64,000 nucleotides of DNA from Longimicrobiales bacterium (GTDB lineage: Bacteria; Gemmatimonadota; Gemmatimonadetes; Longimicrobiales; Gaopeijiaceae): NCBI GenBank assembly GCA_965226375.1, contig CBDDCX010000007.1, forward strand, positions 32,001 to 96,000, written 5' to 3'. The translations under genes were made by a program, and so were the position numbers. Each line of letters opens with the position of its first letter. The stretch's first letter is position 1. Shown here piece after piece: positions 1-64,000 of the stretch. The notes below the pieces were generated by a model, which was not told the origin of the DNA, ran no database searches, and saw only the letters and a list, made by a program, of their open reading frames with translations.

Positions 1-275
1 GCTGCGGTAGGCGTGGACTCAGACGGAAAGAAGCACGTGCTGGGCGTGAGGGAAGGAGCGAGTGAGAACGCCGAGGTGACCAGCGCGCTCCTAGAGGATC
101 TGGTCGAGCGCGGCCTGGACCCGGGCAGGCGGCGGCTGTTCGTGATCGATGGCTCGAAAGCGCTCAGGAAGGCGATCGAGAAGGTGTTCGGCCAACGTCA
201 CCCCATCCAGCGCTGCCGCAACCACAAGCTCCGCAACGTGCTGGGTCATCTGCCGAAGGATCAGCATCCTCAGGT
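1..275 (+). mobile_element. IS256-family (Mutator-like DDE) transposase, internal fragment; runs off window start and is truncated at ~275
   Basis: Translation ..GVDSDGKKHVLGVREGASEN..LVERGL..LFVIDGSKALRKAIEKVFG..IQRCRNHKLRNVLGHLPK matches IS256 motifs (G-x-K-x-V-L-G, DG-x-K-AL, QRC-x-x-HK-x-RN). Similarity stops abruptly after ..HPQV. Confidence 0.85.
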
Positions 276-312
276 GAACATAGGATGTGGTACTACTCTT
301 GGGGGCAGGTCA
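273..312 (-). mobile_element. Probable IS3-family terminal inverted-repeat remnant
   Basis: Minus strand from 312 reads TGACCTGCCCCCAAGAGTAGTACCA. This 5'-TG start and TGACCTGCCCCC pattern is typical of IS3-family ends, and it sits exactly where the DUF6946-like gene loses homology. Confidence 0.5.
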
Positions 313-524
313 GGCACGGCCAAGAGCAGTTCAAGGCTGGCAAGATCCAGATCCCGCGACGCCGTTAGTGCCGCACTCACCTCCGGTGGAAGGCGATCGC
401 CTGCTGCTTCCCAACATGCCGCAGCACTCATCGCAGACTTGCCAGGCTTCCAGTGCAGGTCAGGTTTGGCGAGCAACCGCTTCCAGTCCGCTCCCGTTTC
501 CGTCGGAGCAACAATACGTTTCAT
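313..524 (-). pseudogene. N-terminal fragment of a DUF6946-like protein (putative PD-(D/E)xK-type nuclease family), truncated by an IS end
   Basis: MKRIVAPTETGADWKRLLAKPDLHWKPGKSAMSAAACWE..LPPEV..LELLLAVP resembles the family N-terminus (W-x-x-LLA-x-P-x-x-HW-x-x-G-x-SA). AGGAG RBS lies upstream. Confidence 0.6.
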
Positions 525-1289
525 GGTTTAGTCTCTCCTGGACTGTCCGTCCTACCCCCCTGGCACGTGAGCGATGGGACGGCGTCGCGCGGGTGTTTGC
601 CGCTAGACCGCGTCGTGCCCTGCGACTCCCACGTACCAGACGGGGCTACGCCGAGATCCGGGGAGGCACGGGGAGCGACGTAGGACGAGATCGACCTGGA
701 GGCCCGCGAGTGGCGCCTTGCAGGCGACCCTATGAATACGTTGTTGAAGCGCGGTGGATGAGTAACGCGACCGCCATGGTCCGCATGAGTGCGGTGTGAT
801 TCGTCGGCGTGAATATCACGAGCGTCATGGGCCAGTCCAGCGGTTAGGCAAGAGCGAAGCTCAAGTGGCTCGGACTCGCCGAGAAGATCATCCAGAACGT
901 CAAAGCCGGCCTCGAAGGCTTGCGGGCGGGGCCCTGGGGCCGGACTCAAAACTGGATGGGGTGAGGCGATGCGTGTAATCTCCTGTGTGTAGGCCCGTTC
1001 GGAGAGAGCAACTTTAACCAAGACGCCCGCAATTTCCGAGACCGCTGAAAAGGCTAAGAGCCTCTTCGAGAGCCCGAAGCCATACCACCCAGCTGCCCGC
1101 CTGACGTTGCCTGTATTGGTGCGTCAGGCTAGGGCCTCTGAGACAATTCAGTACAGTGCCGTGGCCGCCGAGGTGGGCGTTTCCGGCCCACGGAACATGG
1201 GGTATCCGCTCGGATCGATCGGGCAGACCCTTCTCGAATTGGGCCGCCGGTGGCGCCAGACAATCCCTCCGATTCAGGCTATCGTGGTG

Positions 1290-2356
1290 AGGGGGTATTC
1301 CCTTAAGTCCACCGACCCCAAGATATAGTGGTTACCGGGGCTCTGCGGGCCGTTTCCCACGTCCGGTGCCGAGGTAAAGGGCCGAAGCTGGCGTGGGAGC
1401 ACACTGAACAGCCTGCTCAAGCAAGCGGTAGAACAACAGGCCGCGAGCCCGGGATGTGCGTCGGTTGAAGCGAAAGGTGAACTCGTCCAGATAGTAGGGG
1501 AGGTGTTCGCGGGCGATCCCTCCTTGGAGGGTTCCGAGGACCCAGCGCTTGAGGAGAGACGCCACCCGATGTACGGCCGACATGAGCACGTGAGCGGGAT
1601 CGCCGGAGGTCGAGAGGTTCGTGACCGTGTGGCGAAAGCCCAGTTTGGCGAGTCCCTGATAGCTTGGCCATCCGTCGGTATGCACCGTGCTTGCCGGTGC
1701 GATGCTATCCTTGACGAAGCCTCGCAGAACCGGAGCGGAGAGGTCGGGCACCCAACGCAGCCGTATTCTCCCGATCTTGCGTCCGTCGACCTCGGCGGCG
1801 ATCGCGACGATGGCCTTCTTGATCGTCTCGCGGCCCCGCACTCCAGCCTCCACGCCCCCGACATAGCTCTCGTCCACTTGCACAACGCCGCTCAGCTGGT
1901 CGCGATCCGGTCGGACCATGGCCCGGCGGAGCTTGTGGAGCCAGACCCACGCTGTCTTGTAGCTTCCCAGTCCGAGCACGCGCTGGAGCCCGAGAGCATT
2001 GGCTCCGTATTTCTGGCTCGTGAGCTCCCAGGCAGCGAGAAACCACAGACGCAGGGGCGAGCGCGTGCGGTGGAACACGGTTCCCGCCAGCACCGAGGTC
2101 TGCCTTCGACAGTGTGGGCAGACGAGACGCCCCCGCGATGCTCGCCAGACCTCTCCCAACCCGCCACAGCCCACGCACACAAACCCTTCCGGCCAGCGCA
2201 GACCCTCCACGTACTCCAGGCATGCCGCATCGTCGGGGAAGAACTCGTCCAGCTCCAGCCGCGTACGGGGATAGTCCACGCCGCCACGGAGCTGAGAAGC
2301 CGGAACCGCCATGACCACAACATGTAGTGGGCGGTGGACTTAAGGCAATACCCCAT
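1290..2356 (-). mobile_element. Complete IS1595-family insertion sequence (1067 bp)
   Basis: Terminal inverted repeats: AGGGGGTATTCCCTTAAGTCCACCG (from 1290) and reverse complement ATGGGGTATTGCCTTAAGTCCACCG (from 2356). Flanked by an 8-bp direct repeat TCGTGGTG (1282-1289 and 2357-2364). Confidence 0.95.
1332..2318 (-). CDS. IS1595-family transposase
   Basis: Zn ribbon (RWPEGFVCVGC..CPHC), AGTVFH, VQVDESYVGG, VHTDGWPSY, YLDEFTFRFNRR motifs. Start could be 2318 or 2312. Confidence 0.95.
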   Translation of the reverse strand: MVMAVPASQLRGGVDYPRTRLELDEFFPDDAACLEYVEGLRWPEGFVCVGCGGLGEVWRASRGRLVCPHCRRQTSVLAGTVFHRTRSPLRLWFLAAWELTSQKYGANALGLQRVLGLGSYKTAWVWLHKLRRAMVRPDRDQLSGVVQVDESYVGGVEAGVRGRETIKKAIVAIAAEVDGRKIGRIRLRWVPDLSAPVLRGFVKDSIAPASTVHTDGWPSYQGLAKLGFRHTVTNLSTSGDPAHVLMSAVHRVASLLKRWVLGTLQGGIAREHLPYYLDEFTFRFNRRTSRARGLLFYRLLEQAVQCAPTPASALYLGTGRGKRPAEPR

Positions 2357-3001
2357 TCGTGGTGAACAAGGCGGATGGGCTCCCCGGTGTTGGGGTCGCC
2401 CACTTCACTCCAGACGCAAAGGTCTTCAAGAGCGCCACTCGTCAAGAGAAGAGGCGCATCGTGCTAGAAATCCTCCACGAAGTATTCACCTATCGAGACT
2501 GGGACCGCGTCCTCCGCGCCCTCGGCCTGCAGCCGCTGTCGACACCTGAATTGCCTCCGGTCGATACGATCGCGCGAAGGGGTGGTGGCGAAGGACCGGA
2601 GCACTTGGCGCTGAAGCAACTGATCTCCGAGTGCCCGCACAGCGTCGGTGCCGAAGGCATGACCCCTGAGGTCGAGGCCTCGCTCCATTCCGGCGATTTC
2701 GTCGATGTGCTCTTCCGCGGCCGGCGTCGCGTGCTGGCAATCGAGGTCAAGGGGGAACAATCCGCGAACGATGACGTCGTGCGCGGGCTATTCCAATGTG
2801 TCAAGTATCAGGCTGTGCTGGATGCGCAGGCGAAAATAGAAGGCGTACGGATGGACGTCGCGGCTGTGCTGGCGCTCGGTGGGCGCCTTCCGGATAATGT
2901 GCGCGCGATAGCCAATACCCTTGGCATCCAGGTCATAGATCAACTCAGCGGGCCGTGACCCACCCGACTCACTAGGACGTGCGACTAGGGTGTGGCGAGG
3001 G

Positions 3002-3214
3002 CACTCTGACGGGCAGGAGCCGGCGCTCGATGCCGAGTGCCTCGAACGCGCGGACCTCCTCAGGCTCGGTCGGGAGCCACGGCAGGCCGAGGTGCTCGAG
3101 CACGTAGTCGAGCGAGAGCAGGCACCGCAGGAGCACTTCCTCGGAAGCGGACCGGCGGTCGCGGATGTCTTCGGCGCCGAGCGCCCGGTAGATCCGCCGG
3201 GCGAAAATTCGGCA
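3002..3214 (-). pseudogene. Internal fragment of a conserved hypothetical protein
   Basis: CRIFARRIYRALGAEDIRDRRSASEEVLLRCLLSLDYVLEHLGLPWLPTEPEEVRAFEALGIERRLLP is protein-like with GC3-rich codons but has no plausible start or end. Recalled as a multi-copy hypothetical family; not verified. Confidence 0.45.
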
Positions 3215-3242
3215 GCTACCCCCAAGCGGTGATAGGGTCTTC

Positions 3243-3839
3243 ATGACATCGGGTGATTTGCTGGCTCGCTTCAGCGGACTCAAGATCTGGAGCGCCAATG
3301 GCCAGCGTGCCCCGCACAAACCCCTCCTCGTATTGTGGTCAATCGGGCGTTGTCTCAGAGGCGAGGGACGCATGGCGTCCTACAGGGATGCTGACAAGGA
3401 ACTGACCAAGCTTCTGCGCAGTTTCGGCCCTCATCGAAAATCCGTTCATACGGAGTCCCCGTTCTGGCGTCTACAGAATGACGATGTGTGGGAAATCGGA
3501 GACTCTAATCGCATCACCGTGGGGCCGGGAGGAAACGCGCACAAGAGTTCGTTGCTCCGGTTGGACACCCACGGCGGTTTTCCAAAAGCGATACACACTG
3601 CACTGCACGAAAACGAAGAGCTTGCAGTGCAGATTGCTACTTCGCTGGTGGACGCCCACTTCCCGTCCACTGTTCGAGATGAAGTCTTACGGGCAGTCGG
3701 TATAGATTCAGGTTTTGAGTACTCACGCCGTAGGCTCCGCGATCCCTCATTCGGGCCGGCGGTGCTGACGGCCTACGGTTATCGATGTGCTGTGTGCGAG
3801 TTCGCGCTCCGATTGAACGATAAACCAGTCGCTCTTGAA
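3243..3839 (+). pseudogene. Phosphorothioated-DNA-binding (SBD)-HNH restriction endonuclease, truncated before the HNH catalytic motif
   Basis: RAPHKPLLVLW, LLRSFGP, PFWRLQND (ScoMcrA-type sulfur-binding domain), then RDPSF..VL.AY.YRCAVC..VALE. The expected following AAHI/HNH core is replaced by IS3 sequence. Confidence 0.85.
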
Positions 3840-4517
3840 AGGTGTGGTCCTGGGATATCACGCGGCTGCTCGGGCCGAAGAAGTGGAGCTATTACTACCT
3901 CTACGTCATCATGGACATCTACAGCCGCTACGTCGTGGGCTGGATGGTGGCGGACCGGGAGAACTCGGCCCTGGCCGGCCGGTTGATCCAGCAGAGCTGC
4001 CTGAAGCATGGCGTCCAGCCCCGGGTCCTGACCCTGCACTCGGATCGGGGAACTCCAATGACGAGCCAATGCACCGCTCAACTTCTCGCTGACCTCGGCG
4101 TGACCCGCTCGTTGAGCCGGCCTCAGGTGTCGGATGACAACCCGTTTTCCGAGGCTCAGTTCAAAACCTTGAAGTACCATCCCTCGTTTCCCGGACGGTT
4201 CGGGGATCAGGGCCAAGCCAAGACGTTCTGTCGATCGTTCTTCCGCTGGTACAATGCCGAGCACCGCCATGGCGGCATCTCGATGCTAACCCCCGAGCAG
4301 GTCCACTTCGGGAACGCCGATCAGGTCATTGCCGGCAGGAAATCCGTGCTCCGCGAAGCATGGGCCGCTCATCCCGAACGCTTCGTCAGAGGTGTGCCGA
4401 ATCCCAAACCGCTCCCGGAGGCCGTCTTCATCAATCCTCCCATCCCTTCCCTCACCACACAGGACATTGCTCTCTAATTAATCCCGTAGAGTGTCCCATT
4501 GTCGTTGACAGGTTCCG
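3840..4517 (+). mobile_element. IS3-family element, 3' half: integrase-core (rve) ORF 3842-4477 plus right end
   Basis: VWSWDIT, DIYSRYVVGW, LHSDRG, SRPQVSDDNPFSEAQFKTLKY, WYNAEHRH DDE motifs. Followed by TGTCCCATTGTCGTTGACAGGTTCCG, which looks like a right IR. The 5' half is missing. Confidence 0.9.
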
Positions 4518-5491
4518 GAGTTCCAGCAGCTCCTCGTTCCCCTCCACGTCCAGGAACGTGTCCCACTCCAGGAAGTAACCTTCCGGATCGTACCCGACGA
4601 ACGTGCTGACCCGGCCACTCTCTTCGGAGAGCTCCTCCGTCCGGAACTCCAGGCCCTCGACCTGGTGCATGTAGTCGAACCACCCTTCCACGTCGTCCGT
4701 GAAGAACGAAACCGTCACGCTCTTTTCGTCGGTGGATTGATGGAGACCACGCTCTCCGTCGACGAGTCCGACGTAACCGGCGGACGAGACGGCGAAGACC
4801 TTGGCCCAACCTTGATCCACGATGATGCCGTGGCCGAGTGTCTCGCGATAGAATCGCTCCATACGCTCCATGTCGCGGTAGTAGAGCCAGAGAACCGTGG
4901 CCTGGAGGCCCAGATCGGCGGGCCGGCTGGTCTCGACGCCGGGGGCAGGATACAGCACTTCGACTTCGGCCAACACAGGCATCAAGCGCTCGTTCTCGGC
5001 GTGAGGGTTGAAGCGCTCGAACTCGAGCAGGTAGCCCTCGGGGTCGATGGCCACAAACCCGTCATGCGGGCGCCCCTCGGCAGGCCGGACTCGGAACGCA
5101 TGGGTACGCCCCGGGAACTCAAGTAGTCGCACCAGCCCTCTACCTGCTCCGTGACGAAGGCGAGTGTCACCGTCTTGGGCTCGTCCGTGGAGTGCATGCC
5201 GTCGGCCGCGTTCACCAACGTGATGTATGAAGACTCGGCCACGCGCAAGATCTTGGCGAAGCCGTAGTCGACCACGGTATGGAGGCCCAGCGTTCCCGAG
5301 TAGAATGCCCAGGCGGCGTCCACATCGTCGTAGTAATAGAAGACGTTGGTCGCCAGAACCGCAGGAGGTCCGGTCACAGACGACTCCTCACCGGATGCTC
5401 CATCCCCGGACGGTGGCTCACCCGGCTGACAAGCCAGAGTGAGGAGCAACACGAGGGCCGCAAGGCACGGCATCGCACGAAGAGTCGTCAT
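4518..5491 (-). pseudogene. Two-domain VOC/glyoxalase-family lipoprotein, frameshifted at ~5089; last codons replaced by the IS3 end
   Basis: Lipobox (LLTLAC) and two homologous VOC repeats (YYYDDV..VDYGFAK..DPEGYLLEFE and YYRDM..VDQGWAK..DPEGYFLEWD) are split over ORFs 4982-5578 and 4452-5132. Adding one base after ..MRSE restores the frame. Confidence 0.75.
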
Positions 5492-5541
5492 CGAAGATCC
5501 TAATCCTCCTGAAGAACCAGCAGATCCGGGATCGCGGCTAG

Positions 5542-5593
5542 CAGCCGCCGAGCACGGCGGCCAACGGCCGCCAAACACGGCGGCCAGCGGCCG
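5542..5593. repeat. 23-bp tandem repeat (2 copies + partial), each with an internal GCCGCC-N6-GGCGGC palindrome
   Basis: CAGCCGCCGAGCACGGCGGCCAA (5542-5564) and CGGCCGCCAAACACGGCGGCCAG (5565-5587), then CGGCCG. Confidence 0.75.
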
Positions 5594-5685
5594 GGCTGAC
5601 AGGATAGAGGGGGAGCGGCTCTGGTGAAAGCCGTGAGCACCCCGCAGACTGTCTCAAGTGAAGCCACGCACGGAAGAGACGGCCA

Positions 5686-7271
5686 TTGACTCATTCGGAA
5701 CCTGCCCCGGTGAACACGCCGGCCCCCGGCTCTGCGGCCGATCTTCCCATCACGTACAACGCCGCCGACATCCTCGAGCGAAACGTCGCCCGTCATCCAC
5801 ACAAGGATGCGCTCCACACGGAGGACGGGGTGCTCACCTTCCAGGCCGTATCCGAGAGCGCCAACCGGGTCGCGCACGCCTTGAGTGCCATGGACGTCCA
5901 GGTCGGAGATTGTGTCGCCATCCTTTGCCTCGACACTGCCGAGTGGGTAGCCACGTTTTCGGTACGCTGAAGTGCGGAGGAGTCGCGGCGGGCATGAGCA
6001 CGCTGCTGACGCCAGGCGAGATCGGGCTCATCCTCAACGACAGCCGGGCAAGGGTGATCGTGGTGCATTCCGTGCTCCTGGCCGGACTTCAGGAGGTGCG
6101 CCCCGAATGTCCGTGCCTCGAACACGTGATCGTCGTCGGCGGGGACGCGCCCCACGGAGATGAGGCGTTCGAGGAATGGGTCGACGGGCAGTCGTCTACG
6201 TTCGAAACCGCTTCCACGCAACGCGACGACCACGCCACCCTCAATTACTCCAGCGGTACGACGGGCAAACCGAAAGGCATACTACACGCTCACAAGGACC
6301 TGGTGCTCACCGCGGAACTCTGGGGGGCCAGGACGCTGGGTCTGACCGAGTCCGACCGGACCTTCTCACTGGCCAAGCTGTTTTTCACCTTCGGCCTCGG
6401 GGGCAACCTGCTCTTTCCTTGGCATGTGGGCGCGTCGGCCGTCCTGTACTCGGGGAGCCCGCGCCAAGCGACCAACGTTCTGGCGGTCATCGATCGCTTC
6501 CGCCCCACCATTCTGTTCAATGCACCCACGGGCTACGCCTCCGCCCTGGCGGTGGACGATCTCACCGATCGCTACGACCTGTCCTCGCTGCGCCTGTGCG
6601 TGTCGGCGGCGGAAGCCCTTCCCGCACCCTTGTGGCAGGCCTGGAAGGACCGGACGGGCCTCGACATCCTCGACGGCATCGGGTCGACGGAGAACTTCCA
6701 CATCTTCCTGTCCAACCGCCCGGGAGATATCCGTCCCGGCAGCTCCGGCAAGCCTGTCGAGGGCTACGAGATGCGCATCGTGGACGAGGACGGCTCACCG
6801 GTTCCGCTCGGGGAGGTGGGCAACCTCCACGTGAAAGGCGAGACGGCCGCTCGCTCCTACCTGAACGATGCGGAGCGGAGTCGTGAGAGCTTTCTGGGAG
6901 ATTGGCTCAACACGGGGGACAAGTACTACGAGGACGAGGACGGGTACTTCTGGCACGCGGGGCGGTCCGACGACATGCTCAAGGTCGGAGGCATCTGGGT
7001 CTCGCCGGTAGAGGTGGAGAGTACCCTGATCGGCCACGACGCCGTGTTGGAATGTGCCGTAGTTGGTATCGCCGACGACGCCGGTCTCATCAAGCCCAAA
7101 GCTTTCGTGGTGCCTGCTCCCGGCTTCGAACCTTCGGAGGAGACGGCCGAGACCCTGGTGCGGCACTGCACGGACTCCATGTCGGCCTACAAGCGGCCTC
7201 GCTGGATCGAGTTTCTCGAGGAGCTGCCCAAGACCGCGACGGGGAAGATCCAACGCTTCAGGCTGCGTTGA
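5686..7271 (+). CDS. Benzoate-CoA ligase family aryl-CoA ligase, frameshifted at ~5958 (T-run)
   Basis: N-terminus (YNAADIL..WVATF) is in ORF 5686-5970 and the rest in ORF 5658-7271. Motifs YSSGTTGKPKG, AKLFFTFGLGGNL, DGIGSTE, GRSDDMLKVGGIWVSP, LPKTATGKIQRF. Confidence 0.85.
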
Positions 7272-7284
7272 GCTTGATCTCACC

Positions 7285-8526
7285 TTGATAACCATCACCC
7301 CCGTTCCCCGCGCCCTGGTCCCCGTGGATTCCGAGGCCGCCGCTCGGATCAGCGCTCCCAACTACGACGAGTTCCAGGGCGACCACGAGATCTGGGAGGT
7401 GCTCGAGTCGAACCCGATGAGCGTGCTGCGGGTCACCATGGCGCACTGCGATACGGCCTCACCGGCCGATATCGAGTCCGGTGACACGGATACGTCGCTG
7501 GCCCGGGCCAGGGCCAACATGGTCGAGCTGATCGAGAGTGACCTGACACGTGAGGTCCGAGACGTGCTTTGGGTCTACGAGATCCAGGACCCGAGGCGAC
7601 CCGACACACCCCAGATCGGACTGGGTGGCATGGCCCGCACGGCCCAGATTCGAACCGAAGCCAACCCCGCAGGGAGCATCATTCGGAATGAGGGCATCCG
7701 CGAGCCCAAGTCCCGCGGAAGAGCCGACCTCATCGAGGCTACGGACGCCATCATCGGCACGGTGAACAACGCCGTCGACGACGCCTCTGGTGTGATCCAC
7801 GCCGCCCTGGTGGCGCAGGCCGCCTCCGTAGCACCTGACTTCGAGGTTACCGATCACCACCGGATCCGGCACCGGATCTGGATCGTGGATGATGACGGTC
7901 TCATCGGACGCTTCCGGCAACTCCTCGCGGAGGAACCCCACGCCTACGTGGCGGATGGAAATCACCGGAGTGCTGCCGCCGCCATGTTGGGGTACGACAC
8001 CTTCCTGGCGGTCTTCTTCCCCGCCGCCACCATGGGTATATACCCGTACAACCGGCTGGTCACCGACGTGGCGGATCCGGCCTCGGGACTGTCGACTGCT
8101 GTGGCGAAGAAGTTCGAGATCGGCGGCACCCTCGAGACCTGGGCATACCAACCCACCGAGACGCACAGCGTCGGGCTCTACTCCCCTGAGCAAGGATGGA
8201 TGCAGTTGCGCCCGCTCCCTGGCACGTTCGATCCTGACAACGCGGTCGAGGCGATCGACGCCGACATCGTGCAGCGGAACCTGTTCGCCGAGGTCTTCGG
8301 GATCGAGGATGCCGGCGATCCCCGGCTGACTTTCGTGGGAAGCAACAAGGACGCAACCTGGCTGCAAGCGGCCGTGGACGAAGGACGCGCGGCCTACGCC
8401 GTCACACTCCCGGCCGTAACGATGAGTCAGTTCATCGCGGTGTGCCGACAGAACCGACACATGCCGCCTAAGTCCACCTGGTTCGAGCCCAAGATCAGGA
8501 GCGGGCTCGTGATGGCGTTGCTCTAG
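7285..8526 (+). CDS. DUF1015 family protein
   Basis: SAPNYD, YVADGNHRSAAA, PYNRLV, C-terminal MPPKSTWFEPKIRSGL. TTG start 13 bp after the ligase stop is inferred. Confidence 0.85.
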   Translation: MITITPVPRALVPVDSEAAARISAPNYDEFQGDHEIWEVLESNPMSVLRVTMAHCDTASPADIESGDTDTSLARARANMVELIESDLTREVRDVLWVYEIQDPRRPDTPQIGLGGMARTAQIRTEANPAGSIIRNEGIREPKSRGRADLIEATDAIIGTVNNAVDDASGVIHAALVAQAASVAPDFEVTDHHRIRHRIWIVDDDGLIGRFRQLLAEEPHAYVADGNHRSAAAAMLGYDTFLAVFFPAATMGIYPYNRLVTDVADPASGLSTAVAKKFEIGGTLETWAYQPTETHSVGLYSPEQGWMQLRPLPGTFDPDNAVEAIDADIVQRNLFAEVFGIEDAGDPRLTFVGSNKDATWLQAAVDEGRAAYAVTLPAVTMSQFIAVCRQNRHMPPKSTWFEPKIRSGLVMALL

Positions 8527-8590
8527 GCAACTCCGCGGAATCGGCGCAGGCGCCCGGGTCCTACCGGATGCTCACGCCGTCCGACGTACC

Positions 8591-9073
8591 CTACCCCACC
8601 GTAGCCCAGCACTCGATCTCGACAGCCGCTCCCAGCGCGAGCCCATCGGCACCGAACGCGGAGCGAACGGGCTTGGGTCCAGGAAAGAACTCGACGTAGA
8701 TCTCATTCATCGCCGGCCACTCGGCCATGTCGTCGATCATGATGGTGCACTTCACGATCCGGTCCATCGACGACCCGTAGCGCTCGAGAACGGCCTTGAT
8801 ATTCTCCAGTGTCTGGCGGGTCTCCGGTTGGATGCCCCCCGATATCCTCTGCCCGGTCCCGGGCACCGTCCCGAGCTGCCCCGACAGGTAGAGCATGGAG
8901 CCCACCCGGACGGCCTCCGAGAATGGGAGGCCCCGGGCCGCGAACTCCGGTGTGGACAGGTACTCGACATCAGGCCCGGCCTGGGTCGCAGCCGTGGCGT
9001 CGGGCGTAGGGGGCTGACACGCACAGAGTCCCAGCGTGACTGCGGCCGCCGCCAGAGGCGTCGATTTCACCAT
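8591..9073 (-). CDS. RidA/YjgF family protein with lipoprotein signal peptide
   Basis: PFSEAVRVGSMLYLSGQLG, MNEIYVEFF, PVRSAFG, VEIEC. N-terminus MVKST..VTLGLCAC. Confidence 0.9.
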   Translation of the reverse strand: MVKSTPLAAAAVTLGLCACQPPTPDATAATQAGPDVEYLSTPEFAARGLPFSEAVRVGSMLYLSGQLGTVPGTGQRISGGIQPETRQTLENIKAVLERYGSSMDRIVKCTIMIDDMAEWPAMNEIYVEFFPGPKPVRSAFGADGLALGAAVEIECWATVG

Positions 9074-9164
9074 GGTCTTCTCCCGGTTGAAAGAGGCCCT
9101 GCGGCGGGCGGAGCGCCCGGCGGGCCATTGCGTACGTATTGCCGGCACCCAATGTATCAGCCTC

Positions 9165-10616
9165 ATGATGACTATCGCTCGTAGGACCTCGCTGGCATGC
9201 GGCCTACTCGCCGTCGCCTTTACGCTCGGGAGCGACCATCTCGTCGCCCAGACACCGTTGAAGACGGGCTCGGCCGAGATGCGTTTTTGGGACTGGACCA
9301 GCCTCGACTTCTCGGCCGAGGAGTACGCGGCGCGCAGGAATCGCCTCCTCGACGGACTGGCCGCATCAGGCGGGGGCATCCTGATCGTGCCCGGAGATCA
9401 CGGCACTAGCCACGGGGTGACGTTTCGGCAGCTCGACGACTTTCACTACCTGACGGGGCTCGAGGTCCCGGCCTCGCTCCTGGCTCTCGATGCGGACCGT
9501 CGGGAAGTATGGCTCTTTACGCCGCGTCGGGACGCACGGTATGAGAACCCCGGACGCCCCAACGACTTTCCCGGCCGGCCGCTGGGCGATGATCCTACCC
9601 TCGCCACGGTCTCCGGCATCGAGCAGATCGTCGACGCCGCCACGTTCGAGTCCCGCCTGGACGAGTGGACGCGTGAGGGTCGCCTGCTACGAGTGAACGG
9701 AGGGCGGCGCGGCGGCTTGCCCTCGTCCGAGACCGTAGCCCTTCCGGACTGGGACGCCCAAGATCTGCTTCTGCTCCACATACGCACGACCCGGCCGACG
9801 GCCCGCCTCGCGAACGCGTTCGAGGCGATCGCTCGGGTTCGCTCCGTGAAGGGCCCTGCCGAGATCGACGCCATGCGCCGGGTGGCCGAACTCACCATGC
9901 GTTCCATCCGCGAAGCCGCCGGATGGGTCACATCAGGAGTGGACGAACGGACCCTGGAGGGTCACTTCCAGCTCGCCTGTAAGCGGGGCGGCTCACAACG
10001 CGTGCCCTTCCACCCGATCGTGAAGTCGGGTCCCAACTCCCTGAGACCCTGGAGGGTGCTCACGGCTCATTACGACCGGCGCAACAGGCGCATGGAGAAC
10101 GGGGACCTGGTCATATTCGACGTCGGCTGCGAGCTGGACCACTTCGTGAGCGACGTGGGTCGAACGTTTCCCGTGTCCGGCCGCTTCAGCGCCGAGCAGC
10201 GGCGGGCCTTGGAGCTGAGCACGTCCGTGTCGGACGCCATAATCGCGGCGGTCCGTCCCGGCATCACACTGCTCGATCTACAGGAAGTGGCGGACACCAG
10301 CATCCCGAACGATCAGAGGAAATACATGCAGACTGGCCTCTACTTCGGGCATCACATCGGGCTCTCCACGGGAACACCGGTCCTGACGGACGAGCCGTTG
10401 CAGCCCGGCATGATCTTCACCGTGGAGCCCTGGTACTACAACCACGACGATCAGATCTCGGTCTTTGTCGAAGACGTGGTTCTGGTCACCGAGACGGGCG
10501 TCGAAGTGCTGTCCGACGACCTGCCGCCCAGCGCCGAGGAGTTGGAGAAGCTCGTCCCGGGCCGGTACCGTCGAACTGCTGCCACCGAGTCGGCCAAGAG
10601 CGCCCAGGTCGACTAG
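9165..10616 (+). CDS. Secreted Xaa-Pro aminopeptidase-like M24B peptidase
   Basis: FRQLDDFHYLTG N-domain. Metal ligands in DVG, SDVGRT, GHHIG, TVEP, VED. Signal peptide present. Confidence 0.9.
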   Translation: MMTIARRTSLACGLLAVAFTLGSDHLVAQTPLKTGSAEMRFWDWTSLDFSAEEYAARRNRLLDGLAASGGGILIVPGDHGTSHGVTFRQLDDFHYLTGLEVPASLLALDADRREVWLFTPRRDARYENPGRPNDFPGRPLGDDPTLATVSGIEQIVDAATFESRLDEWTREGRLLRVNGGRRGGLPSSETVALPDWDAQDLLLLHIRTTRPTARLANAFEAIARVRSVKGPAEIDAMRRVAELTMRSIREAAGWVTSGVDERTLEGHFQLACKRGGSQRVPFHPIVKSGPNSLRPWRVLTAHYDRRNRRMENGDLVIFDVGCELDHFVSDVGRTFPVSGRFSAEQRRALELSTSVSDAIIAAVRPGITLLDLQEVADTSIPNDQRKYMQTGLYFGHHIGLSTGTPVLTDEPLQPGMIFTVEPWYYNHDDQISVFVEDVVLVTETGVEVLSDDLPPSAEELEKLVPGRYRRTAATESAKSAQVD

Positions 10617-10658
10617 GGGCCGTCGGTCCCGCAGGCATGCGGCCAAGCCGCCGCCGCC

Positions 10659-12755
10659 TCAGCGCCCCTGGGGCTGACCGTCCTCCGTTGACGGAATATC
10701 CAACGGGATCTCGATGTCTTCGTCCCAGATGTACTTCAAGAACCACTGCCAGTTGTGCCATAGCCCTCCCAAGCGCTGCTTGAGAGGACCCACACCGTGG
10801 GTCCGGCCCGGATAGATCACGAAGCGGTTCTCCACGCCCAAGTCCTGGAGAGCGTGTTGGAGCTCGTAGGCGTTCAGAACCGTCACGACCGGATCACCAT
10901 CCACATGCTGAATCAGCGTCGGTGTCGATGCGTTGTTGATGTAGGTGATGGGCGACGCCACGGCATACGCATAGGCATCTTCCCAAGGCGCGGCATCGAA
11001 GGAATAGAAACGAGTGGTGTAGCTGCCTGGCTCCCAAGCATAGTGCGTCCGCCAATCCGTGATGCCGGCTCCCACCGACACAGCCTTGAACGCTTTGCTT
11101 GTTGCCGTGAGGTAGGCGGAGATGAACCCGCCGTAGCTCCACCCCATCACACCCACGCGGTCACCGTCCACCAATCCCTCGGCCACCAGATGCGCCACCC
11201 CAGCCTCCACGTCGCCCGCGTCACCCCAGCCCACACCGCGGTGGTGCAACTGGCGGAACTCGCCACCCCACCCCGTGGAGCCCCGATAGTTCGGCTGGAG
11301 TACCAGGGCGCCCTTCCGGAGGAAGTGGGTGACCGGGTACACGCCCGACGAGGTCAACGTCAGTCCCGGGCGGGACACCGCGCGAGGACCACCGTGCACC
11401 ACTACCAACAGCGGATACCGCATGCCGGGCTCGTAGCCGTCCGGCTTGTGCAGGATGCCCTCGATGGGCACTCCGCCGGGCCCGGTCCAGGAGACCACCT
11501 CGCGGGAGCCCAGTTGCCAGCCCTGCACTTGGTCGGTCATGTCGGTGAGCGATCGTGGGTCGAACACGGCAAGGTCGGACCGATAGATCTCACCTAGGCG
11601 GGTGGGAGTCTGCGCGGAAAACGCCACCGTAGATCCGTCGGCCGAGACGCTCGCCTGGCCGACCAGCAGCGGTGTCTCACTGATTTGGGTGATCTCAGCG
11701 TCGGTCACGTCCACCCGGAAGAGATGGCTCTGCACACCTCGGAGCGCGGTCAGCCAGATACCATCCTCCGTCCAGGCCACCGGGTTGGGCTCGGTAGGGA
11801 GGTCGCCGGTCAGCACACGAAGCGTTCCGCCGTGGGCGGGCACCACCGTCAACTCCATGGGCAGGTTGGTGATGCTGTCCGAGAGGGTGGAGAGGAACGC
11901 GACACTCCGGCCGTCGGGTGACCACATCGGCCGCCTGTCCGGTCCGGCCTCGGATACGAGCGGCCGGGTCCGGCCACTCGCCACGTCCACCACCGACAGG
12001 TCGGCCTTCCACCAGGAGTTCCGACCCGGATCCATAAGGTGCACAAAAGCGATCTCCGACCCGTCGGGGGACCAGGCCAGCTCGGTGACCGTGAAGTCCC
12101 CGCTGGTGAGTCGCCTCGGCGGACCGTCACCGGTCATGGACGTCACCCACAGCTGCGAGCGCCGTGACTCCTCGTCGCGGAAGTTGAATGGCCCATATAG
12201 CTCCTGCTCCCGGCGATCCCTTTCGGACAGGGGCTCCCGGGCAAGAACAGCGACGGCGCTCCCATCTGGAGAAAAGCGGTAGGTACCGGCCCCCGGGACG
12301 CCTAGCTCCACCGTGCGGCTGCTCCCGCCATCCGGGGAGAGCAGCTTGAGGGCAGGTGTGTCGCCAGAGGCACGGCAGGCCAGCCATCGGCCGTCGGGAG
12401 TCCACTGGACCGAACTACGGCACCCGTCCGCCTCCGTCGCGATGCGCACCGGGGTCTCGTCACCCTCGGCGATCCAGAGTTCCGATACGGATCGATTCTG
12501 CTCCCAATCCGGGATGCGGAGCGTGTAGGCCACCCACTGTCCATCGGGACTGATGGCGGGGCTGCCGACCGACCGAAGGCTCAGCATGTCTCTGAAGGTG
12601 GGTCCGGCCGGCAGGCCGGGGTCGACGGCAACCGTCGCGCCCGATTGGGCCGCCAGGGGAACCGCCGTTGAAACCCAAGCAAGGGTCAGGACCAGAAGGG
12701 CCAGAAGCCGTCCACCGGTGGATGCCGGCAACGTTGGACACTTGGAATAGCTCAT
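10659..12755 (-). CDS. Secreted S9 family peptidase (TolB-like propeller + alpha/beta hydrolase)
   Basis: Repeated WSPDG motifs, VHGGP, NYRGSTG, GWSYGG nucleophile, D(PVV), H(GRTHG). Confidence 0.93.
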   Translation of the reverse strand: MSYSKCPTLPASTGGRLLALLVLTLAWVSTAVPLAAQSGATVAVDPGLPAGPTFRDMLSLRSVGSPAISPDGQWVAYTLRIPDWEQNRSVSELWIAEGDETPVRIATEADGCRSSVQWTPDGRWLACRASGDTPALKLLSPDGGSSRTVELGVPGAGTYRFSPDGSAVAVLAREPLSERDRREQELYGPFNFRDEESRRSQLWVTSMTGDGPPRRLTSGDFTVTELAWSPDGSEIAFVHLMDPGRNSWWKADLSVVDVASGRTRPLVSEAGPDRRPMWSPDGRSVAFLSTLSDSITNLPMELTVVPAHGGTLRVLTGDLPTEPNPVAWTEDGIWLTALRGVQSHLFRVDVTDAEITQISETPLLVGQASVSADGSTVAFSAQTPTRLGEIYRSDLAVFDPRSLTDMTDQVQGWQLGSREVVSWTGPGGVPIEGILHKPDGYEPGMRYPLLVVVHGGPRAVSRPGLTLTSSGVYPVTHFLRKGALVLQPNYRGSTGWGGEFRQLHHRGVGWGDAGDVEAGVAHLVAEGLVDGDRVGVMGWSYGGFISAYLTATSKAFKAVSVGAGITDWRTHYAWEPGSYTTRFYSFDAAPWEDAYAYAVASPITYINNASTPTLIQHVDGDPVVTVLNAYELQHALQDLGVENRFVIYPGRTHGVGPLKQRLGGLWHNWQWFLKYIWDEDIEIPLDIPSTEDGQPQGR

Positions 12756-14119
12756 TGAATAACTCGCCTTAAGACAAGGTGGCCGCTGCCCACATCGAGG
12801 TGGAGCTCCGCGGCGCGGCTGCCGTCCATGACGAACATGTATCGGAGCGTGCCCCGCCCGAAGGTGGTCCTCTCGATGTGCCGGATCACATTCGGATCTC
12901 CGTTCCCCGCAGCAGTGAGTTCCCCGTCTTCGTTGACCGCGATGGTTTGCGTCATCCTGCGCCCGAGCGTCGGCCCTTCGTACGAGCCCACCAAAGCGGA
13001 CAGGTCGTCCCGGTACTCGCTCTCCGCCGGCTCCCGCCTGCCGAGCAGATGCTCCCCGATGCGGTCAGTGGACCAGGCGGGCCCTGGAGGGCCGGCGGTG
13101 TTGAACAGCACCACGATGGACACGTCTTGATCCGGGTAGTACCGACTGTGGGATGTGTAGCCGGGGATCCCGCCGCCGTGCTGCAGGACCCGTCCCGAGG
13201 GGGTCGTCAGGTGAGCGATCCCCATGGCGTAGCGCGGTGTCATCCCGTGGGGAAGCGGCCTCGGGGTAATCAGCATTCGGTAGGCTTCCGGCGAGAGGAC
13301 CTTCTCCGTGTGCAGGGCTCGAAGCCAGGTCAGTTGATCTCTGACGGTGGAGCACAAGGAGCCGGCAGCGTAAGGCCACGTATGGTCGATGTACTGCTTC
13401 CGTCGTAGACCGTCGGGACGAGCATCGTATCCATGCGCCCGGTTCTTGCGGATCGCGGTGGAGCTGCAGTACGAGGAGTCACCCATATCGAACGGTCCGA
13501 ATATCTGCTCCTGGAGATATTCCTCGTATGGCTGCCCCGAGACTTCCTCGATGATGAGTCCCAGAAGGAAGTATCCCGAGTTGTTGTAGATCAGGGCCTC
13601 GCCGGGAGCGAAGTCGAATGGGGCCGCGCCGATCAGCGACACCAGCGTATCGCGGGGGTGCTCCTCGGCCACGATCGCCTCGAAGCTGTCCATCGAGGTG
13701 TAGCTCTTGATTCCGGAGGTGTGGTCGAAGAGGCGACGGACCGGAATGGCATGGCCCTGCGTGTCCAGATCCGGAAGGTAGTCGGTGACGTCCGCGTCGA
13801 GGTCGACCTTCCCCTCCTCCCACAACTTGAGCATCGCCACCGACGTGAATTGCTTGGTGATCGATCCGATCTCGTGGACGGCGTCCTCGGTCATGGGGAT
13901 GTCGAACTCGAGGTCCGCGTACCCGTAGGTCTCGAACAGGAGCGTCTCGGCTCCCCGCATTACGCCGACGCTGATGCCCGCCACACGGGCCGAGTCGACG
14001 AGGTTGGCGGCTATGGAGTCGACGAACGCGGCGAGGTCCTGTTCCTGTGCCTGAAGCGCCGCCGGGGCGAGCAGGAGTGTCGCGGCTACGGCACAGAGGC
14101 TCTTGGATCGGAGTGTCAT
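12752..14119 (-). CDS. Secreted serine hydrolase, beta-lactamase/S12 family
   Basis: GSITKQF (SxxK), YNNSGY (YxN), HGGG. Signal peptide; stop overlaps the next start. Confidence 0.92.
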   Translation of the reverse strand: MTLRSKSLCAVAATLLLAPAALQAQEQDLAAFVDSIAANLVDSARVAGISVGVMRGAETLLFETYGYADLEFDIPMTEDAVHEIGSITKQFTSVAMLKLWEEGKVDLDADVTDYLPDLDTQGHAIPVRRLFDHTSGIKSYTSMDSFEAIVAEEHPRDTLVSLIGAAPFDFAPGEALIYNNSGYFLLGLIIEEVSGQPYEEYLQEQIFGPFDMGDSSYCSSTAIRKNRAHGYDARPDGLRRKQYIDHTWPYAAGSLCSTVRDQLTWLRALHTEKVLSPEAYRMLITPRPLPHGMTPRYAMGIAHLTTPSGRVLQHGGGIPGYTSHSRYYPDQDVSIVVLFNTAGPPGPAWSTDRIGEHLLGRREPAESEYRDDLSALVGSYEGPTLGRRMTQTIAVNEDGELTAAGNGDPNVIRHIERTTFGRGTLRYMFVMDGSRAAELHLDVGSGHLVLRRVIQ

Positions 14120-14192
14120 CGAGATCTCGGTCCGAGAAGGTTGGTAGGCTCAAGTGTGCAATGGACTTACAGCTGAGACGATGCGCCCACGC

Positions 14193-15434
14193 TCAGCGTC
14201 CGTGCGGCCGGAGCTGGTCCCAGTTCAGGGCGTTGTACTTCCGGAGAACCTCCAGCGTTTCCTCGATGGGGATGGCCTGGAGGGTCCCACGAGAGCTCGT
14301 GACGGTGGTCGCCTTGAACATGGCGTTGTAGATGGCCTCTTCAGTGGCCTCTGCAGCGGCGGCGAAGAGCGGTGACATCTGGGCATTGAGGAGAGATTCT
14401 CCAGGCCAGGGCTTGCGATTGGACCGGACTCGCCGCACTTCGGCTGCGGTGGAAAACGCGATCACGTAATCCCCGGAGCTGTTCGACGCGTACGATCCGG
14501 TGCGAGCGAGTCCCATGATGACCCGTCTCGACAGGCGCTCCAGGTTCATCGGAGTCAACGGTGCGTCGGTGGCCACCACCATCATGATGGAGCCGCCGTC
14601 GTGTGGGGACAGGTCGGCGCCACCCTCCGCAGCCTCGTCCCCACCCCCCGAGTCCCCCGCTCCACCTTCCAGCAACCCGCTGTACGGGTAGTTACCAAGC
14701 TCCCGTCCAACCGGCGCCCCGTTCATGCTGAGCACGCCACCGAAGTTCGTCTGCACTAGGATCCCCACAGTGTATCCACCCAACTCTTCCGGAAGCACCC
14801 GCGAGCTCGTGCCGATGCCACCCTTCCACGCGAACGCCTGCGAGCCGGTGCCACCCCCCACACTCCCCTCCGCGACCGGTCCGCTCGCCGCATTGTCCAG
14901 AGCCTCAGCCACGTGCTCGTAGGTGATCGGATCGGCCCACATGTCGTTCACCCGGCTGTCGTTTACCTCGCCGACGATCGGGTTGATGGTGTGCTGTGAC
15001 TCGCCCGGGCGGTGGAGCAGATAGTCGGCCAAAGCCTCGGCCGCGTTCCAGACGCACAGGGTGCACACCAGGAGGATGGGTGTCTCGATCTCACCGAATT
15101 CTCTGACCTGGGTCTCGCCGATGAGCTTGCCGTAGCCGTTGCCCTGATGGATCCACCCGGGGACGGGCTCTCGGTAGAGATCGCCCGGAGCCGGAATAAT
15201 GGCGGTGACGCCGGTCCGGATCGTCTCTCCTTCGATGACGGTCGAATGCCCTACCAGAACACCGTCGACGTCGGTGATGGCATTGTGCTGACCCGGCTCG
15301 AAGATGCCGACGACGAGTCCGGCCTCACGGGCACGGGGACGTTCCTGGCTCTCGGCCTTGTCGGCATCGAGCCCTGACCCGGCAAGCAAGAGGACGACCA
15401 GCGAGATCCGAACCGACCGTGCTCCGACACCCAT
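14193..15434 (-). CDS. P1/S58 family peptidase (DmpA-like L-aminopeptidase/D-esterase, beta-peptidyl aminopeptidase)
   Basis: NAITDVDGVLVGH, TGVTAI, NGYGKL, KGGIGTSSR, QTNFG, G|SI autoprocessing site, SSGD, EEAIYN. Confidence 0.92.
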   Translation of the reverse strand: MGVGARSVRISLVVLLLAGSGLDADKAESQERPRAREAGLVVGIFEPGQHNAITDVDGVLVGHSTVIEGETIRTGVTAIIPAPGDLYREPVPGWIHQGNGYGKLIGETQVREFGEIETPILLVCTLCVWNAAEALADYLLHRPGESQHTINPIVGEVNDSRVNDMWADPITYEHVAEALDNAASGPVAEGSVGGGTGSQAFAWKGGIGTSSRVLPEELGGYTVGILVQTNFGGVLSMNGAPVGRELGNYPYSGLLEGGAGDSGGGDEAAEGGADLSPHDGGSIMMVVATDAPLTPMNLERLSRRVIMGLARTGSYASNSSGDYVIAFSTAAEVRRVRSNRKPWPGESLLNAQMSPLFAAAAEATEEAIYNAMFKATTVTSSRGTLQAIPIEETLEVLRKYNALNWDQLRPHGR

Positions 15435-15521
15435 GGCGCCCTCCCGAATTTCCGGGGCGGCTCAGCGTGTGCCGCCCGAAGACCGGAACATGCCCAAGGC
15501 GCACGGGCAGGGCAAACACCT

Positions 15522-16121
15522 TCAGGAGCCGTTCGGGATGTCGGTGTCGGCGGGCTCGCCGTCTGATGCTTCTGCGTCGCCCTCTTCGCGCACATCGCCG
15601 GTCGGCTCGTCCCTCATGAAGGCCTCGGCGTCGAAGTGCCCCAGCTGGAGGGCAGCTGTGATCGGATCGATGAACTCCGTCTCGGGTTCGATCGTCTCCG
15701 GTGCAGCAGGGGCTACGCCGAGTTCATCCGCGCCATCCCCCGGATCGCCGGCGCCCTCCTCCCCCCCAGCGTCTCTCTCCTTCGGAGTCGATCCGCCGAC
15801 CCCGTACGTGATGGACGCGTAGAGTCGCGAACCCGACGACTCTTCCCGTGCCTGGCCCAACGAGCGAAGCTGGAAGAGGTGTGTCGTGGTAGAGAAGATG
15901 ACGAGCGCGACGGTCGCCATCCTTACCGTGGCTGAAACGCTTACGGGAAACACCCCCGGCACCGTGGTCGCCATGAGGGCCATACCTGCCAGCCCCTCGA
16001 CGAGCGTGAGTAGTGCAACGCCGGCGCCACGGCGCGTCGTAGCGCGCCCCTTCAGGCCCGCCGAGACGAGCGCGAAGGCGCCAAAAACGAAGAGAAGGCC
16101 CCGAAGCGGAAGTTCACCCAT
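15522..16121 (-). CDS. Hypothetical membrane protein (3 TM helices + acidic tail)
   Basis: Hydrophobic segments then a D/E-rich C-terminus. The start is duplicated by a 45-bp repeat (ATG at 16121 or 16166). Confidence 0.7.
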   Translation of the reverse strand: MGELPLRGLLFVFGAFALVSAGLKGRATTRRGAGVALLTLVEGLAGMALMATTVPGVFPVSVSATVRMATVALVIFSTTTHLFQLRSLGQAREESSGSRLYASITYGVGGSTPKERDAGGEEGAGDPGDGADELGVAPAAPETIEPETEFIDPITAALQLGHFDAEAFMRDEPTGDVREEGDAEASDGEPADTDIPNGS

Positions 16122-16195
16122 GTCAGCAAGTTGGCCTAACGTGTGATCAGGCGGAAGTTCACCCATGTCAGCAAGTTGGCCTAACGTGTGATCAG
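16106..16195. repeat. Exact 45-bp tandem duplication
   Basis: GCGGAAGTTCACCCATGTCAGCAAGTTGGCCTAACGTGTGATCAG at 16106-16150 and 16151-16195. Confidence 0.97.
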
Positions 16196-17356
16196 CAGGA
16201 TTCGGTCGTCGGCCTGATCGGGGCGGCCACGACCGTCGCGATTACTCGTAGCCAGATACACCTCGCCGCCCGGACCGACCAGAACGTCACGAAGCCGCCC
16301 AAACTCCCCCCGATATAGGGCCTCACGGCCCACCGCCCGTCGCCCATCCGCAGACAGCTCGATGCGGTACAGCGTTGCTCCGGTAAGCGAGGTGGCAAGC
16401 AGGCTCCCATTCCATTCGGGAATGAGATCGCCGTCGTAGTAATCCAATCCGGAAATCCCTATGGTCGGTGTCCACGCTTCGAGAGGCTCCACCACGTCGT
16501 TGGCGGAGCAAAAGGCCTCCTCCCCAGAGGTGTCTCCATCGCAGAAGCCGTGAACGGCAGGCCATCCGAAGTTGCCGCCCCTCACGATCCGGCTGACCTC
16601 GTCGTTGTCGCTGGGACCGTGTTCGGCCACGTAGAGATATCCCGTACCCGGGTGGAAGACGATGCCCTGGGGGTTCCGGTGGCCAAACGAGTAGACCAGC
16701 GAGTTGAACGGATTGTCCGGCGCTGGCCTCCCGTCGAGCGTGACACGGAGCACCTTGCCCGCCAACGACTCCAGGTCCTGGGACAGGTTCGTCCGCCCCG
16801 CATCACCCATGGTCATGTAGAGGTAGCCGTCGGGGCCTACCGCCAGGCGCGACCCATTGTGGTTGCCCCGACCCGGAATATCGTCGATCAAGATCTCCGG
16901 CGGACCCAGCCCAGTGCCGTCGTACCGCACTCGAATCAGGCGATTCCTGACGGAGCTCCCGTCACGATAGGAATGGGCGAGGTACAGGTAGGGCTGATCG
17001 GTGAAATCGGGGTGGAAGGCCATGCCCATCAGCCCGCTCTCTCCCTGCTCCAGCACATCGACCTCACCCACGAGCGTGACCGTACCGGTGCTCGGGTCGA
17101 CGCGGGATACGAGGCCGGGCCGTTCGGTCACCCAGATCGATCCGTCGGGTCCCCAAGCCAAATCCCAAGGCGTATCCAGCCCGGACACGAGGGTCTCGAC
17201 TCGCAGTGGCGAGGTCGTGACCACGGTAGTGGTGGGAGTCTCGCTAGACGTAGTGCACAACGCCAAGGTCGCGCCGGCGAGGCCCGCCACAAAGACGGTG
17301 CGGACCACAGTCCTGAACGAGGCGATCCCGGGGGTCGGGTCTTTGGATTCCGGCAT
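16181..17356 (-). CDS. PQQ-dependent sugar (glucose/sorbosone) dehydrogenase
   Basis: LDTPWDLAW, VTERPG, ESGLMG, HNGSRL, GHRNPQG, EHGP..DE, GRLRDV. ATG at 17356 has a GAGGAG RBS. Confidence 0.92.
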   Translation of the reverse strand: MPESKDPTPGIASFRTVVRTVFVAGLAGATLALCTTSSETPTTTVVTTSPLRVETLVSGLDTPWDLAWGPDGSIWVTERPGLVSRVDPSTGTVTLVGEVDVLEQGESGLMGMAFHPDFTDQPYLYLAHSYRDGSSVRNRLIRVRYDGTGLGPPEILIDDIPGRGNHNGSRLAVGPDGYLYMTMGDAGRTNLSQDLESLAGKVLRVTLDGRPAPDNPFNSLVYSFGHRNPQGIVFHPGTGYLYVAEHGPSDNDEVSRIVRGGNFGWPAVHGFCDGDTSGEEAFCSANDVVEPLEAWTPTIGISGLDYYDGDLIPEWNGSLLATSLTGATLYRIELSADGRRAVGREALYRGEFGRLRDVLVGPGGEVYLATSNRDGRGRPDQADDRILLITR

Positions 17357-17547
17357 AGCTCGCTCCTCTTCGGTCGGCGGGTGCTGCCCTGGATTAATCG
17401 CCCGTCCCGACAATGCTGGCAATGGGCGCATCGCTCTTCCTGTCCCGGATATACGCTGGCAATCGGCACTGTATTTCGGGGACAGAACGCTAGCTCGAAG
17501 CCCTACGGCTTGCCGTCTCCCCGCCGGAGGCCGCAGACTACCGGACC

Positions 17548-17841
17548 ATGACCCCAGACCCTTCCCCCGACACCAGCGCAGCCCCCACGGCCTATTGGCG
17601 CCGTAACCTCACGTACGTCGCGGCACTCCTGGCCATCTGGTTCCTGGTCTCCTACGGGGCTGGGATCCTGTTCGTCGAGCAGCTCAACACCATCCGTATT
17701 CCAGGCACCGGCTTTCCGCTGGGCTTCTGGTTCGCGCAACAGGGCTCCATCTACGTCTTCGTCGTCCTGATCTTCGTGTACGTGGTTCTCATGAACCGCC
17801 TGGATCGGAAATACGGGCTCGACGAGGATGGAGATCGATGA
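17548..17841 (+). CDS. DUF4212 protein, small subunit of solute:sodium symporter
   Basis: YWRRNL..WFLVS..GFPLGFWFAQQGSIYVFV..MNRLD. Overlaps the SSS gene (ATGA). Confidence 0.92.
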   Translation: MTPDPSPDTSAAPTAYWRRNLTYVAALLAIWFLVSYGAGILFVEQLNTIRIPGTGFPLGFWFAQQGSIYVFVVLIFVYVVLMNRLDRKYGLDEDGDR

Positions 17842-19559
17842 ACGTCCAAGCCTGGACCTTCATCCTCGTAGGACTCTCCTTTGCCCTCTATATCGCGGTG
17901 GCCATCTGGTCGCGCGCACACTCCACCAAGGAGTTCTACGTAGCCGGCACCAGTGTCTCACCCCTGGCCAACGGCATGGCCACCGCCGCCGACTGGATGT
18001 CTGCCGCGTCGTTCATTTCGATGGCCGGCCTCATCTCGTTTCGCGGATACGACGGCTCGGTCTATCTCATGGGATGGACCGGCGGGTACGTGCTCTTGGC
18101 CCTTCTGCTGGCTCCCTACCTCCGAAAGTTTGGCGCCTACACAGTGCCCGACTTCGTGGGTGACCGTTACTACTCCCAAACGGCCCGCATCGTGGCGGTC
18201 GTGTGCGCCATCTTCGTGTCATTCACCTACGTGGCCGGCCAGATGAGAGGTGTCGGGATCGTCTTTGGGCGGTTCCTCGAGGTCCCGGTGGAGATCGGCG
18301 TGATGATCGGCATGGGCATCGTGCTCTTCTACGCCGTGCTCGGAGGGATGAAGGGCATCACCTACACGCAGGTGGCTCAATACTGTGTGTTGATCTTCGC
18401 GTACCTGGTCCCGGCGATCTTCCTGTCCCTCCTCATCACGGGCCACGCGATCCCGCAGTTGGGCTTCGGCGGAGTGGACCAGGCGAGCGGGACCTTCTTG
18501 CTCGATCGACTGAACGGCCTCCATGACGAGCTGGGTTTCGCTCCTTATACGTCCGGAGCCAAGTCCACCATCGACGTGTTCGCCATCACGGCCGCCCTCA
18601 TGGCGGGGACGGCCGGGCTTCCGCACGTCATGGTTCGTTTCTACACGGTACCCAAGGTTCGAGACGCACGTCTCAGCGTGGGGTGGGCGCTGGTCTTCAT
18701 CGCCATCCTCTATACGGCGGCGCCCGCCGTGGCCGTATTCGCACGCGCCAATCTGCTGAACACCGTCTCGGAGCAACCGTACCAGGCGATGCCGGACTGG
18801 TTCTCCAAGTGGGAGGACACCGGCCTCATCACCTTCGACGACAAGAACGGCGACGGGCTCATCCAGTTCGTGGGACCAAACGCAGTCGACGCCGGTGGAA
18901 CCGCCGTCGAAAACGAGCTCACCATCGATCAGGACATCATAGTCCTGGCCAATCCGGAGATCTCGGGCCTTCCGAATTGGGTGATCGGGCTCGTGGCTGC
19001 GGGTGGATTGGCCGCCGCCCTTTCCACCGCGGCGGGGCTTCTCCTGGTGGTCTCTTCTGCCGTGAGCCACGACCTGCTCAAGCGAGGATTCAAACCTGAC
19101 ATCACTGAACGGGGCGAGCTCATCGCCGCACGCGTGAGCGCCGCGGCCGCCGTTCTCGTGGCCGGCTATCTCGGCATCAACCCGCCCGGCTTCGTCGCGG
19201 AGGTGGTGGCGTTCGCCTTCGGGCTCGCGGCGGCATCGTTCTTCCCGGCGTTCATCTTGGGGATCTTCTCCAAACGCATGAACAGGGAGGGGGCCGTGCT
19301 CGGGATGATCTGCGGCATCTCCCTGACGGCCGGCTACATCGTCTACTTCAAGTTCGTGAACCCCGCCGACAACACGGCCGAGCACTGGTGGCTCGGGATC
19401 TCGCCCGAAGGGATCGGTACCGTGGGTATGCTCGTCAACTTCGCCGTGGCATTGACCGTCTCCCGCTTTACGCCCCCACCCCCGGCCAAGATCGCACATC
19501 TGGTCGACATGATCCGTGTGCCCAAAGGCGCAGGCGAGGCGCACGAGATCAGCGCGTAA
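17838..19559 (+). CDS. Sodium:solute symporter (ActP-like cation/monocarboxylate symporter)
   Basis: NGMATAADWMSAASFIS, GWTGGY, GGMKGITYTQVAQY, GTAGLPH, AAALSTAAGLL; about 13 TM helices. Confidence 0.93.
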   Translation: MNVQAWTFILVGLSFALYIAVAIWSRAHSTKEFYVAGTSVSPLANGMATAADWMSAASFISMAGLISFRGYDGSVYLMGWTGGYVLLALLLAPYLRKFGAYTVPDFVGDRYYSQTARIVAVVCAIFVSFTYVAGQMRGVGIVFGRFLEVPVEIGVMIGMGIVLFYAVLGGMKGITYTQVAQYCVLIFAYLVPAIFLSLLITGHAIPQLGFGGVDQASGTFLLDRLNGLHDELGFAPYTSGAKSTIDVFAITAALMAGTAGLPHVMVRFYTVPKVRDARLSVGWALVFIAILYTAAPAVAVFARANLLNTVSEQPYQAMPDWFSKWEDTGLITFDDKNGDGLIQFVGPNAVDAGGTAVENELTIDQDIIVLANPEISGLPNWVIGLVAAGGLAAALSTAAGLLLVVSSAVSHDLLKRGFKPDITERGELIAARVSAAAAVLVAGYLGINPPGFVAEVVAFAFGLAAASFFPAFILGIFSKRMNREGAVLGMICGISLTAGYIVYFKFVNPADNTAEHWWLGISPEGIGTVGMLVNFAVALTVSRFTPPPPAKIAHLVDMIRVPKGAGEAHEISA

Positions 19560-19730
19560 GCACGGGCATCCGCCAGGTGGTTCTCGGCAGGACTGGCGAC
19601 TGGGTGCTCCGAGCCACTCCGCAGCCCATATTGGTTGAATGGCCGGCGCAAAGATGCAACTGCAATGCGGTTGGCCTGCTGAAGACGAGAAGAGGCTGCC
19701 TAAGGCGCAACACACCAGGAGTGGACCAGA

Positions 19731-20039
19731 ATGGACGACGAGACCGCGGGAACCGAGCGTCAAATCAGTGGAGACGCCGGAGGCAAGAAAGAGGAGCACA
19801 AGGTCAGCGGCGACAAGGTGATCGGTAAGATCAAGGAGCTGATCCACCAAGGGAACGTGCGCCGGATCATCATCAAGAACGAGGAGGGAAGGTCCCTGAT
19901 CGAGATACCCCTATCCGTCGGCGTCGTGGGTGCCGTACTGGCTCCCATGTGGGCGGCGATAGGAGCCGTCGCCGCTCTGGTCACGAGCTGCTCGATCGAG
20001 GTGGAGAGGGAGCCGGATTCGGAGGACGCCGAGGAGTAG
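19731..20039 (+). CDS. DUF4342 domain protein
   Basis: KIKELIHQGNVRRIIIK..LIEIPL..CSIEVER. AGGAG RBS upstream. Confidence 0.88.
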   Translation: MDDETAGTERQISGDAGGKKEEHKVSGDKVIGKIKELIHQGNVRRIIIKNEEGRSLIEIPLSVGVVGAVLAPMWAAIGAVAALVTSCSIEVEREPDSEDAEE

Positions 20040-20080
20040 AACCCGCGGTTCGACCGAGGCGGGAGTGTTTTGTGAGGGTA

Positions 20081-20116
20081 TTGACAAAATATTATGTCGC
20101 GACAATATTATCTGAC
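20081..20116 (+). promoter_or_regulatory. Putative sigma70 promoter (-35 TTGACA) overlapped by a palindromic operator and a second degenerate copy
   Basis: TTGACA at 20081-20086. GACAAAATATTATGTC (20083-20098, 14/16 self-complementary) and GACAATATTATCTGAC (20101-20116) form an AT-rich patch upstream of an HTH regulator. Confidence 0.65.
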
Positions 20117-20151
20117 GCCACGCACCATTAAGGTTTCAGAGAGAAGAGTCC

Positions 20152-20769
20152 ATGCAGGAAGCCGTCGCCCTCATCGACCGGACCGACTCGGCCGCAGCCC
20201 TCCTCAGTCCGGTTCGGATCCGAATCCTGGAGCTCCTTCGCGAACCGGCATCCGCCGCCGCCGTCGCACGCGAATTGGATGTTCCCCGACAACGGGTGAA
20301 CTACCACGTGAAGGAGCTGGAACGATCAGGCCTCCTTCGGCCGGTCGGGGAGCGTCGTAAGGGCAACCTTGTCGAGAAGCTCGTCCAGGCCACGGCGCGC
20401 TACTATCTGATCGCTCCCCAGGCGCTCGGAGATCTGGGCCCCACCCTGGACCGCGCACAAGATCGGCTCTCGAGCGCCTATCTGATCGGCATGGTGTCCG
20501 AGGCGATCCGAGACGTCGCGACGCTCCGTGAACGTGCGTCGCAGGCCGGAAAGAAGCTCGCCACGTTTTCCCTGGACGCGGAAGTCCGCTTTGCGGACGC
20601 GGTCGCCCAGAACGCCTTCGCGGAGGAACTGGCCACGTGTCTGGCGCACCTTGCCCAGAAGTACGACGACCGAGACGCCCACGGAGGACGGCGCTTTCGC
20701 TTCTTGCTCGCCGGCTACCCGGCGGTCGGGCCCGGCATCCCCCAAGACGCACAACTTTCCGAGGATTAG
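20152..20769 (+). CDS. ArsR-like winged-helix transcriptional regulator
   Basis: LLSPVRIRILELLREPASAAAVARELDVPRQRVNYHVKELERSGL..ERRKGNLVE. Confidence 0.9.
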   Translation: MQEAVALIDRTDSAAALLSPVRIRILELLREPASAAAVARELDVPRQRVNYHVKELERSGLLRPVGERRKGNLVEKLVQATARYYLIAPQALGDLGPTLDRAQDRLSSAYLIGMVSEAIRDVATLRERASQAGKKLATFSLDAEVRFADAVAQNAFAEELATCLAHLAQKYDDRDAHGGRRFRFLLAGYPAVGPGIPQDAQLSED

Positions 20770-20773
20770 CACG

Positions 20774-21409
20774 ATGATGACCCACACCCGTCAAGCACCC
20801 CGAGCGCTCGCGATCCTACCCGCCCTGCTCCTCTTGGCCATGCCTGCGGCAGCGGCCCAGGTGGATCTCCCCGAGGGGATGACCCGTGCCGAGATGGCCG
20901 ACATTCAGCGTCGACTGGCCGTGGCCGCACAGCCGGGGGAGGAACACGCGCTCATGGCGACCCTCGCCGGCGAGTGGGATCAGGTGCTGAGACTGACCCC
21001 CGCACCCGGAGCCGAGGTCATGACAATGGAGGGAATCGCCACCAGCGTGATGGTCTTGGGAGGGCGTTTCCTCCAGACCGAGTCGACCCTGCACCTTCCC
21101 GGAGTCGAGGGTGGCAGCCTGTCACTGCTGGGTTTCGACCGGAGATCCGACGAGTTCAACACAGTGGGAATGGACACCGAGGGCACCTACTGGGTGACCG
21201 CTACGGGCACGTACGACGAGGAGGCCCGGATCATCACCATGTCGGGTGAGGACTACGATCCCATCTTCGGCCATCTCCAGGAATACGAGTTTCGTATGCG
21301 CCTCGTGGACGACGACATCTACGTCACGGAGATCTGGTTCAAGGACGCCGTCCATACCCGAGGCGGGCCCCCCTTCATGATGATCGAGATCACGTCGACG
21401 CGGCGCTGA
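20774..21409 (+). CDS. DUF1579 family secreted protein
   Basis: Signal peptide, PGEEH..LAGEW, LGGRFL, GFD. Confidence 0.8.
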   Translation: MMTHTRQAPRALAILPALLLLAMPAAAAQVDLPEGMTRAEMADIQRRLAVAAQPGEEHALMATLAGEWDQVLRLTPAPGAEVMTMEGIATSVMVLGGRFLQTESTLHLPGVEGGSLSLLGFDRRSDEFNTVGMDTEGTYWVTATGTYDEEARIITMSGEDYDPIFGHLQEYEFRMRLVDDDIYVTEIWFKDAVHTRGGPPFMMIEITSTRR

Positions 21410-21436
21410 CGCTCCAAGACCGAGGAATCCAGAACG

Positions 21437-22345
21437 ATGAGCGACCCGACGGAGAAGCAAAGCACCCGTTCCATCGAGCTAGAGATCGAGATCGAAGCCA
21501 CGCCCGATGCCGTGTGGAAGGCACTCTCCGAAGGCGAAGAGGTGCGTCGTTGGTTCTCACCGGAGGCACGGGTGACCCCCGGGGTCGGAGGCTCCATCTG
21601 GCTCTCGTGGGGAGAGGGAGTCGCGGGCGAGGGAGCCATCGACATCTGGGAGCCCGGACGACGCATTCGCTGGATCGAATCGTGGGGCTCGGCCGGCGAC
21701 GCGGACGGAGACGGAGACGAGACGAACTCCGCGGCGACCACCGACGCGGCCGGAGGTGAGCCGACCTCCGAAGAGACCGACGTGTCGGCCGAATCATCCC
21801 CCATCATTCAGACCGCCGTCGACTTCCACATCGAGACCCGTGGAGGATCCACGGTCGTCCGTCTCGTGCACTCGGGCTTCTCCGCTTCGGCCGACTGGGA
21901 CGAATACTACGACGCCACCGTGGCCGGTTGGACGTATTTCTTGTGGAACCTGGCCTTTTATGTCGAGCGGCACTTCGGCACGCCCCGGACCATGGTGTCC
22001 GAACGCCGGAGCACGACCCGTGGTTTCGAGGACGTATGGAACGAGCTTCTGGGATCGTCCGGCCTTGCCCTAGAAGGACTCGAGGGACTGACCGCCGGTG
22101 ATCGCCTGACCGTCACGCTCGGCGATCGGACGTTGGTGGGTGACGTGAAGTACGTACGCCATCCTCGCAACCTGGCAGGAACGTTGAAGGAACTGAACGA
22201 CGGACTCCTCTTCGTGGAGATGGAGCCGAGCGGCGGCGAGACCTGGAGTTGTGGTGTGTGGATTTCCGCCTACGGCGTGGCTGAAGCGGAGACGACAGCC
22301 CTTCAGGCCCAACTGACCGCGCTTGTAGATCGGGTGTTCAGTTGA
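21437..22345 (+). CDS. SRPBCC/AHSA1 domain protein
   Basis: IEIEATPDAVWKAL..RWF..WEPGRR..TVVRLVHSGF..GW..L. Confidence 0.88.
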   Translation: MSDPTEKQSTRSIELEIEIEATPDAVWKALSEGEEVRRWFSPEARVTPGVGGSIWLSWGEGVAGEGAIDIWEPGRRIRWIESWGSAGDADGDGDETNSAATTDAAGGEPTSEETDVSAESSPIIQTAVDFHIETRGGSTVVRLVHSGFSASADWDEYYDATVAGWTYFLWNLAFYVERHFGTPRTMVSERRSTTRGFEDVWNELLGSSGLALEGLEGLTAGDRLTVTLGDRTLVGDVKYVRHPRNLAGTLKELNDGLLFVEMEPSGGETWSCGVWISAYGVAEAETTALQAQLTALVDRVFS

Positions 22346-22376
22346 CATACGGGCTCCGGTACAGCATACCCACGGG

Positions 22377-23822
22377 ATGTCGGAGCCCAATACTGACCAC
22401 GCCACGTTCGACCTCGCCCCGGATGATTTCGCTCGGTTGGGAAAGCGCCTCACCGAGCTGATGCTCGAGGCCTTCGCGGCCGAACGCTCCGATCCCGTAC
22501 TCCAGCCGATCTCGGGCCCCGAGCTTCGAGCCCTGTTGGACGAGCCCCTGCCCCAGCAGGGCTCCACGCCGGACGACATCATGTCGCAGTGGCAAGACCA
22601 CGTGCTCCCCTACTGCCGCCGCAACGGTCACCCCCGTTTCTTCGGCTACGTCTGCACCACGGCTGACCCCATGGGGGTCCTGGCCGACGCGATGGCTTCA
22701 GCTCTGAACCAACCCGTCACGGCCTGGCGCTCGGCGCCCGCAGCGACGGAGATCGAGCGGCTCGCGGTGCGGTGGCTCGACGCGCTCGTGGGCTTCGGGG
22801 GTGAGGGTAGCGGGCTGCTCGTGAGCGGTGGTTCGTCCGCAAATTTTCAGGGGATGGCATGTGCGGTGACGCGCGCCGAGAAACGGGCGGGGCTGCCGGC
22901 AGGGTCGAGGCATCGACTTGCCATCTACCTGTCCAAGGAGGGGCACGTATCGATGCGGAAGGCGGCCCAACTCCTGGGCTTGCCTCCGGGCCAAGTCCAT
23001 CTTCTCGGCATCGATGCTCAGCGTCGGGTGCGCCCCGACGATCTCCGACGTGCCTTGGAAGCGGATCTGGCGGACGGCCTCGTCCCGGCCATGGTCGGCG
23101 TGTCCGCCGGAACGGCGAACACCGGGGCCATCGACCCCCTGGACGACGCAGCGGATATCGCCGAAGAGTATGGGGTGTGGCTCCACATAGACGGAAGCTA
23201 CGGGGCTCCCGCGGTCATTACCGAGGAATACGCCTGGATGGCCCGCGCCTTCTCGAGGGCCGACTCCATGTCGCTGGATCCGCACAAATGGCTCTTCGCG
23301 CCGACGGATGCCGGCTGCATCCTGATTCGGGACGACGAAGACGCCAAGAGGGCCTTTACCCTCTTCAGCGAGTATACGGAGATCACCCAGACGGATCCCA
23401 TCGAACGTTATGCCCTCTTCGATCGAGGCTTGGAGATGTCGCGCCGGTTTCGGGGCCTGAAGGTCTGGACGATCTTGAAGGCCCGTGGAGTCGAAGGGCT
23501 TCGCGGAGCCATCACCCACGACATCGCCCTCCGACGGCATCTGGACCGGAGGGTCGCGGATCACCCCCGCCTCGAATCCCTGGGCTCCGAACTGAGCATC
23601 GCGTGCTTTCGTTATGTGCCCGAGCGAGCCGAGAGCGAGGAGGCCGTCGACGAAGTCAACCGGAAGATCCTGGAGACACTCGTGAGCGAAGGTCGTTGCT
23701 ATATGTCTCCTACCACCTTGGAGGGGCGTTACTCTCTTCGCGCCTGCATTGTGAGCTTCCGCACCCAGGTGAGCGACGTGGACTTCCTGGTGGATGAAGT
23801 GCTGCGGGTCGGGGACAGCTGA
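22377..23822 (+). CDS. Group II PLP-dependent decarboxylase (aromatic amino acid / glutamate / DAB decarboxylase family)
   Basis: HPRFFGY, GGSSAN, AGTANTGAIDPL, WLHIDGSYG, ADSMSLDPHKWL (PLP Lys), SRRFRGLKVW. Confidence 0.93.
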   Translation: MSEPNTDHATFDLAPDDFARLGKRLTELMLEAFAAERSDPVLQPISGPELRALLDEPLPQQGSTPDDIMSQWQDHVLPYCRRNGHPRFFGYVCTTADPMGVLADAMASALNQPVTAWRSAPAATEIERLAVRWLDALVGFGGEGSGLLVSGGSSANFQGMACAVTRAEKRAGLPAGSRHRLAIYLSKEGHVSMRKAAQLLGLPPGQVHLLGIDAQRRVRPDDLRRALEADLADGLVPAMVGVSAGTANTGAIDPLDDAADIAEEYGVWLHIDGSYGAPAVITEEYAWMARAFSRADSMSLDPHKWLFAPTDAGCILIRDDEDAKRAFTLFSEYTEITQTDPIERYALFDRGLEMSRRFRGLKVWTILKARGVEGLRGAITHDIALRRHLDRRVADHPRLESLGSELSIACFRYVPERAESEEAVDEVNRKILETLVSEGRCYMSPTTLEGRYSLRACIVSFRTQVSDVDFLVDEVLRVGDS

Positions 23823-23826
23823 GAAG

Positions 23827-26265
<2,439 letters not shown>

Positions 26266-26324
26266 TGCGGGCTGCGCGATTCGATCCGGTGAGGCCACTC
26301 CACGGAGAGGGTCGGTAGGGACGG

Positions 26325-26987
26325 ATGGCCGACGTCGCCGAGCCCGAGAGTCCCGAGACAGAGGGCGCCGAGCCCAAGCTTCGTTGGTGGGCCAAGGGCC
26401 TTCTTTTCGAGAATTGCAACTGCCAGGTGGTGTGCCCGGGGCACATGCACTTCTCCAACAACTGCACCCACGAACGCTGCATCGGCTACTGGGCCCTGCG
26501 GGTGGACGAAGGCACATACGGAGCGGTCGACCTCGCCGGATTGTGTGCCGTTATCGCCTACGATTGTCCTCAACACATGATCTCGGGCGGTTGGACCGAG
26601 GTGCTCATCGTGGACGCCGCCGCTTCCAGTGAGCAGCGCGCCGCGGCCGTGGCCATCCTGACCGGCCAAGCGGGGGGGCCCTGGGAGGTCCTCGACCGAT
26701 TCGTGGAGCGAAGGCTCCCTACCCGCTCGCTCCCGATCGACATCGCCGACGAGGGCGCCGTAAAGCGAGTTGCCATCGAAGGACTCATGGAGGCCACGGT
26801 CGAGAACATCCGGGGGAGGGACCTGGATCAGCCGGTCACGTTCGAGAACATCTTCAATCAGATCCACGATTCCACCCAGGTGATCGCCACGGGCAACACC
26901 ACCTACGACGACGGTGAAATCGTCATCACGAACGAGGGCTCCCACGCCCTCTACTCCGACTTCGACTGGGCCGTGGACGGGGCGTGA
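26325..26987 (+). CDS. DUF1326 domain protein
   Basis: FENCNC..CP..C motif, G.YG.VDL.GL, EQRAA..ILTG..GGP. Confidence 0.9.
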   Translation: MADVAEPESPETEGAEPKLRWWAKGLLFENCNCQVVCPGHMHFSNNCTHERCIGYWALRVDEGTYGAVDLAGLCAVIAYDCPQHMISGGWTEVLIVDAAASSEQRAAAVAILTGQAGGPWEVLDRFVERRLPTRSLPIDIADEGAVKRVAIEGLMEATVENIRGRDLDQPVTFENIFNQIHDSTQVIATGNTTYDDGEIVITNEGSHALYSDFDWAVDGA

Positions 26988-27667
26988 TCGAGATGGACCT
27001 CATCCCGGCGGACATCTTCCCACACCGCGCAGGCTTCTTAGCCACGACCGCCATGTGGATGCTCATGATGGTGGTCATGATGCTCCCGGGCGTGCTTCCA
27101 TGGCTCGCCGGCTTCGCCGCATTGTCACGCGACCGGGCGTCCGGCTCCATGCGACGTACTTGGGTGGCACTGTTCGGCCTCGGGTACTTCACCACGTGGT
27201 CGGCTTTCAGCGTTGTCGGGGCTTCGCTCCAGATGGGCCTACGATCGTGGGGGCTCCTGGGGGGGTCGGACCTGGCGGGATCGGCCTTCGGCGCGCCAGC
27301 GGCGGCGGCAGCGTTGGGCGGGCCGTTAGCCGGCATCGTGCTCGTGGGGGCCGGACTCTATCAGGTGACACCTTCGAAGGCCGCTTGCCTCGAGCATTGC
27401 CGAACCCCGCTGAGCTTCTTCCTTTCGCGCTGGAGAAACGGCCCTGTCGGAGCGTTCCGTATGGGCGTTTCCCATGGGGCCTACTGTGTGGGCTGCTGCT
27501 GGGCACTCATGCTGACCGGCTTCGCTCTCGGGGTGATGAATCTCGTGTGGATGGCGGTACTCACGGTCGTGATCGCCGTGGAGACTCTCGCACCCCGAGG
27601 TGACCAGATCGGTAGGGTCGCGGGGACGGCACTCGTGGTATGGGGATTGATCCTCCTGATATCTTAG
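26984..27667 (+). CDS. DUF2182 family predicted metal-binding membrane protein
   Basis: W..MM..MM.P, GLYQVTP.K.ACL.HCR.P, G.YCVGCCWALM, GVMNL.WM. Confidence 0.92.
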   Translation: MIEMDLIPADIFPHRAGFLATTAMWMLMMVVMMLPGVLPWLAGFAALSRDRASGSMRRTWVALFGLGYFTTWSAFSVVGASLQMGLRSWGLLGGSDLAGSAFGAPAAAAALGGPLAGIVLVGAGLYQVTPSKAACLEHCRTPLSFFLSRWRNGPVGAFRMGVSHGAYCVGCCWALMLTGFALGVMNLVWMAVLTVVIAVETLAPRGDQIGRVAGTALVVWGLILLIS

Positions 27668-27766
27668 GGCCGCCGCCTGGACGGTCGCGGAGCGCGTCGC
27701 TGAGCATCCGAGAAGTCGCTCACTCGCTTCGGGACATCAAACTCGAACTCGCCCTGATCCCCGAAC

Positions 27767-29515
27767 ATGTCAAAGAAGCCCAAGGTCACCGGAGCCAGCC
27801 TCCGCAACGCGTTTCATGAGATCATCTGGCCCCGCCGGAAGCTCATCGCCTTCGGTATCTTTCTCATTCTGCTCAACCGGCTGAGTGGGCTCGTCCTGCC
27901 GGCCTCCACCAAGTACCTCATCGACGACGTACTCGGGCAAGGGCAGGTCGATCTCCTCTTCAAGCTCATGGGCATACTGGCCGTGGCCATAGGTGTCCAG
28001 GCGGGGTCGGCGTTCCTCCTCACACTGTTACTCAGCGTCGAAGCCCAGCATCTCATTGCGAACCTTCGTGCTCAGGTGCAGAAGCACGTACTCGACCTGC
28101 CGATCCGGACGTTCGACAACTCGAAGACCGGAGAGCTCGTGTCGAGGATCATGGACGACGTCGAGGGCGTGCGAAACCTGGTCGGTACCGGACTCGTGCA
28201 GTTGGTAGGTGGCACGGTCACGGTGGTGGTCGCCCTTACCTTCCTGTTGCGCATCGACATGGTCATGACACTGCTGGCCCTGGTCCCGTTGGCGCTCTTC
28301 GGGATCGTAGCGACCAAAGCCTTCAAGACGCTGCGGCCGGCGTTCCGCGAACGTGGAGAGATCCGGGCCGAAGTCACCGGGCGCCTTACCGAAGCCCTAG
28401 GCGGGATCAGGGTCATCAAGGGCTTCCACGCCGTCGAGAAGGAAGGCGAGATCTTCGAAGCCGGTGTGCTCCGCATCTTCGAGAATGTGAAGACCACACT
28501 TAAAACGTCGAGCACCGTCACCAGCCTGGGGACATTTTTCATCGGGCTGGCGAGTGTCATGCTTCTGGGGTACGGCGGCCGACTGATCCTCCAAGACTCA
28601 CTCACACTTGGAGAGCTCTTTTCCTTCACGCTCTTCATGGGCTTCCTGGTGGGCCCCATCGTTCAAATGTCCAACATCGGGACCCAGATGACGGAGGCGT
28701 TCGCGGGGCTCGACCGTACGGCTGAACTGCTCTCCTGGCCCCGGGAAGACGACGACCCTGCTCGGACGCACATCATGCCCCCGATCGAGGGCCACGTGAT
28801 CTTCGAAGACGTGTGCTTCGCATACGATGAGGACAAACCGGTCCTCAGGGGCATCAGCTTCGACGCGGAGCCCGGGACCGTCATCGCCTTGGTCGGCAGC
28901 TCGGGCTCGGGGAAGTCCACCCTGGCCGGCCTAGCCGCCACGTTCCTCACGCCCGACACCGGCCGGGTGTTGGTCGACGGGATCGACCTGGCCACGGTCA
29001 ACCTCGCCAGCTACCGCGAGCAGCTCGGTCTGGTGCTACAGGACGACTTCCTGTTCGACGGGACCATCCGAGAGAACCTCCTCTTCGCACGCGCGAACGC
29101 CCCGGACACCGACCTGCAAGGGGCTGCGGAGCAAGCACATGTGACCGAGTTCACCGATCGCTTTCCGGAGGGTCTCGATACCGTGATCGGCGAGCGGGGG
29201 GTGAAGCTCTCCGGGGGTCAACGCCAGAGGGTGACCATCGCCCGGGCGATACTGTCGAACCCGCGGATCCTCCTACTGGACGAGGCCACGTCGAGCCTCG
29301 ATACCGAGAGCGAGGCACTCATCCAGGAGAGCCTGGCTCAACTGCTCCAGGGCAGGACCACCGTCGTCATCGCCCACCGCCTCTCGACCATTCAGCGGGC
29401 CGATATGATTCTGGTCGTCGAGGATGGGCAGATCGTGGAGCGAGGACGCCACGAGGAGCTGATCGCCGTGGACGGGCGCTATCACCAGCTATACACGCTG
29501 CAGGCGAGGATTTAG
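27767..29515 (+). CDS. ABC exporter, fused permease + ATP-binding (MsbA/MdlB-like)
   Basis: TM domain, Walker A GSSGSGKST, LSGGQRQR, LLLDEATSSLD, IAHRLST. Confidence 0.95.
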   Translation: MSKKPKVTGASLRNAFHEIIWPRRKLIAFGIFLILLNRLSGLVLPASTKYLIDDVLGQGQVDLLFKLMGILAVAIGVQAGSAFLLTLLLSVEAQHLIANLRAQVQKHVLDLPIRTFDNSKTGELVSRIMDDVEGVRNLVGTGLVQLVGGTVTVVVALTFLLRIDMVMTLLALVPLALFGIVATKAFKTLRPAFRERGEIRAEVTGRLTEALGGIRVIKGFHAVEKEGEIFEAGVLRIFENVKTTLKTSSTVTSLGTFFIGLASVMLLGYGGRLILQDSLTLGELFSFTLFMGFLVGPIVQMSNIGTQMTEAFAGLDRTAELLSWPREDDDPARTHIMPPIEGHVIFEDVCFAYDEDKPVLRGISFDAEPGTVIALVGSSGSGKSTLAGLAATFLTPDTGRVLVDGIDLATVNLASYREQLGLVLQDDFLFDGTIRENLLFARANAPDTDLQGAAEQAHVTEFTDRFPEGLDTVIGERGVKLSGGQRQRVTIARAILSNPRILLLDEATSSLDTESEALIQESLAQLLQGRTTVVIAHRLSTIQRADMILVVEDGQIVERGRHEELIAVDGRYHQLYTLQARI

Positions 29516-29558
29516 GGAACATCACAGGGGATCGCAGCCGCGGTCTACCCCGCCCGCC

Positions 29559-29575
29559 AGATCCGGTGCGGATCT
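29559..29575. terminator. Hairpin between convergent genes, possible terminator
   Basis: AGATCCG-GTG-CGGATCT; no U-tract. Confidence 0.3.
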
Positions 29576-29590
29576 CATCTGAGGCGCGGT

Positions 29591-30115
29591 TTACTCCAAA
29601 CGACGTAGGGTAGTCACCCGAGTCTCGTCCGAGACCTCACGAATCACCCGCACTCGGTCTTCCGCGAACTCGAGCCGGTACTCGTACGTAGCCTCACCGC
29701 TCATGGTGTTCGGACTCTTGGCGATATCGATTCTGATCACCAGGCGGTCGCCCACCACCTCGTAGGGACCGCCGTGGGCGTGGAAGACGTCGAATGCGGC
29801 GAGACGCTCCAGTTCAGTGGTGGTGTCCGTGAAGTCGGGTCGCGGCCCCGATTCGCGGATCTCCTGCACGCCATAGTAGCGCTCGGTAAATACATAGCGC
29901 TCCACTTCGGGGTTGCGGTTCACCCATGACAAGTCGCCCCTTTGGTAGGAGCGCTCGATGACCTCCCAGGCGCCGGTGAGGGGGGTGGGCGGGTTGGGGG
30001 CGAAGGCGTTGGGGGCGACGGCCGTTCGTTCACCTCCGACGGTGGACATCGGTGATCGTGTCGCGAAACTCCCAACGAAGGTCAAAGCCAGTAGGGTCAC
30101 TGCACGGATCATCAT
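29591..30115 (-). CDS. Hypothetical secreted protein (lipocalin-like beta-barrel)
   Basis: Signal peptide, LTGAW, F.AH.G.Y, terminal TLRRLE. AGGAG RBS before the ATG. Confidence 0.65.
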   Translation of the reverse strand: MMIRAVTLLALTFVGSFATRSPMSTVGGERTAVAPNAFAPNPPTPLTGAWEVIERSYQRGDLSWVNRNPEVERYVFTERYYGVQEIRESGPRPDFTDTTTELERLAAFDVFHAHGGPYEVVGDRLVIRIDIAKSPNTMSGEATYEYRLEFAEDRVRVIREVSDETRVTTLRRLE

Positions 30116-30268
30116 GTGGATCTCCTGGGCCGGTTGGAACGTGCCGGAGAGTAGCATGGGATGGGACGGGTGAACGAACCAGTCCCATCCAGCTATGGAC
30201 AGCTTTGACGGGGACGCAGCCATGAGGGTCCGGGAGCACCCCTGAATCGGCCCGGCAACGGGCTCCTG

Positions 30269-31000
30269 CGGGCCCTCACCCGAGTTGCCACTCCCGAAAG
30301 CGAAGGCGAACTGCTCGAACTCGCACACTGCAGCACGGCCGCCCAACTGGAGCGGGTGGTACGGGCCTGGCGTCGGTTGAGCCGGCACGACGAGCAGGAG
30401 CTCGAACGGATGCGGCATCGCTCGCGCTGCTTCTCGGTCTTCCCCGACGAGGAGGGCATGTACCTGGTGCGCGGCCGGTTGGACCCAGAGGTGGGCGCGA
30501 TGCTCATACGGGCCGTCGATGCGGCGGGCGACGCGTTGTTCCGCCGGAACGCTTCGGAAGAGATCGAGCCAAAGCAGCGTCGAGCGGACGCGGTGGGGTT
30601 GCTCGCGGAGATGGCACTGGCGGTGGGGTTCGGGCATGCGGACAGGGAGGATCTGCAAGGCGTGGGCGGCGAAGCCGAGGGCACGACACGTAAAGGCAGC
30701 GGCGCGGAGAGGGAGAGCGATGATGCCACCGACACCGAGACCGGCGCCGATCCGACCCCCCGCAGCGGCAGTCGAGCCGAGCGCTTCCAGGTCGTACTAC
30801 ACGTCGAGGCGGCCACCCTGGATCGTGACAGCGAACCAGGGCGTTCCGAACTGGAGGATGGGACGCGCGTTTCCGCGGAAACGTCTCGGCGGCTCTCATG
30901 CGACGCGAGCGTGGTGCGAATCTCCGAGGCGCCGGACGGCTCTATCCTCGACATCGGGCGCAAGACTCGTACGATTCCGCCGGCCCTTCGGCGTGCGCTG
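30269..31000 (+). pseudogene. DUF222 (13E12-repeat/HNH-associated) protein fragment lacking its N-terminus and HNH domain
   Basis: RALTRVATPE..TAAQLER, RGRLDPEVGA, QRRADA, RFQVVLHV, SAETSRRLSCDA, LDIGRKTRTIPPALRRAL. The expected RD-x-x-C..HH HNH tail is absent. Confidence 0.85.
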
Positions 31001-31762
31001 GACATCCCTGTACAGCGCCTCGAGTCCATCGGCTCGTTCACTCGCGAATCGGGCCGGAGGAAGCGAAGCAAAGACACACGTGTCGCCATCGTTGGTGGGG
31101 ATGGCTCCCACGCTCGCGTTTAGTGCGTAAAACCAGTGGAAGCCCTCGAGCCCCAGATCCTGGAAGTACCCGTAAATGGAAGCCGTTGTATGGGAGACGG
31201 AATAGTCCAGGTCGGCTTCTATGAGGCGCGCCACGCGCGACCGGATTCCGTCGGCCCCGATGACGACCTCGGCAGCCACTTCGATCTCGGCCCTGTCGGC
31301 TCCGGCGATCTTGGCGCCACGGATCCGACCGTCGGAGTCGCGGAGCAGATCCACCACGGACAGGCCATGGACGACTTCGGCGCCGGCAGCCTCGGCGGCG
31401 TCCACGAGTATGCGGTCCACGACGGTCCGTCGGGGGGCGTACAGCGCATCGATCCCGTCCTTCGCCTTGATCGCGACCTCGATGGGCTCGTCACCGTAGT
31501 GGAACGTGGTCGTCCGGATCGGGGGGGTCCCTGCGGCCTGCAGCTCGCCGAGCACCCCCCAGCGATGCAGCTGTAGCACTCCGGGCCTCATGAGCGCGTG
31601 GGTCGACAGAGTGTCGCTTCCACGCTTTGCCGGATCGACTACCAGGACTCGAAGCCCCTGATGGGCGAGGAGCATGGCGGTGGACGCACCCGAACAGCGC
31701 GCGCCCGCGATCACAACGTCGTAGCGGTCCCGTGAGACCGAAGACCGCGAAGTCGGCCCCAC
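31001..31762 (-). pseudogene. FAD-dependent oxidoreductase (geranylgeranyl-reductase/FixC-like), C-terminally truncated
   Basis: YDVVIAGARCSG, SDTLSTHAL, YAPRR, VIGADGIRS. Homology stops after ~254 codons at the DUF222 junction; the second FAD motif (GDA) is missing. Confidence 0.8.
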
Positions 31763-31764
31763 TT

Positions 31765-33141
31765 TCAGGTCACCACGGGGCTTGGAACCACACGCTCTGC
31801 ACCTGACGGACGCGCCGACGGGGAGTTGACTTGGTCCTCGGATGATGGACCCGCCTGGTCTTCGGATGCCGGACTCGACTGCTCCAACGCCACCGCGGTG
31901 CCGTTGGATCCGCCATTGTCCAGATACGCCGCCAGGTGAGCGCTCAGATTGCGCGCATCATCCCCCGCCCCGTCGATCAAGCTCGACTTCCGACGACGCA
32001 GGAACGGAATCCCGATCAGATACATCCCCGGCGCCTCGACCACGCCACCGTCGTGCAGGATGTGGCCCTTGCGATCCAAGACCGGCACATCCAGCCACGA
32101 GTAGTCCGGTCGGAAGCCGGTAGCCCAAAGGACGGTCCGGAACTCACCGCTGGCGAGGTCGAGACCGAGCGGCGGGGACGCCTCCACACGGGTGGCCTCG
32201 AAGCGGTGCGGCGGATCGAGCTGGTCGTCGAGTCCGCTCTCTGTCGCCCACTCGTCGATCCGGTCCAGCAATCGGTTCATCTTGAGATCGGACATCGCGC
32301 ACTGGTTGGTCAGCGATCCGGAGAACTGTGCCTTGCCGTCATTGATGCCGGCCAGACGACCGATGAGCTTCACTCCAATGTCCGTCAGGGAATTCAGATC
32401 GACGGTTCGGCGCTCGTCGGTCCCGGCGAGTTGAAGCGACGGCACGCTTCTCACCCGGGCCAGGTTGTCCACTTCGGTATAGAACTCGTCGAGCACGCCG
32501 GCACCATCCATCCAGAACTTGATGTCGCGGCCTCTATAGACGCGGGGCGCACGGATGTGCTCACCGACGGCCAACGTGACGGGCCGGCCCGAGCGCTGGA
32601 GCTCGGCGGCGATCTGCGTACCGGTCGCCGAAGCGCCAACCACCATCACACCACCTGATTCGAGCTGGTCCGGGTTGCGGTACTCCATGGGGGTGACGGT
32701 CTGGATCGAGGACGGCAGCGCCTCCGAGAGGGCCGGTACGATCGGGATGTTGCACGCTCCTGTCGCCAGGACCACAGTCCGGCATTGCCAGTCGCCCTGA
32801 TCCGTAATGACCTCGTAACCGTCGTCGACGGCGCGCACCGATGTGACCGTGGTGTACGTCTGAACAGGAGCCGCGATCACATCTGCATACCGCTCGATGA
32901 AGTCGATGGTCTCGGGCATCGTGCGGAAACCATCGGGGTCGTCACCCTCATAACCATAGCCGGGCAACCTGCTCTGCCAATTCGGCGTGAGCAGTCGTAA
33001 CGAGTCCCAACGCTCGGTCTTCCACGAGTGCGCCACCTCGCCCCGCTCGAGGACCACATGGTCGATCGAACGGTCGGCGAGGCAGCGACTCATGGCCAGA
33101 CCCGCGTGGCCGGCTCCGATGATTACGGTCGTCGTACGCAC
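31765..33141 (-). CDS. Flavin-dependent monooxygenase-like NAD(P)/FAD oxidoreductase (CzcO/TrkA-like)
   Basis: IIGAGHAGL, ERWDSLRLLTP, VVLATG, YRNPDQL, VVGASATG, LWATGFRPDY. Confidence 0.9.
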   Translation of the reverse strand: MRTTTVIIGAGHAGLAMSRCLADRSIDHVVLERGEVAHSWKTERWDSLRLLTPNWQSRLPGYGYEGDDPDGFRTMPETIDFIERYADVIAAPVQTYTTVTSVRAVDDGYEVITDQGDWQCRTVVLATGACNIPIVPALSEALPSSIQTVTPMEYRNPDQLESGGVMVVGASATGTQIAAELQRSGRPVTLAVGEHIRAPRVYRGRDIKFWMDGAGVLDEFYTEVDNLARVRSVPSLQLAGTDERRTVDLNSLTDIGVKLIGRLAGINDGKAQFSGSLTNQCAMSDLKMNRLLDRIDEWATESGLDDQLDPPHRFEATRVEASPPLGLDLASGEFRTVLWATGFRPDYSWLDVPVLDRKGHILHDGGVVEAPGMYLIGIPFLRRRKSSLIDGAGDDARNLSAHLAAYLDNGGSNGTAVALEQSSPASEDQAGPSSEDQVNSPSARPSGAERVVPSPVVT

Positions 33142-33168
33142 GGTTATCTCCGATCCCGCTAGGCGGGG

Positions 33169-33726
33169 TCAGTTGACCTCGACCGTGACGTTGGTCGAGT
33201 TCGTGATAGCGTCGAAGACCGCCGAGCGCTTCTGAGACTGGGCCACGACAGCCTTGATCTCGTCGGGCGTCGCGTCGGCATCGATGTCGTACTTGACCGT
33301 GATCCCATCGAATCCATTCCTGACGTCGCCGTCCATGCCCAGGATGCCCTGGATGTCCATCCCACCCTCAATCGTCGCCGTGACTGAGTTCAGCTGGATT
33401 TCACGGCTCTGTGCGACCGAGGCGATTCCGGCCGTCAGGCAGCTGGCCAGACCCGCAAGCAAGAGCTCGACTGGGGTGGCGCCGTGGTCCTCAGAAGCAA
33501 AGACCTCGGGATGATCGGCGTCGAAGGTGAACTGGGTCTTGTGATGCTGCTCTTCACCGAGTCCGAAGAAACCTTCGATGGTGGAGCGACTGTGGGTGCC
33601 GTTCACCCACTCGCACGTGGCCCGCCACTGAAACTGGGCGGCTTCCGGTGCTTCGGACAGCGCTTCTCGCGCTTCGAGCAGGGCTTCGACGTTCACGCCG
33701 TTGTCGACAGTCTTATCAGTGCTCAT
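33169..33726 (-). CDS. OsmC-like family protein (single conserved Cys)
   Basis: NGVNVEAL, ADHP, TPVELLLAGLASCLT, G.MD..GILG, VRNGF, SQKRSAVFD. AAGGAG RBS upstream. Confidence 0.9.
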   Translation of the reverse strand: MSTDKTVDNGVNVEALLEAREALSEAPEAAQFQWRATCEWVNGTHSRSTIEGFFGLGEEQHHKTQFTFDADHPEVFASEDHGATPVELLLAGLASCLTAGIASVAQSREIQLNSVTATIEGGMDIQGILGMDGDVRNGFDGITVKYDIDADATPDEIKAVVAQSQKRSAVFDAITNSTNVTVEVN

Positions 33727-33813
33727 AGGGTACTCCTTTAGTAGCTGTGCAGCGGGAGGCCGACGTTTCGACCTCCTCCTACACACGTGTACCGGAGGCG
33801 ACGACTAATCGGC

Positions 33814-34359
33814 TCACGGCGTCATGATGTGGGTGGTGCTGGTGCCGGCGTTCATGATCCACGCGCCACCTGCACTACGGTCGTCGGGCAGGCCGGTGGA
33901 TTCGGTGGTTGCTCCGGGCACGGCAATGGTCTTGTGAACCCCCGCGCTCTCCCGATCGGGACCATTCATGGAGTACCACACCGACCCATACTCCGGCAGT
34001 ACGCGGGTTCCGTCCCCCTCGGCAGCCGCCACCATCGCACGGACTTCACCGCCGTCGGCGCTTTCTGCATCGAACCGGCGACTCTGCGCGACCCGGTCCA
34101 GGTTGGCCACACTCGTGCACTGCACCGCGAATACTGCCCGACGGGGCTCACCGGACCGGTCGTAGCAGACCATCCGGTTCGTGCCCTCCTTGAGAGTCTC
34201 GTACGTGTAGTCCGCATTCCATTTGATGACCGTGGCATCCTCACGGGCCCTCGAGGGCGCCGCCGCCAATGCGCGGTCGATCGCTTCCGCCACGGTTTGA
34301 GCATTCACACCGGCTGGGATAGTCGCCAGACCGAAAACAACGAGGATGAGCCGCTTCAT
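33814..34359 (-). CDS. Conserved hypothetical secreted protein
   Basis: Signal peptide (..VNA-Q), ALAAAP..ATV, EGTN..VC, TGLP, WIM.AGT..HIM. GGAGG RBS upstream. Confidence 0.8.
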   Translation of the reverse strand: MKRLILVVFGLATIPAGVNAQTVAEAIDRALAAAPSRAREDATVIKWNADYTYETLKEGTNRMVCYDRSGEPRRAVFAVQCTSVANLDRVAQSRRFDAESADGGEVRAMVAAAEGDGTRVLPEYGSVWYSMNGPDRESAGVHKTIAVPGATTESTGLPDDRSAGGAWIMNAGTSTTHIMTP

Positions 34360-34488
34360 TCGATGACCTCCACTTCGACAGATGGACAGTTAGTAGACAG
34401 GCTGTTGGCAAACCGACAGTTGGCAGGTGGACCGTTCGGAGTTGGACGGCTCACGGTTGAACAGTACATGGACACACAATCCGACACA

Positions 34489-35034
34489 TTATTTCTTCAG
34501 CTTGTGGGTAAACCGGGCCCTTAGCTTCGCGACCGTCGGGTCGATGACGACCCTGCAATACGGCTGCTCCCCATTCTGCCGATAGTAACCTTGATGGTAG
34601 TCCTCGGCCCGATAGAAGGACTCCGCCGGCGCCACCTCGGTAACAATGGGGTCTTTCCACACACCGTCTGCGGTCAGATCGGCGATGACGGCCTCGATCG
34701 TCTCCTTCTGCTCAGGTGAGTGGTAGAAGATCACGGAGCGGTATTGGGGTCCCGCGTCGGCCCCCTGCCGGTCGACCGTGGTCGGGTCGTGGATAGTGAA
34801 AAAGACCTCGAGTATCTCACGATAGCTGGTGACTTCGGGGGCGAATTCGACGCGAACCACCTCGGCATGGCCCGACTGCCCGGAGCAGAGATCCTGATAC
34901 GTCGGGTTCTCGACGTGGCCTCCGGACGCCCCGGAGACTACGGACTCCACACCCTCGAGGAGCTCGTACACCGCTTCCAGGCACCAGAAGCAGCCACCTC
35001 CGAGAGTAGCGGTCTCCCGCGCCGCCTCATTCAT
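34489..35034 (-). CDS. msrA: Peptide-methionine (S)-S-oxide reductase
   Basis: GGGCFWC, NPTY..C.G..GHAEVV, HDPT..RQG.D.G.QYRS, FY.AEDYHQ.YY, PYC. Start 35034 (ATG) or 35043 (TTG). Confidence 0.96.
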   Translation of the reverse strand: MNEAARETATLGGGCFWCLEAVYELLEGVESVVSGASGGHVENPTYQDLCSGQSGHAEVVRVEFAPEVTSYREILEVFFTIHDPTTVDRQGADAGPQYRSVIFYHSPEQKETIEAVIADLTADGVWKDPIVTEVAPAESFYRAEDYHQGYYRQNGEQPYCRVVIDPTVAKLRARFTHKLKK

Positions 35035-35043
35035 TTCACGCAA

Positions 35044-35206
35044 CGAACACCTGCCGACAGCGAGCTACTCGGGTTGGAGCCGGCGGGGTTGAGATACTCC
35101 GGGGCGGCCTCCTGGGCCGCTGGTTCGGCAGCGTCAGCCTCGGATACGGGTGGCTGGCAACCGAGCTGGCCAAAGGCAGAGCAAGAGCGAACGCTCCTCG
35201 AAGCAT
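35044..35206 (-). pseudogene. Decayed 5' remnant of a lipoprotein-signal RidA-like gene
   Basis: AGGAGG RBS + ATG (MLRGAFALAL..). After one frameshift: LGCQPPVSEADAAEPAAQEAAPEYLNPAGSNPSSSLSAGVR, which parallels CQPP..EYL..FSEAVR of 8591-9073. Confidence 0.5.
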
Positions 35207-35503
35207 GGGTGATCCTCCTGTAGGGATGTGGTTTGTTGCCTCAACCTACTGTGGAGGCCCAGAAGTTCGCGAGCCGGCAAGAGCGGCGAGACACTTCAGG
35301 GTTCGCGCGACAGAGCCAAGCCACCCGTACGAGCACCCCCTCGGCACATGGGAGGGCGGCATCGCCTTGCAAGCTCTCCTTGCCCACAGCACAATCCTCC
35401 ATGTCGTGAAGTCTCTTCCGACCAGAAAATCGTGCGTGCGTGGCAACCACTCGCGACAACGCCCAGAACCCAGAGGACCGTGTCGATCACGGAGCGTTCG
35501 GCC

Positions 35504-37573
35504 ATGACCCCATCCCCGACCAGCGGGCTCCTTCGACAACCTATCACCACCGTCGTAGCGCTGACCCTAGCCCTCACGCTCGGAGCGGCCGCCCCGACGG
35601 CGGCGGCCCAGCAGCGAGCGCTCGAGGCAGACGACCTGTTCGCCATCAAGAGGGTCGGGAATCCACAGGTCAGTCCCGACGGCAAGTGGGTGGCCTATAC
35701 GGTCGGTACCACCAGTCTGGAAGACGAGAAATCCACCACCCGCCTCTGGATGGTGTCTACGGGTGGAGGTGAGCCGCTGCCGATGACGTCCGAGAGCTAC
35801 TCGGCCTCTAATCCCCGGTGGAGCCCGGACGGCAAGTACCTGTCCTTCACCGCGACCCGGAACGACACCACGAGCCAGGTATGGGCCCTGGACCGGCGTG
35901 GCGGCGAGGCGCAACAGCTCACCGACCTGAAACAGGGTGTGGGCGGATACGAGTGGTCGCCCGACGGCGCCCGGATCGTCCTGACCATCCGGGATCCCGA
36001 GGAAGAGGACGACGAAGACGGAAAAGAGGGGAAGGAAAGCAAGACCAAGGATCCCTGGGTGATCGACCGCCTACAGTTCAAGCGAGACGGCCGCGGATAC
36101 CTGACCGGTGACCGGCACACACATCTGTTCACACTCGACATGGCGTCGAAGACTCTCACCCAGATCACGTCGGGCCGTTGGGACGAGGCCCAGCCCGCCT
36201 GGAGTCCCGACGGCAAGCACATCGCCTTTGTCAGCAACCGCACTGAGGATCCGGACGCGAACTCGAACTCGGACCTTTGGATCGTGTCGTCCGACAACAC
36301 GGACCAGGGAGCGACGCTCCTCCGCCTTACCGACTACGAGGGAGGAGACTCCCAGCCCGCCTGGAGCCCAGACGGAAAGTGGATCGCCTATGTCACGGAC
36401 GAAACGGATCCACGGTACGGCGCCCTCTCGGTGAATCGGCTCGCCAAGGTGTCCGCTGCGGGCGGACCCCGGGAGCTCATGGCTCCTGACCTCGACCGAA
36501 ATGTGTCCGCTCCGGAGTTCACGTATGACGGTTACGGCGTGATCGCGAGCGTACAGGACAGCGGGGAGCGCTATCTGGCCAAGACCGACGCCGCCGGGCG
36601 CCTGACCCGCTTGCTGGAGGGCGAGCACAACATGTCCGCCTTCTCGGTGAGTCCTACCGGCGTGATCGCAGCGGTCCTTAGCAAGCCCCACCTCCCGGCC
36701 GAGATCTTTCTTCTCAAGGGGGGCGAGCAGTGGCAGCTCACGCATATCAACGATGAGCACCTTGCCGAGATCCGATTGGCCGAGGTCACGAATATCCACT
36801 TCCCGAGCCGAGACGGAACAGAGATCGAGGGATGGATCTTCACGCCCCCCGGCTACGACTCGACGCTGCGCTACCCGACGATCCTCAGGATTCACGGGGG
36901 CCCCAACGGCATGTACAGCGTCGGCTTCAACTTCGAGGCTCAGCTCCTGGCAGCGAACGGATACGTGGTTGTGACCACGAACCCTCGCGGCTCCTCCGGC
37001 TATGGTGAGGAGTTCAGCATGGCCCTCTGGCAGAAGTGGGGCATCCCGGACTTCGAAGACGTGATGGCCGGGGTCGACCATGCCGTGTCCGAGGGATACT
37101 CCGACCCGAATCGCCTGGGCGTCGGGGGATGGTCGTACGGAGGCATTCTCACGAACTATGTGATTACGAAGACCGACCGCTTCGCGGGAGCAATCACGGG
37201 CGCCAGCATGGCGCTCTTGGTCGCGAACTTCGGTCACGACCACTACCAGCTGGCCAACGAACGGGAATGGGGTCTGCCGTGGGAGACCCGTGAGCTCTGG
37301 GAGGAGTTGTCCCCGTTCAACTCCATCGACAAGGTGGTAACGCCCACCCTGGTCATGGGCGGAGAGCAGGACTGGAACGTCCCGATTCAGAACTCGGAGC
37401 AGCTCTACCAGGCTCTGCGCAGGAGAGGGGTGCCCACTCAACTGGTGGTGTACCCGGGCCAGCCCCACGGGCTGCGGGTGCCGTCCTACCAGAAGGACCG
37501 CCTCGAGAGGTACGTGGCCTGGTATGACAAATGGGTGAAGGTCGCCTCGAAGCCGGTGACGGACGACGAGTGA
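35504..37573 (+). CDS. Secreted S9 family peptidase (acylaminoacyl-peptidase-like)
   Basis: WSPDG repeats, IHGGP, NPRGSSGYG, GWSYGG, DWNVP, YPGQPHG. Signal peptide from ATG 35504. Confidence 0.94.
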   Translation: MTPSPTSGLLRQPITTVVALTLALTLGAAAPTAAAQQRALEADDLFAIKRVGNPQVSPDGKWVAYTVGTTSLEDEKSTTRLWMVSTGGGEPLPMTSESYSASNPRWSPDGKYLSFTATRNDTTSQVWALDRRGGEAQQLTDLKQGVGGYEWSPDGARIVLTIRDPEEEDDEDGKEGKESKTKDPWVIDRLQFKRDGRGYLTGDRHTHLFTLDMASKTLTQITSGRWDEAQPAWSPDGKHIAFVSNRTEDPDANSNSDLWIVSSDNTDQGATLLRLTDYEGGDSQPAWSPDGKWIAYVTDETDPRYGALSVNRLAKVSAAGGPRELMAPDLDRNVSAPEFTYDGYGVIASVQDSGERYLAKTDAAGRLTRLLEGEHNMSAFSVSPTGVIAAVLSKPHLPAEIFLLKGGEQWQLTHINDEHLAEIRLAEVTNIHFPSRDGTEIEGWIFTPPGYDSTLRYPTILRIHGGPNGMYSVGFNFEAQLLAANGYVVVTTNPRGSSGYGEEFSMALWQKWGIPDFEDVMAGVDHAVSEGYSDPNRLGVGGWSYGGILTNYVITKTDRFAGAITGASMALLVANFGHDHYQLANEREWGLPWETRELWEELSPFNSIDKVVTPTLVMGGEQDWNVPIQNSEQLYQALRRRGVPTQLVVYPGQPHGLRVPSYQKDRLERYVAWYDKWVKVASKPVTDDE

Positions 37574-37648
37574 CCGACAGAGCGATGCCCTACAACGATA
37601 CAGGACCCTGCTGGTTACCAAGACCGGCCGAGCATTGAGGAGACTACG

Positions 37649-38827
37649 ATGTCACGAATGAGTAGAGAGCTGGGCTGGGGAGTCATCTCTCTGGCCGTAT
37701 TGAGCGCGGGCTGTGAGTCTGCCGAGTCTGGCCCGTCCGCGTTCGTCTCGACGCTGGGGGACGACACCATCACGGTCGAGGTATTCACCCGATCGGACGC
37801 CAGGATCGAAGGTCAGCTGATCACCCGCCTGCCCTACACCCGGCGGACCACCTATGTCGCCGACCTCAACCCGGACGGGACCATCTCCCGTCTTGAGGCC
37901 GAGACGAGCACGCCGGCGGAAAACCCCGAGGGGGACGCTCCACAATCCTGGACGATCACGATCGCGGGCAGAACCGCTAACGTGGAGCGGACCGGGGGGC
38001 AAAACCCAGGCACGAACTCCTTCGAAGTGGAAGCCGGCGCGATTCCGACTCTGGGAAGAGCCTCCATTGCCATGTTCGCCTTCGATCAGGCGATGCGGCA
38101 GGCACGGACTTCCGGGAACGCGGAGTACCCTGTCGAGCTGGTCTACCCGACGCGCCCTCAGCCGGTGAGCAACACGATCGCGCGGCGCGGCGGTGACACG
38201 GTCGCCATCACCTACTTCGGAGCGCCCCTCAGGGCCTGGGCCGACGCAGACGGCGACATCCTCGGCGCCGACGGTACGCTGACGACCATGGACGCGGTCA
38301 CCACGAGGGTGGCCGGTCTCGACACCGATGCCCTGGGGGCCACCTGGGCCGGCATGGACGCGCGTCGAGAGGGCATCGGCGTTCCGTCACCCGCCGCGAC
38401 CGCGCAGGGGACGCTCCAAGGCGCGACCATCGAGATCGCATACTCCCAGCCGGCCAAGCGGGGCCGCGACATCTGGGGCGCATTAGTGCCGCACGACGGG
38501 GTGTGGCGGACGGGGGCGAACGCGGCCACGGTCTTCACGACGGGTAGCGACCTGATCATCGGGGGGGCAGCGGTGCCGGCCGGCAGTTACACGTTGTGGT
38601 CGACCTATTCCGCGGACTCCCAGCAGCTGATCATAAACGGCGAGACGGGGCAGTGGGGCACGGCCTACAACGCCGACAACGACTTCGTAACGGTAGAGAT
38701 GACCAAGTCGGCTCTCCCCGGAATGCTGGAGCGTTTCACCATCTCGCTGGAAGAGACGACCGATGGCGGCATGCTCCACCTCGATTGGGATCGCAGCCGG
38801 TTCTCGGTGGACATCCGGGTTCCGTGA
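37649..38827 (+). CDS. Lipoprotein with C-terminal DUF2911 domain
   Basis: LSAGC lipobox; SP..YSQPAKRGRDIWGALVP..VWRTGANAAT..GSYTL..GQWG. Confidence 0.87.
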   Translation: MSRMSRELGWGVISLAVLSAGCESAESGPSAFVSTLGDDTITVEVFTRSDARIEGQLITRLPYTRRTTYVADLNPDGTISRLEAETSTPAENPEGDAPQSWTITIAGRTANVERTGGQNPGTNSFEVEAGAIPTLGRASIAMFAFDQAMRQARTSGNAEYPVELVYPTRPQPVSNTIARRGGDTVAITYFGAPLRAWADADGDILGADGTLTTMDAVTTRVAGLDTDALGATWAGMDARREGIGVPSPAATAQGTLQGATIEIAYSQPAKRGRDIWGALVPHDGVWRTGANAATVFTTGSDLIIGGAAVPAGSYTLWSTYSADSQQLIINGETGQWGTAYNADNDFVTVEMTKSALPGMLERFTISLEETTDGGMLHLDWDRSRFSVDIRVP

Positions 38828-38863
38828 CAAGGCCGTGGCCGGTTAGCGTGATACGGCCGGTAG

Positions 38864-39565
38864 ATGGAGCGCCCGCTGCACACATATAGCGAGCACCGCT
38901 TCCAGGCCACGGGCAGTTCAGGTGAGGTCTCGGCCATGCTTCTCGAGCCGGCCGAGGCCCGTTGCCTCCTGGTTTTCAGTCACGGAGCGGGGGCCGGGAT
39001 GCGCCACCGATTCATGGAGGACGCCGCGGAGCGGTTGGCGGACCGGGGCGTCGCCACCTTCAGATACCAGTTCCCTTATATGGAGAAGGGGAGCAGGAGG
39101 CCGGACTACGGACCGATCTTGCTGAAGACGGTACGCTCCGCCGTGGCGGCTGCCGGCAACGTCGCCGGCGGGCTGCCTCTCTTCGCGGGAGGCAAGTCCA
39201 TGGGCGGACGAATGACCTCCCTGGCAGCCGCGAGCGAGGCATTGAACGGGGTGCGAGGCATCACCTTTTTCGGTTTTCCTCTTCACCCCGCGGGCAAGCC
39301 GGGCGTGGCAAGGGCCGACCATCTTGGCGATGTCGGGGTGCCCATGCTGTTCCTGCAGGGCACCCGCGACAAGCTGGCCCCCCTGGACCTCCTGGCCCCG
39401 GTATGCGAGGGTTTGGGACAGAGGGCTACGCTGCACGTCGTCGAAGGAGCCGACCACGGCTTCCATGTCCTGAAGCGGTCTGGGCGCACCGACGATGAAG
39501 TGCTGGATGAGCTCGTGGACACGACGCGCGCGTGGATCGACGTCGTTATGAAATCGGAGACGTAA
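38864..39565 (+). CDS. Alpha/beta hydrolase (KANL3/Tex30-like)
   Basis: HGAGAGM, GGKSMGGR, FPLHP, QGTRD, ADHGF. Confidence 0.9.
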   Translation: MERPLHTYSEHRFQATGSSGEVSAMLLEPAEARCLLVFSHGAGAGMRHRFMEDAAERLADRGVATFRYQFPYMEKGSRRPDYGPILLKTVRSAVAAAGNVAGGLPLFAGGKSMGGRMTSLAAASEALNGVRGITFFGFPLHPAGKPGVARADHLGDVGVPMLFLQGTRDKLAPLDLLAPVCEGLGQRATLHVVEGADHGFHVLKRSGRTDDEVLDELVDTTRAWIDVVMKSET

Positions 39566-39568
39566 GGT

Positions 39569-40987
39569 ATGAATAGCTGGACCACACGCATGCTCCTGCC
39601 CGCCGCGATCATCGCGAGCGGAACAGCTTTGGCCGCCGCTCCTGCAGCCGGTCAGGCCGTCACACTGGAGCCGCACCAGGAGCTGGCCCGAGAGCTACTC
39701 CGGGAACTCATCGAGATCAACACGGTCGACTCGGCTGGCACCACTGCCGCCGCCGAGGCCATGGCCAAACGTTTGCTCGACGCCGGTTTTCCGAGTGAAG
39801 ACGTCAACGTGGTGGGTCCCAACGAGCGAAAGATGAACCTGGTGGCGCGGCTTCGCGGCAACGATTCCGGCAGGCAGCCGATCCTGCTTCTGGCCCATCT
39901 CGACGTAGTCGAGGCGCTTCCCACGGACTGGAACATGGATCCGTGGACGTTGAACGAGATGGATGGCTACTACTACGGCCGCGGCGTCACCGACGACAAG
40001 GACGAGGCCGCCATCTACACGGCCAACTTCATTCGGTACAAGCAAGAGGGATTCATACCGGATCGAGACATCATCATGGCGCTGACCGCCGACGAAGAGG
40101 GCGGCCAATTCAACGGAGTGCAGTGGCTCATCCAGAACCGGCGAGACCTCATCGAGGCAGGCTACGCGCTGAACGAGGGCGGTGGCGGCGCCATCAAGGA
40201 CGGCGCGCACCAGCTCAACTCGGTTCAGGCCAGCGAAAAGGTCTACCAGAGCTTTTGGTTCAGAGCTGACAATCCAGGCGGCCATAGTTCCCTGCCCCGA
40301 GAAGACAACGCGATCTACGACCTCGTGAACGCGCTCCTGAGGGTCAGCGAGTACCGCTTCCCGGTCATGCTGAACGAGGTGACGCGAGCGTACTTCACCG
40401 GAACCGCCCAAGTCGAGGGAGGCGCCATCGCGGGCGCGATGCGAACGATGCTCGCCGACCCCAGAAACGCTCCGGCAGTGGAGCGCCTCCAGGTCTTTCC
40501 GTACTACAACGCCCGCATGCGCACCACATGCGTGGCCACACGGCTGAACGGGGGCCATGCCGACAACGCGCTCCCTCAGACTGCCGAAGCGATGGTCAAC
40601 TGTCGGATTCTGCCCAATCACGACCCGGCGGAGGTGCTCGCCACACTCAGGCGTATCACCGGCTCCGGGGTAGAGATCACGCCCGACGCGACGCCCAACC
40701 CCAGCCCCCCGTCACCCCTGACTGGAGAAGTGCTGGGCCCCATCGTGCGGATCACCGAGGAGATGTGGCCGGGTGTACCCGTAGTGCCGACCATGAGCAC
40801 CGGTGCGACGGACGGCCTCTACCTGAGGCGTGCGGGAATCCCCGTGTATGGAGTGTCCGGCCTCTTCAGAGACGTCGACGATAGCCGGGCCCACGGCCAG
40901 GATGAGCGCATCCTGATCAGATCGTTCTTCGAGGGGCAGGAGTTCCTGTACCGGTTGGTGAAGGCACTGAGCGGGACGATCAGTTAG
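39569..40987 (+). CDS. Secreted M20/M25/M40 metallo-hydrolase
   Basis: AHLDVV, GRGVTDDK, ADEEGG, LNEGG, GGHSS, STGATDG, AHGQDER. Confidence 0.93.
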   Translation: MNSWTTRMLLPAAIIASGTALAAAPAAGQAVTLEPHQELARELLRELIEINTVDSAGTTAAAEAMAKRLLDAGFPSEDVNVVGPNERKMNLVARLRGNDSGRQPILLLAHLDVVEALPTDWNMDPWTLNEMDGYYYGRGVTDDKDEAAIYTANFIRYKQEGFIPDRDIIMALTADEEGGQFNGVQWLIQNRRDLIEAGYALNEGGGGAIKDGAHQLNSVQASEKVYQSFWFRADNPGGHSSLPREDNAIYDLVNALLRVSEYRFPVMLNEVTRAYFTGTAQVEGGAIAGAMRTMLADPRNAPAVERLQVFPYYNARMRTTCVATRLNGGHADNALPQTAEAMVNCRILPNHDPAEVLATLRRITGSGVEITPDATPNPSPPSPLTGEVLGPIVRITEEMWPGVPVVPTMSTGATDGLYLRRAGIPVYGVSGLFRDVDDSRAHGQDERILIRSFFEGQEFLYRLVKALSGTIS

Positions 40988-41008
40988 GCGAGCATACCTT
41001 CGTGTTCG

Positions 41009-41344
41009 CTACCCCACATTCTCCTGCTGGAAGTGCGGTCCAAGGTGAATATCCAACTGCACGAGTGGTACCTCGCCGATGCTCTGGAAGTTGTGGATCT
41101 CACCTGCCTTGATGACCAGAATGTCGCCCGGCCCCGCCTCATGCTCCTTGCCGTCGATCGTCCACCGTGCGCATCCCTCTTGAACGAACACCACCTCGTC
41201 ATAGGGATGGCGATGAGGACCGGGTCCGCTCCCGGGAGGGGCATCGACGACAAACGCCGAGATCGCGACGTCGCCTTGCTCGGCTCCCACGAACTCGTGC
41301 GAGATCCCATCAAAGGGAAGGTCCTGCGCACGGACTCGGTACAT
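41009..41344 (-). CDS. Cupin domain protein
   Basis: GPGPHRHPYDE..G..GDILVI.AG..H.F cupin motifs. AAGGAG RBS upstream. Confidence 0.9.
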   Translation of the reverse strand: MYRVRAQDLPFDGISHEFVGAEQGDVAISAFVVDAPPGSGPGPHRHPYDEVVFVQEGCARWTIDGKEHEAGPGDILVIKAGEIHNFQSIGEVPLVQLDIHLGPHFQQENVG

Positions 41345-41398
41345 GCTACCAGAGCTCCTTGACGAGGAACACATCGCGTTCGAGTGCTTCGATCATGT

Positions 41399-43297
41399 TC
41401 ACCAAGCCAGGGAAAGGGTCTCTCTGCGCACATCGCCGGCAGCGATCATCACCCCAGTCACGGGATCACGGTACACTACGGTCGGAGCACCCGACCTCAG
41501 GTTCCAGAGGCCCCACCACTCCACGTCGTGACCCAGATCTCTCAGCGCATCAGCCGTCTCCACAGGGATGCGATCCTCCAGAAGGAGCCCTGCCGGGTTC
41601 CGATTGATCTCGTTTCCGGTGGTGGGAAAGTTGTAGCTGCCGAAGCGGGGCTGATCGAGAGCCTGCTCGGGCGACATCCCCCACACCACCACGTTCAGGA
41701 AGACCTGCAACAGCGACTGGAGCTGTTGGTCCGCTCCCGGGGTGGACAGTCCCATGAAAGGCTCCCCGTCCCTCATGACCAAGAGCGGCGTGTTCGTATT
41801 TCTCGGCCGTTTGCCCGGAGCCATCACGTTGGCCAGGCGCGGATCGAGATTGAACTGACCCATACGACCGCCGAGGCCGAAGCCCCATCCAGGAACCAGT
41901 GGCGTGGAGAGGTGCCCGTCACTCTCCGTCATGGAAAAGAGATTCCCGTCGGCGTCCATGACGTTCAGTGACGACGTGTCGAAGATCGGGCTCTCCTCTG
42001 AAGTCGTGGTGCCGGCGGCAGTGAACGATCGAGGCGCATCCTCGGCCTCGGCGAGCATCCGTGCCGGATCACCCCAAGGTGGCATGTCCTGGAACGCGCT
42101 CTCGGCATCGATCAGGGACCGCCGAATTCGGGCATACTCCCTCGTGTAGAGCTCTTCCGGCACGTCCACGCAATCGGGATCGCCCACGTACTTGTGGCTG
42201 TCGGACATCGCCAGGTCGATGACCTGAGTGATCAGGTGGATGTAACCGGGCGTGTTGTAGCCCAGGGTCTCGAGGTCGACGTCCTCGAGCATGTTCAGGA
42301 TGAGGATCATACGCGGACCCTGGGACCAGCCGTCGCCGGTGAAGACGTCATAGCCTCTGAACGTCGTCTTCAGCGGGGCCATCCACTCACCTTGGTAGCT
42401 CGCCAGGTCGTCGTACGTGACGAGCCCTCCCAGCTCACCGAAGAAAGCGTCCACGGCACGAGCCGGATCTCCTTTGTAGAAGGCGTCCCGGGCAGCCCTG
42501 ATTCCCTCAGAGCGCGTGCTCCCCGTGGCCAGCGCCCGCTCCTCGGCGTCCATCATGTATCGAATGAGCCTCCCCAGATCAGGGTTCACCATCAGGTCAC
42601 CGACCTGTTGTTCGCCCACACCATGCTGGAACCAGAACTCGCGGTTGTACGGAAACTCCAGAGCGCCTCGGGTCTGATCGTCGATCATCCACTTCTGCAT
42701 CTTGTACAGGTAGTAGCCCTCTTCGGCGATCTCCAAAGCTGGGCCGGCAGCGTCGGAAAAACCGACGGTCCCGTACCGATCCAGAGCCGCCAGCCATACG
42801 TCGACATCGGCGGGCACGAGCGCCGTGTTAACCGGGTCCTTCCCGTTCTCGACGAAGTACTCGAGCGTCGCTCCCGCGGGCGACTTCCCTGCTCCGACCC
42901 GTGTCACTACCTGCTTTTCGGCAGCGCTATAGAGGATCAGCGGAGCTACGCCGGTCCAGCCCGCGTAGTCCATCTTCGTGACCTTGAGTGCCATGGCGGC
43001 GGTGACCCCGGCATCGAAAGCGTTGCCTCCCCGCTTGAGCATGTCCATGCCCGCCATGGTGGCGAGGTAGTGCCCCGTTAAAATGACTCCGCGGCTCCCC
43101 ATGAGCCTCGGGCGCATGGCCTCGACGTTGGCCGAATCGTATACGTGTCCGTAGCTCCTGAACGGGGAGAGAGTCCCGAGAAGGTCGTTCGACGTCCTCT
43201 CGGAGACGCCCTCGGGCGACAACAGACCGAGGGCGAGGCCGGTGCCTGTCCCAGCCAGGATCAGGACAGCGGACGGTATGAGCACAGCTTTCTTCAT
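41399..43297 (-). CDS. Gamma-glutamyltransferase family (Ntn hydrolase)
   Basis: GGNAFDAGV, FYKG, DLASY, D|TSSLNVMDADGN (Thr nucleophile), PGKRPR, TPGAD.Q.Q, PRF. Confidence 0.9.
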   Translation of the reverse strand: MKKAVLIPSAVLILAGTGTGLALGLLSPEGVSERTSNDLLGTLSPFRSYGHVYDSANVEAMRPRLMGSRGVILTGHYLATMAGMDMLKRGGNAFDAGVTAAMALKVTKMDYAGWTGVAPLILYSAAEKQVVTRVGAGKSPAGATLEYFVENGKDPVNTALVPADVDVWLAALDRYGTVGFSDAAGPALEIAEEGYYLYKMQKWMIDDQTRGALEFPYNREFWFQHGVGEQQVGDLMVNPDLGRLIRYMMDAEERALATGSTRSEGIRAARDAFYKGDPARAVDAFFGELGGLVTYDDLASYQGEWMAPLKTTFRGYDVFTGDGWSQGPRMILILNMLEDVDLETLGYNTPGYIHLITQVIDLAMSDSHKYVGDPDCVDVPEELYTREYARIRRSLIDAESAFQDMPPWGDPARMLAEAEDAPRSFTAAGTTTSEESPIFDTSSLNVMDADGNLFSMTESDGHLSTPLVPGWGFGLGGRMGQFNLDPRLANVMAPGKRPRNTNTPLLVMRDGEPFMGLSTPGADQQLQSLLQVFLNVVVWGMSPEQALDQPRFGSYNFPTTGNEINRNPAGLLLEDRIPVETADALRDLGHDVEWWGLWNLRSGAPTVVYRDPVTGVMIAAGDVRRETLSLAW

Positions 43298-43583
43298 GGC
43301 GATCCCCTACTGTGTCGACTTGGGAGAAACCCGGTGTTCAACGCGCCCCCACGGACCCGCGCACATGGGCATGGGATCTCCTTGCACCATTCGGCCCGAC
43401 GCCGGGAGCAATGGCTTGGCCGCGAGTCGTTCGATGCCCCGGTCGGGTCTTCTACGGTGCAGAACATACGGCGACCGTCCGCCATGAGGCGACCCTCAGC
43501 GATTCTAGATGACGGCCCCCACTATCCCGGGGCTGGCTGGTGGAATCCACGAGCCTATCTGTACGACGGACTCGGATCTGCGC

Positions 43584-43925
43584 TCAACCCCCGAAGAAGA
43601 TCGACACCGCGAAGTTGAGAAGGCCCAGCAGCAAGCTCCCGAACAAGGCCGGCTTGAACCCCTTCACCTCGAACCCCGGGACGAACGCCGCAGCGAGCAT
43701 GAGCATGAGGGTGTTCACCACCCAGATGAACAGTCCGAGCGTGATGATCGTGATGGGCATGGTGAGCACGACCAGGATGGGCCGAATCACCGCGTTGGCA
43801 AAGCCGAGAACGAGGGCCCCTATGAAGGCTGCGCTCGCATCCTCCACCTCGATGCCGGAAATCATCTTTCCGACCACGGCAAGGAGGCCGGCGGTCACCA
43901 GCAGGTGCACGGCAAACTGAATCAC
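43584..43925 (-). CDS. 4-TM membrane protein, YvlD/DUF360 (holin superfamily IV)
   Basis: ALVLGFANAVIRPIL..LT.PIT..TLGLF..VVN..ML..VPGF.V.GF..AL. Confidence 0.9.
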   Translation of the reverse strand: MIQFAVHLLVTAGLLAVVGKMISGIEVEDASAAFIGALVLGFANAVIRPILVVLTMPITIITLGLFIWVVNTLMLMLAAAFVPGFEVKGFKPALFGSLLLGLLNFAVSIFFGG

Positions 43926-44078
43926 ATTTTAATCCTGAAAAAGACGACTACGGTGCGGGATCGACCCTTCCCCAGCGATCGTCGATTCCCCTCTCATTAT
44001 GACGCATCAACGGCGCCAAGGGTTTCGTCACCCGTCGCGCGTCGAACGGCCAACCGGTCACTCGACCCTGCCGTCGCG

Positions 44079-46604
44079 TCACCCAGACCCGCCGGCCAAA
44101 CGTCCGAGGGCGCCCATGAGATCGGGCTTGTCGTCCAGCACGCCGAGGAGGGGATCCCCACCTTTGAGGCGCTTCATACGGGCTGGCACGGTCTTGATGG
44201 TGTGTTTCCGGATGTCCAGCTTGTTGGTCACCTCGCTCCACCGAAGGGGAGTGGACACCGCGGCCTCCGGCACGGGCCGGACGCAGAAGGGGGCTACCAG
44301 CAGCTGGCCGGAGGCGTTCTGCAGAAAGTCCACGTAGACCTTCCCTTCCCGGCTCCTGAGAGCCCGAGTGACGGTGGCGATTTCAGGCAGTTCTCCCACG
44401 ACCACACGGGCGAGCAGGTTCCCGAGCATGCGTGATTGTTCGTAGTCGATCTGCTGCCCGAGGGGAATCAGAACGTGAAGCCCTGAAGAACCGCTGGTCT
44501 TCACATAGGTGGGAAGCTCGATCTCCTGGCATACTTCGCGGATTGCCTTCGCCACCTTCACCACGTCGGTGAACGGCGCTCCCTTCGGATCCAGGTCGAG
44601 AATGCACCAGTCGGGCTTGGGCAGGTTCGACGTGCGACTCGACCAAATGTGAAGGGGGATGGCCGCGGAGTTGGCCACCCAAAGGAGCGACTCGACGTCT
44701 TCCACGACGAAGTAGTCGAGAACCTTTTCGGAGTCCTCGCTCACAACAGGCTCCCTTCGAAGCCACTCCGGCGCCCACTCCGGGGCGTTCTTCTGATAGA
44801 AGGAATTGCCGTCGATGCCGTCCGGATACCGCGTGAGGACCAGGCAGCGGTCGTCCAGGTACGGCGCGATCCATTCCCACACAGTGCGGTAATACTCGAT
44901 GAGGTCGCCCTTGGTGTAGCCCGTGTCGGGCCAAAGGACCTTGTCCAGATTGGTGAACGGAACCGTCCGTTCCACCGTGCGGTCCACCACCGTCACCGGC
45001 TCGGACAACGCCTCCTCCGCTCCGTCGTCCTGCCTGACACACTCCTCCGGCTGCTTGTCGTCCCTGAGGCGGACGAAGGAGGGGTGCCGGATCACGCCCC
45101 CTGACGTGAACTCCTTGTACTGGACTTCAGCGACCAGCCTCGGCTGGACCCAGTGGTGAGCCTTCCCCTTGGGCGCAGGACCGGCACAGGGAGGGCCGGG
45201 CTCACCTTCCAGCGACTCGAGTGACGCCAGGATCTCGTCGAGAAGGGCATCGCTGAAGCCAGTCCCGACGCTTCCGGAGTACGTCAGCTCCCCGTCGACG
45301 TATTGAGCCAGGTGGAGCGCCCCGAAACCAGCACGTCCACCCTTGGGGTCCGTGTAGCCAACCACCACGAAGTCGTCGGCCTCGACCGTGCGAATCTTGT
45401 ACCAGTTCTTCGAGCGGCCGGAGCGGTAGGGGCTGTCGGCCTTCTTGGCCACGATCCCCTCCAGGCGCATGTCCGTCACCTGCTTGTACATGGCCTCACC
45501 CCGCACCGGAATGTGATCCGAGTATCGTACGGGCCCCACGCTGGGGAGCACCGCCCGGAGGAGCTCTTTTCGGGACACGAGGGGCAGATCTCGCAGATCG
45601 AGTCCACCGAAAGCGAGAAGGTCGAACGCGTAGAAGACGGCCGGCAGGTCCAGCGTCGCCTGAAGAATGTCCGACCGTCTCTGCAAGCGGCCCCTCCGCT
45701 GGAGCCGGCTGAAACTCGGCAGGCCCGCCTCGTCGTGCACGACCACCTCTCCGTCCAGGACAGTGCCATCGTACGGCAGTCCCTGGAGCGCGCGTGCGAT
45801 GTCCGGGAAGGTCTCCGTGAGGTCGTTCCCGTTTCGCGACCACAGCACGGGCTGATCGGTCTCCCGGGACGCGATGAGCCGGTAGCCGTCATACTTGAGC
45901 TCGAAGATCCAACCCTCCTTGTCGAAAGGGGCCTCGCGGCTCGTGGCGAGCATGACCTTCATCTTCTGGGCGGACGGTGCCGCCTTCTCGGCTCCGAGTT
46001 GGCTGGCCAATTCGAGGATCTCTGCCTCACGCGCCCCCGGGTCGAGAAGCTGATCCACGAGGAGGCCCGAGTAGATGGAGTCGTCGGGATAGGCCTCCAT
46101 GCCCCGCTCGTCCACGTAACCATCCCGCTCCTTGATGAGCAGCCAGTGGTTGTCCCCCCGCTTGGGGGTGTGCACCAGAGTCCAGCGGCCCCGCAGTTTG
46201 TAGCCTCGGAGCTCGAAGAGCAGCTTTCCGTGCTCCAGCCCGTGTTTCTCGCCGGGAATCTCGATCCAGACGCCCTTGTCCCAACAGATGGACGGGCCGG
46301 CGCCGTACTGCCCCGCGGGAATCACTCCCTCGAATTCTGCATACTCGATGGGGTGCGGCTCCACGTGCATGGCAAGGCGCTTGTCGGCGGTATCCGGAGA
46401 GGGGCCCTTGGGCACCGCCCATGACTCCAGAGCACCGTCCATCTCGAGGCGCAGGTCCCAATGTAGGGAACTCGCATGGTGCTTTTGCACGACGAACAGC
46501 CGGGCAACTCCCCCCGAAGCCATGCCCCCGAAGGGCTCGGGCGTTTCAGCTGCGGAGCGCTTCTCTCGATAGTGCTTGAGACGGTCGTCTGGGGTGGATG
46601 CCAT
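44079..46604 (-). CDS. ligD: NHEJ DNA ligase D (phosphoesterase - ligase - polymerase)
   Basis: PE: FVVQKH.A..LHWDLRLE..SWAVPKGPS. LIG: ELKYDGYR, LDGE, EGIVAK. POL: TNLDK..TKGDL..RYPDG..FYQK, DLDP, KTSG..GLH. Confidence 0.96.
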   Translation of the reverse strand: MASTPDDRLKHYREKRSAAETPEPFGGMASGGVARLFVVQKHHASSLHWDLRLEMDGALESWAVPKGPSPDTADKRLAMHVEPHPIEYAEFEGVIPAGQYGAGPSICWDKGVWIEIPGEKHGLEHGKLLFELRGYKLRGRWTLVHTPKRGDNHWLLIKERDGYVDERGMEAYPDDSIYSGLLVDQLLDPGAREAEILELASQLGAEKAAPSAQKMKVMLATSREAPFDKEGWIFELKYDGYRLIASRETDQPVLWSRNGNDLTETFPDIARALQGLPYDGTVLDGEVVVHDEAGLPSFSRLQRRGRLQRRSDILQATLDLPAVFYAFDLLAFGGLDLRDLPLVSRKELLRAVLPSVGPVRYSDHIPVRGEAMYKQVTDMRLEGIVAKKADSPYRSGRSKNWYKIRTVEADDFVVVGYTDPKGGRAGFGALHLAQYVDGELTYSGSVGTGFSDALLDEILASLESLEGEPGPPCAGPAPKGKAHHWVQPRLVAEVQYKEFTSGGVIRHPSFVRLRDDKQPEECVRQDDGAEEALSEPVTVVDRTVERTVPFTNLDKVLWPDTGYTKGDLIEYYRTVWEWIAPYLDDRCLVLTRYPDGIDGNSFYQKNAPEWAPEWLRREPVVSEDSEKVLDYFVVEDVESLLWVANSAAIPLHIWSSRTSNLPKPDWCILDLDPKGAPFTDVVKVAKAIREVCQEIELPTYVKTSGSSGLHVLIPLGQQIDYEQSRMLGNLLARVVVGELPEIATVTRALRSREGKVYVDFLQNASGQLLVAPFCVRPVPEAAVSTPLRWSEVTNKLDIRKHTIKTVPARMKRLKGGDPLLGVLDDKPDLMGALGRLAGGSG

Positions 46605-46784
46605 GTGGAAACGTTAGCGGGGGCCCGTGGGCGGGCAACACCTATCCCACCTGATATCTACTGGAAAGGAGCGGAGGGCCACCCCAGATTACCCTGGTCC
46701 TAGCGGAGCTGGACCGAACGAGCTTGTGTCGACCAGGCCCGCGGATATCGAACCGGAGACAGCACCGAACTCGATGGAGGTCCC

Positions 46785-48230
46785 ATGCGTGACAGGATCC
46801 GTTATCCCAAAGGCCTTCCTCGATGGGCACCCCACGAGGTGGTCGTGACTCGGTTGGTACGGGCTGTCGCCGTGTTCGCCGTAGCCGTTCTCGGGCTGTC
46901 GGGCGCCCACCTCACCGGCCAGGACCTGCCAACCGCACCCGCCGACGCGATGGGCAAGCTCGGGGGCTCGCCGAACGTGCAGCTGCTGAGCCACCTGCCC
47001 CTGGAGGGGTTCTTCTACAACGGTGGGATCGACATCGAACAGGAGATGTCGCGTCCGTACGCATATGTCCCGCTCTGGCTCGACAAAGCGGGCTTCGTCG
47101 TGATCGACCTCGCGGACCCCGAGGATCCACGCATCATCTACAGGTGGGAGATCGAAAACGCAGAGCTACACCAGTTCGGTCGAGGTGAGACGGGCAAGTA
47201 CTTCAAGACGGGCGATCGTTACTACTACGTGAAGACGACAGTTTTCGGCACCGCCGGCCCGGACCCGGACCTGTGTGCGGTGGTGTTCGATGTGACCGGC
47301 CTCCCCGACCCGGACAGTGTTCGAGAGGTCGGTCGCATCCGGTCGCCGGATATCGTTACCGGATGCTTGAGCGTGTTTCCCTACAAACACTCCGATGGCC
47401 GCACGCTTCTGCTGGCAGGGGTGCGGGCGGCCACACCCGGCACCGTACCGCATGGCAAGATCTACGACATGGACCGCTTCCTGGCTGGGGATGCTGACCA
47501 GGGATACGTAGGACCCGTGCCGCTACCCGACCTCGGGCTCGGGCCGACCAACTCCGCCTATCACGATCTCTATGCGGCGTATGATGTCGCCAGAGAGCGC
47601 GACGTAGTGTATGGCGGCGGAGCGGGTGGTTATCACATGTACGACCTGACGATTCCCGAGGCGCCCAAGTACTTGGGTTCGATTTCGGGCACGAGCGGAA
47701 TCCAGCGCGGCCATACGATCATCGCGACCCCGGACGGCCGCTACGGCGTGACTCAAATGGAATATCAGTTCGCGCCCATGATGGTTTTCGACCTGGCACC
47801 CATTCAGGACGGGATCACCCAGCGAATCTCACGGCCCCAGGGGGCATGGATCGCGGACTGGAGAGACCTGGCCCACAACATGGAGGTCCGCTGGCCCTAC
47901 GTGTTCGTAGCCGCTTACGAAGACGGCCTCCAGATCTTCGACATGCACGACCCGGCGGAGCCTGTGACCCTCGGGTGGCACTATACGTGCCAATGCACCC
48001 ACCAGACGGGGTTCGGGGGAGGCGACCGCATCAGGGGAACTAGCGTCTTCAACGGTGCCATGGAGGTCGACGTTCGGAATGAAGACGGGCTGATCGTGGT
48101 CAGCGACCTCAATACCGGCTTCTGGGCCTTCCGGCTCAACGGCTTCACCGGATGGAACGGCCGGGACTACGGTCTTCCCAACGTCTCGAGCGCCCAGAAC
48201 TGGGACTTTGGACCGACCGAGGGCAGATAA
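46785..48230 (+). CDS. Secreted LVIVD-repeat beta-propeller protein
   Basis: DIEQE..RPYAY, FVVIDLADP, HNMEVRWPYVFVAAYEDGLQIFD, DGLIVVSD..TG.W. The true start may be a GTG near 46839. Confidence 0.8.
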   Translation: MRDRIRYPKGLPRWAPHEVVVTRLVRAVAVFAVAVLGLSGAHLTGQDLPTAPADAMGKLGGSPNVQLLSHLPLEGFFYNGGIDIEQEMSRPYAYVPLWLDKAGFVVIDLADPEDPRIIYRWEIENAELHQFGRGETGKYFKTGDRYYYVKTTVFGTAGPDPDLCAVVFDVTGLPDPDSVREVGRIRSPDIVTGCLSVFPYKHSDGRTLLLAGVRAATPGTVPHGKIYDMDRFLAGDADQGYVGPVPLPDLGLGPTNSAYHDLYAAYDVARERDVVYGGGAGGYHMYDLTIPEAPKYLGSISGTSGIQRGHTIIATPDGRYGVTQMEYQFAPMMVFDLAPIQDGITQRISRPQGAWIADWRDLAHNMEVRWPYVFVAAYEDGLQIFDMHDPAEPVTLGWHYTCQCTHQTGFGGGDRIRGTSVFNGAMEVDVRNEDGLIVVSDLNTGFWAFRLNGFTGWNGRDYGLPNVSSAQNWDFGPTEGR

Positions 48231-48303
48231 GCGTAGGGACCGACGGGCGGCAGAATAGAGCCGAGACGGAAACGTCCACCCGGCAGCACCTGTCATATTT
48301 TTA

Positions 48304-48335
48304 TTGCGTTCCGTCGCCTCGTGAACATATGTTTC
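48304..48335 (+). promoter_or_regulatory. Putative ku promoter (TTGCGT-N18-TATGTT) overlapped by an SOS-box-like palindrome TGAACATATGTTTC
   Basis: AT-rich patch. 48322-48335 fits GAAC-N4-GTTY and ends 37 bp upstream of the ku ATG. Confidence 0.5.
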
Positions 48336-48372
48336 CTTCCGCCTTTGAGTCTGGTAAAGGGAGTTTTTTTCA

Positions 48373-49221
48373 ATGGCCGCACGCCCGATTTCAACGTCGA
48401 CCATCTCGTTCGGATTGGTCTCCGTGCCGGTAAAGCTTTATGCCACCGGGGAATCCAAGTCCAAGATCTCGTTCAACATGGTCCACAAGGACTGTGGAAC
48501 GCGCGTAAAGCAGCAGTACATCTGCCCCAAGGACGACGTGATCGTCCCCCGCGAGGACATGGTGAAGGGGTACGAGTTCGCCAAGGGTCAGTACGTGCTC
48601 TTTACCCCGGAGGAACTCAAGGCGGTAGAGCAGCCCAAGACCGACTCGATTCAGATCACCGAGTTCGTTCCGGCAGACCAGGTGGATCGCCTGTTGCTGG
48701 ATCGGGCCTATTACCTCGGACCCGACAAGGGGGGTACTCGGGCATATCTGCTCCTCTCAGCGGCCCTGCAGGAAACCGAACGAGTGGCCATCGCCAAGTA
48801 CGCGACTCGCGGCAAGCAGTATCTGGTCATGGTGCGACCCTTCGGAGAAGGTCTTCTCCTGGAGCAGCTGCGCTACGCCGACGAGGTCCGAGACTTCGCC
48901 GACGTGCCCATCGAGGAGGGCGAGGTGAGCGAATCTGCGCTCAAGCTCGCAACGCAGCTGGTGGCTCAGGCTTCCTCAGACGAATTCAAGGCCGAGGTCT
49001 ATAAGGACGAGGTCCGGGATCGAATGCTGGAGCTCATTCAGCAGAAAGTCGACGGCGAGGAGATCGTTTCATCGATCACGGAAGAGCCGCAGACGCAGAT
49101 CATCGACCTGATGGCGGCTCTCAAGGCCAGCCTCTCCGATGAGGGTGAGGAGAGGAAGCCGGCCAAGAAAGCATCCAGCAAGAAGAAGACCTCCGCCAAG
49201 AAGAAGGCGTCCTCCGGCTGA
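48373..49221 (+). CDS. ku: NHEJ Ku protein
   Basis: ISFGLVSVPVKLY, KGYEF.KG.YV, I.EFV, YYLGP, IIDLMAALKASL, Lys-rich tail. Confidence 0.96.
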   Translation: MAARPISTSTISFGLVSVPVKLYATGESKSKISFNMVHKDCGTRVKQQYICPKDDVIVPREDMVKGYEFAKGQYVLFTPEELKAVEQPKTDSIQITEFVPADQVDRLLLDRAYYLGPDKGGTRAYLLLSAALQETERVAIAKYATRGKQYLVMVRPFGEGLLLEQLRYADEVRDFADVPIEEGEVSESALKLATQLVAQASSDEFKAEVYKDEVRDRMLELIQQKVDGEEIVSSITEEPQTQIIDLMAALKASLSDEGEERKPAKKASSKKKTSAKKKASSG

Positions 49222-49293
49222 CCGACCAGGTCCTGAGCCAACGCCCGCCCCTCGGCGTCTGATGGAGAACCTGCCCGAATCGGAAGCGGGGAG

Positions 49294-50112
49294 ATGAAGG
49301 GATACACCACCCGGCAAGTGGCCGAGATCCTCGGCATCCCAGTCGCCCGTGCGCGCTCGATCGCCAGGTCCGGGTTCTTCGATCCAGCGAGAGGCCCTCG
49401 CAACGAATACCGGTTTTCCTTTTCGGACATCATCCTGCTCCGCACCACCCGAGACCTCAGGGATGCCGGCGTTTCCATGCAGCGGGTGGGCGGGGTCCTC
49501 CATGCGCTCCGGGAAAAACTTCCGAAAGGTGAGCCCCTGAGCGCCCTCCACATCATGTCAGACGGGGACACCGTGGTCGTGAAGGAAGAGAGCACCGTCT
49601 GGGATCCACAGTCCGGCCAGGTCCATCTCGATTTCTCCGTCAGCGAGTTGGCCGCAAAGGTCGAGCCCATCGCAAGGGCCGTGGGCTCCCACGTGTCGTC
49701 GGTCGACCTGGGCGCGGACGAGTGGTACGACCTGGCGTTGGACCTGGAGCCGGTTGCGACCGACCGTGCCACGGACGCGTACCGACGGGCTCTCGCGCTC
49801 AACCCGGGGCACATAAGGGCCCACCTGAACCTCGGCCGGCTGCAGCATGAGGCGGGAGAGGTCGAGTCGGCCGAGGCGCACTATCGGCAAGCGCTAGCGG
49901 CCAATCCCGATTCGGCGACGGCGGCGTTCAACCTGGGAGTAGCCCTTGAAGATCTCGGGCGCGTGTCCGAAGCGATCGACGCATACGAGAGGGCGCTCCG
50001 CTCGGAGCCGGACATGGCTTCGGCGCACTACAACCTGTCGCGTCTCTACGAGGCGGAGGGGCGGTCCAAGGAGGCACTGCGACACCTGGCGGACTATAAG
50101 CGGCTGGTGTAG
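49294..50112 (+). CDS. MerR-like HTH + TPR repeat protein
   Basis: YTTRQVAEILGIP..F.PARG..YRFSFSDI..LR..L...GVS (MerR HTH), SGQVHLDF linker, TPRs (AHLNLG, AAFNLGVALED, AHYNLS). Confidence 0.88.
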   Translation: MKGYTTRQVAEILGIPVARARSIARSGFFDPARGPRNEYRFSFSDIILLRTTRDLRDAGVSMQRVGGVLHALREKLPKGEPLSALHIMSDGDTVVVKEESTVWDPQSGQVHLDFSVSELAAKVEPIARAVGSHVSSVDLGADEWYDLALDLEPVATDRATDAYRRALALNPGHIRAHLNLGRLQHEAGEVESAEAHYRQALAANPDSATAAFNLGVALEDLGRVSEAIDAYERALRSEPDMASAHYNLSRLYEAEGRSKEALRHLADYKRLV

Positions 50113-50118
50113 TCCGCC

Positions 50119-51337
50119 CTACTTCGCCACCCGGTTCCGCCCAGCTTTCTTCGCCCGGTACAAGGCCTTATCCGCCGCCTTCACGACCGCCTCGGGTGTT
50201 GCCGCCTTCTCCGTGCGCTCGGCCACACCAATACTCACGGTCACCGAGAGGCGCCGTGGGGATCTCTTCTTCGCTTTCTTGCCTGAGGCACTCTTTACGG
50301 GCGGTTTCTTCCGGGGCCGCCCGATCCGCCGAACCGCGAACCGGCTCGCCTCGATCCTCTCCCGCAACTCCTCGAGGTGAGGCAACACGTCCTCCCGGCT
50401 CTTTCCCGGGAACACCACCGTGAATTCCTCCCCACCGTAGCGAAAGGCCCGTCCACCCCCACTCACCTTGCCGAGTTGCCCGCCCACGAGCCGAAGCACC
50501 TGATCGCCGACGTCGTGTCCGTGGCGATCGTTGAATTTCTTGAAGTGGTCCACATCGACCATGGCCACCGCATACGAGCGTCCGGCCGAGTCGATCTCCT
50601 GCCACAAGGCTCTCCGGGCGGGGAGCCCTGTAAGTTCGTCCCGGAAGGCCATCGCGTAGGACGTCTCGACCACGGCCAGGGCCAGCACGAGGGCGCCCGC
50701 CTTGAGGTGCACCGTGGACTCCACGGAGTCGGCCCCGTGGCCGAGTGCGAAGAGCACCGCGATCGTCGTCCAGAACAGTCCCTTTTCTACGGGGTGGTCT
50801 CTGCGGATCGCCATCCCCAGTGTGGTCAGAATTACCAATGACCCTACCACGACCGCCCCGTTGGAGAGGCCGAGCCAGTCGGGAGGAACCCCGGGGAGGA
50901 ACGGTGTCCCACGTCCAGGTGAGTGTCTCGGGCCGGACATTCCAGAGGACCAGCCCGACGGCCATGGTCGCGGCCACGAAGATCGGTTGGAGCCCACCCA
51001 GTCCCGAAAAGACTCCGCGGTCCTTCAGAATCGACAGAGCACCGAGTGCGAGTAGCAGGATGATGCCGGCCGTACCCCACGACGATCCGAAAACCGAGCT
51101 GACAACCCCGGGATCGATCGTGGTGCAGGTCACGGCCGACGGCTCTCCGACGAATGGACGCGGCAGAGCGGGTCCGTACCCGGCGGGACGTACAAACCAT
51201 TCCAGGAGGATGAGACCCAGCAGCACGGCCCCTACCCTGCTGCGCCGGAATCGCCAGGCTAGAAGAAGGCCACCCGCGAAGATGACAAGCGGATATCTAT
51301 CGACGGCCTGCTCCAGCCACGGGGCGTCTCCCGCCAT
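50119..51337 (-). pseudogene. Membrane diguanylate cyclase (GGEEF), frameshifted at ~50910
   Basis: The TM N-terminus is in ORF 50168-51337. The continuation (AFRDELTGL, DVDHFKKFND.HGH.VGD, RYGGEEF, SIGVA, ADKALYRAK..GRN) is in ORF 50119-50997. The start may lie further upstream. Confidence 0.8.
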
Positions 51338-51396
51338 CGTGGTGAGCGCGATCCCGGAGAGGACCAGGATGGCGCCGGGCCAGACCCAGCCGACGA

Positions 51397-52197
51397 CTAT
51401 CCGCTCGACATCCGGTCGAGGAAGGCCCGATCCTCTAAGGACAGGTCCTTCGCTCCCTCACGGTCGACCCTTTTCAGGAGCTCTTCCACCTCACCTCGAT
51501 TGAGCTCGTGGATGCCAGCGAGGTCGATAGAAGACCAGCGGGCGCGGGCCTCTCGATCGGAGCCGTCCATGGACGGAGTATGCTGGGTCCGGCGCTTGAA
51601 CTCGCGCTTGTCCTTGCCCGTGTGCCAGTCGCGCCAACGCAGATATCCCGCTCCCACGGCAAGTCCACCCAGGTGCGCGAAGTGGGCCGTGCCGCCACCC
51701 GTTCCGGCGATGCCGCTGTAGAGGCTGATCAGGACGAGACCCACAGCCAGCACCCTCGCCTGAATCGGTAGGATGCCCCAGATGTAGATGTTTTCCCTCG
51801 GCCAGTACATGGCGAACCCGATGAGAATTCCGTACACGGCGGCTGAAGCACCGACCACGGGGGCGCTGAACGAGAACAGAAAGGAGAACGCCGCCCCGCC
51901 GAGCCCACCCAGAAAATAGAGCCATAAGAAATCCCGCGCGCCCAGTCGACCCTCCAACCTGGGGCCGAAGCAGAAAAGCCCGATCATGTTGAAGAAGAGG
52001 TGCCCCATGCCCGCGTGGAGGAACATGTAGCTGACCAAACCCCACGGCCTGAACGGCATCGCGGGAAGGTAGAATCGGTCCATGCCAACCACGGCCGGCG
52101 GAAAGAGCGTCAACATGGCGTACAGAAGCGTCCCCGGCTGAATCAAAAGGAAGACGAGGACGTTCGCGACGAGCAGCCGCTTAACCCAAGGGGTCAT
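51397..52197 (-). CDS. Rhomboid family intramembrane serine protease
   Basis: YMFLH..HLFFNM, VGASAA (Ser), AHFAHLGG (His). Confidence 0.94.
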   Translation of the reverse strand: MTPWVKRLLVANVLVFLLIQPGTLLYAMLTLFPPAVVGMDRFYLPAMPFRPWGLVSYMFLHAGMGHLFFNMIGLFCFGPRLEGRLGARDFLWLYFLGGLGGAAFSFLFSFSAPVVGASAAVYGILIGFAMYWPRENIYIWGILPIQARVLAVGLVLISLYSGIAGTGGGTAHFAHLGGLAVGAGYLRWRDWHTGKDKREFKRRTQHTPSMDGSDREARARWSSIDLAGIHELNRGEVEELLKRVDREGAKDLSLEDRAFLDRMSSG

Positions 52198-52324
52198 CGA
52201 CAGAGTGGTATCTCCTGTATCACGGGTTCTTCAATCTCAGTGAACGATACCTCAGCGGCGTGGGCAGGGTCCACACCCACCCGTGAGCTACGGATCGCGA
52301 CACAAAAGTGTTCGTGCGGCCGGC

Positions 52325-53491
52325 CTAACGCACCACCTCTCCCAGCACCCCCACGGCCTCCCGCAGCTGGTCGTCCGTGAGGTACGGAGCGGGACCGAAG
52401 CGAAGTACCTCGCCGCGATAGTCTGTCAGGACTCCACGCGTGCCCAACGCCTGGCACAGCTCACCGGCCCCCGGGGCACGCAACGCTAGAAATCCCGCCA
52501 CTCCCTCCAACGGCACCGAGCGATCTCGGTCGACCACGGCCGGGTCGAGATCGAGGCTATCGAACGCCTCCATGAGGAGTCCGACCTGGTGCTGGCTCCG
52601 CTCCCGAAGGCGCTCCTGGGTGAGCCCCTGCGACGCGAAGAACTCGAGCACGGACGCCGCCCGATAGTGGCTCGTGGGGTCGTAGGTGGATCCCGCGAAG
52701 AGCGCGGCCCCTTCGCCGTAAGCCGTTCGACCCGAATCCTTGTCGTCGGCCAGTGTGGCGAACTCGCTGAACCAGCCGGTGATGACCGGCCGGAAGCGGC
52801 AGCCGTCCGGAAACCGCATCCAGCAGTTCCCCTCGCCCATCTGCATGTACTTGTAGCCACCACCCACCACGAAGGCGCATGCGAGCTCCTCTGTCCCGAT
52901 CGAATAAGGCACCACGTTCGTCGAGTGGTACACGTCGATCAGAAGCTCGACTCCCAACGACTCGCATACTTCGTGCACGCCTCCGAGGCCGGGCACGATG
53001 TGCGCGTTCTGGAAGAGTACGCACGACGCCAGGACAGCCGCCGTGCGGTCGTCGACAGCCGCGATCAGCCGCTCAGCGAGTGTGGCCGCGGGGAACGCCG
53101 GCACCTTCACCAACTCCACGGGCTCTTCCGCCAGCCGATCGAGTTGCCGCCGGATGGTGTGGAACTCGCCATCGGTGGTGACCAGGCGGGGACGTTCCAG
53201 AAAGGGAAGGGCCGAGAGGAAACGGGTCACGAGCTCGTGTGTGTTCTGCCCCAAGGCCACCTGCCCCGCGGGATCATCGAGCAGCGCCGCCACACCACCC
53301 CGGAGCCGTTCCGCCTTTTCCTCCGCGAGGTCCCACTTCCGGTCCACGTGCTCTGCCGCGTCGAGCCACGCCTGCTGTTGGGCCTCGAAGGCGACGTCGG
53401 GCCAGGCCTGGTGTGAGTGTCCCGTAAGGAGCAGCCGCTCCGAGACCCGGAAGCGGGTGTAGTGCCCGGCGAGCGCCGCGGAGTCGATCAC
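52325..53491 (-). CDS. kynU: Kynureninase (class V PLP enzyme)
   Basis: TGHSHQ, TDGEFH, DVYHS, GGGYKY (PLP Lys), TGWF, LRFGPAPY. Located 1 bp downstream of the TDO gene. Confidence 0.88.
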   Translation of the reverse strand: MIDSAALAGHYTRFRVSERLLLTGHSHQAWPDVAFEAQQQAWLDAAEHVDRKWDLAEEKAERLRGGVAALLDDPAGQVALGQNTHELVTRFLSALPFLERPRLVTTDGEFHTIRRQLDRLAEEPVELVKVPAFPAATLAERLIAAVDDRTAAVLASCVLFQNAHIVPGLGGVHEVCESLGVELLIDVYHSTNVVPYSIGTEELACAFVVGGGYKYMQMGEGNCWMRFPDGCRFRPVITGWFSEFATLADDKDSGRTAYGEGAALFAGSTYDPTSHYRAASVLEFFASQGLTQERLRERSQHQVGLLMEAFDSLDLDPAVVDRDRSVPLEGVAGFLALRAPGAGELCQALGTRGVLTDYRGEVLRFGPAPYLTDDQLREAVGVLGEVVR

Positions 53492-53492
53492 T

Positions 53493-54281
53493 CTAGAGCC
53501 GACTGCGGATCGCCCACAGGTCCTCGAAGACCGGCGCGTTGAGCGTCGTCCGCAGGTAGGCCGATCCGGCGGAGCCTCCGGTCCCTGCCTTCATGCCGAT
53601 GGTGCGCTCGACCATCTTCACGTGCCGGTACCGCCATTCCTGTAGGCCCTCGTCCAAATCCACCAGTCGCTCGCACACCGAAGCCGCGGCGGGGCTTTCC
53701 CGGTACACCGTCACGAGGACCTCCTGAAGATCCTCTGAAGCAGCGACCGACTGCGTGACATCTCGGCTCAGCTGGGCCTCGGGAACCGGGAACCCCTCAC
53801 CGTGAAGGAACGTGAGAAAAGCGTCCCAAAGCGTGCGCTCTGCGAACCGCCGCTCCAGGTTCACCCGGCCGTCACTTCCCTCCGGAAAACGTTGGATGGC
53901 CTTTTCGTTCTTGGCCCCGAGCACATACTCCAACTCCCGGAACTGATAGGACTGGAAGCCCGACGCCGCCTCCAACCGGGCCCTGAAAGACAGGAACTCG
54001 AGGGGAGTCATCGTCTCCAGAATGTCGAGTTGTGCGACCAGGACCTTCAGGATGGTGAGTACCCTCTTGAGCGTGTGGAGCGCACGAACGGAATCACCCT
54101 CCTCCAACAGTCGGCAGACATAATCGACCTCGTGTAGGACTTCCTTGAACCAGAGCTCGTAGACCTGATGGATGACGATGAAGAGCATCTCATCGTGCTC
54201 GGGCCCCTCGGAAAGGGGCTTCTGAAGGTCCAGCAGCTCCTTGATCTTCAGGTAGCGGCCGTACGTGAGGGCTTCGCTCAT
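53493..54281 (-). CDS. kynA: Tryptophan 2,3-dioxygenase
   Basis: Y..YL..LL.LQ, HDEMLFIVIHQVYELWFK, SGFQS.QFR, WRYRH..VER.IG.K.GTGGS.G..YL. Confidence 0.96.
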   Translation of the reverse strand: MSEALTYGRYLKIKELLDLQKPLSEGPEHDEMLFIVIHQVYELWFKEVLHEVDYVCRLLEEGDSVRALHTLKRVLTILKVLVAQLDILETMTPLEFLSFRARLEAASGFQSYQFRELEYVLGAKNEKAIQRFPEGSDGRVNLERRFAERTLWDAFLTFLHGEGFPVPEAQLSRDVTQSVAASEDLQEVLVTVYRESPAAASVCERLVDLDEGLQEWRYRHVKMVERTIGMKAGTGGSAGSAYLRTTLNAPVFEDLWAIRSRL

Positions 54282-56581
54282 GCCGTGGCTCCGAAGTCGA
54301 AGGCGAAGCGAGCCGTATAGCGGCTCACAGACTCGTATTGGCTGGGCCACTCCAGATCATGGCCCATCGTGTAAGCGGCGTGTCGGGTCCAATAGGGATC
54401 GAAGAGGTGGGCCCGGGCAAGCAGGCAGAGGTCGGCACGGCCGGCCGCCAGAATCGTGTTCACGTCCATGAAGGACGAGATGTTGCCCACAGCCATGGTG
54501 GCGATGCCCACCTCGTGCCGAATACGGTCGGCGAATGGCGTCTGGAAGAGCCTCCCGTACTCAGGGGCTTGATCGGGCACCGTCTGCCCTGCCGACACGT
54601 CGACGACGTCGCAATCGTGTGCCTTTAGCAGGCGCGCCACCTCCACCGCGTCGCCCGGCTCCATGCCTCCGGGCTTCCAATCCACCGCACTGATGCGGGC
54701 CGACATGGGCCGCTCGGCCGGCCATGCCGCGCGCACCGCGTCGAATACTTCCAACGGGAAACGCAGGCGGTTCTCGAGACTCCCGCCGTACTCGTCGTCT
54801 CTCTCGTTGGTGAGTGGCGAGACGAAGGAAGCCAGGAGGTATCCGTGCGCCAGGTGCAATTCCAGGATGTCGAAGCCGGCCTCGTGGGCCATGTCGGCTG
54901 CGCGAACGTAGTCGGCGATGGCGGCTGACATGTCCTGCCGCGTCATCTCCTTCGGTACGGGATTCTCAGGCCGCCAGGGAATGGGCGACGCCGAGATCAC
55001 GTCCCAACCTCCCTCGGCCAGGGGTTCGTTATCGCCATCCCAGAGCTTTTGCGTAGACGCCTTTCTGCCCGCATGACCGAGCTGGATCCCAACCTTGGCG
55101 ACACTGCTCCCGTGGATGAAATCCACGATCCGCTTCCAGCCGCCCACATGCTCGGGTTTGTAAAGGCCCGTACATCCCACGGAGATTCGCGCGTCCCGAC
55201 TGACATCAGTCATCTCGGCCATGACGAGCCCTGCCCCACCCAGCGCGCGGCTTCCCAAATGCACCATGTGCCAATCATTCGGCATCCCGTCCTCGGCCGT
55301 GTACTGACACATGGGGGAGACCACGACACGGTTGGAGAGGACGAGGTCCCGTAGTTTGAATCCCGTGAACATGGGTGGCGGCGGCGGAACGGTGCGCACC
55401 GCTACACCGCTCTGACGCTCGGCCGCGGCCGCGAACCACGTGTCCACGTCACGGATGAAACCGGCGTCTCGAAGCCGCAGATTCTCGTGTGTGATGCGGA
55501 GGCTACGGGTGAGGAGCGTAAACGCGAACTGGATCGGCTCCAGCCGCATGTAGCGCTCGGCGTCCTCGAACCACTGAAGGCTCGCCTGTGCCGCACGCTG
55601 CAGACTCTCCACGGGCGCGCGCCGTTCACCTTCGTAGGCCGCGAGCGCGGCAGCCACGTCAGGCTCGCGCGCCATGGCCTCCGTGAGCGCGATCCCGTCC
55701 AACATGGCGATGCGCGTGCCGGACCCTACGGAGAAGTGCGCCGTATGTGCCGCATCCCCCATGAGGACGACGTTCTCATGAGACCAGACTTCGTTTCTCA
55801 CCGTCGGAAACTGCCGCCAGTGCGACCGGTTCTTCAGGAGTGGATGCCCCTGGAGCTCGTCCGCGAAGAGCTCCTCGCAGAAGCGGACCGTGGCGTCCTC
55901 GTCCTCCTCGGTGAGGCCCGAAGCCGCCCACGTTTCCTCGCGAGCCTCCACGATGAAGGTGGCCTTGCCGTTTTCATATTGGTACGCGTGGACGCGCCAC
56001 CATCCGTGCTCGTTCTCCCGGAAGTAGAACGTGAACGCGTCGAAGGGCCTGGTCGTCCCGAGCCAAACGAAGCGGTTCGGGCGAAAGTCCAGAGAGGGCC
56101 GGAAATGCTCCTCGTAGCGCTCTCGGATCTGGCTGTTCACACCGTCGGCTGCGAGCACCAAGTCGGCATCCCGGTAGACCTCTACGTCATCCACCTCCGC
56201 CTCGAAGTGGACTGCGATGCCCAACACCTCGGCGCGCCTCTGCAGGATCTGGAGAAGCCTCGGTCTCGAGAGGCCGGCGAACCCGTGACCGCCGGACCTG
56301 AGAACCTTGCCCCCGTAGTGGATGTCGATGTCGTCCCAGTGTGCGAACGCATCAGTGATCTCACGGTAGACATGAGGCTCGGCGCCCCCGATCTCAGCCA
56401 GGGTGGCGTCCGAGAACACGACCCCGAAACCGAAGGTGTCATCGGGCCGGTTCCGCTCGTAGACGGTGATCTCGCGAGACGGCCCGGCACCCTTCAGAAG
56501 AATGGCCGCGTACAGGCCAGCGGGCCCTGCCCCGACGACGTTGATCTTGCTCGCCGGAACTCCTCCATCGGATCCGCTCAA
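54278..56581 (-). CDS. abmA: Anthraniloyl-CoA monooxygenase/reductase (bifunctional salicylyl-CoA 5-hydroxylase/oxidoreductase family)
   Basis: N-terminal FAD monooxygenase (GAGPAG, DDTFGFGVVFSD, GDAAHTAHFSVGSGT) fused to an Old Yellow Enzyme domain (SPMCQY, QLGHAGRK, HLAHGYLL, R.DEYGG). TTGA start overlap is inferred. Confidence 0.92.
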   Translation of the reverse strand: MSGSDGGVPASKINVVGAGPAGLYAAILLKGAGPSREITVYERNRPDDTFGFGVVFSDATLAEIGGAEPHVYREITDAFAHWDDIDIHYGGKVLRSGGHGFAGLSRPRLLQILQRRAEVLGIAVHFEAEVDDVEVYRDADLVLAADGVNSQIRERYEEHFRPSLDFRPNRFVWLGTTRPFDAFTFYFRENEHGWWRVHAYQYENGKATFIVEAREETWAASGLTEEDEDATVRFCEELFADELQGHPLLKNRSHWRQFPTVRNEVWSHENVVLMGDAAHTAHFSVGSGTRIAMLDGIALTEAMAREPDVAAALAAYEGERRAPVESLQRAAQASLQWFEDAERYMRLEPIQFAFTLLTRSLRITHENLRLRDAGFIRDVDTWFAAAAERQSGVAVRTVPPPPPMFTGFKLRDLVLSNRVVVSPMCQYTAEDGMPNDWHMVHLGSRALGGAGLVMAEMTDVSRDARISVGCTGLYKPEHVGGWKRIVDFIHGSSVAKVGIQLGHAGRKASTQKLWDGDNEPLAEGGWDVISASPIPWRPENPVPKEMTRQDMSAAIADYVRAADMAHEAGFDILELHLAHGYLLASFVSPLTNERDDEYGGSLENRLRFPLEVFDAVRAAWPAERPMSARISAVDWKPGGMEPGDAVEVARLLKAHDCDVVDVSAGQTVPDQAPEYGRLFQTPFADRIRHEVGIATMAVGNISSFMDVNTILAAGRADLCLLARAHLFDPYWTRHAAYTMGHDLEWPSQYESVSRYTARFAFDFGATA

Positions 56582-57732
56582 GAACCTTCTCGTCTCGACT
56601 TCAGGCGATGGCCCGCAATGATCAAGTGCTGGATGTCGGTGGCTCCTTCGTAGATGCGCAGCGCCCGGACGGAGCGGTAGAGCCGATCCACCACGGCATC
56701 GGCAAGGACGCCGCGCCCCCCCAGGATCTGGATGGCATCGTCTACGACACGCTGGGCCGCCTCGGTTGCGTAGGCTTTGGCCATGGCCGCCTCGACGGTG
56801 ATGCGCTCGGCACCGCCGTCCCGCTCCCACGCCGCCCGATATGTCAGAAGACGTGCGGCCGTGAGTTCGGTAGCCATACGCGCAAGCTTCTGCTGAACGA
56901 GCTGGAAGTCGGCCAGTACCTGCCCGAACTGTCTCCGCGACAGAGCGTAAGCCTCGGCCTCATCCAGAGCTCGTGCCGCCATTCCACACGCCGCCGCGGC
57001 CACCGTGGGCCGTAAGCGATCGAACGTGGCCATGCCGAGCTTGAAGCCCTCGCCCTCCGCGCCGAGGCGCGCCTCTTCCGGAAGCCGACAGCCGTGGAAG
57101 GCTATCTCCCCCAGGGGGTGAGGAGCGCTCATCACCAGAGGCTTCACGAACTCCAGACCGTCCGTGTCCGCGGGAACGACGAACGCCGACAGGCCCCGAC
57201 TCCCCTGCTCCGGATCGGTGGAGGCGAAAACCACGTAGACATCGGCGATACCGGCGTTGGAGATGAGCGTCTTGGTCCCCTCGAGCACGTAGCCTGCACC
57301 GTCCCGGACCGCGGTCGTGCGCATCGACGCCACATCGGATCCGGCCTCCGGTTCGGTCATCGCGAACGCCCCCAAGCTCGTGCCATCGAGAAGCTTCGGG
57401 AGCCACTTCTCACGCTGGCCGAGGTTGTCGGCGAGCAGAAAAGGCGTAGCCGTAAGCGCCTGCAGGGCATAGACGGCGTCGGCCAGGGGACTCGCGCCCG
57501 CGATCGCTTCCCGAGCCAGACACGCGCCTCTCAGGTCCTCTTCCTCTACGGGCCGTAGCCATCCGCCTGCGCCGAGCAAGGCCACGATCTCCCGGGCCTG
57601 CACCCGGCCAGCATCATCGTCGACCGGCACGGGAAGGGGGTCCAATGTGCTCGCGACGAACGCCTCGACCGCCCCGGCCCACTCCACATGGACGTCATCG
57701 AAGAAGGCCCTCACGGCCTGGACGTCGAGCAT
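56578..57732 (-). CDS. Acyl-CoA dehydrogenase
   Basis: AFAMTEPEAGSDV, G.KTLISNAG, R.QFG..L..FQ, Q..GG.G, RIYEGATDIQ. Confidence 0.95.
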   Translation of the reverse strand: MLDVQAVRAFFDDVHVEWAGAVEAFVASTLDPLPVPVDDDAGRVQAREIVALLGAGGWLRPVEEEDLRGACLAREAIAGASPLADAVYALQALTATPFLLADNLGQREKWLPKLLDGTSLGAFAMTEPEAGSDVASMRTTAVRDGAGYVLEGTKTLISNAGIADVYVVFASTDPEQGSRGLSAFVVPADTDGLEFVKPLVMSAPHPLGEIAFHGCRLPEEARLGAEGEGFKLGMATFDRLRPTVAAAACGMAARALDEAEAYALSRRQFGQVLADFQLVQQKLARMATELTAARLLTYRAAWERDGGAERITVEAAMAKAYATEAAQRVVDDAIQILGGRGVLADAVVDRLYRSVRALRIYEGATDIQHLIIAGHRLKSRREGS

Positions 57733-58541
57733 CAAATGAACCGGGCGGACCGCTTCTCGGTGAAGGCCTCGTATGCCTCCCGGAAGTTCGGGTTTTCCAT
57801 ACATTTCGCCTGGACCTGCGCCTCGGCCTCCAGGGCTGTCGCAAGATCCATCGAAGCCTCTTCGTTGAGCGCACGCTTGGTCATCTCCAGGGCGTAGGAC
57901 GGGCCGAGCGCCAACTTCCCGGCCATCCCCCGTGCCACATCGAGCAAATCGTCCTGCGGCACCACCTGGTTGTAAAGGCCGATCCGATGCGCCTCTTCGG
58001 CACCGATAAAGTCGCCCGTCATGAGCAACTGGCTGGCGTGCGCCAACCCGACGATGCGCGGCAAGAGCCACGCGACCCCCATGTCGGCACCGGACAGACC
58101 GACCTTTGTGAACAGATATGCGATCTTGGCGTTGTCGCTCGCAATACGGATGTCACACGCCGTGGCGATGACCGCACCGGCACCGGCGACCGTGCCGTTC
58201 AGAGCCCCGATGACCGGACGGCGGCACTGCCTGATGGCCAAGATCAGGTCGCACGTCATCCGGGTGAAGTCGAGGAGTCCTTCGGCGTCCCGCTCGAAGA
58301 GGGCGCCGATGATGTCCTCTACGTCTCCTCCCGTGCAGAATGCCCGGCCCGCCCCGGTGATGACGATGGAGCGCACGCCCGGTTCCACATCGAGAGCGCG
58401 GAACGTAGCCTGCAGCTCCTCGTAGACTTCGAACGTGAGGGCGTTCAGGCGCTCCGGTCGATTGAGCGTGATGGTGGCGACGGAAGTGTCGGTATCGTGC
58501 TCGTACAGGAAGGATGTCGGTCGGATCGGCACTCCACTCAC
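57732..58541 (-). CDS. Enoyl-CoA hydratase/isomerase family protein
   Basis: LNRPERLNAL, GRAFCTGGDV, G..AGAGA..A..CDIR, F.KVGLSGADMG. Confidence 0.94.
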   Translation of the reverse strand: MSGVPIRPTSFLYEHDTDTSVATITLNRPERLNALTFEVYEELQATFRALDVEPGVRSIVITGAGRAFCTGGDVEDIIGALFERDAEGLLDFTRMTCDLILAIRQCRRPVIGALNGTVAGAGAVIATACDIRIASDNAKIAYLFTKVGLSGADMGVAWLLPRIVGLAHASQLLMTGDFIGAEEAHRIGLYNQVVPQDDLLDVARGMAGKLALGPSYALEMTKRALNEEASMDLATALEAEAQVQAKCMENPNFREAYEAFTEKRSARFI

Positions 58542-58942
58542 CCGGGTAATATGGCGGTGGCCTCGATCTCGACCTTGGCCCTGGGATCCACCATCTCGGA
58601 CACGGCGACGAGGGCCATGGCCGGATAGTGCCGGCCCATCCGTTCGCGGTACTTGGCTCCAAGGGGCTTCAGGCTGCCCCTGTACTCGGCCATGTCCGTC
58701 ACGAAGATCGTAAGGCGGGCGACGTTCTCCGGACCCCCGCCCGCCTCTTCGACTACCGTGATCGACCGGGCGAGAGCCGCATCGAACTGCTCGACGAAGT
58801 CGTCCGAGACGATGGCTCCGGTGTGATCTGATCCGGCTTGCCCCGCCACGAAGAGGACCCGACTACCGACCGGCGCGAGAAGTCCGTTGGACCATCCCCT
58901 CGGTTCGCCCAGCGATTCGGGATTAAAGATCTCGAAGGTCAT
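58538..58942 (-). CDS. RidA/YjgF family protein (lacks the RidA catalytic Arg; YPAM motif)
   Basis: PRGWSNG, FVAGQ, GRHYPAMALV.V, VEIEATA. Confidence 0.9.
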   Translation of the reverse strand: MTFEIFNPESLGEPRGWSNGLLAPVGSRVLFVAGQAGSDHTGAIVSDDFVEQFDAALARSITVVEEAGGGPENVARLTIFVTDMAEYRGSLKPLGAKYRERMGRHYPAMALVAVSEMVDPRAKVEIEATAILPG

Positions 58943-59011
58943 GAGCCGAACTTCACTGTGGATCCCCCTTCCGTCAAACGGAGGCGGCCCCCTGCGAACG
59001 GGGGTCGGGAC

Positions 59012-59788
59012 CTACGCCAGAAGTGCTCCTCCGTCGATTACCAGGGCCTGTCCGTTCACGCTCCCGGCATCCTCCCCACACAGGTAGAGCACCGCATCGC
59101 CGACCTCACCCGGCTCCACCAGGCGCTTCTGCGAGAGCGTGCCCAACATGGCTGCCAGGGCGTCATCCCGGGTCATGCCGGATCGGGCCATGATCTGCCC
59201 GACCGTGCCCTCCGTCATCGGCGTATTGACGTAGCCGGGGCACAGCGCGTTGACGGTGACCCCGGTGCCGGCCATCTCGGCCGCCGCGGAGCGGGTCATG
59301 CCCAGCACCGCGTGCTTGGACGCGGCGTACGCCGACGTGTAGCGGCTGCCGACACGCCCGGCCACGGACGCCACGTTGACCACCCGCCCCCAACCCCGCT
59401 CGATCATGCCGGGAAGGAAGGCGCGGGCGCACAGGAAGGACCCGGTGGCGTTCACTGCCATAGTGCGGTTCCAGTCGTCCAGGGTTTCGCGAACCAAGAG
59501 GGCCGAGTGGCCCACCCCGGCATTGTTCACCAGGATGTCTACGCTCCCCAGAGTGTCTACGGCCGTATGTTCGAGCTCGGCCACCGAGGTTTCGTCCGCT
59601 ACGTCGCAGAGGGCCCAGTGGCCGGATCCGCCCGCCGCGCCGATCGATTCCGCCACCGCACGGACTTGATCCTCCGTGCGCGCGCTCACCAAAACAGTCG
59701 CTCCGGCATTCGCCAGCATGTGCGCGACTGAAGCACCGATGCCCCGTCCGCCTCCGGTTACGACCGCGGTCTTGCCTTGAAGACTCAC
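59012..59788 (-). CDS. SDR family oxidoreductase (3-hydroxyacyl-CoA dehydrogenase-like)
   Basis: TGGGRGIG, NNAG, YAASK, CPGYV.T. Confidence 0.94.
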   Translation of the reverse strand: MSLQGKTAVVTGGGRGIGASVAHMLANAGATVLVSARTEDQVRAVAESIGAAGGSGHWALCDVADETSVAELEHTAVDTLGSVDILVNNAGVGHSALLVRETLDDWNRTMAVNATGSFLCARAFLPGMIERGWGRVVNVASVAGRVGSRYTSAYAASKHAVLGMTRSAAAEMAGTGVTVNALCPGYVNTPMTEGTVGQIMARSGMTRDDALAAMLGTLSQKRLVEPGEVGDAVLYLCGEDAGSVNGQALVIDGGALLA

Positions 59789-60561
59789 GATGTGGGCTGC
59801 TCCGTGTTTTCTGGGCTCAGAACGGACATGACCGCCTCCTCTACGAGTGTCCCCAGTGTCCTCAAGGTGGCCGCCCCCTCGTCCGCGCTGGCGTCAGCCG
59901 GGAAGCCGAAGTAGGCCTGCGGCCCACCCGACTCGTGGAACGTCGACAGGCCGTCCCGGATCGCGTCCGACAACGACGCGGGATTGGGAGACAGCCCTTT
60001 CCGCACGTCCTCACGCACCAACTCCGGTGCCACGGCCATGACGATCGACGTCTCGTACTGACCGGCATGACACGCGCCCGACTGGAACTCCTCCGTGAGC
60101 TGGGCGGCCAAGACCCTCCTGGTCAGGTCCGGAAAGATGATGGGCAGGTTCACGGCATACGCCCGCTGCACGGCATCGCGAAGAGCAGCGAGATGAGCCG
60201 GATCCAGATGTGCGTTGCACAGCACGAGGGCCCGGGCCCCCTGGGCCGCCGAAGCCCGCGCCACATCTACCACCAGGCGCGTGACCGTCTCACGTGCCAC
60301 GGACACGGTACCTGGAAAGGACTCGGCAAAAGACGCCGGGGTGTAGTCGATGGTGGGTAGAATCACCGGATGCATGCCGCGGATCTCGAGCCTCTGGGCC
60401 GCCTCCTGGGCCCAGGCCTCCGCAATGATCCCGTCCGTACGTAGCGGCAAGTGCGGTCCGTGAGCCTCCACGGCGCCGAGGGGCAACAGCCCGATCCACG
60501 CATTCTTCTGCGCGTCTCGGGCCTCTTCCCAGGTCATCTCGGCTAGTGGACGGATCGGCAT
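59785..60561 (-). CDS. Creatininase/creatinine amidohydrolase family protein
   Basis: MTWEE, PLGAVEAHGPHLPLRTD, FPGTVS, NAH, HAGQYETS. AGGAG RBS; stop overlaps the SDR start. Confidence 0.92.
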   Translation of the reverse strand: MPIRPLAEMTWEEARDAQKNAWIGLLPLGAVEAHGPHLPLRTDGIIAEAWAQEAAQRLEIRGMHPVILPTIDYTPASFAESFPGTVSVARETVTRLVVDVARASAAQGARALVLCNAHLDPAHLAALRDAVQRAYAVNLPIIFPDLTRRVLAAQLTEEFQSGACHAGQYETSIVMAVAPELVREDVRKGLSPNPASLSDAIRDGLSTFHESGGPQAYFGFPADASADEGAATLRTLGTLVEEAVMSVLSPENTEQPTS

Positions 60562-60583
60562 AGATGCTCCTATCATCGGGCTC

Positions 60584-62134
60584 ATGACCACCACGTACCC
60601 CGAACAGTTCAATATCGCCGAGTACTTCCTCGATGCGCGCATCCAGGAGGGGCGCGGGGAGCGGATCGCCCTCCGCACGGATGCGGGTGACCTTACCTAC
60701 GTCGAGGTCCAACAGCTCGCCAACCGCTTCGGCAATGTGCTGCGAGCCGCTGGTGTCCAACCCCGGCAGCGGGTCATCGTCGCTGTGCCCGACGGCCCGG
60801 AATTCGTGGCGGCCCTCTTCGGGGTGCTCAAGATCGGCGCGGTGGTTGTGATGGTCAACCCGGACCTGAAGGCGGACGCCATCGAGTATTTCTACCGCTA
60901 CACGGGCGCGGCTGTCGCCCTGATCCACGCCGATACGGCGGTCCCGTTTCAGGAAGCAGCCGCTGGAGTCGAGACCCTCGAGCGGCTGCTGGTGGTAGGA
61001 GGCGACGAGTTCGAGACGACACTGAACGAAGCGTCCACGGAGATCGAGAACTTTCCTACAGGCCGAGACGACGCTGCCATCTGGCTCTTCTCCGGCGGCA
61101 CCACGGGTCAGCCGAAAGCCGTGGTGCAACCCCATCGCTCCTTCGCCAACACGACGGAGTGCTACGCAAAGGGGCATCTCGGCTATACGGAGGACGACAT
61201 CACCCTGTCTGTGCCGAAGCTCTACTTCGGGTACGCCACCGGGTCCAATCTGCTCTTTCCGTTCTCCGTGGGCGCGTCGGCGGTTCTCTTTCCCGAACGT
61301 TGCCTGACCGATGTCCTATTCGAGAAGATCCGGCGCTTCCGGCCCACCATCCTCATCAACGTGCCCACCATGGTGAACCACATGGTGAGTCACGCGGACG
61401 CGAACACCTACGACCTATCATGCCTGAGGTTGGCGTCATCGGCGGGCGAGGCGCTTCCCATGGAGCTCCACCGTCGGTGGAACGACATGTTCGGTATCGA
61501 CCTGCTGGACGGGCTCGGGACCGCCGAGATGTGGCACGTCTTCATCTCCAACAGACCCGGAGACGTGCGCCCCGGCACGCTCGGGACCATTGTCGAGGGA
61601 TTCGAGGTGATGGTCTGTGATCCCGACGGGAACGAGCTCGCCCCGGGTGAGGTCGGGCTGCTACGCGTCCGGGGGGACTCGCGAGCCATCGGCTACTGGG
61701 AGCAACCCGAAAAGACGCGAGAGGTCTTCCAAGGTCAGTGGTATCTGTCCAGCGACATGGTCAGCCGAGACGCAAAAGGGGTGTTCACCTATGTCGGTCG
61801 CTCCGACGACATGCTCAAGGTCTCCGGTAAGTGGCTGTCGCCCAAGGAGGTCGAGAACTGCCTTCTGCAGCACTCGGCCGTGGACGAATGTGCCGTGGTG
61901 GGGGTGGTGGACGGGGCGGGGCTCACCAAGCCGCACGCGTTCGTCGTGCGGGGGGAAGACTCCGCACATCGGCCGGATGGTGACCTGGCCACCGAGCTGC
62001 AAGTGCACGTGAAGGAGACGCTCGCCCCCTACAAATACCCCCGGCAGATCCACTTCATGGACGACCTGCCCCGGACGCACCTGGGCAAGGTCGATCGAGG
62101 CAAATTGCGGAGTGATACCTCTACGAAGGATTGA
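60584..62134 (+). CDS. Benzoate-CoA ligase family protein, probable anthranilate (2-aminobenzoate)-CoA ligase
   Basis: FSGGTTGQPK, PKLYFGY, SAGEAL, DGLGTAE, GRSDDMLKV.G.W.SP.EVE, LPRT..GK. Substrate is inferred from context. Confidence 0.9.
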   Translation: MTTTYPEQFNIAEYFLDARIQEGRGERIALRTDAGDLTYVEVQQLANRFGNVLRAAGVQPRQRVIVAVPDGPEFVAALFGVLKIGAVVVMVNPDLKADAIEYFYRYTGAAVALIHADTAVPFQEAAAGVETLERLLVVGGDEFETTLNEASTEIENFPTGRDDAAIWLFSGGTTGQPKAVVQPHRSFANTTECYAKGHLGYTEDDITLSVPKLYFGYATGSNLLFPFSVGASAVLFPERCLTDVLFEKIRRFRPTILINVPTMVNHMVSHADANTYDLSCLRLASSAGEALPMELHRRWNDMFGIDLLDGLGTAEMWHVFISNRPGDVRPGTLGTIVEGFEVMVCDPDGNELAPGEVGLLRVRGDSRAIGYWEQPEKTREVFQGQWYLSSDMVSRDAKGVFTYVGRSDDMLKVSGKWLSPKEVENCLLQHSAVDECAVVGVVDGAGLTKPHAFVVRGEDSAHRPDGDLATELQVHVKETLAPYKYPRQIHFMDDLPRTHLGKVDRGKLRSDTSTKD

Positions 62135-64000
62135 TGAGCATGGCGCATGTCCCGAGGCGGCTTCCGAGCCCCGTCACGAGCGGAATCTTCGCACTGGCAT
62201 TCCTCGTCGCCCCGACCTCCGGTAGCGGCCAGGAGCCCGCACTCACGATCGAGCGGATCGTCTCCCAGCCGGCGCTCACCGGCACCGCGCCGTCCGCTCC
62301 GGCCTGGTCGCCCGACAGCCGGCGCCTCGCGTTCCTCTGGAACGACTCCGCGATGCCACGCCGTGAGATATGGATAGTCGAGGGAAACGGCTCGGGATTA
62401 CGTCGTCTCACCCGGGAGACCGAGGGTACGGGAGGAGTGGGCCGCTTCGTTTGGACCCCCGACGGGGCCGCCGTGGTCTATTTCCGATCAGGCGACGTTT
62501 GGCGCATGCCCCTGAACGGAGGGGACGGGGAGCGTCTCACGGAGACCCGCGGCGGAAAATCAAACCTCGCCGTATCACCGAACGGTCGATACGCCTCGTT
62601 CCTGCAGGACGGCGACCTGTGGCTCCTCGACCTCGGAACGGGAATGCTGACCCGGGCGACGGACGTCGGCGTCCCCCCGATCTCGAGCGTGCCACTCGGG
62701 CGCTATAACCGCCCCGACGTCGAGATCGGACCGTACGTGTGGGGCGGTCCCACGTATGCGTGGGCGCCGGACAGCCGGACCATCGCCGTGCACTACGTCG
62801 ATCGTCGCGACATGCGCATCGTGCCCTTTCCGTACTACCTCGGCGAAGAGACGCTGGTCAACAACCTTCGTAGGGGGTATCCAGGCGACCCGAACGAGCA
62901 TCGCACGATCGGATTCTACGGAGTCGAGAGCGGTGAGTTGACACTTCTCGACCTCCCGGACCCCACGGCCAACCGCATCGTTGATTTCTCCTGGTCTCCG
63001 GATGGGATCCTGCTCCTGGACCGAGAATCCGACACCGCCGTGGAGCGTTGGATGCACACGGTCGACCCTGCCAACGGCCGCATGGAGGAAATCTGGCACG
63101 ACAGTCGGGAAACGCGCGTGTACACCTCAATCGCGTCGGCCTGGCACTCCGACGGCGAACGGGTGGTGTTCCTCAGCGACCTCGGCGACCGCTACGGGCT
63201 CTATCTCCTCACTCCGGGAGAGAGGACGCCGACGTTGCTGACGAACGAGCGCTTCGACGTGACGGGAGCGCCACTCGTCGTCTCGGCCGCGTCAGCGATC
63301 TTCTTCCAATCCAACAATCCGAGTCCCTACGAACGGCACGTGTACCGTATCGCGGACGAGGGAGGCAGGGCGACACGAGTCACCACCTTACCGGGTCAGC
63401 ACCAACCATACCCGTCACCGGACGGCACCAGAGTGGCGCTCCTCCACACCGATGACGTGAGTCCGACCGAGTTGTACCTGGCGGAAGCCGGGGGCGACAC
63501 CGCCGAGCGACGCATCACCCACTCACCCCCGCCCGAGTTCACGAGCCGGTCCTGGGCCCGGGCGCGGTACGTGACCTTCCCGAGCCGAATCGACGACTAC
63601 ACGCTGCACGCGCGCATCCTCGAGCCGTCGAACCTCGATCCCACCAAACGGTATCCCGTCGTTTTCGGCCCGGCCTACTCCAACACCGTACGCAATCGCT
63701 GGGCCGGTACCAACGGCACACTCCACCAGCTCTTGGTGGAGCGCGGCTACATCGTGGTTCAGGTCGACGTGCGGGGCAGCACGGGATATGGGCGCCTCTT
63801 CAGAGAGGAGTTCCTCATGGACTTCGGCGGAGAGGACATCGACGACCTCGAGAGCGCCGTCGATTATCTGTCCACGCTGCCCTATGTCGATCCGGATCGA
63901 GTGGGCATCTGGGGCAGCAGCTACGGGGGCACCCTGACGATCTACTCGCTCTTCAAGAAGCCGGGGCTGTTCAAGGCGGGAGTGGCGGGCGCGGCCGCTG
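62134..64000 (+). CDS. Secreted S9 (DPP IV-like) peptidase, 3' end beyond the window
   Basis: Not in the ORF track because there is no stop in the window. Read manually from ATG 62134: signal peptide, WSPD repeats, RYPVV, DVRGSTGYG, GIWGSSYGG. Confidence 0.9.
   Translation, partial: MSMAHVPRRLPSPVTSGIFALAFLVAPTSGSGQEPALTIERIVSQPALTGTAPSAPAWSPDSRRLAFLWNDSAMPRREIWIVEGNGSGLRRLTRETEGTGGVGRFVWTPDGAAVVYFRSGDVWRMPLNGGDGERLTETRGGKSNLAVSPNGRYASFLQDGDLWLLDLGTGMLTRATDVGVPPISSVPLGRYNRPDVEIGPYVWGGPTYAWAPDSRTIAVHYVDRRDMRIVPFPYYLGEETLVNNLRRGYPGDPNEHRTIGFYGVESGELTLLDLPDPTANRIVDFSWSPDGILLLDRESDTAVERWMHTVDPANGRMEEIWHDSRETRVYTSIASAWHSDGERVVFLSDLGDRYGLYLLTPGERTPTLLTNERFDVTGAPLVVSAASAIFFQSNNPSPYERHVYRIADEGGRATRVTTLPGQHQPYPSPDGTRVALLHTDDVSPTELYLAEAGGDTAERRITHSPPPEFTSRSWARARYVTFPSRIDDYTLHARILEPSNLDPTKRYPVVFGPAYSNTVRNRWAGTNGTLHQLLVERGYIVVQVDVRGSTGYGRLFREEFLMDFGGEDIDDLESAVDYLSTLPYVDPDRVGIWGSSYGGTLTIYSLFKKPGLFKAGVAGAAA

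What the first reader, a model, noticed from the sequence alone, without database searches (positions are those of the whole stretch)
59785..60561. Creatininase-family protein as the missing kynurenine formamidase (non-orthologous KynB replacement)
Seen: the operon has kynA and kynU but no cyclase-family KynB (no HxGTHxD protein) and no AFMID-type alpha/beta hydrolase. Its first gene is a creatininase-family amidohydrolase with intact metal ligands (E-x-H, D, H, E). Known: TDO yields N-formylkynurenine, which must be deformylated, and the creatininase family includes a formamide hydrolase (ArfB, FAPy deformylase). Inference: this protein deformylates N-formylkynurenine, or N-formylanthranilate if KynU acts first, which would define a new formamidase class or a re-ordered kynurenine pathway. 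Alternative: it hydrolyses a C-N bond downstream of AbmA.
Basis: partly seen in the sequence, partly recalled or inferred. Interest (0 to 1): 0.8.

Follow-up and report, generated by a model that had tools for sequence, protein, structure and literature searches.

The report
Reordered tryptophan breakdown without KynB
This gene encodes a metal-dependent hydrolase of the creatininase fold that travels with an aromatic-acid CoA ligase and an unusual kynureninase in bacteria lacking the usual formyl-removing enzyme, and it likely removes the formyl group one step later than in the textbook tryptophan pathway, which remains untested at the bench.

Summary
Observation confirmed. 59785-60561(-) is an intact creatininase-fold protein with all metal ligands, first in an abm-kynA-kynU operon; no kynB-like gene in the genome scores near real KynB. 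In 251 genomes of the phylum it never occurs with kynA-linked kynB (0 of 27), and 77 of 79 carriers have kynA. It tracks the divergent anthranilate-type CoA ligase (79 of 80) more tightly than the kynureninase (77 of 99). kynA and the kynureninase stay under purifying selection in genomes with no hydrolase, ligase or kynB. Kynureninases that go with this hydrolase carry His where KynB-linked ones carry Asn (GNSLG motif), in two separate clades. Best reading (0.55, inferred): the kynureninase cleaves N-formylkynurenine and this enzyme deformylates N-formylanthranilate. Direct KynB replacement on N-formylkynurenine: 0.27. Against: joint loss may reflect adjacency (22 bp gap), six genomes keep the kynureninase without kynA, and 8 of 19 carriers in a second phylum have an unlinked KynB-like cyclase. 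No assay exists; seven literature searches found no such assignment. The scan noted this before on other DNA (e1-4630205, e1-8278345, e1-6547183).

The parts
59785..60561 (-). Creatininase-fold binuclear metal amidohydrolase; predicted N-formylanthranilate (aryl-formamide) deformylase
   Evidence: PF02633 E 7e-52; ligand residues present and invariant; fold match; co-occurrence
60584..62134 (+). Aryl-CoA ligase, divergent, 22 bp from the hydrolase start; predicted anthranilate-CoA ligase
   Evidence: TIGR02262 over cut-off; best PDB match 4wv3 anthranilate-CoA ligase; F-G-Y-x-x-G and H-V pocket motif as in PqsA
59012..59788 (-). SDR (3-hydroxyacyl-CoA dehydrogenase-like); start overlaps the hydrolase stop
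58538..58942 (-). RidA/YjgF family protein
   Evidence: PF01042
57732..58541 (-). Enoyl-CoA hydratase family
   Evidence: NF006107 over cut-off
56578..57735 (-). Acyl-CoA dehydrogenase (start uncertain)
   Evidence: PF00441, PF02770
54278..56560 (-). AbmA-type 2-aminobenzoyl-CoA monooxygenase/reductase (start uncertain; frame open to 56830)
   Evidence: NF006101 1134 bits, cut-off 1078
53493..54281 (-). Tryptophan 2,3-dioxygenase kynA (ATG overlaps the abmA stop; frame open to 54350)
   Evidence: PF03301 E 8e-66; the only TDO in the genome
52325..53491 (-). Atypical kynureninase (KynU*, GHSHQ in place of GNSLG); predicted to cleave N-formylkynurenine
   Evidence: PF22580 just over cut-off; best profile and fold match 1qz9; motifs

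Best explanation
The gene encodes an intact creatininase-fold metal hydrolase that likely removes the formyl group from free N-formylanthranilate, so that tryptophan would be broken down in a changed order. Inferred order: TDO gives N-formylkynurenine; the His-type kynureninase cleaves it directly to alanine and N-formylanthranilate; this enzyme releases formate and anthranilate; the divergent ligase makes anthraniloyl-CoA; AbmA and the beta-oxidation-like genes open the ring. Shown: fold, residues, gene order, co-occurrence, selection. Inferred: every substrate assignment.
For: (1) Slot: 0 of 80 genome loci around the hydrolase and 0 of 80 metagenome loci around KynU* hold kynB. In 251 genomes of the phylum, 27 have kynB within about 3 kb of kynA (read by eye; a lower bound); none has a strong hydrolase hit or KynU*. 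G123 has an abm cluster with kynB-kynA and no hydrolase (L344). (2) It needs kynA: 77 of 79 carriers, 12 of 12 in a mixed outside set, 17 of 19 in a second phylum, where it lies directly beside kynA in 6 of 19 loci. (3) Position after the kynureninase: all 79 carriers have the ligase orthologue and only 1 genome has the ligase alone, while 22 of 99 KynU* genomes lack the hydrolase. 19 genomes have kynA and KynU* but no hydrolase, ligase or kynB; 5 of 5 tested have no AbmA, 4 of 4 tested no 3-HAO over cut-off, 2 of 5 no cyclase at all; KynU* dN/dS is 0.12-0.21 in 18 of 18 pairs. (4) Kynureninases: hydrolase-linked ones have His before the conserved Ser (GHSHQ, AHSHH, SHSLG), KynB-linked ones Asn (GNSLG, SNSLG). 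In the third clade 8 hydrolase genomes have SHSLG and 5 genomes with kynA-kynB have SNSLG; the quick tree puts KynU* (support 100) apart from that clade (91), His rows together (88). That Ser binds the substrate carbonyl next to the aromatic amine (S75, passages of PMC11329768). (5) The ligase has PqsA's F209-G210-Y211, G214, H308-V309 pattern, so it likely takes free anthranilate. (6) Chemistry: ArfB and BrbF are formamide hydrolases, BrbF of creatininase type (passages of PMC9478397).
Against: No assay. Hydrolase and ligase start 22 bp apart, so one deletion removes both; joint loss may reflect adjacency. KynU* is kept without a detectable kynA in 2 of 99 genomes and 4 of 9 hydrolase-less genomes of the second phylum, so it may also live on outside kynurenine; kynA is kept alone in 3 of 9 genomes of genus g2, so retention does not prove a full pathway. 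34 of 155 kynA genomes have neither hydrolase nor kynB, so unseen formamidases may exist. KynB-like cyclases occur unlinked in 10 of 79 carriers and, at 140 bits or more, in 8 of 19 carriers of the second phylum. G247 has a sister hydrolase with kynA-kynB and an Asn-type kynureninase; G366 and G413 have a hydrolase and no kynA hit. The role of the Asn/His residue itself was not found in print or modelled; the tree is the quick one, unrooted; genomes are kin, and 1 of the 19 (G166) is probably an assembly gap.
Confidence: 0.55

Rival explanations
1. Direct non-orthologous KynB: it hydrolyses N-formylkynurenine to kynurenine before the kynureninase, in the textbook order.
For: Exclusion with kynA-linked kynB (0 of 27); placed directly beside kynA in 6 of 19 loci of the second phylum, as kynU-kynA-hydrolase or hydrolase-kynA-kynU*; KynU* survives in 6 genomes without a kynA hit.
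Against: Lost with the ligase, not with kynA and KynU*; 19 genomes keep kynA and KynU* without it, under purifying selection where tested; gives no reason for the repeated Asn-to-His change in the kynureninases. The two readings are not exclusive: the enzyme may accept both.
Confidence: 0.27
2. It acts at or after the ligase: on N-formylanthraniloyl-CoA, on a cyclised benzoxazinone by-product, or on a C-N bond downstream of AbmA.
For: Tightest partner is the ligase (79 of 80); the pair persists in a distant sister group, now co-directional (L125-L129); creatininase opens a cyclic amide.
Against: abm clusters without it exist (L118, L122, L123; L344), so the ring pathway does not need it; it is almost never found without kynA; the ligase pocket looks like PqsA's; this reading leaves the deformylation unexplained unless the substrate is the formyl CoA ester.
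Confidence: 0.12
3. A passenger or clean-up amidohydrolase with another substrate; deformylation is done by an unlinked cyclase, an alpha/beta hydrolase or spontaneously.
For: The genome has 5 cyclases and one AFMID-motif ORF; 34 of 155 kynA genomes lack both candidates.
Against: Linkage kept through several rearrangements in at least five phyla; exclusion with kynA-linked kynB; KynB-like hits also occur in 32 genomes of the sample without kynA, so they are not a sign of tryptophan use.
Confidence: 0.06

Closest known systems
KynB, bacterial kynurenine formamidase (cyclase fold, PF04199, TIGR03035)
   Same: Fills the same deformylation slot between TDO and anthranilate; binuclear metal hydrolase (recalled).
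   Different: Unrelated fold; no HxGTHxD; goes with His-type kynureninases; predicted substrate one step later.
ArfB (archaea) and BrbF (Sinorhizobium SMc02977) formamide hydrolases of riboflavin synthesis
   Same: Deformylate a formamide on an aromatic ring; BrbF is creatininase-like (ArfB's family membership recalled).
   Different: Substrate is a formylaminopyrimidine nucleotide; no riboflavin genes seen near this subfamily; no direct sequence comparison was run.
Creatininase of Pseudomonas putida (1j2t, 3a6l; TIGR04448)
   Same: Fold (TM 0.74), metal motif, about 23% identity.
   Different: Far below the family cut-off; E122 position is Asp; own motifs EEFxSGACHAG and AYFGxP.
abm clusters of Azoarcus evansii (aerobic 2-aminobenzoyl-CoA route; Schuhle 2001, seen only as a reference; gene content recalled)
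   Same: AbmA, SDR, hydratase, acyl-CoA dehydrogenase, RidA, CoA ligase.
   Different: Here joined to kynA, an atypical kynureninase and the hydrolase; the ligase has FGYA, not the FTFG of AbmG-like ligases.
Kynureninase of P. fluorescens (1qz9, TIGR01814)
   Same: Best profile and fold match of KynU*; PLP lysine motif kept.
   Different: About 23% identity; GHSHQ for GNSLG; no NCBIfam hit. A side activity on N-formylkynurenine giving formylanthranilate is listed in pathway databases (recalled).

Membership tests
Creatininase superfamily (PF02633) | Profile match over cut-off across the length | tested here: met
   176.6 bits vs 31.3, residues 7-240
Creatininase superfamily (PF02633) | E-x-H, D, H, E metal ligands | tested here: met
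   E32, H34, D43, H118, E170
Creatininase superfamily (PF02633) | Creatininase fold | tested here: met
   TM 0.74 to 3a6l, E 2e-15
Creatininase proper (TIGR04448), MftE (TIGR03964), IolN (NF041098) | Score over the equivalog cut-off | tested here: not met
   88/235, 116/172, 41/245 bits
KynB (PF04199, TIGR03035) | Cyclase fold with HxGTHxD | tested here: not met
   No PF04199 hit; different fold
Kynurenine formamidase / arylformamidase by function (EC 3.5.1.9) | Hydrolysis of N-formylkynurenine or N-formylanthranilate | not testable with these tools
   Needs an enzyme assay
Kynurenine formamidase / arylformamidase by function (EC 3.5.1.9) | Occurs with kynA and a kynureninase, in place of kynB | tested here: met
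   77 of 79 with kynA; 0 of 27 with kynA-linked kynB; unlinked KynB-like genes in 10 of 79 and 8 of 19
ArfB / BrbF | Orthology and riboflavin-pathway context | tested here: inconclusive
   No ArfB family hit at E 0.001; neighbours are catabolic; no direct comparison with BrbF was run
Canonical kynureninase (TIGR01814), for the window's kynU | GNSLG motif and family score | tested here: not met
   GHSHQ; no NCBIfam hit

The most novel reading that the evidence does not exclude
A widespread third version of the bacterial kynurenine route: dedicated N-formylkynurenine-cleaving kynureninases, which gained His at the GNSLG motif twice independently, feed a dedicated creatininase-fold N-formylanthranilate deformylase coupled to anthranilate-CoA ligase; genomes that keep only kynA and KynU* harvest alanine and excrete N-formylanthranilate.
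Probability: 0.45. Interest if true: 0.75.

Novelty: new variant of a known kind. Interest (0 to 1): 0.6.

Why it matters
It would close a pathway hole in about a third of the sampled genomes of this phylum (79 of 251) and in Acidobacteriota, Myxococcota, Eisenbacteria and Planctomycetota, add a third fold for arylformamidase, give genes to a route so far drawn only as a side reaction, and correct the 'creatininase' label of thousands of proteins. The Asn/His position gives a one-residue, directly testable predictor of pathway order.

Tried and rejected
Fusion with the ligase: open frames of 600-840 codons in some genomes look like fusions, but in L024 the long frame simply runs over the antisense strand of the divergent ligase; not checked genome by genome. 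Ligase pocket as a sign of a bulkier formylated substrate: dropped, because PqsA has the same Gly and His-Val and the primary BadA paper was not held. NAD synthesis as the reason to keep kynA: no 3-HAO over cut-off in 5 of 5 genomes. An alternative dioxygenase beside KynU* in kynA-less genomes: the neighbour is PPK2. A replacement formamidase beside kynA in 20 of the 34 genomes with neither candidate: no recurring one among 53 of 145 neighbouring ORFs scanned; single alpha/beta, GDSL, amidohydrolase and other-creatininase genes seen. Plasmids: no match. Literature: searches found no paper that assigns this function (listings only; one search showed 25 of 65; subscription papers are mostly missing). 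No complex prediction was run, since no binding is claimed. No expression data were sought. The careful tree did not finish.

Full report
Observation. The ORF at 59785-60561 on the minus strand encodes 258 aa that match PF02633 at E 7e-52 and fall below the cut-offs of the named equivalogs creatininase, MftE and IolN. E32, H34, D43, H118, D120, H165 and E170 are present and invariant in 44 of 44 aligned homologues (44 picked from the 120 listed of 4885 hits). The model (pLDDT 91) matches creatininase best (TM 0.74). Downstream lie SDR, RidA, enoyl-CoA hydratase, acyl-CoA dehydrogenase, AbmA, TDO and a kynureninase-like gene with overlapping or close ends; an aryl-CoA ligase starts 22 bp away on the other strand. 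Named homologues point to Gemmatimonadota.

No KynB in the genome. Five cyclase-family genes exist; the best TIGR03035 score is 63 bits, against mostly 160-224 bits for kynB genes that sit beside kynA in relatives. Three have signal-like N-termini (my reading); two form a pair in an unrelated cluster. A motif scan of 10,433 frames found one AFMID-like ORF, with a signal-like N-terminus. The genome is 90% complete, so absence is not proven.

Neighbourhoods. Of 80 genome loci around the closest homologues, 71 hold the ligase, 70 the SDR, 49 AbmA, 37 the kynureninase, 36 TDO and none kynB; many contigs are short. Of the 30 with at least 9 kb on both sides, 27 hold the ligase, 26 AbmA, 21 the kynureninase and 20 TDO. 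Of 80 metagenome loci around the kynureninase, 66 hold TDO, 14 the hydrolase and none kynB.

Whole genomes. One sample of 251 genomes of the phylum was searched five times (table). The hydrolase was found in 80; I set aside G247, a weak sister-group hit, leaving 79. Hydrolase with ligase orthologue: 79 both, 0 hydrolase only, 1 ligase only (11 genomes with only 40-46% paralogues were not counted as orthologues). With KynU*: 77, 2, 22. With TDO: 77, 2, 78. With any KynB-like hit: 10, 69, 75. Among 155 TDO genomes, 68 have the hydrolase only, 44 kynB only, 9 both and 34 neither. 27 genomes have kynB next to kynA; none has a strong hydrolase or KynU*. Five of the unlinked KynB-like genes in carriers were looked at; they sit by gluconate permease, thiolase or unknown genes. 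Unpublished genomes enter these counts: G178 (carrier), G093 (TDO only), G153 (one of the 27); no conclusion rests on them. Kin are not independent, so I give no P value.

Where in the pathway. If the enzyme stood between TDO and the kynureninase, it should be kept with them. Instead 19 genomes have TDO and KynU* and lack hydrolase, ligase and kynB. One (G166) has an abmA piece at a contig end and is probably an assembly gap; three have a broken or partial KynU* match. Five single-contig genomes among them have no AbmA; G067 and G129 have no cyclase at all, the other three one signal-peptide type each. dN/dS for KynU* is 0.12-0.21 in 15 pairs of six g2 genomes and 0.17-0.21 in 3 pairs of three g3 genomes; TDO gives 0.02-0.27 (simple counting method, no baseline from carriers). 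So KynU* works without the hydrolase. The simplest reading is that it takes N-formylkynurenine, and that the hydrolase belongs with the ligase. The 22 bp gap makes joint deletion easy, which weakens this; so do six genomes with KynU* and no TDO hit and three g2 genomes with TDO alone.

The kynureninases differ. All kynureninases beside the hydrolase in the 80 loci are atypical: GHSHQ in 33 loci and AHSHH in 4; those beside kynB are canonical GNSLG (6 loci). In a sample of 141 genomes centred on an Acidobacteriota record, 19 carry the hydrolase and 20 KynU*, 11 both. Five of the other 8 have an abm operon with a third kynureninase clade and kynA, four of them as kynU-kynA-hydrolase; this clade matches 1qz9 at 2e-50. 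In it, 8 hydrolase genomes (G251, G257, G342, G395, G404, G411, G435, G471) read SHSLG, and 5 genomes with kynA-kynB (G010, G036, G090, G244, G247) read SNSLG; G468's motif was not read, G099 has a canonical enzyme, and G254 has both sets (hydrolase with KynU*, KynB-like gene with SNSLG). The quick tree of 43 rows separates KynU* (support 100) from the third clade (91) and groups the His rows (88). With Asn in the canonical enzymes, His likely arose twice, each time in company of the hydrolase. The next residue, Ser75 in the human enzyme, binds the substrate carbonyl (passages of PMC11329768), beside the amine that would carry the formyl group. That His serves the formyl group is my inference.

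Ligase. Best PDB match is the anthranilate-CoA ligase 4wv3. Hydrolase-adjacent ligases read F-G-Y-A-(T/M/L)-G; PqsA has F209, G210, Y211, M213, G214, H308, V309 (passages of PMC7593710). This fits free anthranilate as substrate and puts deformylation before the ligase. A sister group of the hydrolase (37-45% identity) in a sample of 101 genomes centred on a deltaproteobacterial record lies right behind such a ligase in 5 of 5 loci; all have TDO and none of the five a KynB hit. All these hydrolases form one group apart from the genome's five other creatininase-family genes (support 90, quick tree).

Downstream-of-AbmA rival. abm clusters without the hydrolase exist (L118, L122, L123), and L344 has kynB-kynA next to such a cluster, so the ring pathway does not need it.

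Comparison with what is known. It works like an arylformamidase but is no member of KynB or AFMID. Formamide hydrolysis by creatininase-like proteins has precedent: ArfB and BrbF (passages of PMC9478397). The route via N-formylanthranilate is known as a side reaction of kynureninase (recalled), without dedicated genes as far as I know. Searches found no paper with this assignment; I saw listings only, and most subscription papers are missing. PMC8388817 and PMC7277991 were read as passages and did not settle the ligase pocket. No supplements were opened.

Earlier notes. The scan reported the same operon and candidate on other DNA; one note also favoured the later step. I stated that reading before seeing them, and they are not independent evidence.

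Verdict. A real, intact, widely conserved enzyme that very probably supplies the missing deformylation (0.55 + 0.27, plus part of 0.12), more likely on N-formylanthranilate than on N-formylkynurenine. New variant of a known kind; interest 0.6.

Noticed in passing
window 60562-60583: Only 22 bp separate the start codons of the divergent hydrolase and ligase genes, so promoters must lie inside the opposite genes or transcripts are nearly leaderless.
   Followed up: no
window 52325-53491; L306, L308, L310, L312, L345-L347: Two large uncharacterised kynureninase-like clades (GHSHQ/AHSHH and SHSLG/SNSLG) that NCBIfam misses or scores low; Asn/His state follows kynB versus the hydrolase.
   Followed up: yes
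L130 (G247:C22) 7300-14743: Sister hydrolase in a cluster abmA, hydrolase, hydantoinase B, ligase, hydantoinase A, in a genome that also has kynA-kynB; may feed the same step from another N-heterocycle.
   Followed up: partly
L230 and L243, 150-11149: Rearranged cluster (abmA, hydrolase, ligase, SDR, hydratase, RidA, dehydrogenase) divergent from a PaaX-like regulator, kynA and KynU*.
   Followed up: partly
L319, L322, L290, L294: KynU* directly behind a PPK2 gene in four genomes without a kynA hit.
   Followed up: partly
L309 (G413) 4992-5711: Divergent hydrolase with Asn in place of the His118 ligand, standing alone, in a genome without a kynA hit.
   Followed up: no
L024 1619-2350 and 10651-11394: Two copies of the hydrolase 9 kb apart on one contig.
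   Followed up: no
G000:C8:327451-329147: Tandem pair of cytoplasmic cyclase-family genes, one with HRGTHMD and one with the last Asp changed, among ABC transporter, SDR and IclR-like genes: possibly a heterodimeric hydrolase.
   Followed up: partly
G000:C6:64871-66052: Another kynureninase-like PLP enzyme (NNCAQ motif) followed by a sodium-symporter-like membrane gene.
   Followed up: no
window 5949-7280 (+): A second aryl-CoA ligase paralogue (45% identity) with two TGA stops inside the match.
   Followed up: no
window 48373-52197: Ku, a MerR-TPR protein, a GGDEF protein and a rhomboid protease downstream of the operon; an S9 dipeptidyl peptidase (62131 onward) follows the ligase. Ordinary neighbours.
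   Followed up: no
L043, L044, L048, L089, L090, L093, L096: An extra old-yellow-enzyme-like gene is inserted just before abmA in these clusters.
   Followed up: no
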